Assembly: GCA_028711065.1 (NCBI GenBank)
Contig: JAQTSY010000002.1
Location: 73,779-137,778, forward strand
From: Minisyncoccota bacterium
Lineage (GTDB): Bacteria > Patescibacteriota > Minisyncoccia > Phycocordibacterales > JAQTLZ01
Direction of reading: 5' to 3'
DNA length: 64,000 bases
Shown here: positions 1 through 64,000 of the stretch, piece after piece
Numbering within the stretch: position 1 is the first letter of the stretch
Layout of the letters: every line of letters starts with the position of its first letter
The notes under the pieces: model-generated
What the model saw: only the letters and a program-made list of their open reading frames with translations
The model's database searches: none
What the model was told of the DNA's origin: nothing
Translations under genes and position numbers: made by a program

Positions 1-1122
1 GGAACACATGGAACATCGAATACAGCTTCGCAAACTGTGACGGTGTCTGGAGCGCCAACTCCTTCCGTCACTCTGAACGTCGGTGCCAATTCAGTAGCAT
101 ATGGAGGTTCAACATATCTCACCTGGTCATCTTCCAACGTCACCTCCTGTACTGGAACTGGAAATGGATTTAATGCATTAGGGGGAGCGACCGCGTACAG
201 TGCAACGAATGCTTCTACCGGCGCTCTCACAGCGACAACAGTATTCACCATCACTTGTACCGGATCATATGGAACAGCTACAGCTTCGAAGACGGTAACG
301 GTCACCGGTGCACCAACTCCTAGTGTGACCCTAAATGTCGGATCCAATTCAGTAGCTTACGGTGGCGCCACAACTTTGACTTGGAGTTCCTCAAATGTAA
401 CATCGTGTACCGGAACTGGATTTAACACTGGACTAGCAATTGCAAACTCAAATGTTTCTACTGGTGCGCTTACGGCAACCAAAACTTTTTCGATTGTTTG
501 TACAGGAACATACGGATCATCAAACACAGCTTCGCAGACGGTGACGGTGGCTGGTGCCCCGACCCCTAGTGTTACTCTAACCGTCGGATCAAATTCAGTA
601 GCGTACGGAGGTGCCACGACTCTCACGTGGACCTCTTCAAATGTTACGTCATGTACAGGCACCAACTTCAACACCGGATTGGCAATTGCAAACTCAAATG
701 TTTCTACCGGCGCTCTAACTGCAACCAAGACATACTCTATTGTCTGTACGGGATCGTATGGATCATCAAACACCGCTTCGCAGACGGTGACAGTGGCTGG
801 TCCTCCTCTTGCCTGCACCCTCACGTCAAGTATTTCGACTGGGCATATTACTGATACAGTCACCTTCACAATAAATCCGACAAACGGAACTGCACCATTC
901 ACTTACGCATGGAACATTAATGGTACTAATAGAAACGAGACAACTCAACAAATTGGAGTTGGTAATTGGGGGAGTGCGGGGACAAAAACTGTTACCGGGA
1001 CTGTCACTTCTGGCGGTCAAAGTGCATCGTGTTCTGAGTCGTATACAGTTCTTGCACTCGCTGATACCCAAAGCAGTGTTGCTTCAGTCCTTGAATCTTT
1101 CGGGCACTTCTTAGGATTCTAA
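1..1122 (+). CDS. Thr/Ser/Gly-rich repeat surface or secreted protein, 5'-truncated at window start; three tandem ~81-aa (243-nt) repeats (TPSVTLNVGxNSVAYGG...TWxSSNVTSCTGTG) plus a distinct C-terminal domain
   Basis: The frame is open from nt 1 and the listed ORF (37..1122) lies in the same frame. Internal 243-nt tandem repeats are visible at ~58-300, 301-543 and 544-786. A hairpin terminator follows at 1148-1180. Confidence 0.6.
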   Translation, partial: GTHGTSNTASQTVTVSGAPTPSVTLNVGANSVAYGGSTYLTWSSSNVTSCTGTGNGFNALGGATAYSATNASTGALTATTVFTITCTGSYGTATASKTVTVTGAPTPSVTLNVGSNSVAYGGATTLTWSSSNVTSCTGTGFNTGLAIANSNVSTGALTATKTFSIVCTGTYGSSNTASQTVTVAGAPTPSVTLTVGSNSVAYGGATTLTWTSSNVTSCTGTNFNTGLAIANSNVSTGALTATKTYSIVCTGSYGSSNTASQTVTVAGPPLACTLTSSISTGHITDTVTFTINPTNGTAPFTYAWNINGTNRNETTQQIGVGNWGSAGTKTVTGTVTSGGQSASCSESYTVLALADTQSSVASVLESFGHFLGF

Positions 1123-1185
1123 ACCTCTCTTCGAAGAGGATAGGGAAGCCCCCACTAAAGCTTTAGTGGGGGCTTTTACCTTGAA

Positions 1186-1213
1186 TTGACTTCTTTTCGG
1201 CATTTGTTATGAT
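1186..1213 (+). promoter_or_regulatory. sigma70-like promoter upstream of tuf (TTGACT-N16-TATGAT)
   Basis: Hexamers and spacing were read directly from the sequence, ~120 nt upstream of the tuf start. Confidence 0.4.
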
Positions 1214-1331
1214 GAGTGCCATCGCATTTTTCGTTTATTTTCCTGCACGATCTTTGATTTTGGGCAGAAAAAATAGGCGTGGCGTTTTGTTTCGTTGTTA
1301 AAAATTATTATTAATTTATTTAATAAAAACT

Positions 1332-2522
1332 ATGGCAGAATTTAATCGCTCGAAGCCTCACGTAAACGTCGGTACCATCGGTCACGTCGACCACGGGAAG
1401 ACAACTCTTACCGCGGCAATTCTTAACTCACTCCACCTCTCTGGTCAGACAGTGAAGTTGAAGAAAGTTGACGAAATTGACTCAGCGCCTGAAGAAAAGG
1501 CCCGAGGTATTACGATCGCCCTCTCTCACAACGAATACGAAACAGCAACTCGACACTACGCTCACATCGACGCTCCTGGACACGCCGACTATATTAAGAA
1601 CATGATCACCGGTGCCGCTCAAATGGACGGTGCTATTCTCGTTATCGCAGCTACTGACGGAGTTATGCCACAGACTCGCGAACACGTTCTCCTCGCAAAG
1701 CAGGTTGGAGTACCAAAGATCATCGTCTTCCTAAACAAAGTAGACATGGTTGATGACAAAGATCTCGTCGACCTCGTTGAAGAAGAGGTTCGAGAACTTC
1801 TCACAAAGCAAGGTTTCGATGGAAAAGGTGCTCCAGTTATTCGAGGTTCAGCTTTGAAAGCTCTTGAAGCAACTTCAAAGGATGATGAATGGGTAAAGAA
1901 AATTCTTGAACTCACAAACGCTCTCGATACCTACATCCCAGTTCCAAAGCGAGAAACAGACAAGCCATTTCTTATGCCTATTGAAGACATCTTCTCTATT
2001 GAAGGACGAGGTACTGTAGTGACCGGAAGAATTGAAAGAGGAATGGTAAAAGTTGGAGAAGAAGTTGAAATTGTCGGTATCAAGCCTACAGCAAAGACTG
2101 CTGTGACTGGAATTGAAATGTTCAACAAGCAACTCCAAGAAGGTATGGCTGGAGACAACGCTGGAATATTGCTCCGAGGTACTCGAAAGGAAGACGTGCA
2201 CCGAGGTCAGGTTATCGCAAAGCCAGGTTCAGTTACTCCTCACACAGAATTTACTTCAGAAGTGTACATCTTGAAGAAAGAGGAAGGAGGACGACATACT
2301 CCATTCTTCACTGGATATAAGCCACAATTCTACTTCCGAACAACAGACGTGACTGGAGAAGTAACTCTTCCAGAGAAAACAGAAATGGTTATGCCAGGAG
2401 ATACGATTACTTTCAAAGTGAAATTGGTTGCTCCGATTGCACTTGAAGATCAACAGCGATTTGCTATCCGAGAAGGAGGCAAGACTGTGGGTGCCGGAGT
2501 TGTAACGAAAGTTATCGCTTAA
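1332..2522 (+). CDS. tuf: elongation factor Tu
   Basis: 396 aa. [10 protein letters not shown] and DAPGHADY GTPase motifs are present, with full-length collinearity to EF-Tu. Confidence 0.97.
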
Positions 2523-2543
2523 CTTTTCCTCAATACTATTACT

Positions 2544-2945
2544 ATGGCTGTGAAAGAAACAACTGAAAAGAAGGCCCCTGCAAAGAGAGCGTCTGCGAAG
2601 AAAGCAGTCAAAGTATCTCCCGCTCCAAAAGATGGCGCAATCTCAAAATTGCGCATTCGAGTTCGAGCATACGAATATAAAATTCTTGATCTTTCGGTAA
2701 AGCAGATCATCGACACCGCTCTTCGCTACGATGCGAAAGTTGTCGGCCCTGTTCCGCTTCCAACAGAAATAAATAAATACACAGTCAATCGCTCTGCTTT
2801 CGTCTACAAAAATGCGCGAGAACAGTTCGAAATGCGAGTGCACAAGAGACTTATTGATATCTTGAATCCGTCAGGGAAAATCATCGAGGCTTTGACCAAC
2901 ATGAATCTCCCAAGTGGTGTAGATATCGACGTCAAAATCCTCTAA
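2544..2945 (+). CDS. rpsJ: 30S ribosomal protein S10 with a K/A-rich N-terminal extension
   Basis: The core RIRVRAYEYKILD...NLPSGVDIDVKIL matches S10. It is the first gene of an S10-operon order. Confidence 0.93.
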   Translation: MAVKETTEKKAPAKRASAKKAVKVSPAPKDGAISKLRIRVRAYEYKILDLSVKQIIDTALRYDAKVVGPVPLPTEINKYTVNRSAFVYKNAREQFEMRVHKRLIDILNPSGKIIEALTNMNLPSGVDIDVKIL

Positions 2946-3039
2946 ACAAAAAGAGGGAAGTAGAATAGCTTAAAATGGCTTTAAGCTTTACTTTTTGGTC
3001 TGTTTCTGTTAAGTTGAGTGAGATTTTTTTGCAAAAAAC

Positions 3040-3642
3040 ATGAAATTCGTCCTAGGACAAAAGGTAAATATGACGCAAGTCTTCGATGAAAACGGGGCTC
3101 TTCACCCTGGCACGATTATTTCCTGTGGTGCAAACGTCGTTACTCAAGTAAAGACAGACGAAAAAGATGGCTACAAAGCTGTGCAAATCGGCTACGGAAC
3201 TCGAAATCCAAAGAACGTAAATAAGGCTCAAAAAGGCCACACAAAAGAGCTTGGAAATTTCTCTAATTTCCGAGAATTTACAGGCGTTTCAGATCTTAAA
3301 GTCGGCGACACACTTAGCCCAGCACTTTTCAAAGTGGGGGAGAAGGTTGTTATCACTTCCGTTTCAAAAGGAAAAGGATTCCAGGGTGTTATCAAGCGAC
3401 ACGGTTTCGGCGGAGGACGACGAACACACGGACAGAAACACTCTGAACGAGAACCAGGTTCTATTGGAGGAGGACTTCGAACACGCGTTCCAAAAGGAAT
3501 GAGAATGGGAGGCAGAATGGGACAAGACACGATTACCTCAAAAGGTATGACTGTGCTTATGGTTGACGAAGCAAAACGAGAAATTATTATCGGCGGAGCG
3601 GTTCCAGGACGAAGAGGAACACTTGTCGAAATCAAAGGCTAA
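3040..3642 (+). CDS. rplC: 50S ribosomal protein L3
   Basis: The 200-aa product matches L3 and sits in operon position. Confidence 0.93.
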   Translation: MKFVLGQKVNMTQVFDENGALHPGTIISCGANVVTQVKTDEKDGYKAVQIGYGTRNPKNVNKAQKGHTKELGNFSNFREFTGVSDLKVGDTLSPALFKVGEKVVITSVSKGKGFQGVIKRHGFGGGRRTHGQKHSEREPGSIGGGLRTRVPKGMRMGGRMGQDTITSKGMTVLMVDEAKREIIIGGAVPGRRGTLVEIKG

Positions 3643-3643
3643 T

Positions 3644-4315
3644 ATGGAAGCAACAGTCTACAACCAAAGAGGTATGGAAACAGGGAAAGTAAAACTTCCC
3701 GAGGCAGTATTCGGCGTTCACTGGAATTCTGACTTGGTTCACCAAGTGACAACTTCGATGAAGACCAATGCTCGAAAGCCTGTTGCTCACACAAAGACTC
3801 GAGGAGAAGTGCGAGGAGGAGGCAAGAAGCCTTGGAGACAGAAAGGTACTGGCCGAGCTCGTCACGGTTCTACTCGTTCTCCAATCTGGGTTGGCGGAGG
3901 TGTTGCTCACGGTCCTCGAAATGATCAGAATTTCACTCGAAAAATCAATCGTTCAATGAAGGCGAAAGCTCTCTACACGATCCTTTCCCGAAAATTGAAA
4001 GACAAAGAAATCATCTTTGTTGATACTTTGAATATGGACAGCGGAAAAACAAAAGATGCAAAGGAGATCGTTATGAATCTCGGCAAGATCGCAGGCTTTG
4101 AAAAGCTTTCAACAAAACGAAAGAATGCCGCTTATATCACTCTTGGACATAAGGATGTTGCGGTAGAGCGAGGTTTCGGAAACTTTGGAAATGTCACTGT
4201 GGATGAACTTCGAAATATGAATCCAATGGACTTGATGCAGAATGCATATCTCATCATCACAGAACCAGAAAAGTCGTTCGAGTTTTTGGCTTCTAAGCTA
4301 CCAGCTAAAAGCTAA
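3644..4315 (+). CDS. rplD: 50S ribosomal protein L4
   Basis: The listed ORF 3563..4315 overlaps rplC. An ATG at 3644 lies immediately after the rplC stop and gives a typical ~224-aa L4 (MEATVYNQRG...). Confidence 0.88.
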   Translation: MEATVYNQRGMETGKVKLPEAVFGVHWNSDLVHQVTTSMKTNARKPVAHTKTRGEVRGGGKKPWRQKGTGRARHGSTRSPIWVGGGVAHGPRNDQNFTRKINRSMKAKALYTILSRKLKDKEIIFVDTLNMDSGKTKDAKEIVMNLGKIAGFEKLSTKRKNAAYITLGHKDVAVERGFGNFGNVTVDELRNMNPMDLMQNAYLIITEPEKSFEFLASKLPAKS

Positions 4316-4330
4316 CAGCTACAACCTACC
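4296..4330 (+). repeat. 5 x 7-nt tandem heptamer repeat AGCTAnn (copy 1 of 3), overlapping the rplD stop codon
   Basis: AGCTACC AGCTAAA AGCTAAC AGCTACA ACCTACC. Related copies are at 6326-6360 and 16335-16369. Confidence 0.7.
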
Positions 4331-4333
4331 CAA

Positions 4334-4705
4334 ATGGCTATTTTCGCTAAAAAAGAAGAGACAAAGAAGAAAGCAAAGGCTGTGAAAACAGAAGTTGCTG
4401 TTGTAAAAGCGCCTTCGACGAAGCCTCATGCTGACCTTTCTCATATCGTTCTCCATCCTCGAGTGACTGAAAAATCATCTCAAGAAGCAGAAAAGAATAT
4501 CTATGTGTTTTCCATTGCTCACTCTGCAACAAAGGCCACTGTCGCATCTTCGATAAAAGAAATGTACAAGGTTACACCTACGAAAGTAAACATTGTTTTC
4601 ACCCCTGCAAAAAAGGTGTTTGTCCGAGGGAAAGTGGGAATGAAAACACGAGTGAAGAAAGCGTATGTTTTCCTCAAAAAAGGCGACAAAATTGAATTTG
4701 TATAA
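4334..4705 (+). CDS. rplW: 50S ribosomal protein L23 (N-terminal K-rich extension)
   Basis: L23 core with operon position. Confidence 0.9.
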   Translation: MAIFAKKEETKKKAKAVKTEVAVVKAPSTKPHADLSHIVLHPRVTEKSSQEAEKNIYVFSIAHSATKATVASSIKEMYKVTPTKVNIVFTPAKKVFVRGKVGMKTRVKKAYVFLKKGDKIEFV

Positions 4706-4710
4706 AAATT

Positions 4711-5562
4711 ATGAAGACCTATAAACCAACAACAGCATCACGACGTGGAATGACCGGTATCAACTACCGAGAGTTCCTTACCGCGTCAGAGCCTTTGAAA
4801 TCGCTTACCTCGGGTTTTAAACGAGATGTTGGACGAAACAGCTTTGGCCGTTTGACTGTGCGCCACAAAGGAGGCGGACACAAGCGACTTTTCCGAGATG
4901 TTGATTTCCGATACAACAAAAAAGATGTTCCCGCGAAAGTGTTGACCATTGAATACGATCCAAACCGAACTGGTTTCATCGCTCTCGTGCAATATCAGGA
5001 TGGAGAGAAGCGCTATGTCCTCGCTCCAAAGAGTATGAAAGTTGGCGATTCATTTGTCGTCTCTGAAAAAGCTCCTGTAAAAATGGGGAATCGAATGCCT
5101 CTCAAGAAAATTCCAGTTGGTACTTTTGTATACAATGTTGAGCTCAAACCTGGAAACGGAGGCAAGCTTGGCCGTTCAGCAGGGAACTACATCGAAGTAG
5201 TAGCACAGGATGCCAACTATACTCATCTCAAAATGCCTTCGACAGAAATCCGAAGAGTGCACGAAGAGTGCTACGCATGCGTTGGTGAAGTTTCAAATGA
5301 TGAAAATCGTCTTGTGAATATCGGAAAAGCAGGACGTTCTCGATGGCTTGGTATCCGACCGACAGTGCGAGGTACGGCAATGAACCCAGTAGACCACCCA
5401 CACGGAGGAGGTGAAGGACGACAGGGACGAGGAAGCCGACGACAAAAGACTTCGTACGGAAAGCCGACAGGAAAAGGACAGAAATCCCGCCGAGCAAAAA
5501 AATATTCAAACATTTTCATCGTCTCTCGACGAAAGGTGGGGAAGGGGAAGAATAAGAAGTAA
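4711..5562 (+). CDS. rplB: 50S ribosomal protein L2
   Basis: 283 aa with the L2 signature GRNxxGxITxRHKGGGHKR and a C-terminal basic tail. Confidence 0.96.
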   Translation: MKTYKPTTASRRGMTGINYREFLTASEPLKSLTSGFKRDVGRNSFGRLTVRHKGGGHKRLFRDVDFRYNKKDVPAKVLTIEYDPNRTGFIALVQYQDGEKRYVLAPKSMKVGDSFVVSEKAPVKMGNRMPLKKIPVGTFVYNVELKPGNGGKLGRSAGNYIEVVAQDANYTHLKMPSTEIRRVHEECYACVGEVSNDENRLVNIGKAGRSRWLGIRPTVRGTAMNPVDHPHGGGEGRQGRGSRRQKTSYGKPTGKGQKSRRAKKYSNIFIVSRRKVGKGKNKK

Positions 5563-5813
5563 AAACCACTCGAAACAGTTTTTGAGAAACCCAGAAAACT
5601 GCCCCAGCGGGCAGTTTTCCTTGTGCTGGGCGCCGGCTGCTTTGTGGTATAGTTTTTGCCCGAAGCAAAAATTACACCACAAAGACCATGCCAGCCTGGC
5701 GTGCGCGGGTTTCTAAAAACTATTCCTCGCTTTCGTAGGAATTCTGATTAGTTGACAGAAGTATTTTCATATTATATAAGTATTAATAGTACCTGTGTGT
5801 CAAATCGTGCGAT

Positions 5814-6272
5814 TTGGCTTTAAAGTTTCGTTTCGGGAATTTCTGGGAGGACTTAGTCATGCCAATCGGTGCTTTGTTTTTGAGTTTCTGTGCGCTTGTG
5901 ATGCTTGTCATTGCTCCGTTTGGTTTCTATGCAGGATTTAAGAGACCAAAAGAGTGTACATTGCCACGTACCACTCTCGCATTGTCCCTCATTTGTCTGC
6001 CGTCGCTTTTGTGTGTTGGCTTCTATCTTGGAAGTTGGTATTATCCATCGCCACTAAGACCTGACCGAATCGAGTTTGGTTTAATCTATAAAATAGATGC
6101 GAGAGTGCCCGATGGTGACGGTACTCTCTATATTTTGTCTCAATCATCGGATCAGATGAAATTGTTGGTCCGTGATTCAGGCTCATTACCAGCAGGTTTG
6201 GCAGAGTGTTCCGTTGTTCGAGACTGGGAACATCAAGAGACCCATCTTAGTCTCGTCCCTTCGCCTCGATAA
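5814..6272 (+). CDS. hypothetical small membrane protein inserted between rplB and rpsS (alternative start at 5859)
   Basis: ORF with two predicted TM segments. It is followed by a strong terminator and a promoter. It is unusual for this conserved operon. Confidence 0.45.
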   Translation: MALKFRFGNFWEDLVMPIGALFLSFCALVMLVIAPFGFYAGFKRPKECTLPRTTLALSLICLPSLLCVGFYLGSWYYPSPLRPDRIEFGLIYKIDARVPDGDGTLYILSQSSDQMKLLVRDSGSLPAGLAECSVVRDWEHQETHLSLVPSPR

Positions 6273-6282
6273 GCAAAGCTAT

Positions 6283-6318
6283 ACCGCCCAGTGCTTGCGC
6301 ACTGGGCGGGTTTTTCTT
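6283..6318 (+). terminator. rho-independent terminator (CCGCCCAGTG...CACTGGGCGG + T-tract)
   Basis: Perfect 10-bp stem followed by TTTTTCTTTT. Confidence 0.7.
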
Positions 6319-6325
6319 TTGTTTA

Positions 6326-6360
6326 AGCTATAATCTAACAGCTACAAGCTACAAGCTGTC
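6326..6360 (+). repeat. 5 x 7-nt heptamer repeat AGCTAnn (copy 2), between a terminator and the rpsS promoter
   Basis: AGCTATA ATCTAAC AGCTACA AGCTACA AGCTGTC. Confidence 0.7.
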
Positions 6361-6365
6361 TCGCG

Positions 6366-6394
6366 TTGACACTTATAGGCCATTTTGCTAGTAT
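6366..6394 (+). promoter_or_regulatory. sigma70-like promoter TTGACA-N17-TAGTAT driving rpsS and the downstream r-protein genes
   Basis: Consensus -35, a 17-nt spacer and a -10 hexamer. A near-identical promoter and leader sits at 10631-10659. Confidence 0.6.
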
Positions 6395-6463
6395 CTTGCC
6401 AAGTTCTCTTGAGGGCTTTTTATTTTTCTGCTCACGGAAAAGCTCAAGTTTGCTTATTAAATC

Positions 6464-6805
6464 ATGACACGATCGCTCAAAAAAGGCCCTTATATTGACC
6501 CGAAACTCTTGAAAAAGATTGAAGGCAAAACTCCCCAGACAACTGGGCTTATTAAGACTTGGTCACGACGCTCACAGATCGCTCCCGAGATGGTAGGTTT
6601 CAAATTTGGCGTTCACAACGGCCGAGAGCATCTTGAAGTCTTGGTCTCTGAAGAAATGGTGGGACATCGACTCGGAGAGTTTTCACATACACGCAAATTC
6701 ATCCGACACGGAGGTAAGATGCAGAAAGAACTTGAAATGAAGAAGAAAGAGGCAGAAGTCGCTGCTGCTCAAGCTGCAAAGGGCTCTGCTGATACCAAGA
6801 AATAA
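6464..6805 (+). CDS. rpsS: 30S ribosomal protein S19 (C-terminal K/E/A-rich extension)
   Basis: [12 protein letters not shown]...HNGREH matches S19. Confidence 0.94.
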
Positions 6806-6810
6806 TTTCC

Positions 6811-7197
6811 ATGAAAGCTTACCTATCAGATTACAGACAATCACCTCGAAAAGTTCGCCTTGTTGCGGATCTTATTAAAGGCAAGAGTGTTGTTGAGGCA
6901 CAGAGCCAGCTTTCATTTCTCCCAAAGAAGGCGAGTGAAGTGTTCGCAAAGCTTCTCGCATCTGCAGTTGCAAATGCAAAAAATACAAACGGATTCAAAG
7001 CTGAAGACCTTTTGGTAAAAGAAGTTCGAGTAGATACTGCACGAGTCTTGAAGCGTTCAATGCCTCGAGCTCGCGGTTCTGCTTTTCAGATTTTGAAACG
7101 AAATAGTCACGTATCCATCGCCCTTGCTGAAAGAGGAGCGGATATTGCAAAGGTAACAGCAAAAATCAAAAAAGAAAAAACGGCAGTTAAGAAATAA
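6811..7197 (+). CDS. rplV: 50S ribosomal protein L22
   Basis: Matches L22 and sits in operon order. Confidence 0.92.
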   Translation: MKAYLSDYRQSPRKVRLVADLIKGKSVVEAQSQLSFLPKKASEVFAKLLASAVANAKNTNGFKAEDLLVKEVRVDTARVLKRSMPRARGSAFQILKRNSHVSIALAERGADIAKVTAKIKKEKTAVKK

Positions 7198-7206
7198 TTT
7201 TCTATC

Positions 7207-7881
7207 ATGACCCACATTGTCCACCCATATTCACATAGACTTGGCATCATCAGAGACTGGAAGAGTCGATGGTTTAGCGATGGCAAAGGATACCGCGCTT
7301 CGCTCAAAGTGGATGTACTTTTGCGAGAATACTTGGCGGTCAAATTCCGAGGAATGTTCGTGAGCGGTGTTGATATCGAACGAAATCAAAAGACGATGCG
7401 AGTGATTATCAAGACTTCACGCCCTGGAGTACTCATTGGACGAAATGGCGAGGGGCAGGTAAAACTTCGAAATGATATTTTGAAACAATTCGCTCGATGG
7501 GGAGTGAAGACAAAGGAGGAATTGAAAATTGATGTTGTGGAGATCCGTTCTCCAGAATCAAATGCTGCTATTGTTGCGCAAATGGTTGCCGACTCTCTTG
7601 AAAAAAGAATGCCTTTCCGACGTGTTGCAAAACAGATCGTTGAGAAAGTTATGGCAAATCGAGATGTGCTCGGAGTAAAAGTGGGCCTTTCAGGACGACT
7701 TGGAGGAGCTGATATGGCACGACGAGAAAAGATAAAGAAAGGACGAATTCCGCTTCAGACATTCCGCGCTGATATTGATTTTGCACGAGAGAAAGCTCAC
7801 ATGAGTTACGGAGATATTGGAATCAAAGTTTGGATATACAAAGGAGAAGTTTTTTCCGATAAAAAGCCAGCTGCTAAATAA
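7207..7881 (+). CDS. rpsC: 30S ribosomal protein S3
   Basis: 224 aa with KH-domain S3 homology. Confidence 0.95.
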   Translation: MTHIVHPYSHRLGIIRDWKSRWFSDGKGYRASLKVDVLLREYLAVKFRGMFVSGVDIERNQKTMRVIIKTSRPGVLIGRNGEGQVKLRNDILKQFARWGVKTKEELKIDVVEIRSPESNAAIVAQMVADSLEKRMPFRRVAKQIVEKVMANRDVLGVKVGLSGRLGGADMARREKIKKGRIPLQTFRADIDFAREKAHMSYGDIGIKVWIYKGEVFSDKKPAAK

Positions 7882-7890
7882 TTTACTACC

Positions 7891-8307
7891 ATGCTTCTCC
7901 CTAAAAAAGTAAAACATCGAAAGTGGCAGACTATGCGCCGAAATATGAAGAAGGATCGCGTGGAGACACGAGGTACTACGATTGCTTTCGGTTCATACGG
8001 CATCAAATCTTTGAGCGCGATGCGAGTGCGTTCAAACCAGCTTGAAGCTGCTCGAAAGGTGATGTCACGACTTGTCGGTAAGACTGGAAAGATCTGGATT
8101 CGCGTTTTCCCTGATATGCCCTATACTGCCAAAGCTGCAGAAGTAGGTATGGGAGGCGGAAAAGGAGATCCACAGGGATACTGCGTACAGGTATATCCAG
8201 GACGAATCATTTTTGAAATTGACGGAGTTGACGATGCGACAGCGCGAGAGGCGCTCCGAAAGGCAGGTACAAAGCTTCCTTTGAAGACCGTAATCCTCAA
8301 ACGATAA
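7891..8307 (+). CDS. rplP: 50S ribosomal protein L16
   Basis: 138 aa matching L16. Confidence 0.95.
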   Translation: MLLPKKVKHRKWQTMRRNMKKDRVETRGTTIAFGSYGIKSLSAMRVRSNQLEAARKVMSRLVGKTGKIWIRVFPDMPYTAKAAEVGMGGGKGDPQGYCVQVYPGRIIFEIDGVDDATAREALRKAGTKLPLKTVILKR

Positions 8308-8312
8308 TTTTT

Positions 8313-8495
8313 ATGGCTGAAATCAAAGATACAAACGAAAAAGAATTGAACCGAATGCTCACTGAAAAACGAGCAGGTCTTCAGAAATTCCGATTTGGAG
8401 TTTCAGGAAGCAAGACAAAGAATGTTCGAGAGGGAAGAGTTTTGCGAAAAGATATCGCTCGAATTTTGACTCAACTCAACACAAAGACTAAATAA
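8313..8495 (+). CDS. rpmC: 50S ribosomal protein L29
   Basis: 60 aa matching L29. Confidence 0.88.
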   Translation: MAEIKDTNEKELNRMLTEKRAGLQKFRFGVSGSKTKNVREGRVLRKDIARILTQLNTKTK

Positions 8496-8500
8496 TTATC

Positions 8501-8773
8501 ATGGCCGAACAAGTAACCAAAACAGAAAAGAAAGCAGAAGGCCTGACCGGCCAGGGGAAACTCTTTACCGGCAAAGTGGCATCCAACAAGATGGCGAAGA
8601 CTGTCGTCGTCGAAGTGATGCGATATGTAAAGCACCCAAAGTATCAGAAATTCTTGAAAAAGATCAAACGATACAAGGCGCATGCAGAAGGAACTTACGA
8701 AGTTGGCCAGACAGTTACCATCCAGGAATGCCGACCAATGTCCAAAGACAAGTCATTCATCGTCATAAAATAA
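8501..8773 (+). CDS. rpsQ: 30S ribosomal protein S17
   Basis: 90 aa matching S17. Confidence 0.9.
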   Translation: MAEQVTKTEKKAEGLTGQGKLFTGKVASNKMAKTVVVEVMRYVKHPKYQKFLKKIKRYKAHAEGTYEVGQTVTIQECRPMSKDKSFIVIK

Positions 8774-8777
8774 TTGT

Positions 8778-9149
8778 ATGATTCAACCACGATCCATCGT
8801 CAAAATAACGGATAACTGCGGAGGAAAAATCGGCCGTATTTTCAAAGTGCTTGGTTCAAGCAAGAAGCGATACGCCCGCATCGGAGACATCGTGGTGCTT
8901 TCTGTGCAGACTGCAGAGCCTCGAAAGGGAGTGAAGAAGAAAGATGTGCTTCAGGCGGTAGTTGTGCGACAAGTACAGCCATTCCGACGAAAAGACGGTT
9001 CTTACATTCGATTTGATGAGAACGCAGTGGTCATAATCGAAAAGGGAAAGCAGGAGCCTATCGCAGGACGCGTCTTCGGCCCAATCCCTCGAGAAATTTC
9101 TGAAATGGGTTTTCAGACTATTGCATCACTCGCACCGGAAATCGTGTAA
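8778..9149 (+). CDS. rplN: 50S ribosomal protein L14
   Basis: 123 aa matching L14. Confidence 0.95.
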   Translation: MIQPRSIVKITDNCGGKIGRIFKVLGSSKKRYARIGDIVVLSVQTAEPRKGVKKKDVLQAVVVRQVQPFRRKDGSYIRFDENAVVIIEKGKQEPIAGRVFGPIPREISEMGFQTIASLAPEIV

Positions 9150-9160
9150 ATTTTAATACC

Positions 9161-9466
9161 ATGAATATCAAAAAAGGAGACAACGTAATAGTGATGACAG
9201 GAAAGGATAAAGGCAAGACCGGTACGGTTGTTCGCGCTTTTCCTAAACTTTCTACTTTGATCGTTGAAGGAATCAACAAGCACAAGAAACATCAGCGACC
9301 TCGAAAAGAAGGCGAGAAAGGACAGACTGTTGAAAAAAGTTTTCCAATGCATGCTTCAAACGTCATGATTGTTGACAAGAAGAGCGGAAAGGGAACACGA
9401 GTTGGTTCAAAAATGGTTGGTGAGAAAAAAGTACGAATCGCTCGAAAAAGCGGACAGGAAATTTAA
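9161..9466 (+). CDS. rplX: 50S ribosomal protein L24
   Basis: KOW-domain L24. Confidence 0.9.
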   Translation: MNIKKGDNVIVMTGKDKGKTGTVVRAFPKLSTLIVEGINKHKKHQRPRKEGEKGQTVEKSFPMHASNVMIVDKKSGKGTRVGSKMVGEKKVRIARKSGQEI

Positions 9467-9475
9467 ATCAAACAC

Positions 9476-10024
9476 ATGGATTCAGTAAAAGAAAAACAGA
9501 ATAAAGCTTTTGAGCATCTCAAAACAAAGATGCATTATAAGAACGCAATGCAAGCGCCAAAGATGGTGAAGGTTGTGGTGAGCGCTGGCGTTGGTTCAAT
9601 GAAAGACAAGAAGAAAATTGAGCTTGTTGCAAACCGACTGGCGAAAATCACCGGCCAGAAGCCGGCAGTTCGAGGCGCAAAGAAATCAATCGCATCTTTC
9701 AAAGTTAGACAGAATGATCCAGTTGGGTATCAGGTAACTATCCGAGGAACACGAATGTATGGATTTCTCGATAAGCTTTTGAATGTCGCCCTCCCTCGAA
9801 CTCGAGACTTCCGAGGACTTTCTAGGAAAGCAGTGGATGCGATGGGGAACTACACAATCGGAATCAAGGAGCACACCATTTTCCCAGAAACTCCGGATGA
9901 AGAAATCAAAGATGTGTTCGGTCTTGCAGTAACGCTCGTAACAAATGCAAAGAATCCAAAAGAAGCCGAAGCTTTTCTCGAATATATCGGATTGCCGTTG
10001 AAGAAAGAGGAAGTGAAGAAATAA
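9476..10024 (+). CDS. rplE: 50S ribosomal protein L5
   Basis: 182 aa matching L5. Confidence 0.94.
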   Translation: MDSVKEKQNKAFEHLKTKMHYKNAMQAPKMVKVVVSAGVGSMKDKKKIELVANRLAKITGQKPAVRGAKKSIASFKVRQNDPVGYQVTIRGTRMYGFLDKLLNVALPRTRDFRGLSRKAVDAMGNYTIGIKEHTIFPETPDEEIKDVFGLAVTLVTNAKNPKEAEAFLEYIGLPLKKEEVKK

Positions 10025-10026
10025 AC

Positions 10027-10056
10027 AAAAAAACCGCTTTCGCGGTTTTTTTGTTT
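10027..10056 (+). terminator. rho-independent terminator (AAAAAACCGCTTTCGCGGTTTTTTTG)
   Basis: GC stem with a T-tract directly after the rplE stop. Confidence 0.7.
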
Positions 10057-10111
10057 ATTTCTGTGGGAATCTTTTCTGGACATATAATACGTAAAGACAT
10101 AGCATATACCT

Positions 10112-10600
10112 ATGCTGAAAAAGATTTACATTTTTTGTATTGTAATTGGTATCATCTTGAACTTTATCCCTGGTGCGAGATTGTTTGGAGTTATACTAAT
10201 CGCTCTCGGGGTTATTCTTGGTTTGTTCTCCCTACCCAAAGCAGGAACTTCGTTCGCGCAGTCTACACCATCTTTACTTAACGTATGGTCTAGATACTAC
10301 GTTCCCTATGTAGGAATTCTTGTTCTCCTATTGGTACTTTACTTCTTTCTGGGGTCCTCATTGCCATTCTTGAGATTAGTCGTTGTGCTATATGCTGTTG
10401 TGGGTGGTCTTGGTTATAGATACTTAGCGCTTAGAACATCTGTCGGTCAAGCCAAAGATCGAATAAATGATTATCGATCTTCAGGCACATCCAGTGATGC
10501 CAAAGTTTACTACGCTCTTATTGCCATTAGTTTTATAGCAGTTATTATTTCCTCTTTTGTGGTCCCTTTGGTTTCGGTACTAATAAATAATCCTCACTAG
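10112..10600 (+). CDS. hypothetical integral membrane protein (about 4 TM) inserted between rplE and rpsZ
   Basis: Hydrophobic 162-aa ORF bounded by a terminator upstream and a promoter downstream. Confidence 0.5.
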   Translation: MLKKIYIFCIVIGIILNFIPGARLFGVILIALGVILGLFSLPKAGTSFAQSTPSLLNVWSRYYVPYVGILVLLLVLYFFLGSSLPFLRLVVVLYAVVGGLGYRYLALRTSVGQAKDRINDYRSSGTSSDAKVYYALIAISFIAVIISSFVVPLVSVLINNPH

Positions 10601-10630
10601 GGCTTTGAATTCAGGCTATTTTCTCTTTGT

Positions 10631-10659
10631 TTGACAGGGCTAACGCCCTTTGCTAGTAT
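10631..10659 (+). promoter_or_regulatory. sigma70-like promoter TTGACA-N17-TAGTAT, a paralogue of the 6366 promoter with a similar leader
   Basis: Identical hexamers and spacing. The downstream leader (TAGTATgttcgcaagctcttttggg) resembles the 6395-6420 leader (TAGTATcttgccaagttctcttgaggg). A ~250-nt structured leader precedes rpsZ. Confidence 0.6.
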
Positions 10660-10906
10660 GTTCGCAAGCTCTTTTGGGTGAGAAATGAGGTAAAACCCTC
10701 ATTTCGCAAGACCTTTTCAGGATTTTTTAAGTGTATTCACGAGGAAAAAGCCGAAAAGGTGTACAGTCCCTGTAAGGGATTTTTGTTTGCAGGGTGGGGC
10801 CTTTCTTACATACGCCAATCTACTGTATGTAAAAGTGGTACTGCCTATAATGCAAACATTAGACCAAAAAAGACGATTAACGTAAGTAATATAAGGGTAT
10901 TTTATT

Positions 10907-11092
10907 ATGGCAAAAACATCAGTTGTTGCGCGTTCAAAAAAGAAGCCAAAATTTGCATCTCGAGTTGTTCGACGATGTTTTCGATGCGGACGAAAGAACG
11001 GCTATATGCGCGATTTCGATATGTGCCGAATTTGTTTCCGAGAATTCGCGAATGAGGGAATGATCCCAGGTATCAAGAAGTCCAGTTGGTAA
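10907..11092 (+). CDS. rpsZ: 30S ribosomal protein S14, zinc-binding type Z (61 aa)
   Basis: CxxC...CxxC spacing (RCFRCGR...CRICFRE) in a short S14. Confidence 0.92.
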   Translation: MAKTSVVARSKKKPKFASRVVRRCFRCGRKNGYMRDFDMCRICFREFANEGMIPGIKKSSW

Positions 11093-11107
11093 TTTTCTAA
11101 AATCATC

Positions 11108-11500
11108 ATGTCAACCGATTTAATTTCAGATCTCATAATTCAACTCAAAAACGCAGGAGACGCCGGCAAGGAAACTCTTTCTGTTTCTCATTCTGATTTG
11201 AAAGCTTCAATTTTGGAACTTCTCGCAAAGAGCGGTTACATCGCTTCTTTCACCAAGCGAGGAAAGAAAGTAAATAAATTTTTGGATGTTGTTCTTGCAA
11301 AGAAGGAAGGGATGCCACGAATCAGCGGAGTAAAAAGACTTTCTCATGTTTCTTCGCGACAATACAAAGGCGTAGCTGATATTCGACGAGTGAAGCAGGG
11401 ACACGGAATGATGGTGCTCACGACTCCAAAAGGAATTCTTTCTGATGTTGAAGCACGAAAGGAGAAAGTTGGAGGTGAAGCACTTTTCGAAATATGGTAA
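11108..11500 (+). CDS. rpsH: 30S ribosomal protein S8
   Basis: 130 aa matching S8. Confidence 0.93.
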   Translation: MSTDLISDLIIQLKNAGDAGKETLSVSHSDLKASILELLAKSGYIASFTKRGKKVNKFLDVVLAKKEGMPRISGVKRLSHVSSRQYKGVADIRRVKQGHGMMVLTTPKGILSDVEARKEKVGGEALFEIW

Positions 11501-11545
11501 AAAATTCGTAAAATCGGAGCACTTCTTCGTTGGTTCGGGTCGAAG

Positions 11546-11610
11546 GCTTCCTCGCAGTAGGTCATCTACAGCTCGGTCGCACTTCTCCCTCCCGCCTCGA
11601 ATTGCTCACA
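11546..11610 (+). repeat. conserved ~65-nt intergenic motif (copy 1) between rpsH and rplF: GCTTCCtCGCAGTAGGTcaTCTACAGCtcGGTCGC...GCCTCGAAtTGCTCA
   Basis: About 75% identity with 15133-15199, including a 30-nt near-identical core with a small GTAG/CTAC hairpin. Confidence 0.6.
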
Positions 11611-11632
11611 ATTTAACAAATTTTAAAAAAAT

Positions 11633-12163
11633 ATGTCACGTATAGGTAAAAAAGTAATATCAGTTCCAGAAAAGACCGAAGTGAAGATCGGTACTGGTGT
11701 TATGTCCGTCAAAGGCCCTCTTGGAGAACTTTCACGTCCTTTCAAACACAGTGATGTAAAGATTGCTTTGGCTGATGGCAAAATCACTTTGACTCCAGTC
11801 GGCGAAGATTCAGGAGCTCTTTGGGGTACTTACTCTGCGCACCTCACCAACATGATCAAAGGTGTTCATACACCTTTCCAGAAGAAGCTCATCATCGAAG
11901 GAGTGGGATACAAGTGGGATGTGAAGGGAGAGGAACTCAATTTGGCTCTCGGATTTTCTCATCCAGTGAAACTCAAAATTCCAAAAGGATTGAAAGTGGT
12001 TGCTGAAAAAGGAAATCTCACTATTTCTGGCAATGATGTCGAAATGGTAGGACACTTTACTGCGAAAGTGCGAGATTTGAAAAAGCCTGAACCATACAAA
12101 GGAAAAGGAATCCGATACAGCGATGAAGTTATCCGACGCAAGGCTGGTAAGAAGACAACATAA
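11633..12163 (+). CDS. rplF: 50S ribosomal protein L6
   Basis: 176 aa matching L6. Confidence 0.94.
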   Translation: MSRIGKKVISVPEKTEVKIGTGVMSVKGPLGELSRPFKHSDVKIALADGKITLTPVGEDSGALWGTYSAHLTNMIKGVHTPFQKKLIIEGVGYKWDVKGEELNLALGFSHPVKLKIPKGLKVVAEKGNLTISGNDVEMVGHFTAKVRDLKKPEPYKGKGIRYSDEVIRRKAGKKTT

Positions 12164-12168
12164 TTTCC

Positions 12169-12525
12169 ATGAAATCTGCTAACACAAAATCAGAAAAGAG
12201 AATTCGACGACACAAGAAGATCCGCAGCTCCGTCTCCGGAAGCGCAGAGAAGCCTCGTCTTTCGGTTTTCAAATCAAACAAGCATCTCTATGCACAGCTT
12301 ATTGATGATGACTCACAGAAAACGCTCGCTGTCTTTTCGTCTCTCAATTTGAAAGATTCAAAGAAGAAAATTTCTGAACAGGCAATTGAAATTGGAAAAG
12401 AATTGGCAAAGATCGCAAAAGCAAAGGGAGTGACGAAAGTCGTTTTTGACCGAGGAGGTTTCGTTTATCAAGGCAAAATTAAAGCTCTTGCAGACGGAGC
12501 TCGTGAAGGGGGATTGATATTTTAA
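12169..12525 (+). CDS. rplR: 50S ribosomal protein L18
   Basis: 118 aa matching L18. Confidence 0.92.
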   Translation: MKSANTKSEKRIRRHKKIRSSVSGSAEKPRLSVFKSNKHLYAQLIDDDSQKTLAVFSSLNLKDSKKKISEQAIEIGKELAKIAKAKGVTKVVFDRGGFVYQGKIKALADGAREGGLIF

Positions 12526-12533
12526 TTAAACAT

Positions 12534-13208
12534 ATGTCAGACGAAAATACACAACCAAATACAGCTCCAGTAGCACCTACAGCTCCACAAGCTCCTGTAG
12601 CAGGTGCTCCAATGAGCGGCGCTCCAATGCCACGAGGCGGTGCACGACCTCAAGGCGGTCAGAGAACTTTTGAAAAGAATCCTCGACGAAATACCCGAAA
12701 GCCGGGAGGACGAGATGGCGGACGCACAAAGCCAGAATTTGATCAGAAAATCATTTCTATTCGACGTGTGACTCGAGTTGCTTCCGGAGGACGACGATTC
12801 AGCTTCTCTGTGGCGCTTGTTGCAGGAAACCGAAAAGGCTCTGTGGGAGTAGGAATTGGAAAAGGAGCAGATACATCGCTTGCAATCGACAAAGCTGTCC
12901 GAAATGCAAAGAAGCATATGATCAAGCTCGCGCTCACAAAGACTATGTCTATTCCGCACGAAGTTGATGCAAAGTTCAATGCTTCACGAGTTGTTTTGAA
13001 GCCAGCACGAGGACGAGGAGTTTCAGCAGGAAGCTCTGTACGAAACGTTATCGAGCTTGCAGGTATCACCGACATCAGCGCGAAAATTCTTTCCCGAAGT
13101 AAGAATCATTTGAATAATGCGCAGGTTGCGATCATGGCATTGTCAGAGTTTAGAGATAAGACAAAGAAAGTTCTTGCTGCACCGACACTTCAGAAAGAAC
13201 AGCGATAA
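12534..13208 (+). CDS. rpsE: 30S ribosomal protein S5 with a ~60-aa P/A/G-rich N-terminal extension
   Basis: S5 core (IRRVTRVASGGRRFSFSVALVAGN...). Confidence 0.93.
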   Translation: MSDENTQPNTAPVAPTAPQAPVAGAPMSGAPMPRGGARPQGGQRTFEKNPRRNTRKPGGRDGGRTKPEFDQKIISIRRVTRVASGGRRFSFSVALVAGNRKGSVGVGIGKGADTSLAIDKAVRNAKKHMIKLALTKTMSIPHEVDAKFNASRVVLKPARGRGVSAGSSVRNVIELAGITDISAKILSRSKNHLNNAQVAIMALSEFRDKTKKVLAAPTLQKEQR

Positions 13209-13222
13209 TTTCAAAAAATAGC

Positions 13223-13807
13223 ATGCAAACCCATAATCTAAAAAGAGTTCATGAGCTTATCACGCACTATCAAGTAGGGCGAGGGGGGAAGCGCGGAAAA
13301 ACATCTGGCCGAGGAGGCAAGGGACAGACTGCTCGAGCGGGAAACAAGAGACGACCAGAGCTTCGAGACCTCATCAAAAAGCTTCCAAAGATGCGAGGAA
13401 GAGGGAAGAACAGCAACAAAACGATCGATTTCCGAAAAGTATACCCAATCAACCTCGATCTTATCGAAGTAGGCTACAATGCTGGAGAAGTAGTTTCTCC
13501 AAAGACGCTTCTTGAAAAAGGTGTAGTTCCTCTTGTAAAAGGAAATCTTCCTCTCGTAAAAATTCTTTCTATGGGGGAAATCACAAAGCGTGTTACAGTA
13601 GAAGGATGCGAGATTTCAGCCGGAGCGAAGGCAAAAATTGAAAAGGCTGGAGGGACAGCACCCGCACTTCTCGTTCAGCTTCCAAAGCGTGCTCCTATTA
13701 AAGTAGTTGTAAAAGAAGCTCCAAAAGCGAAGGCTCCCGCAAAGGCAAAACCAGCTCCCGCAAAAGAAAAGGCTCCAGCGAAGGAAAAAGTTGCCGTTAA
13801 AAAATAA
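13223..13807 (+). CDS. rplO: 50S ribosomal protein L15 with a C-terminal KAPAKAK repeat tail; it directly follows rpsE with no rpmD (L30) between
   Basis: L15 core. Only 14 nt separate rpsE from rplO. Confidence 0.92.
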   Translation: MQTHNLKRVHELITHYQVGRGGKRGKTSGRGGKGQTARAGNKRRPELRDLIKKLPKMRGRGKNSNKTIDFRKVYPINLDLIEVGYNAGEVVSPKTLLEKGVVPLVKGNLPLVKILSMGEITKRVTVEGCEISAGAKAKIEKAGGTAPALLVQLPKRAPIKVVVKEAPKAKAPAKAKPAPAKEKAPAKEKVAVKK

Positions 13808-13819
13808 GTTTTTCACACA

Positions 13820-15091
13820 ATGGATAATTTCTTCTCCAAATTAAAGCTCATTATCGCGGATAAGAGCATTAGAAATCGAGTACTCTTTACACTCGGTGCT
13901 TTGATTATCTTTCGACTGCTCGCAAACATCCCAATTCCTGGAATTGACGTCGCGCGACTGCAAGCTTTCTTCGCAAACAGCCAGTTTTTGGGACTTTTGA
14001 ATGTATTTTCTGGAGGTGGGCTTTCAAACCTTTCTCTCATTATGCTCGGAGTCGGTCCGTACATCACTGCATCTATCATCATGCAGCTTTTGACCATGAT
14101 GGTGCCGAAGCTCAAGGCGATGTATCAGGAAGAGGGTGAAGCAGGACGCGCAAAATTTGCACAGTACTCCCGTCTTGTCGGCGTACCGCTCGCATTTCTC
14201 CAGGCGTTCGGCTTTCTCCTCCTTCTTCAGAAGCAGGGAATTGTGCCGTCTCTCGGAGGTTTTGCTCTGGCCGTAAATGTTATCGTCATTGCCGGAGGCT
14301 CTGTCCTTCTCATGTGGATCGGAGAACTTATCACTGAATTTGGAATTGGAAACGGAGTTTCGCTCATCATCTTTGCCGGAATCGTGGCAAGAATCCCAAC
14401 AGCAATGAGCCAAGCGCTTGTTTCTTTCGATGCTTCACAAATTCCTGTCTATATCGGTTTCTTGGCTGCCGCCGTAGCGATTATCTTTGGTGTCGTCATC
14501 ATTACTGAAGGCGAACGGCCAATTCCAGTCACGTATGCAAAGCGAGTCCGTGGAATGAAAGTGTATGGAGGAACTTCGACATATCTTCCTCTTCGATTGA
14601 ATCAAGCTGGAGTTATTCCAATTATTTTCGCACTTTCAATTTTGCTCTTCCCACAGATGATTTTCAATTTCCTTTCTTCGACAGGGAACGCGACGATAAG
14701 CGCTATTGGTACATTCGTCCTTGCTGTTATCGCAAACAAGTGGATTTATGCGCTTGCGTATTTCATCCTCGTATTTCTCTTTACTTATTTCTACACAGCA
14801 GTTACTTTCGATCCAGATTCTATTTCAGAAAATCTCCAGAAGAACGGCGCGTTCATTCCAGGAGTTCGCCCAGGACAATCCACTTCAGCGCATATTTATA
14901 AAATCTTGAATCGTCTCACGCTTTTCGGCGCACTTTTCCTCGGTATTATTGCTGTGCTTCCGCTCGCAATGCAGGCCCTCACAGGAATTCAATCTCTTGC
15001 TATTGGAGGTACTGCGCTTCTCATTGTTGTTTCTGTAGTTCTCGACTTGATGAAAAAAGTAGACGCTCAAATCAGTATGCGCGAATATTAA
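13820..15091 (+). CDS. secY: preprotein translocase subunit SecY
   Basis: 423 aa, 10 TM, SecY homology. Confidence 0.96.
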   Translation: MDNFFSKLKLIIADKSIRNRVLFTLGALIIFRLLANIPIPGIDVARLQAFFANSQFLGLLNVFSGGGLSNLSLIMLGVGPYITASIIMQLLTMMVPKLKAMYQEEGEAGRAKFAQYSRLVGVPLAFLQAFGFLLLLQKQGIVPSLGGFALAVNVIVIAGGSVLLMWIGELITEFGIGNGVSLIIFAGIVARIPTAMSQALVSFDASQIPVYIGFLAAAVAIIFGVVIITEGERPIPVTYAKRVRGMKVYGGTSTYLPLRLNQAGVIPIIFALSILLFPQMIFNFLSSTGNATISAIGTFVLAVIANKWIYALAYFILVFLFTYFYTAVTFDPDSISENLQKNGAFIPGVRPGQSTSAHIYKILNRLTLFGALFLGIIAVLPLAMQALTGIQSLAIGGTALLIVVSVVLDLMKKVDAQISMREY

Positions 15092-15741
15092 AAGCTCGAA
15101 TCTGGCGAATTTCATCGTTACCAAAAAATTTCGCTTCCGTGCAGTAGGTTCACTACAGCGTGGTCGCGAAATTTTTTGTTGCCTCGAACTTCGCTCATAT
15201 TCGGGCTTTTAGTGGCCACTTCATTCTTGTGGGTTTTTTTAAATTTATTTAAATCGACGCGAACCGGGAACCCCCGTTACGTTTTTTTGTTGCCTCTTTC
15301 GTCGTTAGTGGTAGGATGAAATCTGGCCGCAAAGAAAGGAGGTGCATCACGATTACGAGAATCGCCTGAAAATCCGGCTTTCAGCGAGCTCCCAGTGGGT
15401 CTCTCCAGGCGAAAATCTGAGGGATTCAAAAGCCTTGTCAAATGGGGGCAACGTTCTCCGGTAAAGAAAAATTAGTGTCGCGCGCGGAGGTCACCAAACC
15501 GGTTGGCATAGAAGCGCGTGTAAGTGGAAGCGGGAATTGCTGTTGTCTCCCCCGGGAACGTCTAAAGGCATCTCCCTGGATTTTGTTTTCCAGGAAAACG
15601 ACAGGTGGAGAATTTTCTCCAAGGGCACGCCAGGTGCCCCAGAAGAACGAACCTATGGTTTCGACTTGGCGAGTGAGGGCGGTGGTGAGAAATCCACCGC
15701 TCTTTTTAATTAGGCTGTTTTTTGCTACTATAAGCCGTATT
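15092..15741. other. about 650-nt noncoding GC-enriched region between secY and adk; candidate structured RNA(s); no credible ORF
   Basis: Six-frame ORFs here are low-complexity N-terminal extensions or antisense. A perfect 13-bp stem (CAAAAAATTTCGC/GCGAAATTTTTTG) lies at 15121-15178. A second copy of the conserved motif shared with 11546-11610 is present. Confidence 0.5.
15133..15199 (+). repeat. conserved ~65-nt intergenic motif (copy 2) downstream of secY, embedded in the loop of a 13-bp perfect stem
   Basis: See copy 1. Confidence 0.6.
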
Positions 15742-16329
15742 ATGGCACCCAAGACATTCATTATGATTGGCCGATCTGGCTGTGGAAAGGGCACTCAAGC
15801 TGACCTTCTTTTGGCGCACCTCAAAGAAAAAACTGGTCTCAATGGCTATCATCTCGAGACTGGCAAGAAATTCCGCGAATTCATTCAGTCAAAAGGCTAC
15901 ACTAGCGGGCTTTCTCGACAGATCATTGAGGAAGGGGGGCTTCAGCCTGAATTTCTTGCTATTTGGAATTGGGCGAGTTCTCTTATCGAAAATCTGACTC
16001 CTGATGTGCACCTTGTTCTCGATGGTGCTCCACGAAAGCTGTTTGAAGCGGAAGTTTTGAATCTTGCGCTTGAATTTTATAAACGAGAAAATCCTGCAGT
16101 TATATTTTTGAATGTCAGCGAAAATTGGGCACGCGAGCGACTCATGGAGAGAGCGCGAGGAGATGATAAGAAAGATAGCATTAACAAAAGGCTTGCATGG
16201 TATGAAACTGAAGTGCTTCCTGTTGTCGAGTTTTTCAAAAAGAAAAAGAATTACCATTTTCTTGAAATAAATGGCGAACAGCCGATCGAAAAAGTGCAGG
16301 CAGATATTCTCAAAGGTCTCCGTATTTGA
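15742..16329 (+). CDS. adk: adenylate kinase (Zn-lid-less short form)
   Basis: GRSGCGKGTQA P-loop. The start was reassigned from the listed 15442 to the ATG at 15742. Confidence 0.9.
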   Translation: MAPKTFIMIGRSGCGKGTQADLLLAHLKEKTGLNGYHLETGKKFREFIQSKGYTSGLSRQIIEEGGLQPEFLAIWNWASSLIENLTPDVHLVLDGAPRKLFEAEVLNLALEFYKRENPAVIFLNVSENWARERLMERARGDDKKDSINKRLAWYETEVLPVVEFFKKKKNYHFLEINGEQPIEKVQADILKGLRI

Positions 16330-16334
16330 TTTTA

Positions 16335-16369
16335 AGCTAATAGCTACCAGCTAAAAGCTACAAGCTACC
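16335..16369 (+). repeat. 5 x 7-nt heptamer repeat AGCTAnn (copy 3), between adk and map
   Basis: AGCTAAT AGCTACC AGCTAAA AGCTACA AGCTACC. Confidence 0.7.
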
Positions 16370-16372
16370 CTG

Positions 16373-17140
16373 ATGGTTACAAAAAAGACAGAAAAAGATA
16401 TCGAATACCTGCGCGAAGGTGGAAAGCGTCTTGCTTTCATTTTAAAAGAACTTCAGAAGAAAGTTGCTCCGGGAGTAACCGGGCAGGAGCTTGAAGATTT
16501 TGCCCGAAAGCTCACCGAAGAAGGGGGAGACAAACCCGCATTTCTCGGTCACATGTCCAAACACGATAAAGTTCCATATCCAGCAGGACTCTGTCTTTCT
16601 ATTAACGACGAAGTGGTGCATAGCCCTGCGACTGGCGAAGGTAAGGTTATTAAAGAAGGAGATGTCGTAAGTCTCGATTATGGAATTATTCACAAAGGAC
16701 TTTACACTGATTCTGCTGTCACGGTGGCTGTCGGAAAAGTTGATGCTGTTGCGAAAAAACTTTTGAGCGTTACCAAAAAAGCTCTGGAGATCGGTATCAA
16801 AGAATGTAAAAACGGAAACACAACGGGAGATATTGGTTTTGCAATTGAGGAATACGTGAAGCCTTACAAATTTGGCATTATCCGAGAGCTTGCGGGACAT
16901 GGAGTTGGTTATAAAGTGCACGAGGACCCCTACATCCCCAATTACGGCAAAAAGGGCACAGGAGAGAAGCTTTTCCCTGGCATGGTGATTGCCATAGAAC
17001 CGATGCTTAATGAAGGAACAGCCGATATTAAGCTTGCAGAAGATGGATTTACCTATAAAACGCGGGACGGCAAGCGCGGAGCTCACTTTGAACACACCAT
17101 TCTTATCACAGAGGGAAAGCCTGAAATACTCACCAAATAG
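16373..17140 (+). CDS. map: methionine aminopeptidase type I
   Basis: 255 aa with MetAP metal-ligand pattern (D...D...H...E...E). Confidence 0.93.
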   Translation: MVTKKTEKDIEYLREGGKRLAFILKELQKKVAPGVTGQELEDFARKLTEEGGDKPAFLGHMSKHDKVPYPAGLCLSINDEVVHSPATGEGKVIKEGDVVSLDYGIIHKGLYTDSAVTVAVGKVDAVAKKLLSVTKKALEIGIKECKNGNTTGDIGFAIEEYVKPYKFGIIRELAGHGVGYKVHEDPYIPNYGKKGTGEKLFPGMVIAIEPMLNEGTADIKLAEDGFTYKTRDGKRGAHFEHTILITEGKPEILTK

Positions 17141-17209
17141 GCTCTAGGAGCGCTATCTTTTTTGAATATCTGCCGATATAATACTTGTAAACAAGTAACC
17201 TTTATTTAT

Positions 17210-17512
17210 ATGGAAAATTTTCAAAATGAAGATGAACTTTTGAAGGCAAATCCGCTTTTACAGCCATCTGGACATGTTCACTCGGAGCCAACAGATGAAG
17301 ATTTAGAGAGACATACCAAGGAAGTGGAAAGAGAAAATGCAACAAAGGAAACTGTTGTTATTCCAAAACAACGAACTGCTTCAGGGCGTGCCACGATGGA
17401 AACAGCTGTTATAGAAAAGCCCGAGCCGGGCAATGCTATTGTTGATCTGCCTCCGGATGATGCGTATGACTGGAAAGTTTACAAGAAGATGACAGGAAAA
17501 GGTAAAAAGTAG
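17210..17512 (+). CDS. hypothetical acidic small protein
   Basis: ORF immediately upstream of, and probably co-transcribed with, the large ATPase. Confidence 0.35.
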   Translation: MENFQNEDELLKANPLLQPSGHVHSEPTDEDLERHTKEVERENATKETVVIPKQRTASGRATMETAVIEKPEPGNAIVDLPPDDAYDWKVYKKMTGKGKK

Positions 17513-17520
17513 AGTTCATT

Positions 17521-20283
17521 ATGGAATTAGGTTCTCACCAAACATTTGAAAATCCGCAGGAGGAAATAAAATTCCTTCGGCAAGAGATTGCCAAAAAAGA
17601 AGAGGAGGTCCTGGAGCGCGGTGAGAAGCCGAATCACGAGAAAATCGCTCACGAAAAAATAGATGAGCTTCAGAACGCTGTCGTCAATCATCCTGGAATT
17701 CCAGCGAAACTTGTTCAGAAGGAGGTAGAAGCCATCGTTTTGAACCTCTCTCCAGAAACCCACGATGACAAGATGGCGGAACTTCTCGGTATCCTCCAAG
17801 AGCAAGGGATATTTCATGCACTTAAAGTGCTTGATGGAATTCATAATCCTCATCTGGAAGATGATTTTCATCGTCTGCTCGTCCAGTATTTAAGACAAGG
17901 TTTTCCTGCAAAAGGACTTAAAAATAAAAGTCCGCTTGAAAAATCTTTAAAAACCACTCTCTACGAAGTTTCGCTTCCTGAAGAGGAGGAAGAGGAGGGG
18001 AAGAATCCGAAAGAACTCAAAAATCTCATTTCAAAAATGGAGCAATTTTACGCCGGGATGCTTTCCATATCTGCGCAAGATTTTTCCGATGAGAATTGTT
18101 TCTCAATTGAAATTGCAAATGCCAGCGGTTCCCCAGAAACGATTTTTTATGTTTCAGTTCCGACCAGCAAATCTTCTCTTTTTGAAAAGCAGATGCTTTC
18201 CGTTTTTCCGGAAGCGAAGATAAAAGAGGTGAGCGATGATTTCAATATTTTTAATGAAACTGGTGTTTCGCTCGGTTCATATGCCACATCAGCAAGTAAG
18301 CCGATCTTTCCTCTGAAAACCTACGAAGAATTTGATTACGATCCTCTGAATGTTGTTCTCAATGCTTTCTCAAAGATAAAGCGAGATGGGGAAGGCGCGG
18401 CGCTCCAGCTTATTTTCAAACCCGCAGGACACGGCTATGCACAGCGCTACAAAATGGCGCTGGAAGAGATTAATAACGGTGTGCCGGTAAAGCGCGCTAC
18501 TGCCCTTCCCGAGACAATTCTGGGACATGTCTATGATGTAGGGAAAGATATTTTCTATTCGGATAAAAAACGCAAACAGGACAAAGAAAAAGCTCGGGAC
18601 GATATTGCCATTGAGCAGATCAAGAAAAAACTCGAAAGTCCGATTGTTGAAATAAATATACGAGTTATGGCTTCCGGGGTGAATCATTCCGATGCACAAG
18701 GGATTCTTTCTGAAATTGAGTCTGCATTTAACCAATTCAATAATGCGCAAGGAAATCATCTGGTGTGGAAACATCTTGAAGGCTCAAAACTTTTTGAACT
18801 TGAAAAAGATTTTTCATTTCGAATTTTTTCTCACGACCTCAAAATTCCTCTCAATCTGAAAGAGTTGACGAGCATTCTGCATTTCCCTCAGAAAGTAGAT
18901 ACTGCTCCGGAACTTCGCCAAGCAAAAGCAGGAACTGCTCCGGCACCAGTTGGGCTTCCAGAGAAGGGTACACTTCTCGGTATCAACAAGAATCGAAATA
19001 CCGATACCAAGATTTTCATGACTCCTGAAGATCGCCTTCGCCATATGTATGTTATCGGACAGACTGGTACCGGAAAGACGACCCTTCTCAAAAACATGAT
19101 TGCTCAAGATATTCTCGCGGGTGAGGGCGTATGTTTTATTGATCCGCACGGTTCTGATATTCAAGACATTCTCTCTATTGTTCCGAAAGAGCGCTATGAA
19201 GATGTGATTTATTTTGATCCCGCAAGTATCGAGAGGCCGATGGCTTTGAACATGCTCGAATATGATAGAAATTATCCAGAGCAGAAAACATTTGTGGTCA
19301 ACGAGCTTTTCAGCATTTTCCAAAAACTCTACGGTGCAAATCCAGAAAGTATGGGGCCGATGTTCGAGCAGTATTTTCGAAATGCGACGATGCTTGTGAT
19401 TGAAGATCCGGAAAGCGGTTCGACGCTTCTTGAAGTATCGCGGGTGATGGCGAATAAAGCATTTCGAGATCTCAAAATTTCAAGATGCAAAAATCCTGTG
19501 GTAGTACAGTTCTGGAAAGAAGTGGCGGAGAAAGCTGGTGGGGAAGCATCGCTCGCAAACATTGTACCTTACATCACGAGCAAATTTGATGTCTTTCTCG
19601 CGAACGAAATTATGCGTCCAATTATCGCGCAGGAAAAATCGTCTTTCAATTTCCGCGATGTGATGGATAACAAGAAAATCCTTCTGGTAAATCTCTCGAA
19701 AGGACGCTTGGGAGACATCAACGCTAACCTCATTGGCCTCATTCTCGTCGGCAAAATCCTTATGGCGGCTCTGTCTCGTGTAGATTCATTTGGAAAAGAT
19801 TTGCCGAACTTCTACCTCTATATTGATGAATTCCAAAATGTAACGACGAATTCCATTGCCCAAATTCTTTCAGAAGCTCGAAAATACAAGCTCTCACTCT
19901 CTGTGGCTCACCAATTCATCGCCCAGCTTGAAGAAGATATTAAAGACGCAGTATTTGGAAACGTTGGCTCCATCGCGACATTCCGAGTGGGGGCGGAAGA
20001 CGCTGAATATTTGGCAAAACAATTTGAACCGGTCTTTACCCAAAAAGATATTATGAATTTGGACAATCGAAATGCATATTTGAAACTGCTCTCCGGCGGA
20101 AAACCGCTCAAACCATTTAATATCGAAACCCTCGCTCCTCCAAAAGGAAATCTCGACATCGTCGGGAAACTCAAAGAACTCTCGTATCTCAAATTCGGCC
20201 GTCCAAGAGAGGAGGTAGAAGAAGAAGTGATGAAAAAATACGCCAAGGCCCCCGTTCCTGCTCCAGCACCAGTAGGCTTGTAA
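17521..20283 (+). CDS. 920-aa protein: ~450-aa N-terminal region of unknown function plus a C-terminal VirD4/TraD/TraG-like (DUF87/HerA-FtsK superfamily) P-loop ATPase
   Basis: Walker A GQTGTGKTT followed by FIDPHGSD. Walker B-like LYIDEFQN. An LVNLSKGRLG motif typical of type IV coupling-protein-like ATPases. No N-terminal TM was detected. Confidence 0.7.
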   Translation: MELGSHQTFENPQEEIKFLRQEIAKKEEEVLERGEKPNHEKIAHEKIDELQNAVVNHPGIPAKLVQKEVEAIVLNLSPETHDDKMAELLGILQEQGIFHALKVLDGIHNPHLEDDFHRLLVQYLRQGFPAKGLKNKSPLEKSLKTTLYEVSLPEEEEEEGKNPKELKNLISKMEQFYAGMLSISAQDFSDENCFSIEIANASGSPETIFYVSVPTSKSSLFEKQMLSVFPEAKIKEVSDDFNIFNETGVSLGSYATSASKPIFPLKTYEEFDYDPLNVVLNAFSKIKRDGEGAALQLIFKPAGHGYAQRYKMALEEINNGVPVKRATALPETILGHVYDVGKDIFYSDKKRKQDKEKARDDIAIEQIKKKLESPIVEINIRVMASGVNHSDAQGILSEIESAFNQFNNAQGNHLVWKHLEGSKLFELEKDFSFRIFSHDLKIPLNLKELTSILHFPQKVDTAPELRQAKAGTAPAPVGLPEKGTLLGINKNRNTDTKIFMTPEDRLRHMYVIGQTGTGKTTLLKNMIAQDILAGEGVCFIDPHGSDIQDILSIVPKERYEDVIYFDPASIERPMALNMLEYDRNYPEQKTFVVNELFSIFQKLYGANPESMGPMFEQYFRNATMLVIEDPESGSTLLEVSRVMANKAFRDLKISRCKNPVVVQFWKEVAEKAGGEASLANIVPYITSKFDVFLANEIMRPIIAQEKSSFNFRDVMDNKKILLVNLSKGRLGDINANLIGLILVGKILMAALSRVDSFGKDLPNFYLYIDEFQNVTTNSIAQILSEARKYKLSLSVAHQFIAQLEEDIKDAVFGNVGSIATFRVGAEDAEYLAKQFEPVFTQKDIMNLDNRNAYLKLLSGGKPLKPFNIETLAPPKGNLDIVGKLKELSYLKFGRPREEVEEEVMKKYAKAPVPAPAPVGL

Positions 20284-20340
20284 CTTTCCTCAAGAGACGC
20301 TACAATTCCGCAACGTAATCATTAGTAATTTTATATTTCT

Positions 20341-20931
20341 ATGCCACACCACAAAGAAGAGAGAACACTTGTTATTATTAAGCCAGATGGACTCCAGAGA
20401 ACACTCATTGGGGAAATTATTGGGCGCTACGAGAGAATTGGTCTTAAGCTTGTCGCGATGAAAATGGTGAAAGCTTCAAGCGAGCACATCGACCAGCATT
20501 ATAATCTCGACCCAATGTGGAGGAAGAATGTAGGAGAGAAATCGATCAAAGGATACATGGAGAAAGGTCTCACTCCTCCTTCAAATGATCCACTGGTGAT
20601 CGCACAGCAGGTTGTTGATGCTTTAAAAAAATATATGAGCGCTGGCCCAGTTATTGCAATGGTGTGGCAGGGGGGGAATGCGGTAAAGATCGTCCGAAAA
20701 GTAACTGGAGGGACAGAACCACTTACATCTGACGTCGGGACCATCCGAGGAGATTTCGTGCTTGATTCATACGCAATGGCAGATAAGGATAGCCGAGCTA
20801 TTCGAAATCTGATTCACGCATCTGGCTCGGTCAAAGAAGCAGAAGATGAAATTAAGCACTGGTTTAAAAAAGAGGAACTTTACGATTATGAACTTATTCA
20901 GGAGGCAATCCTGTACGGAGTAAATTTGTAG
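20341..20931 (+). CDS. ndk: nucleoside diphosphate kinase
   Basis: LVIIKPDG...NLIHASGS active-site His motif. Confidence 0.9.
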   Translation: MPHHKEERTLVIIKPDGLQRTLIGEIIGRYERIGLKLVAMKMVKASSEHIDQHYNLDPMWRKNVGEKSIKGYMEKGLTPPSNDPLVIAQQVVDALKKYMSAGPVIAMVWQGGNAVKIVRKVTGGTEPLTSDVGTIRGDFVLDSYAMADKDSRAIRNLIHASGSVKEAEDEIKHWFKKEELYDYELIQEAILYGVNL

Positions 20932-20934
20932 CTC

Positions 20935-21099
20935 AAAGTGTGAATAACCTTTTATTAAAACAGAATAGCCGTCCCAGCGGGACGGCTTTCTTCATGCTCG
21001 GGCAAATTTCGTCAATGAGCCCGCCTCTTGCAGGGCGGGACGTTGACGAACCATGCAATTTGCCCTGCGCAATGTTTAATAAAAGGTTATTCACACTTT
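20935..21099. repeat. 165-bp complex palindrome between convergent ndk and yibE/F-like genes: perfect 25-bp AT-rich outer arms enclosing nested GC hairpins
   Basis: AAAGTGTGAATAACCTTTTATTAAA at 20935-20959 is the reverse complement of 21075-21099. Inner hairpins include GCCGTCCCAGCGGGACGGC and CCCGCCTCTTGCAGGGCGGG. Confidence 0.75.
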
Positions 21100-21113
21100 T
21101 CGCTCAACATGCT

Positions 21114-22271
21114 TTAGTGATGATGTACTTTCTTTTCAGCCGCTTTTTCTTCCAGCGCTAAGAGAGCGGAGTCTTTTGTCGGTGTCTCTTTTACTAGCAT
21201 CCATGTGGATATGAGCGTGGTGATCGGCACCGCAAGTACAAGTCCGATGCTTCCGATGATCGCGCGAATAATTTCGGTAGAAAAAATCTCTTTATTGATC
21301 GTCTGGGTATAATCGCCAGTCCCGAATGAATAGAAAAGAAGGAGAAGGGGAAGGGATGCTCCGACATATGCTATTGCCAGCGTATTTACCAGAGCGCCGA
21401 TATGTTCTCGTCCGATTCGTATCGCTCGTTTGTAGATGGTCGATTTGGGAAGGTGTGGTCCCACTTCATGAAGTTCTTCAACTGCTATCGCTTGTCCGAT
21501 CGCCGCATCATAGAGCACTCCGAGAAGACCAATGAGAATTCCTCCGAGAAGAAGTCCTGCGAGGTCAATTTGTCCTCTTGAGTTTTGATTGAGGTAAACT
21601 GATTCATCAGTGGTAAATCCGGAAAGTCTTGCATATTTAATCGCGAGAAATGCTAAAATTCCCGTCACTATGATCGTGATAATCATTCCTATTACTGCAG
21701 AGCTCGTCGTCTTATTGAATCCGTGAGTGATGTACGAGCCTAAGATAATGATGAGTGAAGAAACTCCGATACTGACTAAAACCGGCGAGTAGCCGTGAAG
21801 AATTCCAGGAAGAAGCAAAAACCCGATAAAGAAAAAACTCAAAGCTAAAGCTATGATCCCGCGCACGCCTTGTTTTCCGCCGAAGAGGACGACGCAAACC
21901 ACAAAAAGTCCTATGAAAAAATATAAAGCGGGAATGCGATACGGTTCTGAAACCGAGTAGACGTCAATGTTATTGTATTTATCTATCGTGTGTATGAGAT
22001 AAAACACATCTCCTTTTTGCAGATTGAGATAATCATTTTCCACAGTCACTTCAGCGCCTTTCTCATTGCCGTCAAGAATTTTGACTTTGAGGGTTTGATA
22101 ATCGCTTAAAGTATCTGTGCCGGGGATGTCTTTTCTTTCTTGTGAAAGAATTTCTAAGACTTGCGCTTTCGCTGTTGTCCTACTTTCAGGAACCAGGTCT
22201 GCCGCTTTTACACCTTGTATCCCTCCAAGGAATGCGAGAGCTACTAGAATAAAAGAAAAAAAGTATTTCAT
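21114..22271 (-). CDS. YibE/F-family integral membrane protein (signal peptide, periplasmic domain, then multi-TM)
   Basis: 385 aa with topology and sequence typical of the YibE/F family. Confidence 0.7.
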   Translation of the reverse strand: MKYFFSFILVALAFLGGIQGVKAADLVPESRTTAKAQVLEILSQERKDIPGTDTLSDYQTLKVKILDGNEKGAEVTVENDYLNLQKGDVFYLIHTIDKYNNIDVYSVSEPYRIPALYFFIGLFVVCVVLFGGKQGVRGIIALALSFFFIGFLLLPGILHGYSPVLVSIGVSSLIIILGSYITHGFNKTTSSAVIGMIITIIVTGILAFLAIKYARLSGFTTDESVYLNQNSRGQIDLAGLLLGGILIGLLGVLYDAAIGQAIAVEELHEVGPHLPKSTIYKRAIRIGREHIGALVNTLAIAYVGASLPLLLLFYSFGTGDYTQTINKEIFSTEIIRAIIGSIGLVLAVPITTLISTWMLVKETPTKDSALLALEEKAAEKKVHHH

Positions 22272-22301
22272 ATCGCTATTCTATCGCACTTCTTCCACTC
22301 C

Positions 22302-23030
22302 TTAAATACTTGCGAAATGGATAGCGATAAAGAGGACTAGAACGCCGAGAAGCGTCATTCCCGTTGTCAAAAACTTTGGATGCGCATGATGGCTCTCTGG
22401 TATAAGATCGCTTGCGCCGATATAGAGAAAAAATCCTGCAAAGAGTGCGAGCACTATGCTCAAAGCCTGTTCGGGAAGAGTAAAAAAGAGGGTAGAGGTT
22501 GCCCCAAGAACCGGAGCGACCGCATCGAGGAGGAGCCATTGAAAAGCATTTTTCTTTTCTCCGCTGTTCTTTAAAATGAGGCTCACTGTGTTTATGCCAT
22601 CAGAAAAATCGTGGACAAGGACTGCTATTGTTACCACAGCACCGATAGCGACAGAGACTTGGAATGCGAGACCGATCGCTACACCGTCGAGAAAGCTGTG
22701 AATGGAAAGACTGCCGGCTCCGAGAATGCCTCGATGTGTCGTTTTGTGTTCATGTTCTTCGTGATCGTCTTTATGAGTATGAAGGAATATTGTTCTATCG
22801 AGTACCAAATAAATGATAAATCCGAGTGCGACGCAAGAAGTGATTGTGGAGAGAGAGTGAAATTTTTCGCCAAGCTCAATTGCTTCAGGCATAAGATCAA
22901 AGAAAGCGACGCCGATGACAGCTCCGGCGCTGAATCCAAGTACAAGATGGAGCTTGTCTTTAAAGCGGATAGCGAATAAGCCTCCGATAAGAGTGGCGAT
23001 AAAAGCTGCGAAACTAATGAGTATGATCAT
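22302..23030 (-). CDS. zupT: ZIP-family divalent metal (zinc) transporter
   Basis: His-rich loop (HKDDHEEHEHKTTH) and conserved HSxxDGxAxG motif. It lies downstream of the Fur-family regulator. Confidence 0.8.
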   Translation of the reverse strand: MIILISFAAFIATLIGGLFAIRFKDKLHLVLGFSAGAVIGVAFFDLMPEAIELGEKFHSLSTITSCVALGFIIYLVLDRTIFLHTHKDDHEEHEHKTTHRGILGAGSLSIHSFLDGVAIGLAFQVSVAIGAVVTIAVLVHDFSDGINTVSLILKNSGEKKNAFQWLLLDAVAPVLGATSTLFFTLPEQALSIVLALFAGFFLYIGASDLIPESHHAHPKFLTTGMTLLGVLVLFIAIHFASI

Positions 23031-23041
23031 TTTGTTATTGA

Positions 23042-23476
23042 TTATTTATTAACGCACTGATTACAAATTCCAAAAAACTCAAGCGAATGGTTCATGATGG
23101 AAGAAAAATTTCTCGTCTGTCCTAAAACGCTTTTTTCGACTCCTTCAAATTCACATACGTCTACATCCTCCACTTTTTCGCATTTCTTGCAGATGATATG
23201 GTGATGATGTTTTCTTCCGGCCACAATCTCGTAATGTGCATGGGAATGTTCAAAATCGACTCTCCGGACGATTCCCACATCGGCGAAATCTTCAAGCGCT
23301 CTGTAGAGAGTAACTGTATCGATTTTTCCCCCCGCTTTCTTTTTGATCGCTTCGACAGTGAGGGGTTTTCTTTCTTTGGAAAGCAACTTCAAGAGAGAAA
23401 CCCGGCCAGGGGTAGCTTTCAGTCCGGTATTTCGAAGCAGGGCGGGGAAGTTGATTTTATGCGCCTTTTCTTTCAT
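23042..23476 (-). CDS. zur: Fur-family metalloregulator (probably Zur)
   Basis: Winged-helix N-terminus, HHHxxC...C metal sites. It is paired with the ZIP transporter. Confidence 0.8.
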   Translation of the reverse strand: MKEKAHKINFPALLRNTGLKATPGRVSLLKLLSKERKPLTVEAIKKKAGGKIDTVTLYRALEDFADVGIVRRVDFEHSHAHYEIVAGRKHHHHIICKKCEKVEDVDVCEFEGVEKSVLGQTRNFSSIMNHSLEFFGICNQCVNK

Positions 23477-23496
23477 TCGTAGAGTATATTACAAAC

Positions 23497-23509
23497 GCAA
23501 ATAATTTGC
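23497..23509. promoter_or_regulatory. candidate Fur/Zur box: perfect 6-1-6 palindrome GCAAATAATTTGC upstream of zur
   Basis: AT-rich palindrome ~20 nt upstream of the zur start codon. Confidence 0.4.
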
Positions 23510-23889
23510 AATTAGTGAATAGGTTGACTAAGTGGCGAAAAATTATGCTAATTTTTCAGCGCTTGACTCTCGTTTTTTCGAGCGTATTATAAAAATATGA
23601 ACGACACAGGATTTAAAGGACTTGTCCTCGGCCTTCTCCTCCTTACAAAGGGTGGAGGCTTTCTTCGTGTCTAACTTCTCGAACTAACTAAGATAGATAC
23701 AAAGAAGCCCTCCACCCGAGGGCTGATTTTTGTCACGCAAAAATCATGTCGAAAGATTTTTAGCTAGTGCGTAAAAATTTTCGACATAAATTTAATAGTT
23801 CTTTTGTGTTTAGTTCTTTCACATTGTCATTGTGCAGTTTGAGATTTTGGGGGATTTGCGGCCTACGGGTCCAGAAAGGGGAAAAGATC

Positions 23890-24180
23890 ATGGCGTGGAA
23901 ACTTGTAACGTTCTCGACCGATCTCAAGGATAAACCCGGCTTCACTTCTACCGGTATTCTCGTCACTGTCACTGTGCAGAAAGGCAAGAGGGAGCTAGTC
24001 AAGGGAGCTGGCGCAGATCCTGATCCATTCCGTGCGGGCTGGCTAGCGGTTGAGAATGCTACCGGTGTCACTCCAAATGGACATGTCCCGACGGCAGGAC
24101 TGGAAGAGTATCTTGCGGTCTGCGTGAAGGAAGTGAATGGCATCGAGCGCACGAGGCAGAAAAGGAGGGAGAGGAAGTGA
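23890..24180 (+). CDS. hypothetical protein
   Basis: ORF with an AAAGGGG RBS-like sequence upstream. The terminator hairpin CCAGCGCGTCAGCGCTGG plus a T-tract at 24199-24224 follows. Confidence 0.4.
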   Translation: MAWKLVTFSTDLKDKPGFTSTGILVTVTVQKGKRELVKGAGADPDPFRAGWLAVENATGVTPNGHVPTAGLEEYLAVCVKEVNGIERTRQKRRERK

Positions 24181-24488
24181 TGAAACCATGAAGTCATACC
24201 AGCGCGTCAGCGCTGGTTTTTTGTTTGCCCGTATTCTTTTTTCTTTCTTTGTGTGTTCTCTTGTTGTTTTGAATTTGCATTTTATATAAGAAGAATATAA
24301 TGAGGGTAGGGTTATTTGAGGTATTTTCTAGATTAAATTTATATTCAGGGAGCCATTTCTTTGTGTACGCTTTGGCGCACACTCGGCGGCACCCACCTAG
24401 TTCACACTAGGGGAATACCCGAATAATCCTATAAAGAACACCGCGTTTACGGCGTTTTTTGTTGCCTTTTTTCTGATACAATGAGAGG

Positions 24489-24893
24489 ATGAAAAGAAAT
24501 TCACTGCTCTATACTTCCCTCGGTCTTTTTTTGCTTACGGCGCTTCTTCATATTTTCGCCATCGCTTTCTCTGTCTACTGGACTCTTGTCTGGTTTGATT
24601 CTGTTGTCCACGGATTCGGAGGAATGGCTCTTGGTTTTTTCGCACTCTGGCTCGGTACTCCCTCGAGAGAAACGTATGTCTCTCCATTTTCTTTCCAAAT
24701 GTTTTTTCTTGTTCTCGGCGGGACCCTCTGCGTCGGACTTCTTTGGGAATTTTTTGAATACAGTGCTGGTATTACCTCTCTCTTGTCTCGAAATTACGTA
24801 CCCGATACGCTCGGAGATTTAGCGATGGATGTTGTAGGAGGCCTGGCAGCCCTTGTGTACACAAGCATTACTCGCAAAGCAATTTTCTCATGA
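24489..24893 (+). CDS. hypothetical integral membrane protein (4 TM)
   Basis: Hydrophobic ORF overlapping the downstream gene by 4 nt. Confidence 0.5.
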   Translation: MKRNSLLYTSLGLFLLTALLHIFAIAFSVYWTLVWFDSVVHGFGGMALGFFALWLGTPSRETYVSPFSFQMFFLVLGGTLCVGLLWEFFEYSAGITSLLSRNYVPDTLGDLAMDVVGGLAALVYTSITRKAIFS

Positions 24894-26281
24894 CGAGCGG
24901 AAATCATTCGAAACTTACATTTTGGGGAGGAACAGGGCTTGTGACTGGAGCGAATTTTCTTCTCGAGATCGAGAACACAAATGCGAAACCTCTTCGTATT
25001 CTTGTTGATTGCGGATTCGTGCAGGGAGGAAGCGATTCACACGAACTGAACGCAAAGAATTTTTCTTACGATCCGCGCTCTATCGATATTCTTTTTATAA
25101 CTCACGCCCATCTTGATCATGTAGGGAAAATTCCGAAATTGGTGAAAGATGGTTTCAAGGGAGTTATTTATTCTACTTCCATGACTCGCGAGCTTGCGCA
25201 GGTGATTCTCGAAGATGCTGCGAAGCTCCTTATGCGGGAAGCGGGGAATAATCCGAAAAACGTTATTTACAATGAAGAGGATATTCTCTCGGCGATGCGC
25301 CTGTGGAAAGATATGCCATATCATACGAAAACGGAGATAGGCTCCGGCGTGAGCGTATATTTGAAAGATGCTGGGCATATTCTTGGTTCTACTATGTACG
25401 AATTCTCTCGAAATGGACGAAATATTGTCTTTACGGGAGATTTGGGTAACTCGCCTGATCTTTTGCTTCCGGATACTGAAAAGATTACCGATGCGAATTA
25501 TCTTGTCATGGAAAGCGTCTATGGCGACCGCAATCATGAATCAAAAGAAGATAGAAGAGCGAAATTTATCAGAATTGTGAAAGAGAATATCGCTCGGAAA
25601 GGCGTTCTTGTAATTCCAGCTTTTTCTCTCGAAAGAACACAAATTGTGCTCTATGAACTCGATGAAATGATCGAGAGGAAAGATATTCCTGCTGTGCCGG
25701 TATATCTTGATTCTCCGATGGCAATTCGGGTTACGGAGATCTACCGAAGAGCGATGCCGGAAGGTTTTAATGAGGGAGTGAAAAAAGATTTTGCTTCCGG
25801 TGATGATATTTTTAAGTTTCCGGATTTAAGGTTTACATTGACCACTGATGAATCGAAAGCGATTTTGCATGCGCCGAATCCAAAAATTATTATCGCTGGC
25901 TCGGGAATGAGTAATGGCGGACGGGTGATTCATCACGAAAAGAATTATCTTCCTGATCCCAACAATACTCTCCTTATGATGGGATATGAAGCTGTGGGGA
26001 CGCTCGGAAGGGAACTCATGGACGGAGCAAAGAATGTAAATATCATGGGAGAAAATGTTGAGGTGAGAGCACGAGTGGAAAATATTCAGGGATATTCGGG
26101 GCATAAAGATTCTGATCACTTGATCGCATTTGTTGAGGATACTCACGAAACAGTCGAGAAAGTATTCTGTGTTATGGGCGAGCCGAAATCATCGCTTTTC
26201 CTTGTGCAAAGGCTTCGGGATTATGTTGGGGTGAATGCTATGATGCCCAAACTCGGGGATAGTTTTGATCTTAATTTTTAG
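24890..26281 (+). CDS. beta-CASP family metallo-beta-lactamase-fold ribonuclease (RNase J/CPSF-like)
   Basis: HxHxDH motif (THAHLDHVG), D..H of motifs 3-4, and beta-CASP motifs A-C. Confidence 0.8.
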   Translation: MTSGNHSKLTFWGGTGLVTGANFLLEIENTNAKPLRILVDCGFVQGGSDSHELNAKNFSYDPRSIDILFITHAHLDHVGKIPKLVKDGFKGVIYSTSMTRELAQVILEDAAKLLMREAGNNPKNVIYNEEDILSAMRLWKDMPYHTKTEIGSGVSVYLKDAGHILGSTMYEFSRNGRNIVFTGDLGNSPDLLLPDTEKITDANYLVMESVYGDRNHESKEDRRAKFIRIVKENIARKGVLVIPAFSLERTQIVLYELDEMIERKDIPAVPVYLDSPMAIRVTEIYRRAMPEGFNEGVKKDFASGDDIFKFPDLRFTLTTDESKAILHAPNPKIIIAGSGMSNGGRVIHHEKNYLPDPNNTLLMMGYEAVGTLGRELMDGAKNVNIMGENVEVRARVENIQGYSGHKDSDHLIAFVEDTHETVEKVFCVMGEPKSSLFLVQRLRDYVGVNAMMPKLGDSFDLNF

Positions 26282-26284
26282 AAG

Positions 26285-26322
26285 AAAAAACCGCCGGCCC
26301 TTCTGGGCCGGCGGTTTTTTGA
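26285..26322. terminator. bidirectional rho-independent terminator (AAAACCGCCGGCCC...GGGCCGGCGGTTTT)
   Basis: 12-bp GC stem flanked by A and T tracts, between convergent genes. Confidence 0.8.
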
Positions 26323-26329
26323 ATTTTAT

Positions 26330-26674
26330 TTAAATTGCTTTCGCAACAAGTTTCTTCATTGTTTCAGGATGAAACTCGATAAGGTCTGCCATAATCTTTC
26401 GGTCAACCATAATGTTTTTCTTTTTCAAAGCACCAATGAATTTGCTGTATGAAGAACCGTTTGCTTTGAGGTATGCGCCGATCTTTACGTTCCAGAGCAT
26501 TCGGTAATCATTCTTCTTATCTTTTCGGTGAGCGAATGAGTATTTTCCAGCGTGATAGAGAGCTTCATACGCTGCTCGCTCATTTTTTGAACGTCGAAAA
26601 CGATATCCTTTTACTTGTTTGAGGACATTTCGTCGTGTCTTCAGTGCATTTACTCCTTTCTTTACTCTGGTCAT
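26330..26674 (-). CDS. rplT: 50S ribosomal protein L20
   Basis: 114 aa matching L20. Confidence 0.93.
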   Translation of the reverse strand: MTRVKKGVNALKTRRNVLKQVKGYRFRRSKNERAAYEALYHAGKYSFAHRKDKKNDYRMLWNVKIGAYLKANGSSYSKFIGALKKKNIMVDRKIMADLIEFHPETMKKLVAKAI

Positions 26675-26686
26675 TTCAGTATCGAA

Positions 26687-26875
26687 TTATCCGATAATAA
26701 ATCTAGCCCTGTCTTTGTTGCTAATAGGGAATGGGAAATCAGCTCCTCGGCGCTTTGCCATTTGAGCTCGTCGTGATTCTTTCGCGTTAAAGTGGTTTTG
26801 GCCCGCTTTTCGAGCAGTAATTTTGCCGTTTTTGCTCACTTTTAAGCGCTTCATGTATGACTTGTTTGTCTTCAT
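26687..26875 (-). CDS. rpmI: 50S ribosomal protein L35
   Basis: 62 aa basic protein upstream of rplT. Confidence 0.85.
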   Translation of the reverse strand: MKTNKSYMKRLKVSKNGKITARKAGQNHFNAKESRRAQMAKRRGADFPFPISNKDRARFIIG

Positions 26876-26937
26876 GTATAGGGCAGTATCCTACAGGAAT
26901 AAGGCGAATTTGTCCACTTTTGAGCCATGAAACAGCA

Positions 26938-26967
26938 CTTGACTTTTTGGCTATATATGTGATATAA
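26938..26967 (+). promoter_or_regulatory. sigma70-like promoter TTGACT-N18-TATAAT upstream of the DGR target gene
   Basis: Consensus hexamers. Downstream is a 12-bp stem hairpin (TCGCCATAGCCA...TGGCTATGGCGA) at ~27040-27092. Confidence 0.5.
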
Positions 26968-27094
26968 TAGCGATAGTTTAGAACCTTAAAAAAGCAAAGG
27001 AAATCAAGTCGCCATAGCCACAAGTGCCCGCAAGCCGGACGTTTCTGGCTATGGCGAAAATGATCGCCCACTAGCAAATTCAAAAGGCGCAACA

Positions 27095-27742
27095 TTGTTC
27101 GTAAGAACTGTTGCATACAAGGAGGATGACGCCGTGGATAAAACCATGACCCCGTCCGAGAGCATCAGCACCGGAAAGATCGGCAAGATTCAGGAACTTC
27201 TGGGAGCAGGGCTTCGCAAGTCGGGATTGCCCGACGGTCCGGTTCAGAAAGTGCTTGAGCATCAGGGCGACGCGCTCACCACAGAACTCGTCGCGGTGAT
27301 CCGAAAGTTTGTCGAAGCGATCGGCGAGATGTTCTCGCGCATCGTCAAGGTGAACCGCAAGCGCACCCCGAAAGAGGCGCTCAAGGCCACCGGCCGTAAA
27401 CTCTACGTCAACGACGACGTGGTGGAAGCTATGCCGCGCGGCGAAGGTACCGAAACGGAGGTTCACTTCTTCAAGGTCGGTAAGTATTTGACTGACGAAG
27501 AACTCGACAAGGAATACGAACTCCGCGGGCTCAAACCCGCCGATCCGTACTCCGTCGCCGCGGTGAACGAAGCTGATCCTGCCTTTGCCGATGAGAAGCC
27601 CAACGGCACTCACTGGAAAGACAAAGACGGTAAGTGGTGTTTCGCGGCGTTCAATCGCTGGCGCGGCGAGCGCAGGGTGGGCGTGGACCGCGACGACGAC
27701 GGCTGGAGTGGCCACTGGTGGTTCGCCGGCGTCCGCAAGTAG
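27095..27742 (+). CDS. DGR target (variable) protein; GC-rich (~58%) relative to the genome; VR at the C-terminus; probable start GTG 27134 after AAGGAGGA
   Basis: The C-terminal 97 nt match the downstream template repeat except at template adenines. Confidence 0.8.
   Translation: MFVRTVAYKEDDAVDKTMTPSESISTGKIGKIQELLGAGLRKSGLPDGPVQKVLEHQGDALTTELVAVIRKFVEAIGEMFSRIVKVNRKRTPKEALKATGRKLYVNDDVVEAMPRGEGTETEVHFFKVGKYLTDEELDKEYELRGLKPADPYSVAAVNEADPAFADEKPNGTHWKDKDGKWCFAAFNRWRGERRVGVDRDDDGWSGHWWFAGVRK
27640..27736 (+). repeat. DGR variable repeat (VR)
   Basis: 97/97 alignable with TR 28093-28189. There are 14 mismatches, every one at a TR adenine (VR has G or C). A GC-rich IMH-like 3' end (GGTTCGCCGGCGTCCGC) is followed by hairpin CAAGTAgcacttcgTACTTG. 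Confidence 0.85.
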
Positions 27743-28092
27743 CACTTCGTACTTGCGACACTTCGCACTTTTGGATCCTTTGTCCTTTGTTCGCAAAACG
27801 CTTTTGGAAGATACGCGTCAAACTTCCAGCCCGGTACATCTGTATCGGGTTTTTTCGTGCTAAAATAAAGACGGCTGTAGGTGAATATGCAGAAGATTAC
27901 GATTTTCTGCTGCCGAAACCAGTATCCGCAAGTTGAGAGCGTCTGCGATCACGGTTTCAGACGGAGGACTTGCGAAGACACTTCACAAAAAATGAAGCTA
28001 CTTGGTATAAAGTGTTAGGGCATTTCGATGCCGGATACGATACAACCTTGAGAGTATTCAAGAGGTGGTGACAAAGAAGGCATTTTATACAA

Positions 28093-28189
28093 TTTCGCGA
28101 CGTTCAATCGCTGGAACGACGAGCGCAAGGTGAACGTGAACCGCAACGACAACAGCTGGAATGACAACTGGTGGTTCGCCGGCGTCCGC
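28093..28189 (+). repeat. DGR template repeat (TR), rich in AAC codons
   Basis: See VR. A hairpin CTCTCCTACttttGTAGGAGAG lies downstream. Confidence 0.85.
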
Positions 28190-28607
28190 TACTCGCTTCG
28201 TTTCTCTCCTACTTTTGTAGGAGAGTTTCGTTTATCCCGAGCATTGTCGAGGGATTTGGAGAGTTGTCCGCTCCAACCACCGAGCATTTTGCCGATCTCT
28301 TCGATTTTTAGGGAAAGAGCGATGTATTTTTTGTTGTCGATCGACTTTGTTTCCCAGAGAACCATCACTAATATTTTCAGAGTGTCTATTTTTCGCACAG
28401 CCAGACGCACGTAGGGAATTTTTTCTTCACGAGAAAGAAACGTCGCAATACTGATCGCTTCTATGCTTTCGACAAACAGTGAATCAACCCTTTGTCCGAG
28501 GGAATGCCGATGGGCTTTCGGCAGGATTTGATAGTAGCTATACCAAAGGATATAAACATCTTTTATTTTCTGGAGAAGTGGAAGAAGCTTTGCGGGGGGG
28601 GGGGCAT
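28189..28607 (-). CDS. avd: DGR accessory variability determinant (Avd; four-helix-bundle / 23S rRNA IVS-protein family). The reading frame is interrupted by a G11 (C11 on the coding strand) homopolymer at 28594-28604
   Basis: The C-terminal 73 aa (listed ORF 28189..28410) and upstream in-frame residues (...LGQRVDSLFVESIEAISIA...KIEEIGKMLGGW) match the four-helix-bundle IVS/Avd family. The ATG at 28605-28607 is in frame only if the tract were 12 nt. The 419-nt span is not a multiple of 3. Confidence 0.6.
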
Positions 28608-28638
28608 AGAGGCTTGAGAATTCATGGTGTAATATGTT

Positions 28639-29652
28639 TTGATGCTGAAAAAACTTGATAATGCATACGACAATATCATATCTTTGGAAAATTTACTTTT
28701 AGCATGGCAGGAGTTTTTGAGCGGGAAGAAGAAGCGAGAAGATGTGCAAGAATTCGAGCGAAATTTGATGCAAAATCTTATTTCACTTCATTCCGATCTT
28801 TCCGCGAAAACATATCGTCACGGAGCATACCATTATTTCGTCGTCTCTGATCCGAAACGGCGCGATATTCATAAAGCGACTGTCCGCGACAGGATAGTGC
28901 ATCGAGCAGTCTATCGAATTTTGTATCCGTATTTTGATCGGAAATTTATTCCTGATTCGTATTCTTGCCGGAATTTCAAAGGAACGCATCGAGCACTCGA
29001 TCGCTTTCGGGATTTCGGGAGAAAAGTTTCCCGAAATCACACTTGCACCTGTTGGGTCTTGAAGTGCGATATCCGCAAGTTTTTCGCTTCGATTGATCAC
29101 AAAACGCTTTTTACAATTTTGGGAAAGCACATTTCGGATGCAGATACGCTTTGGCTTTTGCGAGGAATTGTCGGCAGTTTTCATTCAAAAAGAGAAGGTG
29201 TCGGATTGCCACTTGGAAATTTAACTTCGCAACTTCTGGTGAACATTTACATGAACGAATTTGATCAATTCGTAAAGCATCGACTGAAAGTAAAATATTA
29301 CATTCGCTACGCTGATGATTTTGTTTTTCTCCACGAGGACAAAGCTGTGCTTGAAGAGCTTTTGCCGAAGATTGGAGATTTTTTGGAAGAGAAATTAGAA
29401 CTTTCTTTGCATCCCGACAAAGTGTTTATTAAAACATTTTCCTCTGGTGTGGATTTTCTCGGATGGATGCACTTTCCGAATCATCGAGTATTGAGAGCAG
29501 CGACGAAGCGAAGAATGATGAGGACTATAGAAGCGAAAAAAGGAAAAACAGAGACCCTTCAGTCTTATCTTGGGCTTTTATCTCACGGGAATACAAAAAA
29601 ACTGCAGAGAAAAATACGAACCATCAACTTGGAAGCTTGGCTTCCAAGTTGA
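28639..29652 (+). CDS. DGR reverse transcriptase
   Basis: RT motifs with the DGR-diagnostic LPLGNLTSQLLVNIYM in motif 4 (group II introns have QGxxxSP). YADDFVF in motif 5. No maturase or endonuclease domain. Confidence 0.85.
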   Translation: MMLKKLDNAYDNIISLENLLLAWQEFLSGKKKREDVQEFERNLMQNLISLHSDLSAKTYRHGAYHYFVVSDPKRRDIHKATVRDRIVHRAVYRILYPYFDRKFIPDSYSCRNFKGTHRALDRFRDFGRKVSRNHTCTCWVLKCDIRKFFASIDHKTLFTILGKHISDADTLWLLRGIVGSFHSKREGVGLPLGNLTSQLLVNIYMNEFDQFVKHRLKVKYYIRYADDFVFLHEDKAVLEELLPKIGDFLEEKLELSLHPDKVFIKTFSSGVDFLGWMHFPNHRVLRAATKRRMMRTIEAKKGKTETLQSYLGLLSHGNTKKLQRKIRTINLEAWLPS

Positions 29653-29655
29653 TGG

Positions 29656-30246
29656 TCAAACCTTTGGTGCGGGGTTTTCCGGTTTTGGCACGATCGGAGC
29701 TGCTGCAGGAGCTTTTTTAGCTAAAAGAGTCTGCACCCCGCCTGTTCCTTTTTCGACAATGATGGTGATACCTTTGGGACTCTTTGTTGGGCCGTCGGCG
29801 ATTCTAAATTCTTCGGTGATGAGCATGAGGATGCGGTTCAAGCGTTCTTTGAGGAAATTAAAATCCATGTATTTTGCCCGGCCGGAAAGGAAGAGGTCGA
29901 TTTTTATTCTATGACCTTCTTTGAGCCACTTACTCGCATTTTTCGCTTTCAAATTGAGGTCGTGGTCTCCAGTGCCTATTTTCACTTGGAGTGTTTTCAT
30001 CTCGATGATATGCATTTTCGACTTCGCGACTTTCGCTTTTTTATTTTCGTCGTATTGATATTTTCCGAAGTCAGTAATTTTGGCTACAGGAGGTACTGCG
30101 GTAGGGGAGATTTCTATAAGATCGAGTCCGAGCGCCGCTGCTTTATCCATCGCGTCTTTAAAAGAGATAACGCCAAAATTCTCGCCTTCGGGACCGATGA
30201 CGCGTAGTTCTGCCGATCGTATTTGATGATTAATTCTAGCTTTCAA
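29656..30246 (-). CDS. infC: translation initiation factor IF-3 (C-terminal A/P-rich tail)
   Basis: IF-3 N- and C-domains. It lies upstream of rpmI-rplT on the same strand, separated from them by the DGR. Confidence 0.9.
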   Translation of the reverse strand: MKARINHQIRSAELRVIGPEGENFGVISFKDAMDKAAALGLDLIEISPTAVPPVAKITDFGKYQYDENKKAKVAKSKMHIIEMKTLQVKIGTGDHDLNLKAKNASKWLKEGHRIKIDLFLSGRAKYMDFNFLKERLNRILMLITEEFRIADGPTKSPKGITIIVEKGTGGVQTLLAKKAPAAAPIVPKPENPAPKV

Positions 30247-30278
30247 TTGTGATGTGTTTAATGAGGTTTCTGATACTT

Positions 30279-30388
30279 GGTCGCGAAATGTAGTATTTTA
30301 AAAACGCGACATAAAACTTTGCTAAGTTTTTGCTATGCTCGGCCCAGCCGGCCTGCGCAATGTTTTTAAAATACTACATTTCGCGACC
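30279..30388. repeat. 110-bp palindromic element between cls and infC: perfect 27-bp arms (GGTCGCGAAATGTAGTATTTTAAAAAC) around a GC-rich inner hairpin
   Basis: Arms at 30279-30305 and 30362-30388 are exact reverse complements. Confidence 0.75.
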
Positions 30389-30394
30389 TGCGTT

Positions 30395-31525
30395 CTACAG
30401 GAATCTATGTAACGGATAACTTAGGTACTGAAGCATCTTATCAAAGAATGGCCGATTTTTCCATTCCGAATAAATTACTTCTCGCGAAGTCTTCAAATCT
30501 GTTTCAAAATGTCCGGCGAGCTCGTCCACAAATTTTTTGTCCGTACTCTCGATATTCGCTTCGTAATTCCAAAGCAAACTCAAAGTATCGAGGTTCAAAC
30601 TGCCCACCGTTGCCCATTTTCCATCAATGACAGCTGTCTTCGCGTGGAGAATTCCATTTTGAAACAGAAATACTCGGATGCCCGCTTTCAGTGCTGGTTC
30701 AATGTATGAATATGCTGCGATATTGAAAAACATTACGTCTGATTTTTCCGGAATGATAAGTTTTACCTCAACCCCTCTCTTCGCAGCAAGACGAAGCGCT
30801 CGGAAAAGTCGGCCATCAGGGATGAAGTAGGGAGTAGTGAGAAGGATGGAATGTCTAGCGCTTCGAATATTATCCACGAGTACGTGATAGATGTGTCTTT
30901 GGAAAAAGTGGGGGACATTCGTAAGCAAATTAAATTTGCGCATTTTTCGGAACCACTTTCGAAGCAGAAATATGTTTCGGCGTTTTGATTTATTCCAAAT
31001 GTCGTCAAAATTTGTCTTCATTGCGTCCACGATATCTCCGGTGATAGAAAGATGCGTGTCTCTCCACTTTCTGATATCTTTTCGTATCCCGACTCCTCCG
31101 ATGAAAGCAACTTTGTTATCGATGACCATAGTTTTTCTATGATTTCGGAAATACCATGCAGTGAAATTTGCTACTCGCCACGGACTTATGATGTTGAAAA
31201 ATCGGACTTTCGCTCCCGCATCGCGTAATTTTCCTGGCCACTCTGAACTAAAAAAATCAAAACTCCCCACGTGGTCACAAAGAAGCCGGATCGCCACTCC
31301 CGCTTTGGCTTTAGAGATAAGTTCTTGGAAAAATTGAATGCCAATTTCGTCATTGCTCCAGATATACTGCTCGATCTCGATGCTTTTTGTCGCGCCCTTA
31401 ATTGCCTCGAGCATCGCGTCTTGAGCAGTAGCTCCGAAAAGAAAAAAACGCCAAGATGTCCCATTTTCAAAGGTTTTCTCTATTGTGCCGGCTTTTAGCA
31501 TCCAAGTAGTATACCCCCGCCCCAA
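30395..31525 (-). CDS. cls: cardiolipin synthase / phospholipase D-family enzyme (two HKD motifs)
   Basis: HRKTMVIDNKVAFIGGVGI and HAKTAVIDGKWATVGSLNLD. Confidence 0.85.
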   Translation of the reverse strand: MGRGYTTWMLKAGTIEKTFENGTSWRFFLFGATAQDAMLEAIKGATKSIEIEQYIWSNDEIGIQFFQELISKAKAGVAIRLLCDHVGSFDFFSSEWPGKLRDAGAKVRFFNIISPWRVANFTAWYFRNHRKTMVIDNKVAFIGGVGIRKDIRKWRDTHLSITGDIVDAMKTNFDDIWNKSKRRNIFLLRKWFRKMRKFNLLTNVPHFFQRHIYHVLVDNIRSARHSILLTTPYFIPDGRLFRALRLAAKRGVEVKLIIPEKSDVMFFNIAAYSYIEPALKAGIRVFLFQNGILHAKTAVIDGKWATVGSLNLDTLSLLWNYEANIESTDKKFVDELAGHFETDLKTSREVIYSEWKNRPFFDKMLQYLSYPLHRFL

Positions 31526-31570
31526 CTTTTAAAAAAGTTGGGGCGGGGGTGTTAGAAAAAGGGGACAAAA

Positions 31571-33184
31571 GTGGAAAACCTTCCCCGCGATTCTGCTATT
31601 ATAGAGAGTATGGACTCCCTACTTCTTCATTTAGGAGATCAGTCGATTTTAATTTTTTTCGCGTATCTTCTCTCTGCCGTCTCGCTTTTTCTCTTGGCTT
31701 TTTTTGTTTTCTCTAAAGGGTTATCAAAATCCCCGAACATCCTTTTTTTCATTTCTTCTCTTTTGCTGACATTTTTTCTTTTCGCGAGAGCTTTCGGACC
31801 AGGTCTCAACATGGCGCTCGGGGTTAATTGGCTCTTTATCGGCCAACTTCTTATTTTAGCTTCGCTTCCTTTTGTTCTCCATACGCTATTCTGTTTTTTC
31901 AATAGAACGCGTTTTCAAAAAGTTATCATCTCTATCGCGTATGCGTGGAGCGCTATTCTTATTTCTGGATTTCTCTTTTTGCCCCGAGAGATGGGAGAGC
32001 AGATTTATTATTCTTTATTTTTCAATCCTTTTCCTAAAAATATCGATATTATATCGACACTTCTTTTTTTCTCTGCCCTTGTCTTTCTCGTCTCTCCCTT
32101 TCTCTTTGCGCTTGTCAGGAGAACCTATGTTGACAGGCCTTCAAAGAGACAATTTTGGTGCCTGTGGTTTTTCTTCGCGATCTTTTATGCGGTGATCTTT
32201 TTTCTTATTCTGCCTTTTTGGAACAAGGGGGCGTCTTTCGCGGCTCCGGCGCTTCTCACTATCTTTGTTTTATCACTTCTGCTCGCGCTTTTTCGGTACG
32301 AACTTTTTGGAGTGCGTATTCCCACGAGCCATTCTCCCGTTTCGGCTCTTTCGATTTTTATCGTTACTTTGATTATTGCTCTCTCGAATTTTTACGCCAA
32401 TCTGCTTGTAAATTATTTTCCGTCTCTCCCTTTCTTCACCTTTCCCCTGATTTCAGTTGCGGCCGCTCTCTTTTTGGGTTGGTTTGTGTGGTGGAGGGAA
32501 AAGCGCACTGATGAGCTTAAAGCGGAATTTACCAATGTAGTGACGCACCAATTCCGTACCCCTCTTACGTATATCAAATGGTCTATTGGAGATTTGAGGA
32601 AAGATCAGACGGAAGCGGAACGAAAAGCGTCTGTTGACCAGATAGAAGCAGGAAATGAAAGATTGGTTGAGCTTGTGAATATTTTGGTTGGAATTTCAAA
32701 AACCGATGAGCTTTTCTCGTATGCTTGGACAGCCGTTTCCCCACGCGAGCTTGTTGAGGAATCTTTATCGCACTATGGCACGAACCTTCGTCAAAAACAG
32801 ATCACTCTGACTCTTAACCTTGCAAACGACCTGCCTCTTCTTGCTGTTGATGCAAATCGCTTGAAATTGGTTGTAAGCATTCTCCTCGAAAATGCTATTT
32901 CCTATACTCCAGAGCACGGTTCGATATTTGTTTCTGCGATTAAGAAAGAACATTCTGTACTCTTTTCATTTAAAGATACCGGTATTGGAATTTCAAAAGA
33001 TGACATGCCGCATATTTTCAAAAATTTCTATAGAAGCAAAGATGCGCAGGCGGCAGATACGACTGGGATGGGACTCGGGCTTTACATCGCAAAAAGTATT
33101 ATTGAAAGGCATGGGGGGAAGCTTTGGGTTGAATCGCCCGGGAGAGGAAAGGGCGCCACATTTTCTTTCGAGTTGAAGTTTTAA
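31571..33184 (+). CDS. sensor histidine kinase with a large polytopic membrane N-terminal domain
   Basis: HisKA H-box (THQFRTPLT) and HATPase_c N/G1/G2 boxes (GMGLGLYIAKSIIERHGG). Confidence 0.85.
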   Translation: MENLPRDSAIIESMDSLLLHLGDQSILIFFAYLLSAVSLFLLAFFVFSKGLSKSPNILFFISSLLLTFFLFARAFGPGLNMALGVNWLFIGQLLILASLPFVLHTLFCFFNRTRFQKVIISIAYAWSAILISGFLFLPREMGEQIYYSLFFNPFPKNIDIISTLLFFSALVFLVSPFLFALVRRTYVDRPSKRQFWCLWFFFAIFYAVIFFLILPFWNKGASFAAPALLTIFVLSLLLALFRYELFGVRIPTSHSPVSALSIFIVTLIIALSNFYANLLVNYFPSLPFFTFPLISVAAALFLGWFVWWREKRTDELKAEFTNVVTHQFRTPLTYIKWSIGDLRKDQTEAERKASVDQIEAGNERLVELVNILVGISKTDELFSYAWTAVSPRELVEESLSHYGTNLRQKQITLTLNLANDLPLLAVDANRLKLVVSILLENAISYTPEHGSIFVSAIKKEHSVLFSFKDTGIGISKDDMPHIFKNFYRSKDAQAADTTGMGLGLYIAKSIIERHGGKLWVESPGRGKGATFSFELKF

Positions 33185-33321
33185 AGAGGAAACAATTCAG
33201 GCCGCATATCTGCACCTGGGGCAGATATGCGGCCTGTCACGTATTTACTTCTGGAACGTCATAATAAGCAAGGAAATAAAGACTTAGGTCGATTTTCATT
33301 ATCAATTATTTCATTAAAATT

Positions 33322-34158
33322 ATGAACAAAAAAACAACTATAGGGACTATCATTGTTATAGTCGTTATTGTTATTATTGGGCTCTTCATCTGGGGCGGAT
33401 CCACTCCGGCAAAAGCAGCTGGCCATGTTGTGTTTGCCATTACTGATGCAGCAGCCGACATGGGGAATGTGAGCGAGATAACAGTTACGGTAAGCGAAGT
33501 CGATCTGCATTCAACGACGCAGGGTTGGGTGACAGCTTCTACGGATACAAAGACTTTTAATTTGCTTGCGCTCAAAGCTGCAGGACAATCGGCTCTGGTA
33601 ACTGCTACCGATCTTTCAGCCGATACGTATGATCAAGTTCGCGTTACTATTACAGATGTGAAAGTGACCACGAAAGATGGCGTGACTACCGAAGCCAAGC
33701 TTCCTTCGGGCGAATTCAAAATGGACGGACAGGTTCTTGTCGAAGCAGGGAAGACATCTACGGTGACGCTTGATTTTCTCGCCGACGCTTCGCTTCATCT
33801 GACTGGCACAGGAGCATTTATTTTCGCTCCGGTTATCAATATGCGTTCGACAAGCGAGGCTGATGTTACAGTTTCCTCTGATGAGAAGGTGAAGGTAAAT
33901 AATGGCAAGAGTACCGATAACCGCAAAGCCGGAATGGATATTGACGGTTCTGTGAAAGCTGATTTCCAAGTTCCACAGGATGAACAACTTGATGTCGATG
34001 CCACAGGAGTTATTCAAGTCGGGAACGCAACCTCGAGTCTTCATACGGGCGGCATGATGACTGGCAACTCTACTTCTACAAGTCATGCGAATGTCAACGG
34101 GAATGTGAATGTCAAAGTCCCGCCGGTGAAAGTGAAAGTTCCGTTAGTGACGTATTAA
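33322..34158 (+). CDS. secreted or membrane-anchored hypothetical protein (N-terminal TM, T/S/V-rich beta-rich domain; possibly DUF4382-like)
   Basis: Signal-anchor MNKKTTIGTIIVIVVIVIIGLFIW. A terminator at 34183-34222 follows. Confidence 0.5.
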   Translation: MNKKTTIGTIIVIVVIVIIGLFIWGGSTPAKAAGHVVFAITDAAADMGNVSEITVTVSEVDLHSTTQGWVTASTDTKTFNLLALKAAGQSALVTATDLSADTYDQVRVTITDVKVTTKDGVTTEAKLPSGEFKMDGQVLVEAGKTSTVTLDFLADASLHLTGTGAFIFAPVINMRSTSEADVTVSSDEKVKVNNGKSTDNRKAGMDIDGSVKADFQVPQDEQLDVDATGVIQVGNATSSLHTGGMMTGNSTSTSHANVNGNVNVKVPPVKVKVPLVTY

Positions 34159-34380
34159 GTTTCTCTTTCATTCAGAAAAAGAAAATCAGCCCGCTTATCG
34201 CGGGCTGATTTTTGAATTGTGGAGATGCCGGGAATCGTTCCTTACAGGAACAGTACCCCCGATGGAGATTTTTTACGTTCGATTACGAACTTAAAAATCT
34301 GCTCATCGGGGCTTCGATTCCCGCACAAAAGCGCCCCGCGCTTTCTCGTCCCACAAATTAAAAACCACCCGAAGGTGGTT

Positions 34381-34533
34381 CTTAATTTGTGGTGACATCC
34401 TAACCTTTGCGCGAACTTTTTTTGAACAACATTCCTAACGAATTCCGCCACGCGCGAGTACGCGCGTCCGCCCTCGACCCCGCCCACTCTCCATGCAAAT
34501 TTTGTTTCGCGCGGATTTCTTTTTTCGGAATGG
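34381..34533. repeat. IR-A left copy (~155 bp; ~96% identical to the reverse complement of 36958-37122), distal boundary of island 1 cargo
   Basis: Direct comparison of the two segments. It contains the internal palindrome ACCCCGCCCAC...GTGGGCGGGGT, the GC palindrome CACGCGCGAGTACGCGCGTC, and the terminal core CTTAATTTGTGG. Confidence 0.85.
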
Positions 34534-34804
34534 GTGGGCGGGGTTTTCGGGACGGACTTTTTCTTTAAGGAAAAAGTAGGCGGAATTCGAATACAATTCG
34601 GTGCCTCGTGCATCATTTTAGCATAGAAACGTCTGTTGTCTTCGGGTGTCCCTTCCGCTTCGCTCCAGAGGCCCCCTCAGACCAACAGACGTTTCTTATT
34701 TGGAGCACGAGGACTCTTGTGATATGTGCTTGCCCACCCAACCCACCGCGCACAAATTCTCGTCGTCTCCAAGAAAAATAGAGACGACTACTCCCTTGCG
34801 AACC

Positions 34805-34836
34805 TGAACGGCTCAAATGGTGGAATTGAGCTGTTA
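34805..34836. repeat. conserved hairpin motif TGAACGGCTCAaATGGTGGAATTGAGCtGTTa (second copy at 53903-53938)
   Basis: About 30/32 identity between the copies. Both sit ~200-270 bp inside the distal cargo IR of the two islands. Confidence 0.7.
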
Positions 34837-34854
34837 GGTTCGTTAGAACAATTT

Positions 34855-35352
34855 CTATTTAACAACTTTGTACACACGCCACTTTCGTCCGCCTCCCATC
34901 TCCTTTTCTGATACAAGAGAAAGATTCGGTTCACTTTTAAATACTTTGATACCTCCTCCGATTTTTTCAGGAAGTACATTTAACACAACCCTATCTATCA
35001 GATCATCTTCTAACGCAGATGTATTCAATGTGGGACCACTAGATACTAAAACGTTCGCCCCTAAAGTAAAAGCCTCTGTGGGAGAATGAGCAATGGTGTA
35101 CATTGGTTTCGATACAAAATGGACATCATCTGTAACTACAACTTTTTTAACATCTAAGTCTTCGAATTCTTTTATCATCTGTCGCGGATATTTCTGAATT
35201 GCCTCGTATGTTTTTCTTCCCGTTACAAATAAATCATGCTCTCTGCATATATCAAGAAAATCATTCCAGACAGTGTCAGGAATAAAATCCTCGTCTCCGT
35301 TTTCTCGAGCGATATACCCATCGGCAGAAACTACATTGTAGAGAGTAACCAT
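34855..35352 (-). CDS. dihydrofolate reductase-like / RibD C-terminal domain family protein
   Basis: 165 aa with the YwjB/RibD_C pattern (VSADGYIA...GRKTYE...VVLNVLP). Confidence 0.6.
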   Translation of the reverse strand: MVTLYNVVSADGYIARENGDEDFIPDTVWNDFLDICREHDLFVTGRKTYEAIQKYPRQMIKEFEDLDVKKVVVTDDVHFVSKPMYTIAHSPTEAFTLGANVLVSSGPTLNTSALEDDLIDRVVLNVLPEKIGGGIKVFKSEPNLSLVSEKEMGGGRKWRVYKVVK

Positions 35353-35364
35353 AATCTTTTGTTT

Positions 35365-35679
35365 CTATTTTAGCCTAACCAAACCAAATTTCTTCCCGTA
35401 TTTTTGTTTCATCCAAAGTCGAGCGTCTTCAATAATTTTGTCTCCATGTTTATTGTCTGGAGCGAGAACAAAGTCCACAGACCAATCTTTCTTTTTTTGT
35501 TTCGGTGTCTTAAGGATAACCAAAAAATCAACGTCCGCAGGACGTTTCTTTTTTGTTGAAAAACTACCCATAACAAACATCTCTGACACCGGCAGATGAA
35601 CATTTTTGAGAACTTTTTGAGTTTCCTTCCAAAGTTCTCTTCTGTATTTTGAATTAAGCAGTTCTTTAGGAATTTTCAT
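35365..35679 (-). CDS. minimal nucleotidyltransferase (Pol-beta superfamily; MNT-like)
   Basis: GSFSTKKKRPADVDFLV matches the GS...DxD NTase motif. 104 aa. Confidence 0.6.
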   Translation of the reverse strand: MKIPKELLNSKYRRELWKETQKVLKNVHLPVSEMFVMGSFSTKKKRPADVDFLVILKTPKQKKKDWSVDFVLAPDNKHGDKIIEDARLWMKQKYGKKFGLVRLK

Positions 35680-35708
35680 ATCAAAACTCTATAGTGTTTT
35701 TTGGTTTT

Positions 35709-36671
35709 TTAGTCAAAGAGATATTCTTTTCTTGCAGGAGCAATCAAGTACGTTTCTATTTCTTCAGGGGTCATAGATACCTTTAGTTTTTGAGACATGT
35801 CGCAGAACTTTCTTTTAAAGTCTTCTAACTTTTGACTTCTCTCCTCTTTGGACAACTTACTTGATACATCCCCCTCCCAAAAGAAAGTTGTTACTTCTCC
35901 TTGGCAGTATTTAAAAAACATAGTATTTAATCTACCTTGGTAATCTGCAGGGAAGAGTTCTGTACTTTCTGGATTCTGTAATAAAAATATAATAAGACTG
36001 TCGCGAGTTTTCGAATGTCCGCTTCCTCCCCGCGAAAAACATTCTCTAATGGCATGCAGAAAAAGTTCTCTCGCCAGATCCGGTCTTTCTATGAGAAGTT
36101 CCTTTGCTTTCTTGCGATCCCAAAGTGCGTGTTGTACGACAAAGACCTTATCTCGTAACTCTTTATTAGATTCGGGCACAGAATTCAGAGCATCTTCAGA
36201 AAAGCTTACTCTTGTTGAGTAAAGGGCCACATTTATTGCGTCTTCCAATGATTTCCCTGTATACCCGTGCAATGAACGATCCATCATTGGAAATCTAAGT
36301 CGAGAAAAGTGTTTAGATTTTTCATCTTCCTTTTTCCGCTCTATTCTTCCAGTAACATAATGGTTCGAAGTTTCTTGGGGAGAACCAATTTCGATAGAAG
36401 ACTCAAGGCCAAATCCACTATATCGCGTAGTTCCATCATCTAAAATTTCTACCGTACCTCCTTGATAAGGGATTGCTTCACCATCTGGTCTATCTGGTAA
36501 CGCTCCACCAATGATTGTTATTTGATTTGGGAATCGAACTTGCTCAATAGTTTCTTTTTTTAGTATTTGTTCTGCCTCTATATAATTTAAAGCCAGACCA
36601 GACTCCATTTTTTGCTGTAGCTTTTCCGCTTCTTCTCGAGCTTTTTCTTCAGTATATTTTTCCATAGTCAT
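35709..36671 (-). CDS. hypothetical 320-aa protein, possibly a HEPN-like partner of the adjacent NTase
   Basis: No recognisable family. It contains an R-x4-H (RELFLH) candidate HEPN motif. It is adjacent and co-directional with the MNT-like gene. Confidence 0.4.
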   Translation of the reverse strand: MTMEKYTEEKAREEAEKLQQKMESGLALNYIEAEQILKKETIEQVRFPNQITIIGGALPDRPDGEAIPYQGGTVEILDDGTTRYSGFGLESSIEIGSPQETSNHYVTGRIERKKEDEKSKHFSRLRFPMMDRSLHGYTGKSLEDAINVALYSTRVSFSEDALNSVPESNKELRDKVFVVQHALWDRKKAKELLIERPDLARELFLHAIRECFSRGGSGHSKTRDSLIIFLLQNPESTELFPADYQGRLNTMFFKYCQGEVTTFFWEGDVSSKLSKEERSQKLEDFKRKFCDMSQKLKVSMTPEEIETYLIAPARKEYLFD

Positions 36672-36677
36672 TTAATT

Positions 36678-36884
36678 TTATCTCACCAACCTGCTTTTGG
36701 AAACCCCGAGCGCATCTGCCAACTTCACAATCGTAGAAAGTGTCGTGTTAATCTTTCCATGCTCAATATTGCTTATATACCCTCGGCTCACGCCGATAAG
36801 CTCCCCAAGCTTTGCTTGGGGCATTTTCTTGGACATTCTTAGCTTTTTTAGGTTTTTGCCAAACTCCAACGCTTCCTTTTTCAT
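36678..36884 (-). CDS. XRE-family helix-turn-helix transcriptional regulator (68 aa)
   Basis: HTH_3 pattern (KLGELIGVSRGYISNIEHG). The listed ORF 36678..37010 extends artifactually into IR-A. The start was reassigned to the internal ATG. Confidence 0.75.
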   Translation of the reverse strand: MKKEALEFGKNLKKLRMSKKMPQAKLGELIGVSRGYISNIEHGKINTTLSTIVKLADALGVSKSRLVR

Positions 36885-36957
36885 TATCAACAGTATAGCA
36901 ATTGTTCTGTTTTGCAAGAATGTTATGATATATAGTAACATTCTATATCGAGCCCTC

Positions 36958-37122
36958 GACCCCGCCCACCCATTCCGAAAAAAGAAACCCGCGCGAAACA
37001 AAACCTGCATGGAGAGTGGGCGGGGTCGAGGGCGGACGCGCGTACTCGCGCGTGGCGGAATTCGTTAGGAATGTTGTTCAAAAAAAGTTCGCGCAAAGGT
37101 TAGGATGTCACCACATATTAAG
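36958..37122. repeat. IR-A right copy (inverted partner of 34381-34533)
   Basis: See IR-A left. Its terminal 12 nt CCACATATTAAG overlap the start of IR-B. Confidence 0.85.
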
Positions 37123-37225
37123 ACTTCCGATTCAGGGAGCAAAAAATTTGAGCGCGCCGAAGGCGCGCGATCTCCGGTGAACCCGCATTCCGCCCTGCGC
37201 CCGCAAGCGAATTCGGAGGGTGGGC
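37111..37225. repeat. IR-B left copy (115 bp, 100% identical to the reverse complement of 38691-38805), immediately upstream of the recombinase start
   Basis: Direct comparison. It contains the GC hairpin GAGCGCGCCGAAGGCGCGCGATC and a GAATTCGG motif. Confidence 0.9.
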
Positions 37226-37276
37226 ATGGGTGCAGAAATGAGACACATACGGATTCTCCTTTTTTCGTAATCTAAA

Positions 37277-38908
37277 ATGAACAAACCAAAATTTTTCTTA
37301 TACGCGCGAAAATCAACGGAGGACGACGATCATCAGATCATGAGTATTGAAGCGCAACTTTTTGAGCTTCGAGAATTCGCGCGTAAAGAAAATCTTGAAA
37401 TTCTGGCTGAATTTCAAGAGTCGAAAAGCGCAAAGAAACCGGGTCGTGAACTTTTTAACGAAATGATGGCCCGCATTGAAACTATGGATGGTGTCGGTAT
37501 TCTCGCATGGCATCCTGACCGACTTGCTCGCAATAGTGTGGACGGCGGACGCATCATTTACGCTGTAGACACGACCAGAATCGTTTCTTTGCGATTTCCG
37601 ACATTTTGGTTTGAACCCACTCCGCAAGGGAAATTTATGTTGCAAGTGGCGTTCGGCCAGTCCAAATATTATTCAGACAATCTCGTTGAGAATATTAACC
37701 GAGGTATCCGCCAAAAAGTGAGAAGAGGCGAATGGCTGGTGAAAGCTCCGTTTGGCTATGTGAATAATCCGAGAACGAGGAATATCGAACCTGACGCGGT
37801 GAAATCACGCATTGTGGTCGGAGCTTTCAAAGAGTACGCCACTGGCAAGCATTGTTTCGGATCACTTTCGGCATTTTTGGCGGATAGAGGTGCTGTGACG
37901 AGATACGGAACGCCACTTGCCAAAGCTTCCGTCTCGATTATGTTGTCGAACAAAGCATATCTCGGTCTGGTCAAACATCGCGGTGAATTTTTCGCCGGAA
38001 GCTTTGCGCCAATTCTTTCTCTCGACTTGTTTGAAGCCGTACAGAAGATTTTGCGAGAACGAGCAAAGCCCCGCAAAACAAAAACCGGTCACAATTTTCC
38101 TTTCACCGGACTTTTTCGTTGCGGAGAATGTGGAAGCATGATTACCGCTCAATGGTGCACCGGAGAACATGGCGGACGCTATCGCTACTATCGCTGTACG
38201 AAAAAGAAAGGAAAATGTGAACAGAAGTATTTGCGGGAGGATGCGCTCGCCTCGCAGGTGAAAGCACGGCTCAAACAAGTCGGACTTCCCGACGACTGGA
38301 CCGACTTTATGCTAAACAAAGTGCAAGATTGGGAGAAAGTGGAAAAAGTGTCGTCGGGAAGCCTTGTCGAGCGGATTAAGGAGAATGAGCGAGAGACGGA
38401 ACAAAAGCTCGGGAAGCTCGTCACTTTGTTTCTGGACGGCGATATTCCCAAAGAAAATTATCTCGCCAAGAAAAACGAGCTTTTGAAAGAAAAGGTGTCT
38501 CTCGCTCAAAAAATGGATTCCGCCCGACAAGAGAGAAAGAATTGGGTCGAACCCTTGCGAGAGTGGATTTTAGATACGAAAAAAGCCACGCAATTGGCTT
38601 CGTCCGATAATTTTGAAGAAATGCGGACATTTCTTCGCCGAGTCGGAACGAACCCAAAATTGCGGGACAAATCCGTCTCTGTCTCATTTTGCCCACCCTC
38701 CGAATTCGCTTGCGGGCGCAGGGCGGAATGCGGGTTCACCGGAGATCGCGCGCCTTCGGCGCGCTCAAATTTTTTGCTCCCTGAATCGGAAGTCTTAATA
38801 TGTGGAGACGGCGGGAATCGAACCCGCGTGCAAGAGGTTTCCTTGAATGGTTCTACAAAGGGTAGTTTATTTTTTCCGCTTTCGCGGATTTCGAACTCGT
38901 CCGTCTAG
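37277..38908 (+). CDS. large serine recombinase (resolvase/invertase catalytic domain + recombinase domain + Zn-ribbon + coiled coil). The ORF has no stop before IR-B and reads through it into the tmRNA gene; the functional C-terminus is probably near 38690
   Basis: N-terminal YARKSTEDDDHQIMSIEAQ (catalytic Ser) and C-terminal CGECG...C zinc ribbon. ~50% identity to the second recombinase at 46645-48201. Confidence 0.85.
   Translation: MNKPKFFLYARKSTEDDDHQIMSIEAQLFELREFARKENLEILAEFQESKSAKKPGRELFNEMMARIETMDGVGILAWHPDRLARNSVDGGRIIYAVDTTRIVSLRFPTFWFEPTPQGKFMLQVAFGQSKYYSDNLVENINRGIRQKVRRGEWLVKAPFGYVNNPRTRNIEPDAVKSRIVVGAFKEYATGKHCFGSLSAFLADRGAVTRYGTPLAKASVSIMLSNKAYLGLVKHRGEFFAGSFAPILSLDLFEAVQKILRERAKPRKTKTGHNFPFTGLFRCGECGSMITAQWCTGEHGGRYRYYRCTKKKGKCEQKYLREDALASQVKARLKQVGLPDDWTDFMLNKVQDWEKVEKVSSGSLVERIKENERETEQKLGKLVTLFLDGDIPKENYLAKKNELLKEKVSLAQKMDSARQERKNWVEPLREWILDTKKATQLASSDNFEEMRTFLRRVGTNPKLRDKSVSVSFCPPSEFACGRRAECGFTGDRAPSARSNFLLPESEVLICGDGGNRTRVQEVSLNGSTKGSLFFPLSRISNSSV
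38691..38805. repeat. IR-B right copy, abutting and overlapping by 5 nt the 3' end of the tmRNA gene
   Basis: See IR-B left. The terminal core CTTAATATGTGG includes tmRNA 3'-terminal nucleotides. Confidence 0.9.
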
Positions 38909-39197
38909 AATAAACAAAACCGAACGTGTTCTAGTCTCATTGGCTTTTGGCCTTCAAGTACGGCTCGAGACTGTCCATACTTTATCCCGAAAAATGACAC
39001 TTCACATTCCTCTATCGGGAAGTCGAAGAGGGAAGCGTCGCTTAGGCTATCGCGTAAGCGAAATCGTTTGCTCCAAAATATGGAGAAGCGATCTTTTGTG
39101 CAACTTTTGCAGTTGACTTTTGAAGCGGATTTAAGAGTCACTTCAGCTCTCCTTTGCACATACGAAGGGGAATCTCCTGTCTATGCCGATCATCCCC
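38803..39197 (-). ncRNA. ssrA: tmRNA (ssrA), predicted tag peptide ANDFAYAIA
   Basis: 5' end GGGGAUGAUCGGCAUAGACAGG resembles the tmRNA 5' consensus. The tRNA-like 3' end is GGUUCGAUUCCCGCCGUCUCCACA. The 5' GGGGAUG pairs with 3' CGUCUCC (two G-U pairs). The internal ORF GCA AAC GAT TTC GCT TAC GCG ATA GCC TAA begins with the characteristic AND. smpB lies immediately upstream on the same strand. Confidence 0.75.
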
Positions 39198-39295
39198 GTT
39201 TTTTTTGCACATGGATTCTGCAAAAAAAACGAGGCCGAATTTTGCCACACAAAATTCGTGCCGGAAACTTCCCGTTAGGGAATTTCCGGCCAATT

Positions 39296-39778
39296 TTATT
39301 CTCCTTTCAAAGTTCTCTGCACCTCGCGATCGGTATCGCGCTTTTTGATAGACTCTCGTTTATCAAATTTCTTTTTTCCTCTTACAACGGCGATTTCTAC
39401 CTTTATTGTACGCCTTTTATTATACATCGAAAGTGGCACTATTGTCAACCCTTTTTGTTCGGCTGTTTTAGTGAGTTCCAAAATCTCCTTCTTTGTCAGG
39501 AGTAATCGGCGGTTTCTTCGCTCTTCGTATTCAGCAGGAGTGTTTTTCGGCTGTAACGGCGTCACTCCTGCTCCTATAAGAAACGCTTCACCTCCACGGA
39601 GCGTTACATGCGAGCCATCAAGCGTTGCTCGTCCAGCACGGATGGATTTCACCTCAAAACCCAAAAGCTCAATCCCTGCTTCGAATCGCTCGAGGATCTC
39701 ATAGTTGAAATGGGCTTTTTTGTTTGTGACGAATGTGGGCATACGCTCAATAGTAGCAATCGAGAAGTGTTTTGACAA
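39296..39778 (-). CDS. smpB: SsrA-binding protein SmpB
   Basis: 160 aa with KKAHFNYEILERFEAGIELLGFEVKSIR. Confidence 0.92.
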   Translation of the reverse strand: MSKHFSIATIERMPTFVTNKKAHFNYEILERFEAGIELLGFEVKSIRAGRATLDGSHVTLRGGEAFLIGAGVTPLQPKNTPAEYEERRNRRLLLTKKEILELTKTAEQKGLTIVPLSMYNKRRTIKVEIAVVRGKKKFDKRESIKKRDTDREVQRTLKGE

Positions 39779-39831
39779 AATATATTTGGAGGCATACTCT
39801 AGGGTCTGGTTAGTCTTTTTGGGAGGTTCAC

Positions 39832-40200
39832 ATGTTCGAAAAATGCGGTTTTTGGTTCATCATGGCCAGTACATACTTTTTTCTTGCCCTCGTAATCTGT
39901 TTCTTTTTCGTCTGGCCATCGGAGAAAAAAAAGAAGAAACAGAAGCGAGAGGATGCAAGGAAAAGGGAAAATGCTCGCCGGCGTCTCCGGGAATATCGCA
40001 TGTCTTGCGATCAGTGCCCGGACTGCGGAGGGGGAACGGTTTTGCTTGAGTACGATGGAGGAGCGTACTGTCGTTCCTTGGAAGACGAGATGTTTCATCT
40101 TGGATGCAAGAAATGCGAGAAAGATTTTCTCCTCATCGTCATAAGGACTTCTTCCGTCTCGATTGATGCTTCCGAAGAGGGAGATATATTCGCAGCGTAA
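39832..40200 (+). CDS. hypothetical protein with an N-terminal TM, a poly-K/R stretch and a C-x2-C...C-x2-C zinc-ribbon-like region
   Basis: ORF only. Confidence is low. Confidence 0.3.
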   Translation: MFEKCGFWFIMASTYFFLALVICFFFVWPSEKKKKKQKREDARKRENARRRLREYRMSCDQCPDCGGGTVLLEYDGGAYCRSLEDEMFHLGCKKCEKDFLLIVIRTSSVSIDASEEGDIFAA

Positions 40201-40268
40201 GCTTTTCGTTGGTACGAAAAGCTTATTTTTTTTGAATTAATCTCCAAAATAGATTATACTGGGCTTTC

Positions 40269-42209
40269 ATGGATCCATACGATAAAAAGCCTAATAATAA
40301 GGGAAATCGAAAGAATTCGAGACGCGCTCCCGAGGGTGGGAAGTTTTGGCGTAATATCATTACAGTGCTATTGGTGTTTCTTCTTCTCGCTAGTCTTTAT
40401 TCTGTAATCGTTGAAAATCAGAGCACTACTCCGACGATCGCTATTTCGGAGCTTGTGCAGGATATCAACGCCGGCAAAGTGTCTTCAGTCACGGTGGAAG
40501 GCGATACTTTAAATATAGAATATAAAAAAGTTGGAGATGCCGCACCGGAAACGAAAACTGCGCAGAAAGAAAATGGCACAGCTCTGACCGACACCCTCGC
40601 TCATTACGGAGTTGATCTCAATAAAGCGAAAGATGTGAAGATTGAGGTGAAAGATGCGGGCGGATTTCTTGTGTGGGTCGGCATACTTTTGCCGTTTTTC
40701 GGCCCGATCATTCTTATCGTAGTATTTTTGTGGTTTATGACTCGGCAAGTGAAAGGTTCTGGCATGCAGGCGTTTACTTTTGGACAGTCGAAAGCTCGGC
40801 TCATTTCTCCACACGATAAAAAACAGCGAGTTACTTTTAAAGATGTTGCGGGAAATAAAGAAGCGAAACAGGAACTTTTTGAAATCGTGGATTTTCTGAA
40901 ATATCCAAAGAAATTTCTTGATATCGGCGCGAGAATTCCGAAAGGAATTTTGCTTATGGGTGCTCCGGGAACGGGAAAAACTTTGCTTGCGCGTGCGGTT
41001 GCAGGAGAAGCTGGTGTTTCTTTTTTCTCAATTTCTGGATCAGAATTTGTCGAAATGTTCGTAGGTGTCGGAGCATCGCGAGTACGAGACCTTTTCAAAA
41101 TGGCAAAGACCGCCGCTCCAGCAATTATTTTCATAGACGAGATTGATGCTGTTGGGCGTTCCCGAGGGGGCGGAGTCGGAGGAGGAAATGATGAGCGAGA
41201 ACAGACCTTGAACCAGATTCTCGTCGAGATGGATGGATTCGAACCGAATGAAAAGGTGATTGTAATGGCGGCAACAAACAGGCCGGATGTTTTGGATCCT
41301 GCGCTTTTGCGACCCGGACGATTTGATAGGCGAGTGGTCCTTGATCTGCCAGACCGCGCTGATCGAGAAGAAATTTTGCAAATACATTCAAAAGAAAAAC
41401 CTTTTGCGGAAGATGTTGATTTGAAAGTGATTGCGGAAAGAACCCCCGGATTTTCCGGTGCCGATCTTTATTCTCTTATGAACGAAGGAGCAATTCTTGC
41501 AGCTCGGGAAAATAGAACAAAAATTGCTCAATATGATCTCATTCGCTCGATTGAAAAAGTGATGCTTGGTCCCGAAAGAAAGAGCCACATTCTCTCTGCT
41601 CGAGAAAAAGAGATCACAGCGTATCACGAAGCAGGCCACGCAATTATTGCTTCAGTTCTCGAATACGCCGATCCGGTACACAAAGTTTCGATCATTTCAC
41701 GCGGACGTGCGGCTGGGTACACTCTGAAACTTCCAATTGAGGAGAGGAGACTTCAGTCGAAGAAAGAATTTTTGGATGATATTGCTGTGTCGCTTGGCGG
41801 ATATGTAGTAGAGAAAACTATTTTCGGCGATCTTACGACCGGTTCTTCAAATGATCTGCAAGTTTCTACTTCGCTTGCTCGAGACATGATCACGAAATAT
41901 GGAATGTCTGAAGTGATTGGTCCTGTTGCTCTTGAATCAACTCCAGGACTTTCTCCGACCGGCAAGATCTCTGTTGAGCGCGACTATTCTGAAAAGACAG
42001 GAAGCGAAATTGATAAAGAAGTGCTTGAACTTATGAACCGAGAATACGTTCGGGCCCTTGATGTTATTACCAAATACCGTACAGCACTCAATGCAATCGC
42101 AAAAGAACTTATCGTTGTTGAGACTATCGAGCGAGCAGAATTCGAGAAAATTCTCATCGCAAACGGCATTATGCCGAAGAAGAAAAAGATTCTTGAACCG
42201 GAGGTATAA
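40269..42209 (+). CDS. ftsH: ATP-dependent zinc metalloprotease FtsH
   Basis: AAA Walker [12 protein letters not shown], and HEAGH zinc motif. 646 aa. The terminator at 42213-42241 follows. Confidence 0.96.
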
Positions 42210-42376
42210 ACAAAAAGCACCGCTTACGCGGTGCTTTTTTAGTCACGTCATCACAAATAATTTCTCGCCGTCGCTCGAAATTTTCGCGATCCCGACTCGT
42301 GGTTTTGCTTGGTAGCAAAACATCACTCCGTCTTGGACCACTAGCAAAAAACTCCCGCAGGGGAGTTTTTTGCTAG

Positions 42377-42453
42377 TGGTCCACCCTCCACGATTCGAAC
42401 GTGGGACCCCCGAGGTATAAGCTCGGTGCTCTAACCAGCTGAGCTAAGGGTGG
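42377..42453 (-). tRNA. tRNA-Ile with anticodon UAU (encoded CCA; discriminator A)
   Basis: Manual cloverleaf fold: acceptor CCACCCU/AGGGUGG, anticodon stem CCGAG/CUCGG with loop CUUAUAC, T-loop UUCGAAU. Confidence 0.7.
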
Positions 42454-42572
42454 ATGATTGCTATGGTATAGAAAAAAGGACGCTTTCGCAATCACTTCCA
42501 TCATTGACTCTCTTTTCTTTTTGAGTACTCTTACTCTAGGAACTCGCTCTCGAAGAGCAGAAAGGAGGTATC

Positions 42573-43073
42573 GTGCTCGTCGTAATCCATTGTCCGGATG
42601 TAAAGCAAAGTGCTACTGCCGCGCGGGGCATCGAAGAAGCCATGATCCTCTCTCTTCAGCTCGAAAGAGCTTTCTCTTCCAGGGGGTACTACGAGACTCT
42701 CCGCTTGAAGAGGAAGGGGAGGAAGCATTTATTGCGCGGGTGTCTGCTCTTTCCCTGGAATCTTGGGGTTGGAGTAAGGACTTTAGGCATGTTTCTGGCA
42801 CAGAGCATAAAGATAAAGTATCTTCCCTTTATGCTCCCTCCGACTTCTTTGTGTGAAATTGGGGGTGAACGGGTGCTTCGGCGCATTGCCGCAATGCCTT
42901 TTGACCGGTATGACCCGCTTGTCCTTATTGTAGATAAAGAATACGCAAATTCTTTTCCTTCCGATCTCATTGCTTCCCACGGCATGCCAGTGCCAACAAG
43001 GAAATTAATGTCAGGAGAAGGAATTATTATCAATACAGATCTCTGGGACTGGGAACCTCTTGGTCCATACTAA
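42573..43073 (+). CDS. hypothetical protein (GTG start preceded by AAAGGAGG); coding status uncertain
   Basis: Strong SD-GTG arrangement. The region is compositionally GC-richer than its surroundings and has competing ORFs on both strands. Confidence 0.3.
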   Translation: MLVVIHCPDVKQSATAARGIEEAMILSLQLERAFSSRGYYETLRLKRKGRKHLLRGCLLFPWNLGVGVRTLGMFLAQSIKIKYLPFMLPPTSLCEIGGERVLRRIAAMPFDRYDPLVLIVDKEYANSFPSDLIASHGMPVPTRKLMSGEGIIINTDLWDWEPLGPY

Positions 43074-43113
43074 TCATGACAGCGCTTTCTTGCAGGCTGT
43101 TGTGATTTTTTTA

Positions 43114-45357
43114 TCACTCAAAATGAATTTTTTGTTTTTGTGATTCCATCCTCGCTTTGAGGAGAGGGAAGTTTTTGAGTTCCGGATCGTTCGCGATAAT
43201 ATTTTTCGCTTCAAGGCGCGCAGCTTCCACCATTTTAATATTTTTTATCGCTTCCATTGCAAGGTCGCTCACGCCCCACTGTTTTCCTCCCGAGAGTGAG
43301 CCTGCTCCGCGGAGTTTCAAATCTTCTTCGGCAAGCTCAAAGCCGTTTTTTGCGGTTTTGAATGCTTTCAATCTATCGATGGTTTTTTGCCCGTTACTTT
43401 CTGTAAAAATGTAGCAATATGCTTGATGATTGCTTCGGATGACTCGGCCTCGAAGCTGGTGGAGCTGGGCAAGGCCGAAACGCTCCGCCCCTTCGATGAC
43501 AATGACGGTTGCATTCGGGACATTTACTCCCACCTCCACTACAGAAGTGGCGACAAGGATGTGAATATTGTGCGCAGTAAACTCGGCCATAATGTCATCT
43601 TTCTCTTTCGGCTTCATCTTGCTGTGGAGAATTTCTATTTCATATTCCGGAAATATTTTTTCTTTGAGCCTTTTCGCTTCTTCTTTGACTGACTTTGCTT
43701 GGATTGCAAGTTCTTTGTCCGGATCCGGCTCATCAATCCGTGGACAGATGATGTAAACTTGCCGACCGGCTTTTAGTTCAGTGCGAATTTTCTCGTACGT
43801 TTTTTCTCGTTCATTGGGAAGTACTACTTCTGTAATGATTGGTTTTCGTCCGGCAGGCATTTCATCGAGAAGAGTGAGGTCGAGATCTCCGAAAATAGTG
43901 AGAGCGAGGGTGCGGGGAATCGGTGTTGCTGTCATTGAAAGAAGGTGGGGGAGTACGTCGTCTTTTCTTCGTAATTTTTGTCTCTGTGCCACTCCGAAGC
44001 GGTGCTGTTCGTCGATAATGATGTAGGCAAGATTTTTGAATTTTACGGCCTTTTGAATAAGTGCATGCGTGCCGATGAGGATTGGAATCTCTCCAGCCTC
44101 AACCCATTTCAAAAGCTGATTTCTCGAAATGTCCGTATATCCGGATGAGTCTACTTTAGAAGGAAATTTTTTGCATCCAGATGAGGTAATGAGTGCGATG
44201 TTTATCGGTAAATGTCTGAAATACTGAATGAAAGATTCGAAATGCTGTTTCGCCAGAATCTCGGTAGGAGCCATGTATGCCACCTGAAGTCTTCCAAAAT
44301 CTTGCCCTTTCGGTCTGGTGGTGATTGCTGTGTATACAGTCGTCGCGGCAACAGCAGTTTTCCCGGAACCCACATCTCCTTCGAGAAGCCGTGACATTGG
44401 ATGTCCGCTTTTAAAATCATCGAGGATATGCAAGATGGCTTTTCTCTGCGCTCCCGTCGGCTCGAAGGGGAAGCGTTTGATGAATGTTTCAATTTCTTTC
44501 GGGTCTCTGTCGATTATGAAAGAATCTTTATTCTGATATTCAATTCGTTCACGTTCATTTTCAAGCTGAATGAAAAAAACTTCTTCAAATGCAAAACGCT
44601 TTCGCGCCGCGTCGGCATGGGCTTGTTCCTTTGGTGCGTGCATCCAGACGATCGCACTCTGAAGCGTCGGGAGATTATATTTTCTAAGAATCTCTTCCGG
44701 AATTGGGTCGGCGAGCTTTTCTAAAATTCCGCTTTTTAAAATTTTCTGAATTGCATGATAAATCCAGTTTGAAGTAATGCCTCTGCTCTCTGGATAGACG
44801 GGGTAGAGTGTGTGTTCTTCTCCGGCATCTCCAAAAAGATTTTCTCCGACGCCGATCGGCAATTTCCCCACAGGCTCGATCTTTGGATTGCTGAAATAGA
44901 GTTCATTTGTTTTTCTCCTCGCTGAAACTTTCCCTTCCACGCGGACGAGTGAGTCTTCCGCAACCATCTTTGCGATGTAAGGCTGGTTGAACCATACAGC
45001 TTGAATTTTCCCGGTCTCGTCGCTTACTGTCGCCTTTGCCATCGTCATTCGCGTCTTAAATCCTTTGCTGGCTTTGAGCCCATTGATTTTTCCAAAGATG
45101 ACAGCATTCTCACCGGCGACAAGAGAGCCGATCGATTTCATCTCGGATGTATTTCCATAGCGAGCAGGGAAGTGATAAAGGAGATCGCGAACCGTTTTTA
45201 TTTTGAGTTTCGAAAACGCCGCTTTCTGCGACGGCACAAGACGAAAATGTTTTTCGAGCAAATCTTCTGGCTGCATGGCAATTATCATAGCCCATAACGT
45301 AACCAGAGTCTCTTTATGTATTCTTGCTTTTTTATGAAAAAGTTGTATCGTATGCAT
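43114..45357 (-). CDS. recG: ATP-dependent DNA helicase RecG
   Basis: 747 aa with an N-terminal wedge/OB domain, helicase motifs I (GDVGSGKT), II (DEQH) and VI (QLRGRV). Confidence 0.93.
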   Translation of the reverse strand: MHTIQLFHKKARIHKETLVTLWAMIIAMQPEDLLEKHFRLVPSQKAAFSKLKIKTVRDLLYHFPARYGNTSEMKSIGSLVAGENAVIFGKINGLKASKGFKTRMTMAKATVSDETGKIQAVWFNQPYIAKMVAEDSLVRVEGKVSARRKTNELYFSNPKIEPVGKLPIGVGENLFGDAGEEHTLYPVYPESRGITSNWIYHAIQKILKSGILEKLADPIPEEILRKYNLPTLQSAIVWMHAPKEQAHADAARKRFAFEEVFFIQLENERERIEYQNKDSFIIDRDPKEIETFIKRFPFEPTGAQRKAILHILDDFKSGHPMSRLLEGDVGSGKTAVAATTVYTAITTRPKGQDFGRLQVAYMAPTEILAKQHFESFIQYFRHLPINIALITSSGCKKFPSKVDSSGYTDISRNQLLKWVEAGEIPILIGTHALIQKAVKFKNLAYIIIDEQHRFGVAQRQKLRRKDDVLPHLLSMTATPIPRTLALTIFGDLDLTLLDEMPAGRKPIITEVVLPNEREKTYEKIRTELKAGRQVYIICPRIDEPDPDKELAIQAKSVKEEAKRLKEKIFPEYEIEILHSKMKPKEKDDIMAEFTAHNIHILVATSVVEVGVNVPNATVIVIEGAERFGLAQLHQLRGRVIRSNHQAYCYIFTESNGQKTIDRLKAFKTAKNGFELAEEDLKLRGAGSLSGGKQWGVSDLAMEAIKNIKMVEAARLEAKNIIANDPELKNFPLLKARMESQKQKIHFE

Positions 45358-45473
45358 CGGTTGCTCTCAAGGGAAATGTGTACTCGATACGGCCTGAAGC
45401 TGTGTTGGGTGAATCTCGATGGGGCCTGAAGCCTCAGGATTCCATTTTCAAAAAGAGCCGGGAGATCTTTACC

Positions 45474-46166
45474 ATGGTGAGCCACGACAAAGCAAAAGTT
45501 CTAATCGGAGTATGTAAAGATATGAGGCGGTGCCGCGCGGCAGAGCGATGGTGCTTGGCATTTTCGCTCGTAGCCTTCGTGTCGTCTTCTTTCTTGCTTC
45601 TCTATCAGGCACTTGGGACGAAAGAAGCGATGGAGGGTTTCGGCCTCGTCGTTCCTTGGTGGGCCTGGGTATACGCGATTGCCGACCTTTACTTTTGTTG
45701 GGTAATGGGGAGAAGGAGCGGGTCGTACCGGATGGAAGAGCGCATCCTATCCGAAGGGAACCAGATTCCCGTACTCTGTGATGTGCTTCGTGCGGCTGAC
45801 GAGGAGATATCTCCAAAGAAGATTGCCAGGATGGTTCCAGAAGACTTTCTGTCACTTGCCAAGAATGCTTTGGCAGGGTTCGCCTATAAGAGAGTCGTGC
45901 TAGAACATACGCCGCTTCGCAACCGTACACAAAGCTTTGCCAAGGATATGGAAATCACAGCGACTTTGTTTAAAGGCGCGCATGAGTTTCTCCGTGATCT
46001 TTATTTAGTCGAGGATGGCTATGATCCTTATTTTGAAATAGCCAAACGAAGACTGTCGGCAAAGCAGATGGGGGCTCTGCAGAAACGATTGGATGAAGAG
46101 ACGGAAGCGGGAAATGTTTCAAGGACTCGCCGAAGTCCGCAGATCGACGCTACACATTTAGAATAA
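45474..46166 (+). CDS. hypothetical protein; the start is uncertain (listed ORF begins at 45324 and overlaps recG)
   Basis: ORF only. GC is moderately elevated. The terminator CCCGAGTGGAGAAATCTGCTCGGG plus T8 at 46178-46212 follows. Confidence 0.35.
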   Translation: MVSHDKAKVLIGVCKDMRRCRAAERWCLAFSLVAFVSSSFLLLYQALGTKEAMEGFGLVVPWWAWVYAIADLYFCWVMGRRSGSYRMEERILSEGNQIPVLCDVLRAADEEISPKKIARMVPEDFLSLAKNALAGFAYKRVVLEHTPLRNRTQSFAKDMEITATLFKGAHEFLRDLYLVEDGYDPYFEIAKRRLSAKQMGALQKRLDEETEAGNVSRTRRSPQIDATHLE

Positions 46167-46389
46167 TACCGATGCCCGAGTGGAGAAATCTGCTCGGGTG
46201 TTTTTTTTGCGGAGGAAGTGAAAATTTCGGTCGTTACACGACCAGTAAAGGCGAGATTCGGTCACAAGTATTTTTCTGCTGAAAAATCTCGCGACCCCGA
46301 CTCAGCACCCATGCGCTTCCGTCTTTCGAATCTCACTTCCTCTCGCAACGTCAAACGAAAAAAGATTTTCAATCTTTTGTCGGTCATTG

Positions 46390-46476
46390 CGGAGGAAGTG
46401 AGATTCGAACTCACGGAGCCAATTAAGGCTCGGCGGTTTAGTAAACCGCTGGTTTAAACCACTCACCCATTCCTCC
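46390..46476 (-). tRNA. class-II (long variable arm) tRNA-like gene with a non-canonical anticodon loop (UUACUAA, apparent anticodon ACU); possibly tRNA-Ser-derived or a pseudo-tRNA
   Basis: Manual fold: acceptor GGAGGAA/UUCCUCC, 3-bp D stem, D-loop GAGUGGUUUAA, variable arm GAGCC..GGCUC, T-loop UUCGAAU, discriminator G. No standard Ser or Leu anticodon was found. Confidence 0.5.
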
Positions 46477-46609
46477 AGGTTTTCTAGTCTAGCATAAAGC
46501 TAAAGACGGAGGGAGTTTCTAAATGGCTCAACAGTTTTTCTCTTCGATTTATACTCTGCTCCGTACTTATGGAGAAAAGCGAAAAAATATGTTACTCTGT
46601 TTGAATTCT

Positions 46610-46698
46610 GGAGACGTGTCAGAGTGGTCTAACGTACCTCTTTGCTAAAGAGGCAGGGGCTTTAAACCCCCTCGAGGGTTCGAATCCCTCCGTCTCCG
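46610..46698 (+). tRNA. tRNA-Ser (anticodon GCU), class II
   Basis: Acceptor GGAGACG/CGUCUCC, anticodon stem-loop CCUCU-UUGCUAA-AGAGG, long variable arm, T-loop UUCGAAU, discriminator G. Confidence 0.8.
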
Positions 46699-48201
46699 CA
46701 TTTGAGAGAATTCGGGTTCCGCGAAAAAAATCGGGTCGGCGCGAAGCGCCGATGTGTGGAGTGAACCCCCGCCAAAACAAAACCCGCCAAGGATTTTCCA
46801 CGCTCCGCGGGGCTCAAAAAGTACGGTTCGATCTTTGATTTCAAAGTTCGAACCGACTTTTTTCAACAAATGAAGTTTTTCTTCATTTGTTGCATCGTTT
46901 GCCAATTCCATATTGGATTTGAGCCACTGGTCCGTAAGTTCGAACCGATTATTCGCTTTTTGCTGAAATGCCGATAATTTCTCTTTGAGAAGCTGTTTAG
47001 CGTTAACCAGTGCGTTCTTGGCATCGCGATATTCTTCGAGCGACAACGCACTCTCAAGATACGCGCTCATCAGCTTCTCAATCTTGGAATCCACAAGAGA
47101 AATTTCGGCTTTCACGCTATCCGCAAAAAGCACACTCGATTGATTTTCTGATTGCCGATCTTTTTCATTCTCGGCAATCATCCACTCTAGCCAATCGAGT
47201 GGCAGAGAAACTTTTTTGATCTTCTCCTGAATTTGGGAAGTGATGAACTCCTCGCGGACATATTTTTGCAAACAAGGATTTTTCCGTTTGGTACAGCGGA
47301 GATAGTTATGACCTTTCTGGGTTTCGGTTGTGATGAAGCAACCGCATTCTCCGCAACGGAAAAATCCTCGGTATAAATATTCCTTTAGACCGCGAGCTTT
47401 CGGCTTGCTCTTTCTTTTCATCACTTCCTGGCAAGTATCAAAAAGTTTCTTTGAAATAATCGGTTCGTGCTTACCCTCGTATATTTCACCACCGAAGCGA
47501 ATCAGTCCGCAGAAAATCGGATTTTTCAGCATATTGTGAATGTCCGAAATGGAAAGTTCATGCTCCTTTCTCGTTTTCAGTCCAAGTAGAGCTGTGATGT
47601 CCCTAACTTGTCGGAGCGTATATTTGCCACTGGAGTAGGCCTCGAACGCTTTTGCAATACACGGCGCACGCTCGGCATCGGGGAAGATAGTTTTTGTCTC
47701 GGTGTCGTTCACAAATCCGAGCGGCGCATTTCGAGGCCAAATACCTTCCTTCAATTTCTGACGATGGCCGCGTTTAATATTCTCCGACAAGTTATCTACA
47801 TAGTACTTGGACTGACTAAAAGCGATTGAGAGCATGAATTTTCCTTGCGGTGTCGGATCAAACCAAAAAGTACTAAATTTCAAATCTAGAATCACTTTGG
47901 TATCAACGAGGTAGATGATTTTTCCTCCATCTACCGAGTTTCTCGCAAGTCGATCAGGATGCCATGCCAAAATACCGGACGCTTCTCCGTGTTCCATTCG
48001 TCCTATCATTTCGTTGAACACGGGACGGCCCGGTATTTTGGCTGTCTGCTTTTCGACAAAGACATCGACAATTTCAATCCGCTCTTTCAACGCTAATTCT
48101 TTCAATTCCGAAAGCTGGTCGGCAATACTGCGGACTTGTCTGTCTTTGTCGTCTGTCGACTTGCGAGTATAGATGAAGAACTTTTTGGTTTGAGAATTCA
48201 T
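46645..48201 (-). CDS. large serine recombinase (paralogue of 37277-38908). The ORF reads through IRrec into tRNA-Ser; the functional C-terminus is probably near 46816
   Basis: N-terminal YTRKSTDDKDRQVRSIADQ and C-terminal CGECG zinc ribbon. It is transcribed toward the tRNA 3' end, exactly as in island 1. Confidence 0.85.
   Translation of the reverse strand: MNSQTKKFFIYTRKSTDDKDRQVRSIADQLSELKELALKERIEIVDVFVEKQTAKIPGRPVFNEMIGRMEHGEASGILAWHPDRLARNSVDGGKIIYLVDTKVILDLKFSTFWFDPTPQGKFMLSIAFSQSKYYVDNLSENIKRGHRQKLKEGIWPRNAPLGFVNDTETKTIFPDAERAPCIAKAFEAYSSGKYTLRQVRDITALLGLKTRKEHELSISDIHNMLKNPIFCGLIRFGGEIYEGKHEPIISKKLFDTCQEVMKRKSKPKARGLKEYLYRGFFRCGECGCFITTETQKGHNYLRCTKRKNPCLQKYVREEFITSQIQEKIKKVSLPLDWLEWMIAENEKDRQSENQSSVLFADSVKAEISLVDSKIEKLMSAYLESALSLEEYRDAKNALVNAKQLLKEKLSAFQQKANNRFELTDQWLKSNMELANDATNEEKLHLLKKVGSNFEIKDRTVLFEPRGAWKILGGFCFGGGSLHTSALRADPIFFAEPEFSQMRRRRDSNPRGGLKPLPL
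46696..46815. repeat. IRrec copy a (120 bp; 119/120 identical to the reverse complement of 48220-48339), starting at the last 3 nt of tRNA-Ser
   Basis: Direct comparison. It contains GC hairpin GGCGCGAAGCGCC and GAATTCGGG. It is homologous in layout and ~60% in sequence to IR-B of island 1. Confidence 0.9.
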
Positions 48202-48219
48202 ATTTGTATTGGCAACGAC

Positions 48220-48339
48220 GAGCCCCGCGGAGCGTGGAAAATCCTTGGCGGGTTTTGTTTTGGCGGGGGTTCACTCCACATATCGGCGCTTCGCGCCGAC
48301 CCGATTTTTTTCGCGGAACCCGAATTCTCTCAAATGCGG
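48220..48339. repeat. IRrec copy b (inverted), directly upstream of the recombinase start
   Basis: See copy a. Confidence 0.9.
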
Positions 48340-48565
48340 TGTTTATTGAACGAAGTTCGAAACTATTTCGCAGAAAACCCCGATGACTGCATCTAATCGC
48401 ACGCGCCGCGTGCGTGGTGACTTGAAACTCCAAACTACGCTCCACCAATGAATTCCGCCCCAACGCCGAGGAGTACCTCGGCGTTGCCCCCACCGGAGAA
48501 ATCTCTCTTTGCTGGATTGAGTCGCGCAGGATTTTTTCAAATGGAAAAGGGATTTTCCGGTGGGG
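48337..48565. repeat. IR2 copy a (229 bp; 100% identical to the reverse complement of 54100-54328), proximal boundary of island 2 cargo
   Basis: Direct comparison. It has the internal palindrome CCCACCGGAGAAATCTC...GAGATTTCTCCGGTGGG, the GC palindrome CACGCACGCGGCGCGTGCG and GAATTCATTGG. Spurious identical ORFs are listed in both copies. Confidence 0.9.
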
Positions 48566-48629
48566 GGGTCAAACATGTTAATTATATTACACTATTGTAA
48601 AACAATGCAATGACACTTATCATCAAAAG

Positions 48630-48848
48630 ATGTCTAAACTCCCCGTTTCGAAGCAATTTGGGCAAAATCTAAAAAGACTACGCCTCAAAAAGAGCTTATC
48701 GCAGGGCGATATTTCTAGGAGACTGGACGTAGACCGCTCCTATGTAAGTAATTTGGAAAATGGTAGAATGAATCCGACACTTTCGACGATTAAAAAATTG
48801 GCGAAGGCTTTAAATACTTCAGCAGATAAGTTGCTGAAACGAGTATAA
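48630..48848 (+). CDS. XRE-family HTH transcriptional regulator (72 aa)
   Basis: HTH_3 pattern (SQGDISRRLDVDRSYVSNLENG). Its position is the same as the XRE gene of island 1, the first gene inside the cargo IR. Confidence 0.75.
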   Translation: MSKLPVSKQFGQNLKRLRLKKSLSQGDISRRLDVDRSYVSNLENGRMNPTLSTIKKLAKALNTSADKLLKRV

Positions 48849-48855
48849 ATTTATT

Positions 48856-49497
48856 ATGAAAAATTTTCTAAAAATAACTGCACCTATTCTTGTGGTTGCC
48901 CTTTGTATAATCGCATACTTCGTCTACACGATTTATTATTTGCCACAAAAACGAGCAACTGAGACTGTCCAAAAAGCAATAGATTTTGAATGTGATTTTA
49001 ATTCTGTTGCCAAAAACACAGTTCAGGAGTCATTGGGTGCTTACCACACTATTTCTTTTTCTTATCCTTCCTGTTTTAAACCAAGTACAATGCCTAACGA
49101 ACCGTACGGTTACAGACACACTTTTGACAGAGCAGATTCAACTCGAAGCTATCAACCTCCTTATCTCACTGTTGAAATAGGATTTGTCGTGCCAGATATT
49201 AGGACAGGCGGGAACAATTATGCAGTTTTCCCAAAGACTGTTCTGAAGAAAACGACTTACATGGGTATTCCTGCTGAATATGTCACATATAAAAACCCGG
49301 AGTGTTTAAGTAATTCTGCAAACTGCTCGGCGTACTCCACAGATATAATAGCTTTTCGATTAGAAAAGGATTTTGACGTTGAAAGAGCTGTAAATTCAGA
49401 CCCTGATTTTGTAATTGCTATTCATACTTCCCCAAAAGACACAAAAGATTATCTTCCTTTATTGGAAAGTGTAGTTTCGACATTAGTCATCAAATAA
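48856..49497 (+). CDS. hypothetical membrane-anchored or secreted protein
   Basis: N-terminal TM segment. No family was recognised. Confidence 0.4.
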   Translation: MKNFLKITAPILVVALCIIAYFVYTIYYLPQKRATETVQKAIDFECDFNSVAKNTVQESLGAYHTISFSYPSCFKPSTMPNEPYGYRHTFDRADSTRSYQPPYLTVEIGFVVPDIRTGGNNYAVFPKTVLKKTTYMGIPAEYVTYKNPECLSNSANCSAYSTDIIAFRLEKDFDVERAVNSDPDFVIAIHTSPKDTKDYLPLLESVVSTLVIK

Positions 49498-49498
49498 A

Positions 49499-50464
49499 AT
49501 GAAATATTTTCTTCCCATTTTAGTTGTTATCTTAATTATTGTTGGTCTTTATTATTACTACTTCAATGCTGGCCATATTGTAAGTTCATTAAAAAAAGTT
49601 GACACAGTGTCAATTCCGGCTGAGTTCATTCCAAAACAAGCGAACTGGGATGAATACCCGGGTGCAGTCAGAGGAATTTCTCCAAGTGGGAAATATGATC
49701 TTTCAATTCTGCCTCCTTCAGAGCAAAAAGATTCTCAAAATGTTTCATTTCGACTCATTGATCTAAAAAATCAATCAAAAGAAAAACAAATTGCTGTGGC
49801 TGGACTTGGACCAATACCAACCAATACAGGTTTCGACGTGGAGGTGTCTTTCCAATGGATAAATGATTCTACTGTGCTTATCTACAAACGCATGCCTTTC
49901 GCGGCTTGGTATCTGAATGTTGAAACTGGAAAGTCTCATATAATTTTCTCGGCAGAAGATGGAAGGCAGGGACTTTACAATTACAGTCAAACCGGTCAAG
50001 CTCTTTGGTATACATTGAGTGGCAAACTTCACAGATTCGACTTTCTATCTGATTCCGACACTATAATATCTGGTTATTCTGAAGCAAGTGGTACACCAAA
50101 TCAGTTGATTTTATCCAATCGAGGCGATAAATTCCTAAAAGTTGTAACTAATAGCGCATTTGTGGTTGATGCAAGTAGTGGTCAGGAAGAATTTATCTTT
50201 TCAGATCCACGTTTTCATGGAATTGAGAAACATCTATTCCAAGCATGGTCAGAAAACGACAAACGAATTAACCTGCAGTATCCTTTCGTGTACGATCTTG
50301 AACATCACAAATCCATTGATTTGAAGGATTCATATGCTGAGCTCTCAATAAATTTAGGACAGAAATGGTATGGAGATGATGCTCTCGTCGTTCACAACTC
50401 TCGAGATGGGAGTTGGTACTTATTGAATATCTTTGATAAGACATACAAAAGGATCGTGCAATAA
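49499..50464 (+). CDS. hypothetical membrane-anchored protein (possibly beta-propeller-like)
   Basis: N-terminal TM. 1-nt gap from the previous gene. Confidence 0.4.
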   Translation: MKYFLPILVVILIIVGLYYYYFNAGHIVSSLKKVDTVSIPAEFIPKQANWDEYPGAVRGISPSGKYDLSILPPSEQKDSQNVSFRLIDLKNQSKEKQIAVAGLGPIPTNTGFDVEVSFQWINDSTVLIYKRMPFAAWYLNVETGKSHIIFSAEDGRQGLYNYSQTGQALWYTLSGKLHRFDFLSDSDTIISGYSEASGTPNQLILSNRGDKFLKVVTNSAFVVDASSGQEEFIFSDPRFHGIEKHLFQAWSENDKRINLQYPFVYDLEHHKSIDLKDSYAELSINLGQKWYGDDALVVHNSRDGSWYLLNIFDKTYKRIVQ

Positions 50465-50488
50465 GTCCCAATGTGTTAATATAAAATC

Positions 50489-50713
50489 ATGTTTAGTCTT
50501 ATATTCCTAATAATTCCGATTCTATTCTCGTTTCTGCACATATATTATGCAGAAAAGGGTAGAAAAAATCCTCTAGAAGGGCAGAATAAAGCGTTTCAAG
50601 CCGCGACTGCTTTTGTTGATGTCGTACTTGCACTCTCTGTAGGGTTAATCACGTTTAGCGGCATGTTTTTTTATCACCTTATTCTTTATCCGATTCATTG
50701 TAATATGGAATAA
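50489..50713 (+). CDS. small hypothetical membrane protein (2 TM)
   Basis: ORF only. Confidence 0.3.
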   Translation: MFSLIFLIIPILFSFLHIYYAEKGRKNPLEGQNKAFQAATAFVDVVLALSVGLITFSGMFFYHLILYPIHCNME

Positions 50714-50715
50714 TC

Positions 50716-50907
50716 ATGAATTCGTCCGCAAAATTTTTTAGTGCGCTTTTAAAAGGAGTAATAATCCCCCTTGCTCTTTTTTGCGGAATTTATTGGCTTG
50801 ATAAATACACTCTTGGTATCGGCCAAATTTCTATATATGGATTCGTAGGCATTCCCGCAATTACAGTAATGATTCTTTTCTATTATTTTTTGAGGAAATC
50901 CTATTAG
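50716..50907 (+). CDS. small hypothetical membrane protein (2 TM)
   Basis: ORF only. Confidence 0.3.
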   Translation: MNSSAKFFSALLKGVIIPLALFCGIYWLDKYTLGIGQISIYGFVGIPAITVMILFYYFLRKSY

Positions 50908-50909
50908 GG

Positions 50910-51776
50910 TTAGGCTGCCAAAAGTAAGGCAAAAAGAAGAATTAAAAACACTCTAGGAATTTGTTTCCAAAGTGTTTTTTGTTTTGACAATAAAACTGGG
51001 TACAAAAAACTGATGCAATAAAGTGTCCCCGCAAGAATAATCAGGAAATTGAATGGGGTACGAATATACAATTTGGCCAGAAAGCTTAGACTTAAAAGAC
51101 CAATGATCGCAAGCGAGCTAGAGATAATAAGTATTTTCTTACTCCCAAGCAGGGACAATGGCGTTATCTTTTTATATTGAGTATCGCCTCGTACGTCTTT
51201 AAAGTCTTTCAGAAGTACTTTCGATATTCCAAGACTCAACAAAGCACCGAATAAGAGTATTGCATCCAACCTTGGTTTTGATCCTGTAGTAAGAAAAAAG
51301 CCACTCCAAAATGGAATAAAGTAATATGCAAGAATCAGCAGAAAAGTCGAAAACCAACCTTTTCTGGACAGTTGTACCTTAGGATGTGAATAAAAAATAC
51401 CAAGAAGAATAATCAGTGAAGTTCCAATTATCGATATTATCCCACTACTTATACTAGCTAGAATCGCGCAAACTGCTGAGCTGATGGCAAATACAAGAGC
51501 ATCCTTTTGAGATAATTTACCTGAAACCAGAGGTCGATTTGGCTCATTGATTCGATCAATATCTTGGTCGTAAATATCATTCATTACATTTCCAAAACTG
51601 AATGCCAAGAGAAGGCCAATACTTGCCGGAAGCCAAAGATTAAGGGAAGAATGAGATTTATTCGCCCAATAATTTCCCATATAGAAAGTCAGAAGAATAC
51701 CAGTCAATAATGCTGGCCTCATGAGCTCTATGTATGATTGCGTAATCTCACTTATTTTTCTCGATCTTAACAGCAT
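50910..51776 (-). CDS. UbiA-family aromatic/isoprenoid prenyltransferase
   Basis: NDIYDQDIDRINEPNRPL (NDxxDxxxD motif) in a 288-aa polytopic protein. Confidence 0.75.
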   Translation of the reverse strand: MLLRSRKISEITQSYIELMRPALLTGILLTFYMGNYWANKSHSSLNLWLPASIGLLLAFSFGNVMNDIYDQDIDRINEPNRPLVSGKLSQKDALVFAISSAVCAILASISSGIISIIGTSLIILLGIFYSHPKVQLSRKGWFSTFLLILAYYFIPFWSGFFLTTGSKPRLDAILLFGALLSLGISKVLLKDFKDVRGDTQYKKITPLSLLGSKKILIISSSLAIIGLLSLSFLAKLYIRTPFNFLIILAGTLYCISFLYPVLLSKQKTLWKQIPRVFLILLFALLLAA

Positions 51777-51894
51777 AAATTAGTTCTAAGTTCCATCTAA
51801 TTGCTTCTAAAACTAGAGTTATTTTCTTAGGCTATTATGACCTTTAGATTTAAGCTATAAACAAGTTGCTCCTAATTTCTTCTAATGTATTACA

Positions 51895-53319
51895 CTAAAA
51901 GTTTGCTTCATAGTAGCTATTTCGTGATTCACCTACCAAATGCAGAAGTTTCATCTCCTGCATTTTTTTAAGATCATAATTGATTGTTTGTCGAGGTACA
52001 TCCTCCATAATCTTCTCACACTCCTTTGCTGTTATTTTTTTGTTCTCGACAAGGTGATTCCAGATCATTACTTGTCTTTCGTTCAATCCACTAAGCTCAT
52101 TACCCATCAAAATGACCTTAAAACTGTTAGTCGTATTCTTGAAAATTGGTGGCAATAGTTTCCACTCTTTCATATTATTGAAAACAATATCAATTCCTCG
52201 TCCATATTCCTCAAGATAGTCTAATTCTTTTAATCTTGCTGCAATAATCTCGTTACGACTCATTTGAGCATCTTTTATATTTTCAACAGTAACCCCCGGC
52301 GGGAGACAACCCGGATTGAATATCTCAATTCGATCTTCAAAGAGATTCACTTGAGTATAGGTTTCCGTAATTTTGTAATCTCGGTGTATAACAGCATTCG
52401 CCACTATCTCTCGAATAGCTTTCTCGGGATATTCATATCTTTCAACTCTTTTTGTTCCAACTATCTTGGCACTTTTACGTATATTTCGGAGAATAAATTT
52501 CTGTATTGTCTCAATTTGAGTATCTAACGTTCCATCTACATCTACTGAATCAATAATATCTGTGGCTACGTTTGATCCTTCGTATTTAACACATCGAACA
52601 ATATATCTACTGAAATTTTGTTTATCTTGTGGTCTGTTTTTAGCAAAGATAAGAAACCCTGCCACAGTAGGAGATTTGTTGCCATCAAAATCGTCAGCTA
52701 TGCCAAGATTTTTCAGAAGCTCGAAGTTAATCTCATCTATTGACGCTTCTCTTTTTGTTCGTTTGCCGCTTTGAATTAGTAAATCAAGAACTTTTTCTTT
52801 AGATAGTTCCTCGATTGAAGTACCTTCTGCGCGCAAAGTGTCGAATTTTAGTTTTTTTGAATTTTCGATCAAACTCCGCATTTCTTCGTCTGTCATTTTT
52901 CGATCTGTATTACCATCTCGAATGCGGGCACCGTTTGGCATTCCTGCTGGTTTGTAGTAGCAAGGTTTAAACTGTTCAGGACACTCCGGAACGTATATTG
53001 CCAGAATATTTTTACCCTTTATCTCTAAAATATGGTATTCCGGTCTGATAGTTACACTCATTTCATTACTGACAACATTGCTAAAGTTTTCTTGTAGTGC
53101 AGCTATATTTTCAACCCCAATAATTTCGAATTTTTTGTTTCCGTTTTCGATAACCCCAAATGCGATAATTCCACCACCGGGCGCGTGTGAAAATGACGAG
53201 ATGCTTTCCCATGCTTTTCGTGGTACTCCGCTCCGCCCATCTTTGAATTCAACTTTTGGAGTTTCAGAGTTATGTTTTATGGCCTCCTCAATAAATTTCA
53301 TTACTTCCTTTTTTTCCAT
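51895..53319 (-). CDS. AlbA_2 (Schlafen-like) + HATPase_c_4 + C-terminal winged-helix protein (often annotated as a RecG-like putative transcriptional regulator)
   Basis: The N-terminal AlbA_2-like region and a C-terminal HTH (QTINYDLKKMQEMKLL) are typical of this architecture. Confidence 0.6.
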   Translation of the reverse strand: MEKKEVMKFIEEAIKHNSETPKVEFKDGRSGVPRKAWESISSFSHAPGGGIIAFGVIENGNKKFEIIGVENIAALQENFSNVVSNEMSVTIRPEYHILEIKGKNILAIYVPECPEQFKPCYYKPAGMPNGARIRDGNTDRKMTDEEMRSLIENSKKLKFDTLRAEGTSIEELSKEKVLDLLIQSGKRTKREASIDEINFELLKNLGIADDFDGNKSPTVAGFLIFAKNRPQDKQNFSRYIVRCVKYEGSNVATDIIDSVDVDGTLDTQIETIQKFILRNIRKSAKIVGTKRVERYEYPEKAIREIVANAVIHRDYKITETYTQVNLFEDRIEIFNPGCLPPGVTVENIKDAQMSRNEIIAARLKELDYLEEYGRGIDIVFNNMKEWKLLPPIFKNTTNSFKVILMGNELSGLNERQVMIWNHLVENKKITAKECEKIMEDVPRQTINYDLKKMQEMKLLHLVGESRNSYYEANF

Positions 53320-53412
53320 TTCTCAATTTTAGCACTTTGTTGAAACTTAAAATAGATGGAGGCAGAGTTTTAATTAAAGAAACACTTTTTCAACTCGTAC
53401 TAAAATAACCCC

Positions 53413-53808
53413 ATGCCCCCAGACGAAACCACGACTCCAGAACCTGTTGCCCCCGGCCCCGAAACGCCAGTTTCGGGCGATTCCCCAGAACCCCCAGAAA
53501 CCACCCCTCCCGAAGAATCAAGCCCCCAAGCACCCCCTGAGGCCCCAGAAGCCCCTAGAAGCGACGGTAATTTAGGAGCGGTCATGGACACAGCTCCTAA
53601 AACCGAGCCCTTTCTTTCAAGGGAGCCCGCCACGCTTCCCGAATTCGCGTGGCGGGAAATCGTGCGCGCACGGTGGGTGGGGCAAGCACATACAAAATTG
53701 AGTCTCGGGCTCCTCGGGCATTTTCCGCGACGGGCTTTTTACAATAATGAGCGCCGACCCGAACGAAGAGAAGAAACTTTGGTAGCGAAAGCGACACCAC
53801 GAACATGA
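53413..53808 (+). CDS. Pro/Glu/Thr-rich hypothetical ORF inside a ~60% GC patch (53400-54060); coding status doubtful
   Basis: ORF with a compositional anomaly. Both strands have overlapping ORFs. Confidence 0.2.
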   Translation: MPPDETTTPEPVAPGPETPVSGDSPEPPETTPPEESSPQAPPEAPEAPRSDGNLGAVMDTAPKTEPFLSREPATLPEFAWREIVRARWVGQAHTKLSLGLLGHFPRRAFYNNERRPERREETLVAKATPRT

Positions 53809-53902
53809 AGATGAAAACGAGCAAGGGGGTTGTGCGAGGGTGTGAAAACAACCCGACGCTGGGGGGAGGATTCCTTCCTCCCCCCAAAGGGAGCGTGCAT
53901 GG

Positions 53903-53938
53903 CTGAACGGCTCATATGGTGGAATTGAGCCGTTCAGC
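53903..53938. repeat. conserved hairpin motif CTGAACGGCTCATATGGTGGAATTGAGCCGTTCAGC (perfect 11-bp stem), second copy of 34805-34836
   Basis: See the first copy. Confidence 0.7.
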
Positions 53939-54099
53939 TTCTGCACGCACCAACACATCTAGGCGCGAGTAGCCCTAGCGGAAATGCCCGAGGCGGATGC
54001 CGAGTGGTGAACCCGACGGACAAGTACCACAGAAGGTCAGATATGATAAAATAAGCCCGAGATTCCGAATTGAATTCCGCCTTCCAGTTTTTACTGGAA

Positions 54100-54328
54100 C
54101 CCCACCGGAAAATCCCTTTTCCATTTGAAAAAATCCTGCGCGACTCAATCCAGCAAAGAGAGATTTCTCCGGTGGGGGCAACGCCGAGGTACTCCTCGGC
54201 GTTGGGGCGGAATTCATTGGTGGAGCGTAGTTTGGAGTTTCAAGTCACCACGCACGCGGCGCGTGCGATTAGATGCAGTCATCGGGGTTTTCTGCGAAAT
54301 AGTTTCGAACTTCGTTCAATAAACACCG
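54100..54328. repeat. IR2 copy b (inverted partner of 48337-48565), distal boundary of island 2; flanked by a 14-bp direct repeat ATATGATAAAATAA (54041-54054 and 54338-54351)
   Basis: Direct comparison. Confidence 0.9.
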
Positions 54329-54355
54329 CCGCTGTAAATATGATAAAATAATCTC

Positions 54356-54772
54356 ATGTCCATCCTCAAAGAATTCAAACAATTTTTGCTTCGCGGGAAT
54401 GTTGTTGACCTTGCAGTTGGAGTTGTTGTCGGTGCAGCTTTCGGAACCGTTGTCTCTGCACTGGTGAAAGATATTCTCACTCCGTTCATCTCTGCGATCG
54501 CTAAAGTGCCAGATTTTGCCGGGCTTGCTTTCACGCTGAACGGCAGCAAGTTTCTGTACGGCGATTTCCTGAACGCCCTCATTTCATTTATCCTTGTCGC
54601 CGCTGCAATTTTCTTTTTCATTATCAAACCGATGAACCTACTCATTGCTCGAAGTAAAAAGGGTCCGCCGGCTGACCCGACAACAAAAAAATGCCCGGAA
54701 TGTTTGAGCGAAATTCCACTCGAAGCAAAACGATGTTCGCATTGCACCCAGACGATCGTGCCCGGGCTCTAA
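54356..54772 (+). CDS. mscL: large-conductance mechanosensitive channel MscL (with a C-terminal CxxC...CxxC zinc-ribbon tail)
   Basis: N-terminal MSILKEFKQFLLRGNVVDLAVGVVVGAAF is a classic MscL TM1 match. Confidence 0.85.
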   Translation: MSILKEFKQFLLRGNVVDLAVGVVVGAAFGTVVSALVKDILTPFISAIAKVPDFAGLAFTLNGSKFLYGDFLNALISFILVAAAIFFFIIKPMNLLIARSKKGPPADPTTKKCPECLSEIPLEAKRCSHCTQTIVPGL

Positions 54773-54775
54773 CTC

Positions 54776-55450
54776 TTAATGAGCTAAAGTAAAAGCCAAT
54801 ACTTTTTTTGCTCCTGCTTTCAAAAGAGTTTCTCTCGCTTCAAAGAGCGTCGCGCCCGTGGTTGTGACATCGTCAATCAGAAAACATGTTGCCCCTCGTA
54901 TGTTCTCGCTTTCATCGATGCCAAACGCACCCTTGAGATTTTCTAGACGTTTCTGTCTATTTCGAATCGACACTTGAGTTTTCGTTTCCTTTCTTTTTTG
55001 AAGCAACGATGTGTTTATCGAGAATATTTTTTCTTGGTCGAGTTTTTTTACAGCATCTGCCAAAAGATATGTCTGATTGAACCCTTTTTCTCTGAAGCGT
55101 TTCCGAGAAGAGGGGATGGGGATAATCACAATGGACATTTGCCCGCTCTCACTTTCGCCCACTCTTTTTTTGAGCATTTCTTTATACAGACACGTACCTA
55201 AAACAGACGCGATTCTTTTATTTCCTCGATATTTAAGCTCCCAGATTGCTCTACGGACCATAGGATCTCTATATGAAAAAAGAGTATTGATAAAGGCAGG
55301 CTGATTTTCAGGATGAGAAGATTTTGTAGCTCGCGAGGCGAATACTTCAGGCTCCATAGTCTCAATATCTCCTGCAGGAAGGACAAAATCAATGCAACGA
55401 AAGAAGATTTGTTTCCAAAAGTCCACAACGTTATTCATGATTTCGTGCAT
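54776..55450 (-). CDS. comF: ComF-family phosphoribosyltransferase-domain protein
   Basis: C-terminal PRTase motif FLIDDVTTTGATL. It is adjacent to the type IV pilus genes. Confidence 0.75.
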   Translation of the reverse strand: MHEIMNNVVDFWKQIFFRCIDFVLPAGDIETMEPEVFASRATKSSHPENQPAFINTLFSYRDPMVRRAIWELKYRGNKRIASVLGTCLYKEMLKKRVGESESGQMSIVIIPIPSSRKRFREKGFNQTYLLADAVKKLDQEKIFSINTSLLQKRKETKTQVSIRNRQKRLENLKGAFGIDESENIRGATCFLIDDVTTTGATLFEARETLLKAGAKKVLAFTLAH

Positions 55451-55537
55451 ATGGGTAAGGGCTTTTCTGTGAAAAGGGTATGATATACTAATTGTAACCT
55501 TTTTCGCTAAAAATGTTTTTTCGATAGTACAGAGCGT

Positions 55538-56671
55538 ATGGACAATCCTTTTAAAAAAATCTTTCAGGGAATGTTAAAACCATCGAATCCAAGCGTTCTT
55601 GGTATTGATGTCGGTTCTTCTTCAATCAAAGTTGTACAACTTAAAAAGAAAGGAGGAAAAGCGATTCTGGAAACCTACGGAGAGCTGGCCCTCGGTCCGT
55701 ATTCTGGGCTCGAGATGGGAAGAGCCACCAATTTACCGACTGATAGGTTGAGCGAAGCTCTCAAGGATTTGCTGCGCGAGTCAAAAACAAGCACCAAGCA
55801 GTGCGGAGTCGCAATCCCTATCGGCTCAAGTATGGTGACGATGATCGAACTTCCGAAAGTTTCCGAGAAAGAGCTCGCACAAATGATCCCGCTTGAAGCT
55901 CGAAAATATATTCCCGTCCCAATTTCAGAAGTTTCTCTCGACTGGTGGGTGATTCCTGAAGAGCCGATGGAAACATCTGAACAAAGCGAAGCACAAACGC
56001 CCGAACCTGTTTTGGGAAGAGTAGAAAAAGTGCAGGTGCTTATCGTGGCAATTCATAATGAGGTCATCAGCCGTTACCAAGATATAATCGCCAAAAGCGG
56101 AATTGAAGCAAGCTTCATCGAGATAGAGATTTTTAGCACCATACGAGCATTAATTGATAAAAGTCCGGGAGCAGTTATGATCATCGATCTCGGTGCTGGT
56201 TCGACGAAGCTCTATATTGTTGATCGAGGAATTGTCCGTAATTCGCACACCATCAACCGTGGTTCGCAAGATATCACAATCGCGCTTTCATCTTCGCTTG
56301 GTGTAAGTATTCCAGAAGCGGAAAATATTAAACGAAGTTTTGGGGCGGTGCAGAGGACCGATGAGAAAGCGGTTGTCGACACTATTTCTCTCACCACAGA
56401 CTTTATTTTTTCGGAAGCAAATCGCGTGCTTCAAAATTATCAGAAAAAATATAACAAAAATATAAGCAAAATAGTGCTTGCAGGAGGGGGCCTGGGCTAC
56501 AAGGGTCTTTTGGAATTAGCGAAACACTCTTTTGAAGTCGAAGTAATACTCGGAGAACCTTTCTCGAAGGTGGAATTTCCCGCTTTTCTTGAACCAACGC
56601 TTCGTATGACCGGATCAGAGTTTTCAGTGGCTATCGGGGTGGCCCTTCGCCGTCTCCAAGAGCTCCCATAA
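55538..56671 (+). CDS. pilM: type IV pilus assembly protein PilM (actin-like ATPase fold)
   Basis: 377 aa with an N-terminal GIDVGSSSIKVVQL and gene context. Confidence 0.8.
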   Translation: MDNPFKKIFQGMLKPSNPSVLGIDVGSSSIKVVQLKKKGGKAILETYGELALGPYSGLEMGRATNLPTDRLSEALKDLLRESKTSTKQCGVAIPIGSSMVTMIELPKVSEKELAQMIPLEARKYIPVPISEVSLDWWVIPEEPMETSEQSEAQTPEPVLGRVEKVQVLIVAIHNEVISRYQDIIAKSGIEASFIEIEIFSTIRALIDKSPGAVMIIDLGAGSTKLYIVDRGIVRNSHTINRGSQDITIALSSSLGVSIPEAENIKRSFGAVQRTDEKAVVDTISLTTDFIFSEANRVLQNYQKKYNKNISKIVLAGGGLGYKGLLELAKHSFEVEVILGEPFSKVEFPAFLEPTLRMTGSEFSVAIGVALRRLQELP

Positions 56672-56750
56672 TCTCGCTTTCTTAAAGTTATTCACAGACC
56701 CCCTCTCTTTTCCGTAGTAAAAAGAGAGTACACATACTATAATAGAGAAG

Positions 56751-57419
56751 ATGGATCCCAAGCTCCAAACATCTTTCATACCAAAAAAAGCTCTCACTGA
56801 CGGTGATAAAGTATCCGGTGGCATCAATCTCGTATCTCTTATCACCGCTCTTATTTTTATTATCACTCTCGCTACAGCCGGAGGTCTTTATGTCTATTCT
56901 GGAGTTATTGATAAACAGGTTACGAAAGAAACGCAGACTCTCAAACAAAACGAAGACGCACTTGAATTGCCGACGCTCGAACAGTATATCCGCCTCGATG
57001 ATAGAATTGAGGCTGCAAAGCAAATTCTCCACAACCACATCGCAGTGACCCCGATCTTTGATACGCTGCAGAAAACAGTTTTGAAATCGATACAATTTTC
57101 CGATCTGACTCTTACTTTTGGCGGTCCTGATAAAATTAGTCTTGCTATGAAAGGACAGACATTGAACTATGGTTCCATTGCATATCAATCAGATATTATT
57201 TCAAAGGATGAGGGGGGACTTCTCAAGAATCCTATTTTTTCTGATTTGAATCTCGATGCGAGCGGAAATGTCACGTTCAGTTTCGCTGCCACACTTGATC
57301 CCTCACTCATTCTTTACGAAAGAAATCTCAATACCGGACTTCCAGATAGCACTTCGGATGCGACTGGCGATGCAACAGGAACTCCAGCAGAAGACGCAAG
57401 CAGTACTTCATCACAATAA
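56751..57419 (+). CDS. pilN: PilN-like bitopic pilus assembly protein
   Basis: Single N-terminal TM plus coiled coil, following pilM. Confidence 0.55.
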   Translation: MDPKLQTSFIPKKALTDGDKVSGGINLVSLITALIFIITLATAGGLYVYSGVIDKQVTKETQTLKQNEDALELPTLEQYIRLDDRIEAAKQILHNHIAVTPIFDTLQKTVLKSIQFSDLTLTFGGPDKISLAMKGQTLNYGSIAYQSDIISKDEGGLLKNPIFSDLNLDASGNVTFSFAATLDPSLILYERNLNTGLPDSTSDATGDATGTPAEDASSTSSQ

Positions 57420-57424
57420 TTATC

Positions 57425-57976
57425 ATGTTTAAGACTCTCACACCCATTATTCTCCTCATAGCTTCCATTGGACTCTTTTTTGGATTTATTGATCCGCAAT
57501 ATAAACAGATCCAAGCAAAGCGCGCTAAACTTGCGCAGTATGATGAGGCCCTCGGCAAATCGAAAGATCTTACTAACAGAAGAATTGAGCTCTCTGAAAA
57601 ATATAAGTCTATTACTGATGACGACAGAGTTCGCTTAAGTAAAATGTTGCCGAACGCTGTTGATAATGTTCGTCTTATTCTCGATATTGATTCGATCGCA
57701 AAACTTCATGGTATGAAAATTCGGAACACCAAGATCGACCAGGGACCCTCTCTTGATGAGAAAAATAATCCTCTTATCGTCGATGAGAGGAAATATGGTT
57801 CCATAGGACTCGGTTTTTCAGTGACGTCTTCCTATAGTAATTTCATTAATTTCTTGGACGATCTAGAACATAGTCTTCGTATTACCGATATTGTCAGCTT
57901 GAGCCTTCGGCCACAAAAAGTGGGGGTATATGATTTTGCCATTGACCTGAAAACCTATTGGTTAAAAGCAAAATAA
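57425..57976 (+). CDS. pilO: PilO-like bitopic pilus assembly protein
   Basis: Single N-terminal TM, with position in the cluster. Confidence 0.5.
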   Translation: MFKTLTPIILLIASIGLFFGFIDPQYKQIQAKRAKLAQYDEALGKSKDLTNRRIELSEKYKSITDDDRVRLSKMLPNAVDNVRLILDIDSIAKLHGMKIRNTKIDQGPSLDEKNNPLIVDERKYGSIGLGFSVTSSYSNFINFLDDLEHSLRITDIVSLSLRPQKVGVYDFAIDLKTYWLKAK

Positions 57977-58344
57977 TTCAGACACATTATTTTATGAAAA
58001 CTATCATTATTATCATCATACTCGCGGGGGTCCTCTTTCTTGGATATTGGTATTACAGAAGCCCTGGAACTCCTTCGGGTGCTCTTTTGGTCCAGACGAC
58101 TGGAACGGGCACAGATGATCAGGGTCTTGTAATTGGTCAGAAAACCATAGCTCTTCTCCAGGAGCTTCAGAAGGTGAATATAGACAATAGTATTTTTTCG
58201 ACAACAGCTTTCCAAAGTCTTCAGGATTTCGGTGTTGAAATACAGGCAGAGCCTGTAGGCAGACCCGATCCTTTTGCTCCCGTTGGATATGAGGGTGGAA
58301 CTGTTGTCACTTTTGGGACAACTACTTCCGATTTTGGAAGGTAA
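57958..58344 (+). CDS. small bitopic protein (PilP-like?) of the pilus cluster
   Basis: N-terminal TM, with position between pilO and pilB. Confidence 0.4.
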   Translation: MVKSKIIQTHYFMKTIIIIIILAGVLFLGYWYYRSPGTPSGALLVQTTGTGTDDQGLVIGQKTIALLQELQKVNIDNSIFSTTAFQSLQDFGVEIQAEPVGRPDPFAPVGYEGGTVVTFGTTTSDFGR

Positions 58345-58365
58345 TCCTTTTCGGGGGAACGCTGT

Positions 58366-60114
58366 TTGAACCATATTATGACTCTGCTCGAAGCGCTCGC
58401 GCGTAAAAATCTCATATTAGAAAGTGATATTCCCGGCATAGAAGCGGAGATGGCTTCTTCTGGCGAGTCACTTGCACAAGTTCTGGAAAAAAGAGGTATC
58501 AGTCCCGCGGAACTTATAAAAACCGGACGAGAAGCTGTTGATATTCCCGAAAGACATTTGGGAAGTACCAGGATTCCATACGATACTCTGAAATATATTC
58601 CGGAAGAGTCCGCAGTGCATTATAAATTTGCTCCGCTCGGGGTAACTGATGGCGTGCTCGAAGTTGGGCTTGTCGATCCAGAAGACATGGAGGCTCGGGA
58701 TGCGTTGAATTTCATCTCTTCGAAACTCGGGATGCCTTTCAAGATTTTTTCAATTTCAGAGGGTGATTTTAAAAAGATCGTTGATACCTATAAAGGCCTT
58801 TCGGGAGAGGTAACCAAGGCGCTGACCGATCTCCAATCTGATGTTGCGGGGGACATGGGAGATAATATCGAAATATCCCGCTACAACGAAGATGGGGAGG
58901 AAGATATTTCCAAAGGCAAAGACGCTAAAATTGTTGAAGATGCTCCTGTTACTAAAATTGTCGCGACTATTCTCCGCTATGCAATCGAAGGGAATGCCTC
59001 TGATGTCCACATTGAACCAATGCGCGATAATGTACGAGTACGATTTCGAGTAGACGGAGTCTTGAATACAAGTCTCATATTGCCGATTAATATCGAATCG
59101 TCTGTCGCGGCACGCATCAAAGTGCTTTCAAATATGAAGCTTGATGAGAGGCGCAAACCTCAAGACGGCCGCTTTTCCGCCAAAATTGACGGAAGAAAAA
59201 TCGATTTCCGTGTCTCGACATTTCCAACTTACTTCGGTGAGAAAGTGGTGATGCGAATTCTTGATCAGGAAAAAGGCGTCAAGAAGCTCGATGAGATGGG
59301 GCTTAGTCCTCGCAACCTCGCGCTTTTGAAAGATGCCATTACTCGGCCATACGGACTCATTCTCATTTCTGGTCCGACTGGTTCCGGAAAGACGACCACG
59401 CTTTACTCAATGCTTAATGAAATTGATCGTGAGGCGAACAACGTGCTTTCTCTTGAAGATCCAATTGAATACAATGTGCCAGGCATGAGTCAGTCTCAAG
59501 TCCGTCCGGAAATCGGATATACGTTCGCGAACGGACTGCGCACCACCCTTCGTCAGGACCCCGATGTTATCATGGTCGGTGAAATTCGAGATAAGGAAAC
59601 CGCAAAGCTTGCTGTGCAGGCGGCGCTTACCGGACACCTCGTGCTCTCGACCATTCACACCAACAATGCCGCGGGAGTGATTCCTCGACTTGTAGACATG
59701 GGTGTTGACCCATATCTTATTGCCCCAACTCTCATTCTTGCCGTCGCCCAAAGACTTGTTGTGAGAATATGCCCCGGTTCCGGGAAACCGATTCCGATCG
59801 AGGGAAGCTTGAAGGCTATGATCGACAGCGCATTTGCCGATCTCCCTGAAAAGTTTAGGAAGGAAATACCGATTCCGGATCATATACTTGGAATCGCTCC
59901 CACTCCTGAATGTCCAAGCGGTACTCGCGGAAGAGTCGCTGTCTTCGAAGTGCTTAAAATGGATAAGGATTTGGACAGCATCCTTCTGAAAGATCCGACA
60001 GAGACTGAAATTACAAAGGTGGCGCGGCAACAGGGAATGCTTACGATGAAAGAAGACGGGCTCGTAAAGGCATTTAATGGCGATATTCCATTCGAAGAGG
60101 TCAATAAGCTCTAG
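58366..60114 (+). CDS. pilB: type IV pilus assembly ATPase PilB (GspE family)
   Basis: Walker A GPTGSGKTTT, Asp box, Walker B, His box, and a tetra-Cys motif. Confidence 0.93.
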   Translation: MNHIMTLLEALARKNLILESDIPGIEAEMASSGESLAQVLEKRGISPAELIKTGREAVDIPERHLGSTRIPYDTLKYIPEESAVHYKFAPLGVTDGVLEVGLVDPEDMEARDALNFISSKLGMPFKIFSISEGDFKKIVDTYKGLSGEVTKALTDLQSDVAGDMGDNIEISRYNEDGEEDISKGKDAKIVEDAPVTKIVATILRYAIEGNASDVHIEPMRDNVRVRFRVDGVLNTSLILPINIESSVAARIKVLSNMKLDERRKPQDGRFSAKIDGRKIDFRVSTFPTYFGEKVVMRILDQEKGVKKLDEMGLSPRNLALLKDAITRPYGLILISGPTGSGKTTTLYSMLNEIDREANNVLSLEDPIEYNVPGMSQSQVRPEIGYTFANGLRTTLRQDPDVIMVGEIRDKETAKLAVQAALTGHLVLSTIHTNNAAGVIPRLVDMGVDPYLIAPTLILAVAQRLVVRICPGSGKPIPIEGSLKAMIDSAFADLPEKFRKEIPIPDHILGIAPTPECPSGTRGRVAVFEVLKMDKDLDSILLKDPTETEITKVARQQGMLTMKEDGLVKAFNGDIPFEEVNKL

Positions 60115-60195
60115 GAAGCTTAATTCACAGTGGATAAAGTTTCTTCCCGGGTCTTGTTTGGTATATAATAGAGGAGATTAGTTGCACGAACTTAT

Positions 60196-60591
60196 ATGGA
60201 TAAAGATAAAACATACAGATTACTTATAGTAGACGACGACAAATTTCTTCTGGATATGCATTGTATGAAATTCAAGAAGGGGAATTTCGATGTGCACGGA
60301 GCTTCGAGCGGCGCTGATGCTCTCACGACTCTTCGGGGGGGTTTTGTACCAGATATTCTTATTTTGGATCTTGTTATGCCGACAATGAGCGGGTTCCAGC
60401 TTCTCGAGACCATCAAGGCAGAGCATATCGCGGATAAAGCGGTTGTAGTTGTTCTTACCAATCAGGGCCAATCTCCAGATATCGAGAAAGCGAAAAAGAT
60501 GGGAGTAGACGGATACATTGTAAAAGCTTCGACAATTCCGTCGGAGGTGGTAGAGCAAGTGATAAAGATTTTTGGCGAAAAGAAAAAATAA
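60196..60591 (+). CDS. single-domain response regulator (CheY/PilH-like)
   Basis: DD...D phospho-acceptor pattern (LLIVDDDKF...ILDLVMP), T and K residues. Confidence 0.8.
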   Translation: MDKDKTYRLLIVDDDKFLLDMHCMKFKKGNFDVHGASSGADALTTLRGGFVPDILILDLVMPTMSGFQLLETIKAEHIADKAVVVVLTNQGQSPDIEKAKKMGVDGYIVKASTIPSEVVEQVIKIFGEKKK

Positions 60592-60593
60592 AA

Positions 60594-61655
60594 ATGGATT
60601 ATAAAAAAGAACTTGAAGAGCTGATTGAAATTGTTGTGCGCGAAGGCGGTTCGGACATTCACTTTTCAGAGGGGATGCATCCTACTATTCGAGTTTCTGG
60701 ATTTCTTGTCCCAATCAATAAAAAAGCCGTCCTCACAAAAGGCGATACACTCGGATTTATCACCGAACTTTTGAATCGCGAAAAAAAGGAGCTGTTTCTC
60801 AAAGAGCAGGAGACTGATTTCTCCTATGCATATGGAGACAAGGCGCGTTTTCGAGGCAACGCCTTTTTCCAAAAAGGTTCCATCGGTATCGCCCTTCGTC
60901 TCATTCCCACTGTCATAAAAACTATTCAGGATTTGCATCTTCCTCCTATTCTCGAAACTTTCACAAAAAAACAGCAAGGCTTTTTTCTTGTCGTAGGCCC
61001 TGTCGGTCAAGGAAAGACAACAACTCTTGCGAGTATGGTGGAGATGATCAATAACGACCGCCCCGAGCACATTATTACGATCGAAGATCCGATTGAGTTT
61101 ATCTATGAGCCGAAGAAATGTCTTATCGATCAGCGAGAAGTGCATATTGATACGAAAGATTTCCATATCGCTCTCCAGAGTATTTTCCGTCAGGATATTG
61201 ATGTGCTTATGGTGGGGGAGATGCGAGGGCTTGAAACCATCTCGACTGCAGTGACTGCTGCCGAGACAGGACATCTTGTGCTCTCCACGCTTCACACCAA
61301 TAACGCCGCGCAGACCATTGATCGTATTATTGACTCGTTTCCTCCCGATCAACAAGATCAAATTCGCACGCAACTTTCAGAAAGTATGAGCGGTATTTTC
61401 TCTCAGCGGCTCATCCCTCGCATTTCCGGAGGTCTGATTCCCGCCTACGAGCTACTCGTCAATACAAGCGCGGTTGCCAATCTTATCCGCGAGAAACGTA
61501 CGCACGAAATAAACACCGTCATCGAGACTGGTCTTGAAGAGGGAATGATCGACATGAACCGATGCCTCGCAGACTTGGTTCGTGCAGGAGAGATAAGTGT
61601 GGAGAATGCCTATCTTCGTTCGTTCAATCCTAAGACTCTTCAGAAACTTCTTTAA
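60594..61655 (+). CDS. pilT: twitching motility ATPase PilT
   Basis: Walker A GPVGQGKTTT, 353 aa, PilT-type C-terminus. Confidence 0.9.
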   Translation: MDYKKELEELIEIVVREGGSDIHFSEGMHPTIRVSGFLVPINKKAVLTKGDTLGFITELLNREKKELFLKEQETDFSYAYGDKARFRGNAFFQKGSIGIALRLIPTVIKTIQDLHLPPILETFTKKQQGFFLVVGPVGQGKTTTLASMVEMINNDRPEHIITIEDPIEFIYEPKKCLIDQREVHIDTKDFHIALQSIFRQDIDVLMVGEMRGLETISTAVTAAETGHLVLSTLHTNNAAQTIDRIIDSFPPDQQDQIRTQLSESMSGIFSQRLIPRISGGLIPAYELLVNTSAVANLIREKRTHEINTVIETGLEEGMIDMNRCLADLVRAGEISVENAYLRSFNPKTLQKLL

Positions 61656-61663
61656 TTTTTTCT

Positions 61664-62872
61664 ATGCTTTTTAATTACACCTCAGTAGATAGCAAAGGAC
61701 AATCTATTCCGGGCTCGATTGAGGCGATTAATGTCGACATCGCTGTTAATTCTCTCCAGAGACGCGGGCTTGTTGTCTCTTCAATTACTCCCGCAGACAA
61801 GCCGCAAGGATTTCTGAAGAAGAATATTTCTTTCTTTGATCGAGTCTCAAACGGAGAAGTCGTTATTCTGGCGCGCCAAATCTCGACTCTGTTTGAAGCT
61901 CAAGTTTCCGCTCTTCGAGTTTTTCAACTTCTCGGTGAACAGCAGGAGAATCCACTTCTGAAAAAAACGCTTTCAGAAATTTCAGCCGATCTGCAGGGGG
62001 GTTCCTCTATTTCGAAAGCCCTGGCAAAGTTTCCCAAGATCTTTTCAGACTTTTTCGTCAACATGGTGGTGTCGGGGGAAGAGTCGGGGAGACTCGATGA
62101 GACATTTAGATTTCTTGCCGATTATTTGGATCGCTCCTATGCGGTTACGATGAAAGTGCGAAATGCTCTTATCTATCCGGCCTTTATAATCATCACGTTC
62201 TTTGTGGTGATGATTCTTATGTTCACATTGGTTATTCCGCGTATTAGCGCCATTCTTATTGATTCTGGGCAAAGTATTCCTTTTATCACGCAGGTCATCA
62301 TCACCATTAGCGGTTTCTTTGTGAATTATGGAGTATTTCTTTTTATTCTTGTTGTTATCGGCGGTATTTTCCTTTTTCGATTTTTCCGGACAGATGCGGG
62401 GAGTGCCTCTCTCTCTCGTTTCAAGATTTCAATACCGTATATTGGCATGCTCTACAAGAAATTGTACCTCTCGAGAATTGCCGACAACTTAAATACCATG
62501 ATTCTCTCCGGTATCCCGATGCTTCGGGTTCTCGAGATCACAACGTCTGTTGTGGGCAATAAAATCTATGAAGATATTTTGAAGCGTTCAGCTGAAGCGG
62601 TGAAAGCTGGTAGTGCGCTCTCTGACGCATTGGGGCGCAATCCTGAAATTCCAGGGATTATGATGCAAATGATTAAAGTTGGAGAGGAAACTGGAGAGCT
62701 CGGGAACATTATGAAAACCCTCGCTAAGTTCTATCAAAGAGAGGTGGAGACTACCGTTGATACTCTGGTGAGTCTCATCGAACCAGCAATGATCGTGGTT
62801 TTGGGTACCGGTATCGGCTTTCTCCTTGTTGCGGTACTTCTTCCAATTTACAACCTTTCTTCAGCCTTTTAG
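61664..62872 (+). CDS. pilC: type IV pilus inner-membrane platform protein PilC (two T2SS-F domains)
   Basis: 402 aa matching GspF/PilC. Confidence 0.9.
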   Translation: MLFNYTSVDSKGQSIPGSIEAINVDIAVNSLQRRGLVVSSITPADKPQGFLKKNISFFDRVSNGEVVILARQISTLFEAQVSALRVFQLLGEQQENPLLKKTLSEISADLQGGSSISKALAKFPKIFSDFFVNMVVSGEESGRLDETFRFLADYLDRSYAVTMKVRNALIYPAFIIITFFVVMILMFTLVIPRISAILIDSGQSIPFITQVIITISGFFVNYGVFLFILVVIGGIFLFRFFRTDAGSASLSRFKISIPYIGMLYKKLYLSRIADNLNTMILSGIPMLRVLEITTSVVGNKIYEDILKRSAEAVKAGSALSDALGRNPEIPGIMMQMIKVGEETGELGNIMKTLAKFYQREVETTVDTLVSLIEPAMIVVLGTGIGFLLVAVLLPIYNLSSAF

Positions 62873-63086
62873 GCCCATTTCAGAGTGATCTTCCCGTTCC
62901 GTTGAGGTTATCCACACATCCTTTTTGTCCTTTGGGGGGTTGTTGTATAATAAGAGCACCGTTATACATGGTTTTCTTAGGGCGATACCTAAGGAATAAA
63001 TGAGGTCGTCCGAGTCGCATTTTGTGCGAACCCGGTAAAACCAATTAGAGTAAAATTATTAACCATTTATTAGTAACAATTAAAGT

Positions 63087-63593
63087 ATGAATAAGAAAAA
63101 AGGTTTTACGTTGATCGAACTTCTCGTGGTCATTGCTATCATCGGTATTCTTTCCGCGATAGTTTTGGCGTCTCTTGGTACTGCAAGAAGCAAAGCAAAA
63201 GATGCTTCGATCCAAGGTTCTCTTTCTAGTACTCGTGCTCAAGCTGAATTATATTACTCAACCTACGGCAACTATGGTACAGGATACGCTGCAGGTACTG
63301 GTCTGGTCGCAGCTGGCGTTGATATGACCCCAACAGCGTCCTGTGCTACGACAAATGCTGCTGCCACAAGTATGTTTGGTACTGCTGCTTCAAGTAATGG
63401 ATTGGATGGTTTGATAAAGGCAATGTGTACTGCGGGCGCAACAAACATCATGGGCTCGGTTGACGCTGCGACAGCAACGAAATGGGCTATGTCAGCTAAA
63501 GGCGCATCCGGCAGTAGCTGGTTCTGTGTTGATAGCGGTGGCGTTTCGAAATCCTATACAAGCGCTCCGACTTTGGCTACCGCTTGTCCGTAA
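63087..63593 (+). CDS. pilA: type IV pilin (major pilin candidate)
   Basis: Class III signal with the N-methylation motif [25 protein letters not shown]. The terminator at 63619-63648 follows. Confidence 0.9.
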
Positions 63594-63725
63594 TCTCAAA
63601 TCGTACAAGAAGTTTTTCAAAAACACCGCTTTGGCGGTGTTTTTGTTATCAACATCTCCGCTCTGGTCTGTTTTCATTTTGGATTCTATACTAACGGTAG
63701 TATTTTCTCCCAAACAATGTTTTAT

Positions 63726-64000
63726 ATGAAAAAGAAAGGTTTTACACTCATCGAACTCTTGGTCGTTATTGCAATCATTGGCATCTTATCTGCTATTGTT
63801 CTCGCATCTCTTTCATTGGCAAAGTCGAAGGCGAAGGATGCAACTATACAGGGGCAGATAAGCGATATGCGCGCTGCAGCAGAGATATATTTCGGATGGA
63901 ATGGAAATAGTTACAATACATCCGGTTTGGCCGTTGCCGATTGTGCGAGCGGTATGTTTGTGGATACGTCTGCGTCATCGAACATTGCCGGTCTTATCAC
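63726..64000 (+). CDS. second type IV pilin paralogue, 3'-truncated at window end
   Basis: [29 protein letters not shown]. There is no stop before the window edge. Confidence 0.85.
   Translation, partial: MKKKGFTLIELLVVIAIIGILSAIVLASLSLAKSKAKDATIQGQISDMRAAAEIYFGWNGNSYNTSGLAVADCASGMFVDTSASSNIAGLI

Follow-up and report, generated by a model that had tools for sequence, protein, structure and literature searches.

The window (the whole 64-kb stretch of DNA analysed here; G+C content 43.9%) contains tuf followed by an S10/spc array of ribosomal-protein genes, from which the L30 gene is absent. Two gaps interrupt this array, one between rplB and rpsS and the other between rplE and rpsZ. Each holds a single long open reading frame, designated ORF1 and ORF2, respectively. 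The features discussed below are listed in order of position; promoters, terminators and transcription units are predictions.

About 1144-1177: candidate terminator upstream of the tuf-unit promoter
1186-1213, forward strand: putative tuf-unit promoter, TTGACT-16-TG-TATGAT, with a weak hairpin and T-run at 1214-1245
1332-2522, forward strand: tuf
2544-5562: S10-L3-L4-L23-L2 genes, after tuf
4711-5562, forward strand: rplB (L2), placed by tblastn mapping; would close the tuf-S10-L3-L4-L23-L2 unit
5577-5720, forward strand: three-way hairpin cluster after rplB, -84.4 kcal/mol; closing stem 5580-5592/5707-5719, arms 5594-5604/5609-5619 (11 bp, perfect) and 5640-5659/5665-5684 (20 nt, 90%)
5752-5780, forward strand: weak promoter-like site before ORF1, TTGACA-17-TATAAG, read by eye and unscored by the promoter scan
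5814/5859-6272, forward strand: ORF1, 137 aa from the ATG at 5859; sole long ORF in the gap 5563-6463
6284-6319, forward strand: putative intrinsic terminator after ORF1 (hairpin 6284-6309; 11-bp stem with 9 G-C pairs, T-run; z = -5.2)
6325-6357, forward strand: tandem heptad (AAGCTAC) x 4.7, between the ORF1 terminator and the rpsS -35
6366-6394, forward strand: putative rpsS-unit promoter (-35 TTGACA at 6366-6371, 17-nt spacer, extended -10 TG at 6386-6387, TAGTAT at 6389-6394)
6401-6428, forward strand: rpsS leader module in its canonical form, hairpin AAGTTCT-CTTG-AGGGCTT at 6401-6418, 6 nt after the -10, then TTTATTTTT
6464-6805, forward strand: rpsS (S19), which would open the S19...L5 unit
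6464-10024: S19...L5 genes
10017-10062, forward strand: palindromic terminator-like hairpin after rplE, 21 bp, perfect, of the bidirectional type, overlapping the rplE stop codon
10077-10105: weak promoter-like site before ORF2, TGGACA-17-TAGCAT
10112-10600, forward strand: ORF2, 162 aa; sole long ORF in the gap 10025-10906
10631-10659, forward strand: putative rpsZ-unit promoter, TTGACA-N17 with TTTGC-TAGTAT
10660-10906, forward strand: rpsZ leader, 247 nt, structured (z = -4.8), with a degenerate copy of the hairpin module
10661-10675 and 10703-10717: direct repeat TTCGCAAG(C/A)(T/C)CTTTT in the rpsZ leader, flanking an extra hairpin at 10679-10708
10765-10781: terminator-like hairpin in the rpsZ leader, with a T-run
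10907-11092, forward strand: rpsZ, encoding a 61-aa S14 with CxxC...CxxC; would open the S14-S8-L6...secY unit
10907-15091: S14-S8-L6-L18-S5-L15-secY genes, followed by adk and map

Comparative material consisted of 80 loci fetched with an S3 query, onto which all genes of the cluster were mapped; relatives are designated by their locus labels from this set (L002, L010, L017 etc.). The nearest genomes were Parcubacteria/Paceibacteria MAGs (bearing Zambryskii-, Taylor-, Nomura-, Yonath- and Paceibacteria labels), the window itself being assigned to this CPR group, and the main comparison covered the window and 23 relatives with S3 sequences 53-73% identical. These relatives are distant (best S3 identity 73%), and a metagenome scan with L22 returned distant relatives only (40-52% identical).

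Stable G/C-rich hairpins with an adjoining U-run were found at 5594-5619, 6284-6309 and 10017-10062. The first of them, GAAAACTGCCC-cagc-GGGCAGTTTTC, is terminator-like and was read as the probable end of the upstream (tuf...L2) unit. It belongs to the three-way cluster, for which neither an Rfam match nor, across the window and 96 loci, a further copy was found. A preliminary description of this DNA had placed a hairpin cluster or terminator upstream of each ORF and had noted nested hairpins at 5586-5700, including a 20-bp imperfect stem; both observations were borne out, with z = -8.1 for 5577-5720, z = -9.0 for 10017-10062 and the long stem recovered as the 20-nt arms listed above. Strong terminators directly after L2 and L5 were general among the relatives too.

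The sites at 6366-6394 and 10631-10659 each scored 10/12 plus TG and have the composition of sigma-70-type extended -10 promoters (-35 TTGACA, spacer of 17 +/- 1 bp, TG one base before the -10, -10 TAnnnT), and transcription of the downstream ribosomal-protein genes is predicted to start there. The cluster thus appears broken at rplB|rpsS and rplE|rpsZ by terminator-promoter pairs of one design, as the preliminary description had proposed. That description had also called for a search for further copies at translation genes, and the design was indeed encountered upstream of tuf. Nearly all relatives (about 20) had a TTGAC(A/T)-N16/17-TAnnnT sequence in front of S19 and S14, and such sequences also preceded tuf; counted over the three positions, about 23 related Paceibacteria genomes carry the promoter. 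The clade set comprised 45 such sites (TTGAC[AT]-N16-18-TAnnnT, within the 320 nt that precede tuf, S19 or S14), and their alignment at the -10 gave the consensus CTCCTTTTGC-TAGTAT. TAGTAT itself was present in 19 of the 45 promoters and TG at -14/-13 in most, while the 8 nt 3' of the -10 were G/C-enriched (55% vs 36% in other promoters).

Conservation extended beyond the promoters into the leaders. A leader module was counted when the stem had four or more base pairs, two or more of them G-C, started 3-13 nt after the -10, enclosed a loop of 3-8 nt and was followed by at least five T in the next 8 nt. Hairpin and T-run were observed together at 30 of the 45 core promoters, compared with 2.7 +/- 1.6 (maximum 8) in 500 dinucleotide shuffles. 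They were most frequent in front of S19 (18/20), followed by S14 (9/17) and tuf (3/8), and occurred at 0/15 promoters of inserted or other genes. Within the window, the tuf and rpsZ leaders displayed the module in degenerate form only, the rpmI-rplT promoter (TGGACA-17-TAGGAT) was without hairpin, and the module was not found upstream of infC. Stems measured 4-9 bp and loops 3-7 nt, with a mean stability of -5.9 kcal/mol (range -2 to -11.5), and several pair types were seen at every stem position across the 30 hairpins. What was constrained was position: the commonest hairpin start lay exactly 7 nt after the -10 (13/30), i.e. at the predicted +1/+2, and the U-run always adjoined the hairpin, however far away the ATG lay (31-250 nt).

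A covariance model derived from these 30 leaders and searched over 397 kb matched at tuf, S19 and S14 sites only, its sole match in the window being 6389-6426 (28.6 bits). RNAalifold on a MAFFT alignment returned no structure, the short and variable hairpins not being brought into register; in the alignment fitted to the covariance model, 50% of cells were paired, slid controls were equal, column-wise covariation was not significant and the hairpins were out of register. The fold of the S19 leader gave z = -0.3. Known ribosomal-protein leader RNAs in Rfam (S10/L4, spc/S8, L10, L13, L19, L20, L21, S15 and others) had no match. An Rfam scan of the window at gathering thresholds recovered tmRNA and three tRNAs only, and a scan of 5400-11200 by E-value gave chance-level matches only.

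Two candidate functions for the module were rejected. A partial resemblance to a boxA/Nus antitermination element (GCUCUUUAACAA-like box) was seen in GCTCTTTTGGG and GTTCTCTTGAG of the window, but the idea was dropped since the motif is not conserved in relatives, where the same position is occupied by unrelated, compensating stem sequences. A role as mere read-through insulator is unlikely because the module was retained beside a separate terminator located 60-100 nt upstream, both at S19 of the window and at S14 of L002, L004 and L017.

Shine-Dalgarno (SD) sequences are almost absent from this genome: among the window genes GGAGG was seen upstream of ORF1 only, other upstream regions being A/T-rich. 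For this reason, and because the spacing between -10 and leader hairpin is tightly set so as to place the hairpin at the predicted 5' end, we favour a reading in which this hairpin would act as a stabilising stem-loop at the 5' terminus, with an unstructured U-rich region behind it for ribosome loading.

The main rival, which owes this rank to the U-run following the hairpin whatever the ATG distance, an arrangement more in keeping with a terminator or attenuator than with a landing site for ribosomes, takes hairpin and U-run at +1 to +30 for a promoter-proximal intrinsic terminator used as an attenuator. Read-through would depend on one signal or factor shared by the tuf, S19 and S14 units, be it NTP pools, Nus-type factors or a global RNA-binding protein, and these units would thereby be co-regulated. 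Such a reading would account for the look of a short terminator, with a T4-8 run straight after the stem in 30/45 leaders, for the restriction of the module to three translation-gene units (none at the 15 other promoters) and of the covariance-model matches to these positions, and for its retention beside a strong upstream terminator, which implies more than insulation. Yet the stems are weak, some of only 4 bp, their tight placement at the predicted +1/+2 is a requirement of 5'-end protection that attenuation would not impose, no conserved alternative (antiterminator) pairing was found and no candidate factor was identified. We consider attenuation rather improbable. Still somewhat less probable is the broader proposal that promoter, +1 hairpin and U-run, as found on tuf, S19 and S14 units across the clade, form one global cis-regulatory switch, either as promoter-proximal attenuator or as the binding site of one trans-acting factor. 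If true, this switch would coordinate the synthesis of the translation machinery in bacteria with reduced genomes and few SD sequences, taking the place of the autogenous leaders that are specific to each operon in model bacteria.

ORF1 and ORF2 were confirmed as the small membrane-protein ORFs of the preliminary description, with two transmembrane (TM) segments by hydropathy for the former and about five TM or hydrophobic segments for the latter. For ORF1 the most plausible start is the ATG at 5859, 7 nt after GGGAGGA (5845-5851). Neither ORF had a Pfam match or a homologue among 5.8 billion proteins or 1.8 billion representatives. The matches that an exhaustive HMMER search produced for ORF1 were short and multi-stretch, involved long repetitive proteins and were judged spurious; the sole other record of ORF2 was a 917-nt contig 100% identical to the window. 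G+C content was unremarkable and codon usage only mildly atypical (codon log-likelihoods of -4.25 and -4.22 for the two ORFs vs -3.69 to -3.98 in 30 reference genes), so that neither homology nor composition marks the two ORFs as foreign.

It is unlikely, in our opinion, that one or both of these ORFs are not genes at all and that the gaps are non-coding spacers, decayed remnants of insertions with chance open frames. The absence of homologues would fit such an origin, as would codon scores poorer than those of all 30 reference genes and the low confidence (pLDDT 61.6) of the AF2 prediction for ORF1, which consists of two helices with a small beta domain at the C-terminus. However, membrane proteins normally score low on this codon measure, and the coding frame of each ORF outscored both alternative frames. 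Each ORF also fills its gap between promoter-like and terminator-like signals, TM-helix patterns are clear in both, and the ATG of ORF1 has GGGAGGA in front of it. Both are taken here as probable genes that may be expressed.

Spacers longer than 400 nt were limited, in the window and its 23 relatives, to S10|L3, L2|S19, L5|S14, secY|adk and adk|map. They spanned 80-2,753 nt at L2|S19 and 51-5,575 nt at L5|S14, and at the remaining junctions stayed well under the size of these gaps. In some relatives the units were further apart: no L2 was present within about 9 kb of S19 in L015 and L018, and no S14 within about 8 kb after L5 in L010 and L019. More distant CPR genomes (seven; L024-L030 and others) had 5-131 nt at both junctions, without the consensus promoter. 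The gap cargo was unrelated from genome to genome and different in every one. Pfam matches included a reverse transcriptase (RVT_1), a MazF/PemK toxin (PemK), a ParE toxin and an IS200-type transposase (Y1_Tnp), together with DUF559, an ECF sigma factor, an N_methyl pilin-like protein, a PIF1 helicase, ORF6N and an ATP-grasp enzyme, while some cargo in the clade consisted of ORFans. Our reading is that L2|S19 and L5|S14 behave as insertion hot spots, of which ORF1 and ORF2 are the strain-specific occupants. The practical message for annotators is that a gap or a 'hypothetical protein' within the S10/spc array is, in this clade, a real and recurrent feature and not an assembly error. The two gaps and the secY|adk gap contained no Rfam match; a divergent RNase P RNA suspected at 15300-15710 was rejected, having no Rfam match and a fold z-score of only -2.3.

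The preliminary description had regarded ORF1 and ORF2 as foreign genes accompanied by near-identical, 'cloned' promoter-leaders. TTGACA and TTTGCTAGTAT are indeed identical in the two promoters and the first 25 bases of the leaders agree at 14 positions, as would be expected if each ORF were a cassette carrying or copying one promoter-leader and the two leaders were paralogous copies. The likeness goes no further, since the remainder of the spacer agrees at 3 of 12 bases, which is chance level, and the two identical blocks correspond to the clade consensus, the alignment of the 45 sites giving the same bases. Moreover, the spacer of the rpsZ promoter was closer to the rpsZ promoters of four relatives (12 of 17 bases in L002, then 11, 10 and 9 of 17) than to the rpsS promoter of the window (8/17), and the promoter region was 86% identical to that of L002 over 36 nt. 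By sequence it is orthologous to the rpsZ promoters of L002, L017, L006 and L005. Comparison of operon structure, which the same description had recommended, recovered the same breaks and promoters in relatives and also uncoupled the promoters from the inserts: they were found without inserted gene in L5|S14 spacers of L002 (115 nt), L004 (144 nt), L007 (93 nt), L012 (52 nt), L017 (163 nt) and L023 (109 nt) and in the L2|S19 spacer of L010 (81 nt). Around ORF1 and ORF2, no flanking direct or inverted repeats, terminal repeats or target-site duplications were found, the two gaps contain no transposase, integrase or other mobility gene, and neither ORF recurs elsewhere in the window or among 96 loci. 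With no repeats, mobility gene or further copies, assignment to an IS, a MITE or an integron cassette was rejected, and arrival of the promoters together with the inserts is very improbable. The most parsimonious interpretation is that the terminator-promoter pairs represent the operon architecture of the clade, between which genes were inserted; the order of promoter first and insert later is an argument from parsimony, given the distance of the relatives. That the two sites are alike by chance and functionless can practically be dismissed: a simple promoter scan did give 24 sites vs 22.2 in shuffles, but the specific pattern TTGACA-N17-TAGTAT (TTGACA-N14-TTTGCTAGTAT) occurs exactly twice in the 64 kb (0.04 expected; two or more in 0/100 shuffles), once in each of the two large gaps that the cluster has, and recurs at the same junctions in about 20 other genomes.

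Altogether, a model that we consider probable is that of a chain of insulated transcription units with clade-specific promoters, a 5' stem-loop and junctions serving as insertion hot spots. The tuf-S10-spc array of the clade would be composed of the units [tuf-S10-L3-L4-L23-L2], [S19...L5] and [S14-S8...secY] instead of one or two long operons. A strong intrinsic terminator would close each unit, and the next would start at a sigma-70-type promoter made of TTGAC(A/T), a 16-17 nt spacer and an extended -10, TTTTGn-TAGTAT. The predicted transcript would begin with a G/C-rich stretch and then, at about +1/+2, a short hairpin of variable sequence, followed directly by the U-run; the hairpin would protect the 5' end and the unstructured U-rich region would load ribosomes. 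Accessory, mobile or orphan genes would come and go at the two junctions, which may tolerate them because they are already insulated by terminator and promoter. ORF1 and ORF2 would be the occupants in this strain, lodged between the upstream terminator and the resident promoter. Of this model, the arrangement of the sequence elements, their conservation among relatives, the changing cargo and the statistical enrichment were observed; initiation and termination at these sites, the role of the hairpin and expression of the two ORFs are deduced from sequence.

Heptad arrays are a separate trait of these loci. In addition to the array in front of the rpsS promoter, (AAGCTAC)n heptads were present at 4295-4330, in front of the L23 start codon, and at 16334-16368, in front of that of map. 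Relatives displayed 7-nt arrays of many different units directly 5' of start codons; in L011 and L004, nearly every intercistronic spacer was a hairpin in which an array pairs with its complement and which stops a few bases short of the ATG. The sole parallel known to us is provided by the STRR heptanucleotide tandem repeats of cyanobacteria, which likewise consist of tandem 7-nt units in intergenic DNA with several unit sequences per genome. The arrays described here differ in that they adjoin start codons inside ribosomal-protein operons and, in L011 and L004, pair with a complementary upstream array into intercistronic hairpins. Under the less probable reading of a global switch given above, such hairpins before internal start codons could constitute a second layer of the same expression system.

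Subdivision of this gene array is not new in itself. In E. coli (S10, spc and alpha operons) and B. subtilis (S10-spc-alpha cluster with internal promoters), the cluster also forms several units with their own promoters and leaders, and the long ribosomal-protein array described here is likewise subdivided, each unit having a predicted promoter and a leader. Yet the E. coli breaks are located at S17|L14 and after L36, whereas those observed here, L2|S19 and L5|S14, fall inside its S10 and spc operons, and short leaders of one design replace its operon-specific L4 or S8 sites. The leaders also recall the 5'-terminal stabilising stem-loops of the E. coli ompA 5' UTR and of the B. subtilis aprE and ermC leaders, in which a hairpin a few nt from the 5' end (predicted in our case) precedes a single-stranded A/U-rich start region. 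They are distinguished from these by predicted starts, by a terminator-like U-run at once after the hairpin and by the occurrence of one module on three translation-gene units across a clade. With intrinsic terminators and attenuators they share a G/C-rich stem, a loop of 3-8 nt and an adjoining U-tract, in contrast to which the leader stems span only 4-9 bp (mean -5.9 kcal/mol), occupy +1 to +30 and had no detectable competing antiterminator.

The insertions find their closest precedent in the 'invasion then separation' described between the operons of this cluster in Gammaproteobacteria and Bacilli (Brandis 2021, PMC8046335). As in that scenario, unrelated genes would be inserted between units first and full disconnection would follow, as the arrangements in L015, L018, L010 and L019 suggest. 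Most of the events reported there took place between classical operons, whereas those of this CPR clade are seen repeatedly at two junctions within operons, and their cargo is highly variable, often consisting of mobile elements or toxin-antitoxin genes. The splitting of the ribosomal-protein array into operons and insertion followed by separation between operons were thus already known. New are the break points inside the classical S10 and spc operons, which recur throughout a CPR clade and there hold mobile elements and toxin-antitoxin genes as cargo, and a promoter-hairpin-U-run design common to three translation-gene units and without Rfam family.

CPR/Patescibacteria are uncultured and, to our knowledge, their promoters, leaders and control of ribosome synthesis are almost wholly undescribed; the literature searched contained no report on promoters or ribosomal-protein leaders of CPR bacteria. 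Taken with its relatives, this locus yields a usable strong-promoter consensus for one large CPR clade and a conserved and testable leader module on three translation-gene units. These loci also illustrate how a nearly universal gene cluster may be re-partitioned at new break points, which would become landing pads for mobile and accessory genes.

Tandem 7-nt repeats were found inside the ribosomal-protein cluster, where they abut start codons on the upstream side:

4295-4330, heptad array
6325-6357, heptad array
16334-16368, heptad array

Among the related Paceibacteria loci, such arrays occupied most intercistronic spacers of L011 and L004 and were also encountered in L001, L003, L005, L007, L013 and L017. 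Across the window and these loci, the units included AAGCTAC, CGCTAAC, ACGCTAC, CCCTAnn, ATTCGTA and TTCCTAA. Almost all 70-125-nt spacers of L011 and L004 formed a hairpin (-20 to -42 kcal/mol) pairing a heptad array with a complementary one and ending a few bases 5' of the ATG; their units varied from spacer to spacer. Likeness to cyanobacterial STRR heptamers is confined to the period. Upstream regions of about 30 window genes examined were A/T-rich and devoid of GGAGG, except for ORF1 (the predicted membrane-protein ORFan between rplB and rpsS), which displayed GGGAGGA 7 nt 5' of its ATG.

A closed three-way junction of 144 nt (5577-5720, folding z-score -8.1) lies 3' of rplB. It had no Rfam match and no further copy in the window or the relatives' loci, and may play a role beyond that of a terminator. 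Hairpins of similar extremity followed L2 and L5 in L001, L009, L017, L022 and L023. The secY-adk gap (15092-15774, 683 nt) contained no convincing gene and closed with a terminator-like hairpin (15675-15704). Its fold z-score was -2.3 and it had no Rfam match, RNase P having been specifically sought. As listed, ORF 15442-16329 is adk, extended implausibly at the N-terminus. This junction was also enlarged in L001, L015, L022 and L023.

Candidate leader structures were observed just 5' of the S14-S8 genes in two relatives, and just 5' of infC in the window:

L005 12150-12226, rpsZ leader helix
L006 13175-13257, rpsZ leader helix
Window 30297-30395, minus strand, inverted repeat 5' of infC

The conserved rpsZ helix, GATTGG...CCAATC, surrounds an internal loop (AAGCAC / CAGCTAA) and is a candidate mimic of an S8 binding site. 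The infC repeat is perfect, with arms of about 25 nt (GGTCGCGAAATGTAGTATTTTAAAA / TTTTAAAATACTACATTTCGCGACC) around some 55 nt, and could form a leader structure or, alternatively, constitute a small palindromic element.

The window also carried a reverse transcriptase gene (28639-29652), similar to the one inserted between L5 and S14 in L003, and two large serine-recombinase-like ORFs:

37277-38908, serine-recombinase-like ORF beside tmRNA (38800-39197)
46645-48201, serine-recombinase-like ORF beside tRNA-Ser (46389-46699)

That these ORFs abut or overlap tmRNA and tRNA-Ser genes suggests that they belong to integrated elements.

Immediately 5' of the tuf unit lies a surface-protein-like ORF (37-1122) with 246-nt tandem repeats (TRF, 280-801). 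The genes rpsL-rpsG-fusA were absent in front of tuf; the str operon is therefore disconnected in this genome, like the ribosomal-protein cluster.

Follow-up and report, generated by a model that had tools for sequence, protein, structure and literature searches.

A composite secY-adk spacer in a Paceibacteria genome: a hairpin of a dispersed, covarying family followed by a lineage-specific GC-rich segment

What occupies the 650 nt that separate secY from adk in a member of the Paceibacteria? The genomes of CPR/Patescibacteria are tiny, and very little has been described of the RNA biology of this group. The window (the whole 64,000-nt stretch of DNA analysed here) carries the S10-spc ribosomal-protein cluster of such a genome. 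The initial annotation took the spacer for a GC-enriched noncoding region, full of stem-loops, and suggested that it was either an undescribed structured RNA or an extended structured leader of adk-map. We propose, at a probability of about 0.6, that the spacer is a composite: a 123-nt hairpin, one of a family, begins at the secY stop codon, and an unrelated, lineage-specific noncoding insert of about 480 nt follows it. The features on which the argument draws are these:

11498-11626, plus strand: the window's other member of the hairpin family, filling the gap between rpsH (S8) and rplF (L6)
13820-15091, plus strand: secY, with stop codon TAA at 15089-15091
15089-15211, plus strand: 123-nt hairpin, starting with the secY stop codon
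15122-15178, plus strand: inner hairpin, a perfect 13-bp stem with an apical stem-loop
15172-15185, plus strand: 14-nt direct repeat TTTTTTGTTGCCTC, copy 1, a deletion endpoint in the MAG L084
15212-15282, plus strand: AT-rich linker with two T7 runs, deleted in L084
15283-15296, plus strand: the same 14-nt direct repeat, copy 2, the other deletion endpoint in L084
15297-15674, plus strand: core of the GC-rich segment, 378 nt, GC 0.52, noncoding and lineage-specific
15675-15710, plus strand only: intrinsic terminator with an 11-bp stem (7 G-C), an 8-nt loop and a T-run
15711-15741, plus strand: stretch upstream of adk, in which only GTATTATG is clearly common with the relative L081
15742-16329: adk, with its start at 15742
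16373-17140: map, 3' of adk

The limits of the spacer, 15092-15741, were confirmed, and so was the absence of a credible ORF: none of its ORFs matched Pfam at E<=1, and gene callers called nothing in the spacer of L084, a MAG of the same species (SecY 100% identical) in which the spacer is identical to that of the window except for the loss of 111 nt. The GC enrichment holds between about 15290 and 15700, where GC reaches 0.52 against 0.44 for the whole window (97th percentile among 414-nt windows), and fails for the first 200 nt, with a GC of 0.42. As to the stem-loops said to fill the region, the folding z-score of the whole spacer (-4.8) was traced to two elements, the hairpin of 123 nt (z = -9.6) and the terminator at the 3' end (z = -3.2). 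These two explain the overall value because the GC-rich core is matched in stability by shuffled sequence, with z = -1.5 (-1.52) on the plus strand, where 7 of 100 shuffles were as stable, and z = -0.4 (-0.40) on the minus strand. Nor is the linker unusually structured (z = -0.25 for 15212-15296).

The initial annotation had looked by eye for RNase P, SRP domain IV and 6S features without a convincing match; Rfam 15 extended this negative to all of its families. At the gathering threshold the whole window returned just one tmRNA and three tRNAs, all outside the spacer, and at E<=10 the interval 14900-15900 gave four noise matches of 11-22 bits against thresholds of 40-99. By inspection, the GAAAUCUGGCC and CAGAAGAACGAACC of the GC-rich segment form no P4 helix of RNase P, and the segment holds neither an SRP domain IV motif nor a T-box sequence. 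The tmRNA gene lies at 38800-39197 on the minus strand (108 bits) and encodes the tag peptide AQKIASPYFGANDFAYAIA. ARAGORN placed a tRNA-Ile (anticodon TAT) at 42377-42453 and a tRNA-Ser (anticodon ACT) at 46389-46476, both on the minus strand, and close by, at 46325-46342 / 46392-46409, 18 nt of a tRNA 3' end recur as a perfect inverted copy. The second GC-richest stretch of the window, 53400-54300 (0.56-0.59), contains a low-complexity ORF rich in Pro, Glu and Thr; the next ~450 nt show no convincing ORF, and Rfam at E<=1 gave noise only.

The structured part of the spacer starts at the secY stop codon. The 123-nt hairpin has a minimum free energy of -54.1 kcal/mol, and inside it lies the perfect 13-bp stem (CAAAAAATTTCGC/GCGAAATTTTTTG) already noticed in the initial annotation, which runs from 15122-15134 to 15166-15178 rather than from 15121, one base off, and is part of a 26-nt inverted repeat. 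The A6-stem-U6 core of the hairpin is like the bidirectional A-tract/T-tract terminators elsewhere in the window, for example at 10017-10062. In L081, a relative with 82% amino acid identity in Adk, the hairpin is 95% identical to that of the window and the adjoining secY coding sequence about 80%. Five of the six differences fall in the outer stem, with pairing kept or improved: from the window to L081, the U-G pair at U15096 becomes C-G, and the C15097:G15203 pair and the C15102/U15198 mismatch are each replaced by U:A. The 111 nt lost in L084 correspond to 15172-15282, that is, one 14-nt repeat and the 97 nt between the two copies. The loss, which may reflect either slippage within the population or the way the MAG was assembled, would mark 15172-15282 as dispensable; its site in L084 is 3952-4077, and it removes the 3' outer arm of the hairpin.

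Is this hairpin peculiar to the locus? The short secY-adk gaps of more distant relatives fold to the same architecture with entirely different stem sequences, and a seed alignment of eight post-secY copies showed compensatory changes in 28 of 35 pairs. Family copies were sought in about 0.8 Mb around secY, consisting of loci of about 9 kb and the one 64-kb window. A covariance model built from the seed (R1) found 17 non-redundant sense copies in 12 Paceibacteria genomes, and a second-generation model (R2) added no further members in the searched loci. R1 gives the hairpin at the secY stop 129 bits, and R2 gives it 128. In eleven cases secY precedes the copy; the remaining ones were found at S8|L6 (one, in the window), at L6|L18 (two, in L020 and L038), at L14|L24 (one, in L031), after ndk (one, in L083) and, as the one antisense copy, between L5 and S14 in L062. 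The orientation relative to transcription is 16:1. Two copies each are present in the window, L020, L031, L038 and L062. The elements are about 123-135 nt long with six to seven helices, and the orthologous copy after secY is kept across species whose SecY identity falls as low as 59%. The S8|L6 copy of the window reaches 62 bits in the R1 search and 100 bits in the R2 search, and folds better on the minus strand (z = -6.1) than on the plus strand (z = -4.0).

The pairing was evaluated on model-based alignments, used in place of a 17-copy MAFFT alignment that dropped the middle helices in RNAalifold. In the full model alignment 87.1% of cells were paired, compared with 60.8% in shuffled alignments and 33-45% with slid partners, and 34 of the 35 pairs showed changes on both sides; for the sense-only alignment the values were 85.9% against 61.7% shuffled, with both-side changes at 31 of 35. 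None of 500 shuffles matched the observed pairing values. These comparisons argue for a conserved structure in which the base pairs have been held by compensatory substitutions beyond the controls. Covariation among relatives, which the initial annotation had suggested looking for, was found for the first ~123 nt of the spacer only. The unpaired parts are also conserved, as 5' AUnUCnUCGU, an apex GUAC..GUAC and 3' GCCUnGnA, and because the conserved nucleotides cluster in these strand-asymmetric parts the sense score (129 bits) is far above the antisense score (51). A U-G wobble is conserved in 13 of the 17 copies. Counted on the sense strand, the stems contain 34 G-U against 21 A-C overall, and 11 against 21 outside the three conserved wobble columns. 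Since there is no G-U excess outside these columns and the S8|L6 copy favours the minus strand, the stems alone do not prove that selection acted on the sense RNA rather than on the DNA.

A literature search returned no paper on repeated hairpin elements in CPR bacteria, and there is no Rfam family for them either. ERIC elements are about 127 bp long. ERIC/IRU of enterobacteria, NEMIS/Correia of Neisseria and RUP are like the hairpin in size class, noncoding, and palindromic throughout. MITEs are defined as noncoding elements of 70-300 bp with inverted repeats, found near genes, and in bacteria they are transcribed, their folding stabilising or destabilising the mRNA (PMC3733652). The hairpin fits this descriptive definition and shows the multiple copies and insertion polymorphism of a MITE, and it is also MITE-like in its place beside or between co-transcribed genes, in its diverged copies and in its presence or absence among relatives. 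It differs in that the family has no demonstrated sequence relation to ERIC, NEMIS/Correia or RUP, in that neither a cognate transposase nor a clear target-site duplication was found in the searched loci, and in a copy number that looks low (two in 64 kb). Moreover, the secY copy is kept with compensatory changes, closer to a constrained RNA motif than to a decaying transposon.

REPs are extragenic palindromes that lie for the most part a short way downstream of coding regions and are plausibly transcribed RNA elements; they measure 20-40 bp, their stems have 8-9 bp and their loops 4-5 nt, and each carries a terminal GTAG or CGTC tag (PMC3733652). Like REP/BIME and the rickettsial RPEs, the hairpin is an extragenic palindrome, and it has an unpaired CGU(U/C) 5' of the inner stem; however, its length is three to four times that of a REP, it is built of several helices with internal loops, and its CGU motif is internal. 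Length, helix number and tag placement rule out a GTAG- or CGTC-tagged REP, and by inspection the architecture is unfit for an attC/integron site, a K-turn or a sarcin-ricin motif. The early and late mRNAs of phage T7 contain intercistronic RNase III processing hairpins of about 60 nt. With these and with 3' stabiliser hairpins the element shares a long irregular hairpin, a conserved asymmetric internal loop and a position exactly between cistrons of a polycistronic mRNA, as an analogy of mechanism only; it is longer than the T7 sites and has no known sequence relation to them. Finally, the inner 13-bp stem and U6 of the window copy fit an intrinsic terminator, whereas the family does not: a U-tract is absent from most members, which are placed between ribosomal-protein genes that are essential and co-transcribed. 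Because its copies sit inside essential operons, the family is not primarily a terminator.

The distribution of the copies suggests turnover. Loop and apex variants are shuffled among positions and genomes, the apex at L6|L18 in L038 being the one found at secY in L031, and loops of 'type 2' lie at secY in two genomes (L020 and L038) but at L14|L24 in a third (L031). Neither window copy is present in L085, where the S8-L6 gap measures 9 nt, and in L083 a family copy follows ndk, a site that in the window holds a long palindrome of another kind. That palindrome (20930-21104) adjoins the 3' side of ndk at the exact site of the L083 hairpin and, together with 30279-30388, forms a second, unrelated family with near-perfect arms of 27-30 nt and the common interior ATGCTCGG...CCTGCGCAATGTTT(A/T)A.

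From this pattern we infer that the hairpin family may spread or turn over in a MITE-like manner, which raises the possibility that it is purely selfish DNA, with pairing kept for mobilisation or by concerted evolution and no role at the RNA level. Several copies per genome at different junctions, the shuffled loop and apex variants, the differences in presence and absence among close relatives and stems without G-U excess would all be expected of such DNA. The TA dinucleotides that flank many copies would be as well, but these are the stop codon paired with its complement, and other copies have no TA. A purely selfish element sits poorly with the 16:1 orientation bias, with loop motifs that are conserved and strand-asymmetric, the wobble included, and with a hairpin retained at 95% identity at an orthologous site whose flanking coding sequence has drifted to about 80%. 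In addition, the two window copies are too diverged for recent transposition, and no transposase was seen in the small loci searched. We regard a purely selfish origin as possible though somewhat unlikely. The reading we favour is that the family behaves like ERIC or MITE elements and probably also acts as an mRNA hairpin. It would be co-transcribed with secY and form an RNA hairpin at an mRNA 3' end or an intercistronic site, where it may act as a stabilising 3'-end barrier, as a processing site for a double-strand RNase or in partial termination, which in the window copy would operate through the A6-stem-U6 core. A more far-reaching proposal, which we consider speculative and rather improbable, is that the family is a CPR-specific cis-acting RNA module at the cistron boundaries of ribosomal-protein operons, that the GC-rich segment is a young orphan sRNA gene, or both. 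In such a module the pyrimidine-rich internal loop AUnUCnUCGU / GCCUnGnA and the GUAC apex would be recognised by a dedicated protein or RNase and would set processing, stability or translational coupling.

Beyond the hairpin, the spacer was compared across 62 related genomes in which both secY and adk were detected. The gap is at most 293 nt in 37 of them and at least 585 nt in 25, and all 25 long gaps contain an ORF of at least 135 codons, so that a 650-nt gap without an ORF is atypical. The match between L081 and the window is almost perfect over the stretch that runs from the secY stop to about 15237, which takes in only the first ~25 nt of the linker; beyond it nothing aligns except the final ~8 nt upstream of adk. 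The filler of L081 is 570 nt long and AT-rich, with an ORF of 94-123 codons. L085 (SecY 92% identical in amino acids) has a different terminator 3' of secY and a gap of 1577 nt with two minus-strand genes, and the contig of the sister genome L083 (~90% DNA identity) breaks within adk. Genes of about 200 aa that look like guanylate kinases, judging from motifs read by eye, lie between secY and adk in L017, L021, L033, L040-L044, L046, L050 and L063 (Kaiserbacteria-like), and a cytidylate-kinase-like gene lies there on the opposite strand in L027 and L085 (in L085 the call comes from precomputed Pfam). The site is a recurrent home of nucleotide-kinase genes. At the end of the ribosomal-protein (spc) operon, the secY-adk spacer thus forms a hypervariable junction, a hotspot with other content in each lineage. 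Other additions to this region were seen. In the window two ORFs for hydrophobic membrane-like proteins of 152 and 162 aa (5814-6272 and 10112-10600) lie within the S10-spc cluster, the first between L2 and S19 and the second between L5 and S14, and L085 has an unannotated 200-aa gene between L5 and S8. Downstream of map, in the place of infA-rpmJ-rpsM, come a small ORF and a conserved DUF8128/TraG-VirD4-like ATPase of 920 aa (17162-20283), an arrangement common to all close relatives (L081, L083, L085).

The GC-rich segment itself (about 15238-15718, ~480 nt) has no similarity in L081 or L085, no nhmmer or blastn match in 80 related loci, no blastn or tblastx match in the rest of the window or those 80 loci, and no match in phage or plasmid collections. 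Two 20-mers taken from it gave 0 matches against viral contigs, and one 20-mer gave 6 matches over just 20-24 nt against metagenome contigs, which is chance level. The only other known copy, in L084, is 100% identical, an identity that is uninformative on constraint because the MAG is of the same strain or species. The absence of the GC-rich part from L081 and L085, without any conservation, is what the initial annotation had named as a refutation, and we conclude that the spacer is not a single structured RNA of about 650 nt; what survives of the undescribed structured ncRNA first proposed is its noncoding character and one real structured element. In length, GC richness, lack of coding and an end at a terminator, the segment is like OLE, GOLLD, ROOL, HEARO, raiA, RNase P, 6S, SRP and tmRNA, and it differs from them in having no Rfam match (E<=10), no conservation in relatives and no excess folding stability. 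Neither conservation with covariation nor folding energy, then, places it among the large structured ncRNAs. Nor is it a CsrB-like GGA decoy, with 10 GGA against 9 TCC in 414 nt and hence no enrichment. Most likely the segment is lineage-specific, non-conserved, noncoding filler, and its high GC content suggests that it was acquired recently rather than that it decayed long ago.

The alternatives for the spacer differ in how much function they assign to it. A species-specific ncRNA gene at about 15297-15710, with its own promoter near 15290-15317 and ending in the terminator at 15675-15710, would account for the GC of 0.52, similar to that of the tmRNA gene region, in a genome of 0.44, for the T-runs upstream and the strong unidirectional terminator downstream, which bound the segment as they would an independent sRNA gene, and for the absence of coding. 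The segment has also stayed unchanged in L084 despite the loss of the adjoining 111 nt, but identity within one strain or species is no sign of constraint. The core folds no better than 7% of its shuffles, no search found a homologue, the segment is missing from relatives whose secY DNA is ~80% identical, and a consensus scan found no promoter-like site on the plus strand of the spacer; we judge such a gene unlikely. The segment contains a perfect SD-like AAAGGAGGTG at 15335-15344 with no usable ORF 3' of it; by inspection it could pair with CCTCTTTC at 15293-15300, a point in favour of an RNA gene. The terminator fits the definition of an intrinsic terminator fully and lies 32 nt 5' of the adk start codon, a position that would equally suit the expression platform of a riboswitch-like leader or attenuator of adk-map formed by the spacer or its 3' part, and by inspection ACAGGTGGAG at 15602-15613 resembles the 5' arm of the terminator and could compete for the 3' arm. 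Yet Rfam gave no riboswitch or leader match at E<=10, neither L081 nor L085 nor any of 60 other relatives has the element in front of adk, and a 400-nt aptamer without excess stability would be atypical. The conserved ~123 nt, for their part, belong to the dispersed family, and since that family occurs at other gene junctions the hairpin is not a specific adk-map leader. A leader of this kind, as the initial annotation had offered, we consider very improbable.

Least probable of all, to the point of being scarcely credible, is that the spacer conceals either a small protein gene or, as a decayed pseudogene, the nucleotide-kinase gene present between secY and adk in relatives. Stop-free frames of 100-118 codons do occur on both strands, and guanylate- or cytidylate-kinase-like genes do occupy this position elsewhere. 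However, beyond the empty Pfam search and the lack of gene calls in L084, blastx and tblastx against the gap ORFs of relatives and the L081 and L085 gaps gave nothing below E = 0.09 (E>0.09), by which a kinase pseudogene was rejected. The 118-codon minus-strand frame had no match in a word-indexed search of 5.8 billion proteins, and the 107-codon plus-strand frame, in a full HMMER scan of 1.84 billion representatives, had one borderline match to a repeat protein (E = 3e-4) that is not meaningful. The plus-strand frame also crosses the terminator hairpin, and a pseudogene of long standing in an AT-rich genome would not be expected to be GC-rich. Evidence for a small protein gene was thus sought in Pfam, gene calls and protein searches and not found, in agreement with the noncoding reading first given.

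The composite of a family hairpin and an unrelated insert remains the reading we prefer. In such a spacer the terminator would stop read-through and insulate adk, and with a terminator in this position adk-map would have to restart from a promoter in the last ~30 nt; a putative adk promoter or leader would accordingly lie within 15711-15741. More generally, a spacer in an AT-rich genome that is GC-rich and looks full of hairpins may prove to be a composite, and the folding z-score of a whole region can come entirely from a single hairpin and a single terminator. For the Paceibacteria, a structure-conserved hairpin at the cistron boundaries of essential ribosomal-protein genes may be either a tolerated mobile palindrome, in which case it would be informative on genome plasticity in reduced genomes, or a real post-transcriptional signal.

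Follow-up and report, generated by a model that had tools for sequence, protein, structure and literature searches.

The window, the whole 64-kb stretch of DNA analysed here, contains infC, rpmI and rplT on the minus strand and, between infC and rpmI, a DGR cassette (Table 1); the gap from rpmI to infC is 2780 nt. The infC-rpmI-rplT operon of E. coli and B. subtilis likewise has these three genes, identically ordered, on a single strand, but in the window this unit is broken by a 2.7-kb element that is transcribed mainly the opposite way. As judged from its parts and their arrangement, the cassette is a complete and ordinary Patescibacteria-type DGR of architecture B3, which is the CPR norm in published DGRs (Wu et al. 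2018, PMC5758913).

Table 1. Features of the infC-rpmI-rplT region and the DGR cassette (window coordinates).
Feature	Coordinates	Strand	Basis
rplT, ribosomal protein L20	26330..26674	-	Pfam Ribosomal_L20 3e-27
rpmI, ribosomal protein L35	26687..26875	-	Pfam Ribosomal_L35p 4.6e-8
Predicted rpmI promoter-like site, TGGACA-17-TAGGAT	26888..26916 (26916-26888)	-	Consensus scan, 9/12 only
Inserted DNA, ~2729 bp, entire DGR cassette	26927..29655	.	blastn and hand alignment of spacer
Predicted target promoter-like site, TTGACT-18-TATAAT with TG	26939..26968	+	11/12, best match in the region
DGR target gene, ~200 aa	27134..27742	+	978 homologues; AF2, Foldseek
VR, 3′ end of target ORF	27638..27736	+	Repeat match, codon alignment
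Intrinsic-terminator-like hairpin and T-run, predicted end of target transcript	27828..27857	+	
Extended -10-like element TGcTAAAAT, candidate template-RNA promoter	27858..27866	+	Cross-locus alignment
Structured 5′ domain of template RNA, ~215 nt	27875..28090	+	Covariation, conservation
TR	28091..28189	+	Repeat match, codon alignment
avd body, accessory protein, four-helix bundle; open, intact	28189..28593	-	Pfam bAvd, NCBIfam
Terminator-like hairpin and T-run past TR	28204..28235	+	-17.2 kcal/mol, z -4.9
Simple-sequence repeat, C11 on avd strand (G11 on +), encodes PPP	28594..28604	-	
DGR reverse transcriptase (RT)	28642..29652 (ATG 28642; alternative TTG 28639)	+	Pfam RVT_1 6e-24
18-bp perfect palindrome, right insert end	29619..29657	.	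-29.4 kcal/mol, z -6.4 on minus strand
infC (IF3), intact	29656..30246	-	Pfam IF3_N 2e-25, IF3_C 2.5e-10

Components of the DGR cassette

The RT translation contains LGNLTSQ and YADD motifs and has 590 relatives in metagenomes, the best 80 of which are 62-68% identical, with the nearest at 68%. The avd and RT genes are divergent with start codons 16 nt apart, and this arrangement, with avd on the minus and RT on the plus strand, is found in nearly all of ~80 related RT loci. The VR at 27640-27736 and the TR at 28093-28189 differ by 14 mismatches, all of them at TR adenines (14/24 A), and codon alignment lengthens the pair leftward to 27638 and 28091, adding two further A-site changes. The 3′ end of VR is an adenine-free, IMH-like block of 21 nt (27716-27736) that is present at two places only in the window, in VR and in TR (chance expectation 0). 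VR has 16 variable codons, corresponding to ~2e15 possible proteins.

The target ORF is open from a TTG at 27095, with the NCBI start a GTG at 27134 and the first ATG at 27146. Its product is identical to MDD5050376.1 and the nearest distinct relative is 66-67% identical; nearly all of the homologues are ~200 aa long and from Patescibacteria. The AF2 model (pLDDT 92) suggests an N-terminal helical hairpin followed by a C-type-lectin-like domain, although the Foldseek scores are weak (E of at least 0.03), the best matches being C-type lectin-like domains with E 0.03 and prob 0.82.

Many of these features are shared with the Bordetella phage BPP-1 DGR (mtd-avd-TR-brt), including adenine-specific TR-to-VR differences, an adenine-free GC-rich (IMH-like) 3′ block common to VR and TR, an Avd-family accessory protein, an RT with [I/L]GxxxSQ and YADD motifs, and a variable protein of C-type-lectin type. 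The parts of the BPP-1 DGR are all co-directional, and its functional RNA comprises the avd 3′ end, TR and the 3′ spacer; in the window, by contrast, avd is antisense, a conserved structured RNA lies 5′ of TR, and a terminator-like hairpin follows TR directly. Closer kin are the CPR/Patescibacteria DGRs (B3, Wu et al. 2018, PMC5758913; clade 2, Roux et al. 2021, PMC8144416), which have the same order of a target with C-terminal VR, then TR, avd and RT.

Insertion between infC and rpmI

The infC, rpmI and rplT genes are contiguous in 69/69 Paceibacteria-type relatives, with short infC-rpmI spacers (gaps of ~10-240 nt) and no DGR remnants in that spacer in any of them. These include locus L001, which has the same gene order as the window (PLD-infC-rpmI-rplT-RNase J) and is syntenic with it on both flanks; its IF3 is 95% identical across residues 1-195, its L20 is 99% identical, and L35 is 100% identical in both L001 and a second locus, L002. 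Because all 69 relatives are contiguous, including one with 95% IF3 identity, the cassette is an insertion into a site that is otherwise empty. The original prediction, that three co-directional and normally contiguous genes are here separated by 2.8 kb carrying a DGR, is therefore confirmed by the synteny comparison, with the inserted DNA measuring ~2.73 kb and the DGR complete. Homology to L001 and L002 in blastn ends at 29676 and restarts at 26879, and when the spacer is aligned by hand, the edges fall directly past the infC stop and ahead of GGCTCAAAAG-TGGACA. Neither insert end matches other loci, and we found no target-site duplication, terminal repeats or recombinase for the cassette.

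We consider it extremely improbable that the DGR is ancestral at this position and was lost from the relatives, or that the contig is chimeric. The genome is represented by one assembly lineage and nothing speaks directly for either explanation; against them are the short, remnant-free spacers in all 69 relatives, the synteny on both flanks, and an independent Logan contig (L174, SRR22315508) that is 100% identical across window positions 26815-28676 and spans the rpmI/cassette junction, which is therefore not one assembler's artefact. The insertion would postdate the divergence of this lineage from the nearest relatives sampled. Its site is idiosyncratic, since none of ~90 related RT loci has infC, rpmI or rplT within 8 kb, and it is this position that distinguishes the window copy from other CPR DGRs.

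Operon function would be kept despite the insert, owing to a hairpin terminator after infC that the insert itself supplies and to a separate promoter for rpmI-rplT. Neither L001 and L002 nor the other DGR loci have the 18-bp palindrome of the right end; it has a U-rich tail on the minus strand and is a predicted infC terminator, and it may possibly serve as an RT terminator too. The promoter-like site upstream of rpmI has counterparts at the same position in the short spacers of L001 and L002 (TAGACA/TGGACA-17-TATAAG/TATAAT), which points to a promoter for rpmI-rplT that is older than the insertion and present in relatives. The original prediction had offered either such a promoter or read-through of the cassette, and the conserved site favours the former. 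The whole 64-kb window gives no Rfam family, not even the L20 leader, at gathering score, and the stretch 26800-28700, which takes in the spacer upstream of rpmI, gives none at E<=1 either; the regulation of model bacteria is therefore not to be assumed for rpmI-rplT.

Template RNA and base composition of the target gene

The TR sits within a conserved, covarying RNA of ~350 nt. The candidate promoter element aligns as TGnTAnAAT in most of 24 loci, and the 5′ domain that follows is 70-86% conserved across loci at the DNA level and has no match in Rfam. Within it a 12-bp helix (28005-28016 with 28079-28090) closes straight onto TR. RNAalifold analysis of the domain gives 30 pairs, 25 of them with compensatory changes, and another run gives 19 pairs, of which 16 are compensatory. 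The hairpin past TR, which overlaps the 3′ end of the antisense avd, is likewise kept in other loci with compensatory changes.

The target gene has a GC content of 59.0% in a window of 43.9% (~58% for the target and ~42% for its neighbours had been claimed), and its GC3 is 0.736 compared with 0.404±0.059 in 62 other ORFs (z=5.6), so that the compositional anomaly holds quantitatively. Its proposed origin in horizontal acquisition is not supported: RT (GC3 0.40) and avd are host-like in composition within the same young insert, and the high GC of the target is thus no sign of recent transfer. Across 40 related DGR loci the target averages 10.7 GC points more than its flanks, with RT 3.2 points below them; members of the target family are at ~0.55-0.66 GC while host GC ranges from 0.35 to 0.56, and the excess is limited to the ORF with sharp edges. 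As this excess recurs in 40 loci whatever the host GC and stops sharply at the ORF, high target GC characterizes the targets throughout this DGR clade and does not mark this insertion.

Recent import of a GC-rich target and TR from a GC-rich donor, and their joining to a resident low-GC RT and avd, is an explanation we find doubtful. It would account for the disparity between the target (GC3 0.74) and TR (GC 0.59) on the one hand and RT (0.40) on the other, and the loci whose RTs are closest to that of the window have targets from unrelated families, which suggests that modules may be exchanged; moreover, Wu et al. (2018, PMC5758913) take a GC deviation of 5% or more to indicate transfer. The same offset is nonetheless found in the 40 loci, whose hosts range from 0.31 to 0.56 GC, and family members merely 45-66% identical, among which synonymous sites should have equilibrated, are still at ~0.55-0.66 GC, arguing for a standing force and not for a single recent event. 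In addition, the 2.7-kb insert came as a whole into an empty site, and its mixed composition is therefore older than the insertion.

The avd repeat tract

When frame-corrected, Avd scores 45.6 bits against Pfam bAvd (cut-off 40) and 65.3 bits (5e-18) against NCBIfam DivGenRetAVD (cut-off 80), and is 62% identical to the Avd of locus L081. The correction is needed because the C11 tract sets the avd body one base off the leader ATGs (28625-28623 and 28607-28605). It is the sole simple-sequence repeat of this kind in the window, and a tract is present at the same avd site in ~90% of related loci, where the repeat unit is poly-C, (CT)n, (CA)n or (GCCA)n; the avd 5′ end accounts for 76 repeat tracts, compared with 1 elsewhere in 810 kb. 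The avd frame is ON in 17 cases, offset by 1 in 20 and by 2 in 21 (p=0.24 against 1/3 ON), and seven loci have ATGs in both wrong frames. The varied repeat units and near-even frames across the clade suggest phase variation, with the tract acting as a slipped-strand switch and the window avd, at C11, probably in the OFF state. Neither the avd tract, nor the clade-wide target GC excess, nor the covarying RNA domain 5′ of TR that has a promoter-like site and a terminator of its own, has a description that we could find in the searchable DGR literature.

The near-isogenic loci L126 and L129 differ almost exclusively in VR, at 15 sites of which 14 are TR-A, and in avd tract length (10 vs 8). This tract change, found together with fresh A-site changes, speaks against a decaying DGR, in which avd would be a plain frameshift pseudogene and the differences between VR and TR relics, a reading that we think quite unlikely. 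The avd body has no in-frame canonical start codon, the copies of the locus found are all identical, and the relative L021 carries an RT-less DGR remnant, all as decay would have it; yet the Avd domain is open over its full length, the RT, TR and IMH-like block are intact, as is every RNA element, and the frame break falls exactly within a tract that most related loci have in common, in four units.

It also seems unlikely that Avd is made through RNA-level recoding, through slippage during transcription or ribosomal frameshifting at the C-run, such that the tract tunes dose rather than switching avd on and off. Long homopolymers are known slippage sites, and 48/65 consensus sequences are out of frame even though their VRs record past activity. 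The shifts needed are, however, evenly divided between offset 1 and offset 2, with about one quarter of sequences in frame, which fits poorly with one programmed shift; the (CT)n, (CA)n and (GCCA)n units that relatives have at this position are classic substrates of DNA slippage, and the tract-length difference in the near-isogenic pair is at the DNA level.

The reading that we favour, and hold with good confidence, is that a ~2.73-kb B3 DGR inserted between the infC stop and an existing rpmI-rplT promoter, that its avd is probably OFF, and that the target GC is a clade trait. The cassette would then comprise (i) a promoter, the target gene with VR in its C-type-lectin-like C-terminus, and a terminator; (ii) a template RNA of ~350 nt, with the extended -10-like promoter, 5′ domain, TR and terminator hairpin; (iii) avd, which runs on the other strand towards the TR terminator; and (iv) RT, divergent from avd. 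RT and Avd would copy the TR RNA, misincorporating opposite adenines, and the cDNA would replace the target VR, so that the 16 target codons can vary. What the data establish are the identities of the genes, the A-specific VR/TR pair, the site being empty in relatives, the covariation in the RNA, and the specificity and frame statistics of the repeat tract; we infer that the promoters and terminators, each predicted from consensus or structure, are used, that the DGR is active at present and that avd switches phase.

The avd gene resembles the SSR contingency loci of Neisseria, Haemophilus and Campylobacter in having a hypermutable homopolymer or short repeat right behind the start codon, in the near-even distribution of frames over three phases, in the different repeat units held by relatives, and in the length difference between near-identical loci. 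Contingency loci mostly switch surface or restriction-modification genes, whereas here, if phase switching is true, it would act on an accessory factor belonging to a targeted mutator.

Insertion of a DGR cassette between infC and rpmI

Contiguity of infC, rpmI and rplT, understood as three co-directional genes with short spacers, is broken in the window, where 2780 nt separate infC from rpmI as compared with approximately 10-240 nt in 69 relatives. These relatives come from an IF3-based scan of species-representative genomes that yielded 80 loci, 69 of them of Paceibacteria type, and the three genes are contiguous in every one of the 69, bearing out the original prediction that a DGR splits this operon. 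The recommended synteny comparison agrees: the nearest locus, L001 (95% identity in IF3, 100% in L35 and 99% in L20), has the same gene order, PLD-infC-rpmI-rplT-RNase J, with an empty site and a spacer of 72 nt. Blastn homology to relatives ends at window position 29676 and restarts at 26879, and comparison of the spacers by eye puts the insert edges just past the infC stop codon and ahead of GGCTCAAAAG-TGGACA; with the edges so placed, the insert spans approximately 26927-29655 (2729 bp). The infC gene is intact, with differences limited to its weakly conserved C-terminal tail, and an independent Logan assembly contig of the locus (SRR22315508) is identical to the window over 26815-28676, rpmI junction included.

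Features of the operon and of the inserted cassette (window coordinates)
Feature	Position	Strand	Remarks
rplT (L20)	26330-26674	-	Pfam
rpmI (L35)	26687-26875	-	Pfam
Promoter-like site, strong	26939-26968		Target side
Target gene	27134-27742	+	VR at 3' end
Terminator-like hairpin	27828-27857		After target gene
TGnTAnAAT element, conserved, extended -10-like	27858-27866	+
Conserved non-coding stretch, ~215 nt	Between TGnTAnAAT element and TR	+
avd	28189 to ~28625	-	Pfam bAvd, NCBIfam DivGenRetAVD
Hairpin and T-run, terminator-like	28204-28235	+	z -4.9; overlaps antisense avd 3' end
RT	28639/28642-29652	+	Pfam RVT_1 6e-24; LGNLTSQ and YADD in translation
Perfect palindrome, 18 bp	29619-29657		Right insert end; -29.4 kcal/mol, z -6.4 (minus strand)
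infC (IF3)	29656-30246	-	Pfam

The only ORFs in the insert are the target, avd and RT genes, and all of its contents are DGR parts. It contains no recombinase gene, terminal repeats or target-site duplication, its two ends have no match at any other locus examined, and no Rfam intron was matched, either at the gathering score across the whole window or at E<=1 within 26800-28700 only. The insert does not fit an autonomous mobile element (an IS, a transposon, an integrative element or a group II intron), having no transposase or integrase, no end repeats and, at these Rfam thresholds and over these stretches, no intron RNA match. The immediate neighbours of 48 related cassettes, 140 in all, belong to 138 Pfam families and include an integrase in two cases only, and infC, rpmI and rplT are absent within 8 kb of all of the approximately 90 related RT loci; the related DGR cassettes have neither a preferred site nor a carrier element. 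The window cassette is an ordinary DGR of a known CPR clade, in a site that is unusual yet well tolerated. Of greater interest are three features common to the clade, namely GC-rich targets, a structured template RNA and a repeat tract in avd.

How rpmI and rplT are transcribed past the insert is suggested by the empty sites. The infC-rpmI spacers of L001 and L002, two relatives with an empty site, contain TAGACA/TGGACA-17-TATAAG/TATAAT, and the window retains TGGACA-17-TAGGAT at 26916-26888. Because this promoter-like site is common to all three, the predicted internal rpmI promoter is probably older than the insertion, and its presence would make the spacer a tolerant insertion site; the proposal that rpmI and rplT use their own promoter gains support from this conservation, the use of the site being what we infer. 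The palindrome at the right insert end, which on the minus strand follows the infC stop codon and precedes a U-rich tract, is absent from relatives, and as a putative terminator it would halt infC transcription before an antisense run through RT.

At this locus the filled and empty sites of a DGR can be compared cleanly. The comparison indicates that a bare 2.7-kb cassette without a recombinase can enter a translation operon that is among the most highly conserved and leave it unbroken, apparently because the cassette brings its own terminator and spares the existing internal promoter. We regard this as a useful datum on DGR spread in tiny CPR genomes, albeit one unsurprising to specialists.

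Two further observations were made beside this operon. Between the PLD-family gene and infC, at 30279-30388, is an inverted repeat that is perfect over 27 nt and has 56 nt between its arms, present in a single copy in the window and not found in any fetched locus; since the L001 spacer at this position is only 35 nt, the repeat is a second small insertion. In a distant relative (L021, 1534-3800) an RT-less DGR remnant directly follows rplT, with an avd bearing a C10 tract, a TR at 2363-2476, a target at 2771-3421 and 20 of 21 mismatches at A sites; it lies between 187-nt direct repeats that are copies of the next gene's 3' end. One such remnant beside rplT among the 69 loci is compatible with chance.

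Cassette architecture and a structured template RNA

Reverse transcriptases of the DGR type have an RVT_1 domain, an [I/L/V]GxxxSQ motif and YxDD, all of which are present in the window RT; its best NCBIfam match is a group II intron RT with a score under the cut-off, as expected of a relative. The cassette is ordered target(+), TR(+), avd(-), RT(+). There are 590 RT relatives in metagenomes, the best 80 of the 590 at 62-68% identity, and related RTs at <=62% identity occur in nine putatively viral IMG/VR loci; a phage origin was considered and not adopted. RT identities across the relatives are saturated at approximately 60-66%, a level at which comparison of RT-target co-inheritance is uninformative. 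Organization is well conserved. With few exceptions among about 80 related loci, avd is directly upstream of RT on the opposite strand, and in 48 loci the TR adjoins the 3' end of avd and has a VR some 450-500 nt upstream of it. In Wu et al. [quoted passage not shown] Roux et al. (PMC8144416) assign elements of this kind to a clade confined to Patescibacteria, in which the targets have no known domains.

One related DGR, on a 595-kb contig (L081, 5500-11200), adjoins secE-nusG-rplK. Its two target/TR modules belong to different families, and one of them includes a truncated copy of avd; a Y1-transposase gene (a weak Pfam Y1_Tnp match) and a 300-nt duplication lie between the modules.

The target protein is identical to MDD5050376.1 and has 978 homologues of about 200 aa in Patescibacteria, with an adjacent RT present or absent. 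An AlphaFold (AF2) model with pLDDT 92 begins with a helical hairpin and continues into an alpha/beta domain, and the best PDB matches to this domain in Foldseek are weak ones to C-type lectin-like domains (E 0.03, prob 0.82, TM 0.37-0.48). No obvious hydrophobic N-terminal segment was seen when the sequence was read by eye.

The 3' end of the target gene takes part in a direct repeat of 97 nt, with one copy at 27640-27736 and the other at 28093-28189; the two have 14 differences, all 14 at adenines of the downstream copy; this copy, with 24 adenines, is the TR, and the pair has the adenine specificity of a DGR. Codon reading extends the pair to 27638/28091 and adds two A-site changes, giving a VR in which 16 codons can vary (ten are AAY) and ~2e15 proteins are possible. 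The VR ends 6 nt upstream of the target stop codon. Its final 21 nt are adenine-free and identical to those of the TR, with no further copy in the window (0 expected by chance). These blocks are candidates for IMH/IMH*, which in DGRs are GC-rich and adenine-free and have a hairpin downstream of the VR; at the corresponding place in the window there is only a small stem of 5 bp with a 4-nt loop (27754-27767), at most a putative counterpart of that hairpin. We found no further targets of this TR in the window, and the contig from SRR22315508, the sole other copy of the locus, is identical.

The region leading into the TR also shows covariation. RNAalifold analysis of 24 related loci gives 30 base pairs, 25 with compensatory double changes, and that of 35 loci gives 19, of which 16 have such changes; among the pairs is a helix of 12 bp, the 3' strand of which runs up to where the TR begins. 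No Rfam family matches at E<=1 in 26800-28700. Covariation, taken together with the flanking promoter-like and terminator-like signals, suggests that the template is transcribed towards avd, probably as a structured RNA of approximately 350 nt that is complete in itself (27858-28235, plus strand). This architecture has no prior description for DGRs in searchable papers; it would give a picture of the RNA of CPR DGRs, of use to those who wish to reconstitute or engineer such compact systems. Elsewhere in the window, an intergenic region at 23760-24197 has a composition (51-53% GC) and long ORFs on both strands that suggest a structured RNA gene, with no Rfam match better than E 0.1.

GC content of the target genes

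The target ORF is 59.0% GC as compared with 43.9% for the window, and its GC3 of 0.736 (0.70 outside the VR) is well removed from that of 62 other ORFs (0.404±0.059; z=5.6), so the compositional anomaly noted in the original prediction is real. Its reading as a sign of horizontal acquisition is not supported. RT (GC3 0.40) and avd, which arrived in the same young insert, are host-like in composition, and the excess is clade-wide: in 40 loci with usable flanks, the mean excess of targets over their flanks is 0.107 GC and the largest 0.226, and RT lies 0.032 under its flanks. Short targets throughout the clade are 5-23 GC points above host DNA with RT and avd host-like, and in members of the window's target family, at only 45-66% identity, target GC is 0.545-0.66 where that of the hosts is 0.35-0.56. 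We therefore take high GC to be a standing property of these genes and no mark of this insertion; with targets that are GC-rich by nature throughout the clade, GC deviation is an unsafe test of DGR transfer.

The shape of the excess varies with target length. For targets of ~200-300 aa it is a plateau over the entire ORF with sharp edges; for those of 600-730 aa it is confined to the VR and about 200 nt ahead of it. We considered three possible causes and rejected each. GC-biased repair spreading from the VR does not account for a plateau that is confined to the ORF and vanishes immediately beyond the VR, as it does where the gene begins. Depletion of sense-strand adenines by self-templated mutagenesis is at odds with third codon positions, where A and T are equally depleted and C gains most. 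Codon adaptation fares no better, as the ribosomal protein genes of the window have ordinary GC3. A second ORF of high GC (58.6%) lies at 53413-53808 and has a Pro/Glu/Thr-rich, low-complexity N-terminus.

A repeat tract at the start of avd

An intact Avd domain is encoded (45.6 bits to Pfam bAvd, cut-off 40; 65 bits to NCBIfam DivGenRetAVD, cut-off 80), and the avd body has no ATG, GTG or TTG in its frame. Two upstream ATGs (28625-28623 and 28607-28605) run into a C11 tract (28594-28604; G11 on the plus strand) and exit one base off the Avd frame. Sequencing error in the G-run was rejected as the sole cause, since G11 recurs in the independent assembly and such tracts extend across the clade: one is present at this site in about 90% of related loci, either poly-C of 6-12 nt, (CT)10-15, (CA)10 or (GCCA)9-11. 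Such tracts number 76 at the avd 5' site and 1 elsewhere in 810 kb, with no second one in the window; a site-specific repeat tract in the 5' coding region, as in contingency genes, is thus present at avd.

A tract and an upstream ATG occur together in 65 of 73 non-identical loci. The 65 divide into 17 in frame, 20 offset by 1, 21 offset by 2 and 7 in which ATGs fall in both of the wrong frames; the three phases are about equally common, and the in-frame share is indistinguishable from 1/3 (p=0.24). The short leader, M-x-E-L/F-N..., reads alike by eye in a number of in-frame and out-of-frame loci. In the near-isogenic pair L126 and L129 (99.4% identity over 3150 nt), the tract is C10 and in frame in L126, and C8 and out of frame in L129 (a 2-nt change), and the only other differences are two bases and 15 VR sites, 14 of the latter at TR adenines, indicating diversification in a clade member. 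A second pair, L099 and L132, has 9 and 11 units. Frame-changing differences in tract length between close strains are thus seen in the clade, outside the window's own strain.

Judged from sequence, this pattern is the signature of slipped-strand phase variation, with slippage at the RNA level and simple decay of avd as rival accounts. Under phase variation, a slippage-prone repeat just past the avd start (the C11 tract, now out of frame) would toggle hypermutation on and off. We judge it about as likely as not that avd in Patescibacteria DGRs is a contingency locus, at which a repeat after the start stochastically switches targeted hypermutation and no more than a subpopulation diversifies its target at a given time. 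To our knowledge control of DGR activity is poorly understood, and the tract offers a concrete hypothesis that is testable with reads. We found no report of an avd repeat tract or of its phase variation in the searchable literature, and the switch, if true, would be a regulatory layer without prior description for DGRs in searchable papers.

We also note that within 28623-28644 a distance of 16 nt separates the RT ATG (28642) from that of the avd leader (28625-28623, minus strand), and that TGgTGTAAT at 28625-28633 could, speculatively, be an extended -10 element giving a nearly leaderless RT mRNA.

Follow-up and report, generated by a model that had tools for sequence, protein, structure and literature searches.

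Diversity-generating retroelements (DGRs) have been catalogued by the thousands in CPR bacteria (Patescibacteria), and most of them are built alike. The order TR-(avd)-RT, designated architecture B3, is found in 90% of the DGRs of CPR bacteria (Wu et al. 2018, PMC5758913), which are treated as DGR clade 2 by Roux et al. 2021 (PMC8144416). These elements are cellular and chromosomal, lie among translation genes, and some of them contain ribosomal protein genes (Wu et al. 2018, PMC5758913). Their targets are small, carry the VR at the C-terminus, and have no recognizable Pfam domain, signal peptide or transmembrane segment. The DGR of Bordetella phage BPP-1 (mtd-avd-TR-brt) has all of its genes on one strand, and its functional RNA (Rfam motif RT-10) reaches from avd across the TR and into the 140-nt spacer that precedes brt. 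Phase-variable contingency loci, such as the poly-G tracts of Campylobacter, the tetranucleotide repeats of Haemophilus and those of Neisseria, are also pertinent to the element described here. In these loci, a repeat in the 5' coding end gates a surface antigen or a restriction system.

Here, we describe an element found in the window, the whole 64-kb stretch of DNA that was analyzed, which derives from a Candidatus Paceibacterota MAG. It is a genuine DGR of the known Patescibacteria type, ordinary in itself, and adds one further example to those catalogued. Its TR-(avd)-RT core order, its avd gene on the reverse strand and its CPR host are those of B3; a reading made earlier from the sequence alone had called this order atypical, but it is the standard one for CPR DGRs. 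The chromosomal setting, the translation-gene neighborhood and the small target are likewise shared, and at the level of membership nothing sets the element apart from its CPR counterparts. With BPP-1 it has in common adenine-specific mutagenesis, a TR rich in AAC codons, a GC-rich IMH with a hairpin after it, Avd, an RT with the SQ motif, and a variable protein with a (modeled) C-type-lectin fold. In contrast to BPP-1, avd here is antisense and overlaps the end of the TR, the TR is flanked by a different three-helix domain (5') and a terminator hairpin (3') that match neither RT-10 nor any other Rfam entry, the host is a bacterium where BPP-1 is a phage, and the target is something other than a tail fiber. 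The 5' end of avd, in this element and in more than 100 relatives, bears a simple repeat that looks like an on/off switch for the mutator.

The target gene and the TR/VR pair

The target gene, the two repeats and their flanking signals are arranged as follows.

26939 to 26968, plus strand: strong sigma-70-like candidate promoter of the target (TTGACT, 18-nt spacer, TG-n-TATAAT)
27134 to 27742, plus strand: DGR target gene, 202 aa, start GTG at 27134, 8 nt after AAGGAGG (alternatives ATG 27146 and TTG 27095)
27640 to 27736, plus strand: variable region (VR), the final 32 codons ahead of the last Lys codon
27714 to 27736, plus strand: IMH-like GC-rich 3' end of the VR, the same as the TR end (IMH*); the copies diverge beyond it
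27734 to 27757, plus strand: hairpin or cruciform candidate, 8-bp stem and 8-nt loop, overlapping the target stop codon
27828 to 27857, plus strand: intrinsic-terminator-like hairpin and T run, the putative end of the target transcript (sequence scan)
28093 to 28189, plus strand: template region (TR), 24 adenines

Re-alignment reproduced exactly what the sequence-only reading had reported for this pair: VR and TR align without gaps over 97 nt, the TR has A at all 14 mismatches, and the VR has G (12) or C (2). That 14 of the 24 TR adenines, and no other TR bases, are changed in the VR has a hypergeometric P of 7e-11, and every mismatch falls at codon position 1 or 2. The template is AAC-rich, as had been stated, with 6 AAC codons, 2 AAT and 3 GAC among its 32. 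The same signature recurs in 50 related loci, where 738 of 753 mismatches lie at TR adenines. No second VR is present in the 64-kb window, in which the TR end matches itself and the VR only.

The 23 nt of identity at the VR 3' end, with divergence thereafter, constitute an IMH/IMH* pattern; with BPP-1 as the model, this stretch would function as the IMH. The hairpin that was said to follow it is present (CGCAAGTA-N8-TACTTGCG; dG -15.1 for a 57-nt segment, z -3.1). It is not a family-wide feature, the mean z being -1.2 across the family and the same in orphan copies. Two sibling assemblies show no sequence differences in the VR, and an exact 53-mer of the target gene matched no contig of the JGI metagenome collection. 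In L040 and L043, two strains with elements of the same family, the VR differs at TR-adenine positions.

The target had been read from the TTG at 27095. The GTG at 27134 is the most likely start, given its spacing from AAGGAGG, and the resulting 202 aa agree with the NCBI record. The protein has no signal peptide, as had been noted, nor any transmembrane segment, and it matches nothing in Pfam or NCBIfam. In its structural model, a helical hairpin at the N-terminus precedes a C-type-lectin fold, one of the two folds that had been anticipated, and the VR forms the C-terminus of this predicted, variation-tolerant fold. In a sigma-70 scan, the promoter matches 11 of 12 consensus positions and has an extended -10 element, and it would presumably drive the target gene.

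The TR RNA

Three further elements flank the TR.

27975 to 28004, plus strand: conserved block AAAAAATGAAG(A/C)TACTTGG, upstream of the TR-RNA domain and near-invariant in 36 loci
28005 to 28090, plus strand: predicted structured 5' domain of the TR RNA (P1, 28005-16 with 28079-90; P2, 28019-23 with 28028-32; P3, 28045-49 with 28062-66)
28204 to 28235, plus strand: conserved hairpin (9-bp stem) and U run, 14 nt 3' of the TR and antisense to the avd 3' end

The TR sits within a discrete predicted small-RNA unit, with a covarying three-helix domain before it and a terminator hairpin after it. A covariance model of the 5' domain matches the window at 27973-28106 with 135 bits; across independent loci, 95% of cells are paired, and compensatory changes occur in 21 of 23 pairs. 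The hairpin, with covarying stems, recurs at almost all of 46 loci and at 50 of 53; it would act either as the terminator of the TR RNA or else as an element recognized by the RT. The conserved block is probably the promoter of this RNA, judging by its conservation; a sigma-70 scan gave no clear promoter for the TR RNA, the RT or avd. No Rfam family matched the TR flanks at the gathering threshold or at E <= 1. The defined unit of roughly 230 nt, predicted to span 28005-28235, offers a compact and well-delimited template RNA for the biochemistry and engineering of DGR-based mutagenesis.

The reverse transcriptase

The RT gene extends to the right edge of the cassette.

28642 to 29652, plus strand: DGR reverse transcriptase, 336 aa
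29619 to 29657, minus strand: infC terminator, 18-bp hairpin and T run, overlapping the RT 3' end and marking the right edge of the cassette

The RT matches Pfam RVT_1 and contains YADD and LGNLTSQ, the latter of the [I/L]GxxxSQ form that marks motif 4 of DGR-clade RTs; the motif GNLTSQ had been correctly recognized. Among PDB entries the enzyme matches 8ub7_A best (E 2e-49), a reverse transcriptase chain of 328 residues, with group II intron RTs at 1e-22. We take 8ub7 to be the Bordetella (BPP-1) DGR RT, which would make that enzyme the closest solved relative of the one in the window. An exact look-up of the window RT returned nothing on record.

The avd gene and its repeat

[quoted passage not shown]

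28189 to 28593, minus strand: avd body (four-helix-bundle accessory protein), its stop codon overlapping the last TR base, the Avd frame open
28594 to 28604, either strand: G11 homopolymer (C11 on the avd strand), which sets the avd ATGs at 28625 and 28607 out of frame
28605 to 28625, minus strand: avd 5' leader (MNSQASM), out of frame, with these two ATG codons

Homology to Avd on the minus strand, as claimed earlier, is borne out by Pfam bAvd (1.3e-11; score 45.3, cut-off 40) and by NCBIfam DivGenRetAVD (E 6e-18), although the latter's score of 65 lies below the curated cut-off of 80. What that reading missed was the G11 run and, with it, the frame offset between avd and its start codons. 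In the assembled sequence, avd lacks a canonical in-frame start upstream of GTG 28410, and the element may consequently be silent at present. A tract of C12 or C9 would restore the frame. The G11 run is the sole G/C run of at least 8 in the 64-kb window.

Simple repeats occupy the 5' end of avd in 111 related loci, and they include G6-15, (GA)n, (GT)n, (CTGG)n and others. An upstream ATG is in frame with avd in 34% of these loci. In 70 of the 111, a TTG, GTG or ATG in the Avd frame stands just after the repeat, where it may provide a downstream start; in the window, as at 28 other loci, no start codon stands there. VRs, G runs and two small clusters account for all the differences between the near-clonal strains L040 and L043: the run is G11 in the former and G9 in the latter, between flanks that are 100% identical. 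Repeat length differs in one of three near-identical groups and is the same in the other two. The two sibling assemblies have identical G11 runs; since their VRs are identical as well, neither current diversification nor length switching is seen in this genome.

Discussion

The reading of this locus as a DGR is supported by the adenine-specific TR/VR pair, the DGR-like RT, the Avd homolog, the IMH-like end and the predicted C-type-lectin fold of the variable protein. We consider it very probable, as an explanation of the whole, that this is a chromosomal DGR of a Patescibacteria-specific lineage, with the order target-TR-(avd)-RT and a lectin-fold target, whose avd repeat would be a switch, here assembled in the OFF state.

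The proposed mechanism begins with a short TR RNA, which would be transcribed from its own conserved upstream block and in which the three-helix 5' domain would be followed by the 97-nt TR, a linker of 14 nt and the terminator hairpin; both ends of this transcript are placed by analogy. The RNA domains may serve to recruit RT and Avd. As in BPP-1, RT and Avd would then copy the TR into cDNA, misincorporating opposite adenines, and at the target gene's 3' end the cDNA would take the place of the VR. At least 14 codons could be rewritten in this way on the presumed ligand-binding face of a small lectin-fold protein. Slipped-strand changes in the conserved repeat would switch Avd on or off, and mutagenesis with it. 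The adenine specificity of the pair, the homologies of RT and Avd, the modeled fold, the covarying RNA structure and the diversification between near-clonal relatives are the parts of this scheme that are shown; the cDNA and homing steps follow the phage model.

It is extremely improbable that TR and VR are an ordinary duplicated segment, diverged by chance or gene conversion, beside an RT from some unrelated group II intron or retron. Nothing but the presence of a repeat speaks for such an origin, and it is refuted by the restriction of mismatches to adenines and to the first two codon positions, by the 50 loci with the same pattern, and by an RT to which 8ub7_A is far nearer than group II or retron RTs are, in a locus without intron RNA domains or an Rfam match. 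Decay of a true DGR accounts for more of the data. The 14 A-specific differences could record past activity, with avd now a frameshifted pseudogene and the cassette a fossil; avd without an in-frame canonical start and a VR identical in two assemblies fit this idea, and loss does occur in the family, where about 30 out of 80 related target genes lack any RT or avd in their vicinity, and RT fragments alone remain at some loci. Yet we find decay improbable: RT, TR, RNA domains and Avd body are intact, with the Avd frame open, and a single 1-nt slip restores avd. Further, the "lesion" lies exactly within a repeat conserved across more than 100 loci, two thirds of which are likewise out of frame, a pattern not expected of random decay.

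The repeat may also be kept for a reason other than phase variation at the DNA level. Transcriptional or ribosomal slippage could set a low, constant supply of Avd, or the repeat could belong to the divergent promoters of RT and avd as a 5'-UTR element or spacer, in which case Avd would start downstream of it. RNA polymerase is known to slip on runs of nine or more. On the RT strand, the repeat sits 20-40 nt upstream of the RT start and is strongly G-rich; L043 has a similar G run directly upstream of a TATAAT box; and the canonical codons after the repeat at 70 of 111 loci would allow a downstream start. We nonetheless regard these possibilities as rather doubtful, because di- and tetranucleotide repeats, the classic units of DNA slippage, occupy the same spot in other loci, because the repeat is followed by no start codon in the window and at 28 further loci, and because length differs between near-clonal strains.

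The position of the repeat, the 34% of loci in frame and the near-clonal difference in G runs point instead to phase variation. On balance, we lean toward a built-in stochastic switch, in which the SSR (G11) makes Avd phase-variable and confines hypermutation to a subpopulation of cells, and in which the TR acts as a terminator-ended small RNA with its own three-helix domain, of a family absent from Rfam 15. The assembled copy would then be OFF, one inserted base from ON. The parallel with contingency loci extends to unit lengths that are not multiples of three, unit types that differ by lineage at the same position, about one third of copies in frame, and lengths that differ between near-clonal strains. 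In contrast to the surface antigens and restriction systems gated there, the gene presumably switched here encodes a cofactor of a targeted hypermutation machine. It is an open question for DGRs how cells keep down the cost of continually rewriting a gene. If our proposal is true, a slippery repeat that gates Avd, the cofactor, would answer it in a simple way that is both heritable and reversible.

This repeat is apparently undescribed. The literature searched, with the original CPR survey (Paul et al. 2017) outside its scope, mentions no repeat at the avd 5' end, no RNA domain 5' of the TR, no terminator hairpin after it and no GC-rich target; within the same scope, nothing relevant was found that links DGRs, avd or Patescibacteria to SSRs, homopolymers or phase variation.

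The composition of the target gene is a separate matter. Its GC is 0.60, and its GC3 is 0.75 versus about 0.42 in neighboring genes, an elevation that holds across the family; both A3 and T3 are depleted. Run-on of cDNA from the VR is rejected as the cause, as GC3 is flat (0.60-0.68) along the gene, with no gradient toward the VR. An antisense ORF (27080-27796, 238 aa) that spans the whole gene is an artifact: synonymous-codon shuffles leave this frame open equally often, and across 80 loci the observed values equal those of the controls. A GC-rich and strongly promoted target hints at a very abundant, cytoplasmic-looking lectin-fold protein in these tiny cells, and very high expression may account for the GC3 of 0.75.

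Results and Discussion

Identity of the retroelement

The cassette at about 26876-29655, between rpmI-rplT and infC, is a diversity-generating retroelement (DGR), as the sequence-only reading had proposed; both the observation and its interpretation stand. Its features, and those of its borders, are as follows.

26330-26875, minus: rpmI-rplT
26939-26968: strong target promoter, upstream of the target (11/12 consensus matches, extended -10)
27134-27742, plus: target gene
27640-27736, plus: variable region (VR)
27734-27757: hairpin with an 8-bp stem, overlapping the target stop codon
27828: target terminator, downstream of the target
28093-28189, plus: template region (TR)
28204-28235: hairpin and U run with covarying stems
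28593 to 28189, minus: avd frame
28594-28604: G11 on the plus strand (C11 on the avd strand), between the avd ATGs and the Avd frame
28642-29652, plus: reverse transcriptase (RT; Pfam RVT_1 match)
29656-30246, minus: infC, which shares an 18-bp bidirectional terminator with the RT

The 3' end of the GC-rich open reading frame (27640-27736) aligns without gaps to 28093-28189 over 97 nt. There are 14 mismatches, and the TR base is adenine at all 14, the same counts as in the sequence-only reading; the VR base is G at 12 of them, C at 2 and T at none. The TR holds 24 adenines, and the probability that every mismatch would hit one is 7e-11. All 14 fall at codon positions 1 or 2. Translated in the target frame, the TR contains 6 AAC, 2 AAT and 3 GAC among 32 codons, in keeping with the AAC richness noticed earlier. 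The final 23 nt of VR and TR are GC-rich and identical, with divergence beyond (the IMH/IMH* pattern), and the hairpin said to follow the VR end was recovered at 27734-27757. Only two copies of the TR end, those of TR and VR, exist within the 64-kb window.

This signature extends to the family. Across 50 related loci with a detectable TR, TR adenines are the site of 738 of 753 mismatches, and the substitutions are A->G in 63%, A->T in 21% and A->C in 16% (p = 3e-60 versus equal shares). Because A->G dominates in these loci, the G bias of the window's VR is a family trait. It may reflect a misincorporation preference of the RT, selection for the amino acids that result (Asp, Gly, Ser, Arg), or both.

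The nearest solved structure to the RT is 8ub7_A (a 328-residue reverse transcriptase chain; E 2e-49), which we take to be the RT of the Bordetella DGR; group II intron RTs matched at 1e-22. The GNLTSQ motif, described beforehand as DGR-specific, aligns as LGNLTSQ, as does YADD. The proposed minus-strand Avd homologue is borne out by a Pfam bAvd match above cut-off; the NCBIfam DGR-Avd model matches at E 6e-18, with a score under its cut-off.

The gene order had been called atypical, a view that must be abandoned. The order TR-(avd)-RT is "architecture B3", which makes up 90% of CPR DGRs (Wu et al. 2018, PMC5758913) and is thus the usual order among these bacteria. Further, a cellular DGR clade restricted to Patescibacteria has targets without recognisable domains (Roux et al. 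2021, PMC8144416). The window element belongs to this known kind and, as a DGR, is ordinary for Patescibacteria. The moderate interest of the locus arises from three lineage-wide features of which we could not find a description: a repeat that would gate avd, a defined TR-RNA module and a GC-rich target.

Distribution and genomic position

A scan with one genome per species yielded 80 loci with a target homologue (the first set). About 45 of these share one layout, in which the TR (+) lies about 340 nt past the target (+) and is followed by avd (-) and RT (+). In about 30 (L004, L009, L012-L015, L019, L023 and others), the target gene stands alone: the 10 kb that follow it contain neither TR nor avd nor RT. 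Some loci (L002, L006, L045, L078 and L030) retain an RT fragment alone. The orphan genes may be frozen relics, or a DGR elsewhere in the genome may act on them in trans. The position of the cassette is not conserved, since relatives carry it elsewhere, e.g. beside secE-nusG-rplK or rplS. In L009, infC and rpmI-rplT are contiguous.

A simple repeat at the start of avd

The avd frame of the window is open, but, as assembled, its first ATG, GTG or TTG comes no earlier than codon 62. Two ATGs lie upstream (28625 and 28607) in a different frame, beyond the C11 run, and a run of C12 or C9 would put them in frame with Avd. The G11 tract is the same in an independent assembly and is the sole G/C run of at least 8 in the 64-kb window.

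Among 47 avd loci of the first set, 40 have C7-C12 at the same position and 4 have (CA)n, (CCAG)n or (CCAA)n; masking or a contig end hides the site in the other 3. A second set comprises 80 metagenome loci that were retrieved by their RT, and in most of them the target belongs to a different family. A repeat at the avd start is present in 67 of the 72 assessable here: G7-G15 in 52, (GA)n in 12, and (GT)12, (TC)17 and (CTGG)9 in one each. An ATG precedes the repeat in 111/111 loci and is in the Avd frame in 38 (34%), which is what random phase would give. Two near-clonal strains, L040 and L043, share 99.45% identity over 9 kb. The VR of the window-type DGR differs between them, nearly always at TR-adenine positions, and so do the avd G run (G11 versus G9), a second G run next to a TATAAT box, the VR of another DGR of canonical type, and two small clusters. 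Two other near-identical groups have no repeat-length difference.

We infer that the conserved repeat is a slipped-strand, phase-variable switch on Avd. Another possibility is that it serves as a site of transcriptional slippage, or has a promoter or 5'-UTR role; an Avd start downstream of the repeat is possible in 70/111 loci, and 29/111, the window among them, lack a canonical start on the stretch from the repeat to the Avd core. No mention of a repeat at the avd start was found in the literature that could be searched, to which Paul et al. 2017 did not belong.

Besides the avd run, the contig of these two strains has two more G9-G10 runs (L043 12525-12533 and 14373-14382; L040 3404-3413 and 5253-5262). 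The first, whose length differs by 1 nt between L040 and L043, directly precedes the TATAAT box of a gene for a secreted protein. The second lies 13 nt ahead of the ATG of avd in the other, canonical DGR, which has all its genes on the plus strand and a target of DUF1566-like type. In such genomes, poly-G switches may often accompany DGRs and surface proteins.

A structured TR RNA

The TR is preceded by a conserved stretch of about 90 nt with a three-helix fold. Its long-range helix, P1, has 12 bp and stops 2 nt short of the TR; P2 and P3 are hairpins. Compensatory changes affect 17/23 pairs in the first set. A covariance model built from that set has exactly one match in the window (27973-28106, 135 bits). 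It also matches once in each of 55 loci from the second set, in every case on the RT strand and 5' of the TR. In these independent loci 95.1% of cells are paired, versus 72.6% in shuffles and 30-54% with partners slid, and 21/23 pairs have compensatory changes. Directly after the TR come a conserved linker of 12-14 nt and then the hairpin with U run, which is encoded antisense to the avd 3' end; nearly all of 46 loci have this hairpin, as do 50/53 loci. The TR flanks match no Rfam family, the RT-1 to RT-19 motifs (Weinberg et al. 2017) included. These elements suggest that the TR RNA is about 230 nt long and ends at a terminator; its flanking domains would recruit RT-Avd and set the cDNA limits.

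The GC-rich target gene

The target protein matches no Pfam or NCBIfam domain. Its family comprises at least 978 patescibacterial proteins with lengths of about 200 aa, and when 29 of them are aligned, variable columns concentrate at TR-adenine codons. Inspection of the sequence shows no hydrophobic segment at the N-terminus of the target and hence, as previously stated, no signal peptide. The start is likely GTG 27134, 8 nt beyond AAGGAGG, in agreement with the 202-aa NCBI record MDD5050376.1, whose Candidatus Paceibacterota MAG is the source of the window.

The gene has a GC of 0.60 and a GC3 of 0.75, versus a GC3 of 0.38-0.46 for RT, avd and neighbouring genes; this GC3 is 4.9 SD over the 63 window ORFs (about 0.42). 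Target GC exceeds that of the flanks in 72/74 related loci (mean excess 11.8 points), and orphan copies, which lack a neighbouring RT or avd, have the same excess. RT and avd of the same cassette have host-like GC. A cDNA run-on gradient was rejected as the source, because GC3 is flat along the gene (up to 0.80 in the VR, with third-position A at 1-3%), and an overlapping antisense gene was tested and likewise rejected. The guess that we favour is that the gene is very highly expressed and its codons are under strong selection to end in C, an explanation that the strong promoter and Shine-Dalgarno sequence would fit.

The untranslated regions hold further motifs. The mRNA leader (about 160 nt, downstream of the promoter) contains an 11-bp inverted repeat, TCGCCATAGCC...GGCTATGGCGA (27009-27060), with no Rfam match. 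The 3' UTR beyond the VR (27743-27810) is dense in CTT(N1-2)G(G/A/T), e.g. CCTTTG, ACTTTG and CTTTGGA; in the 90 nt past the target stop of 82 loci it occurs 3.2 times per 90 nt versus 0.78 in shuffles, and orphan target copies have it too.

Two independent Logan contigs (sibling runs), 100% identical to the window, both begin at 26815, inside rpmI; the shorter stops at 27963, short of the TR, and the longer at 28676. Their common break points may be branches of the assembly graph, which would mean strain variation, close to the edge of the cassette and ahead of the TR. Elsewhere, the window encodes a tmRNA (tag AQKIASPYFGANDFAYAIA), tRNA-Ile(TAT) and two tRNA-Ser genes (38800-39197, 42377-42453, 46389-46699); these are ordinary housekeeping genes, in line with a Paceibacterota genome of small size.
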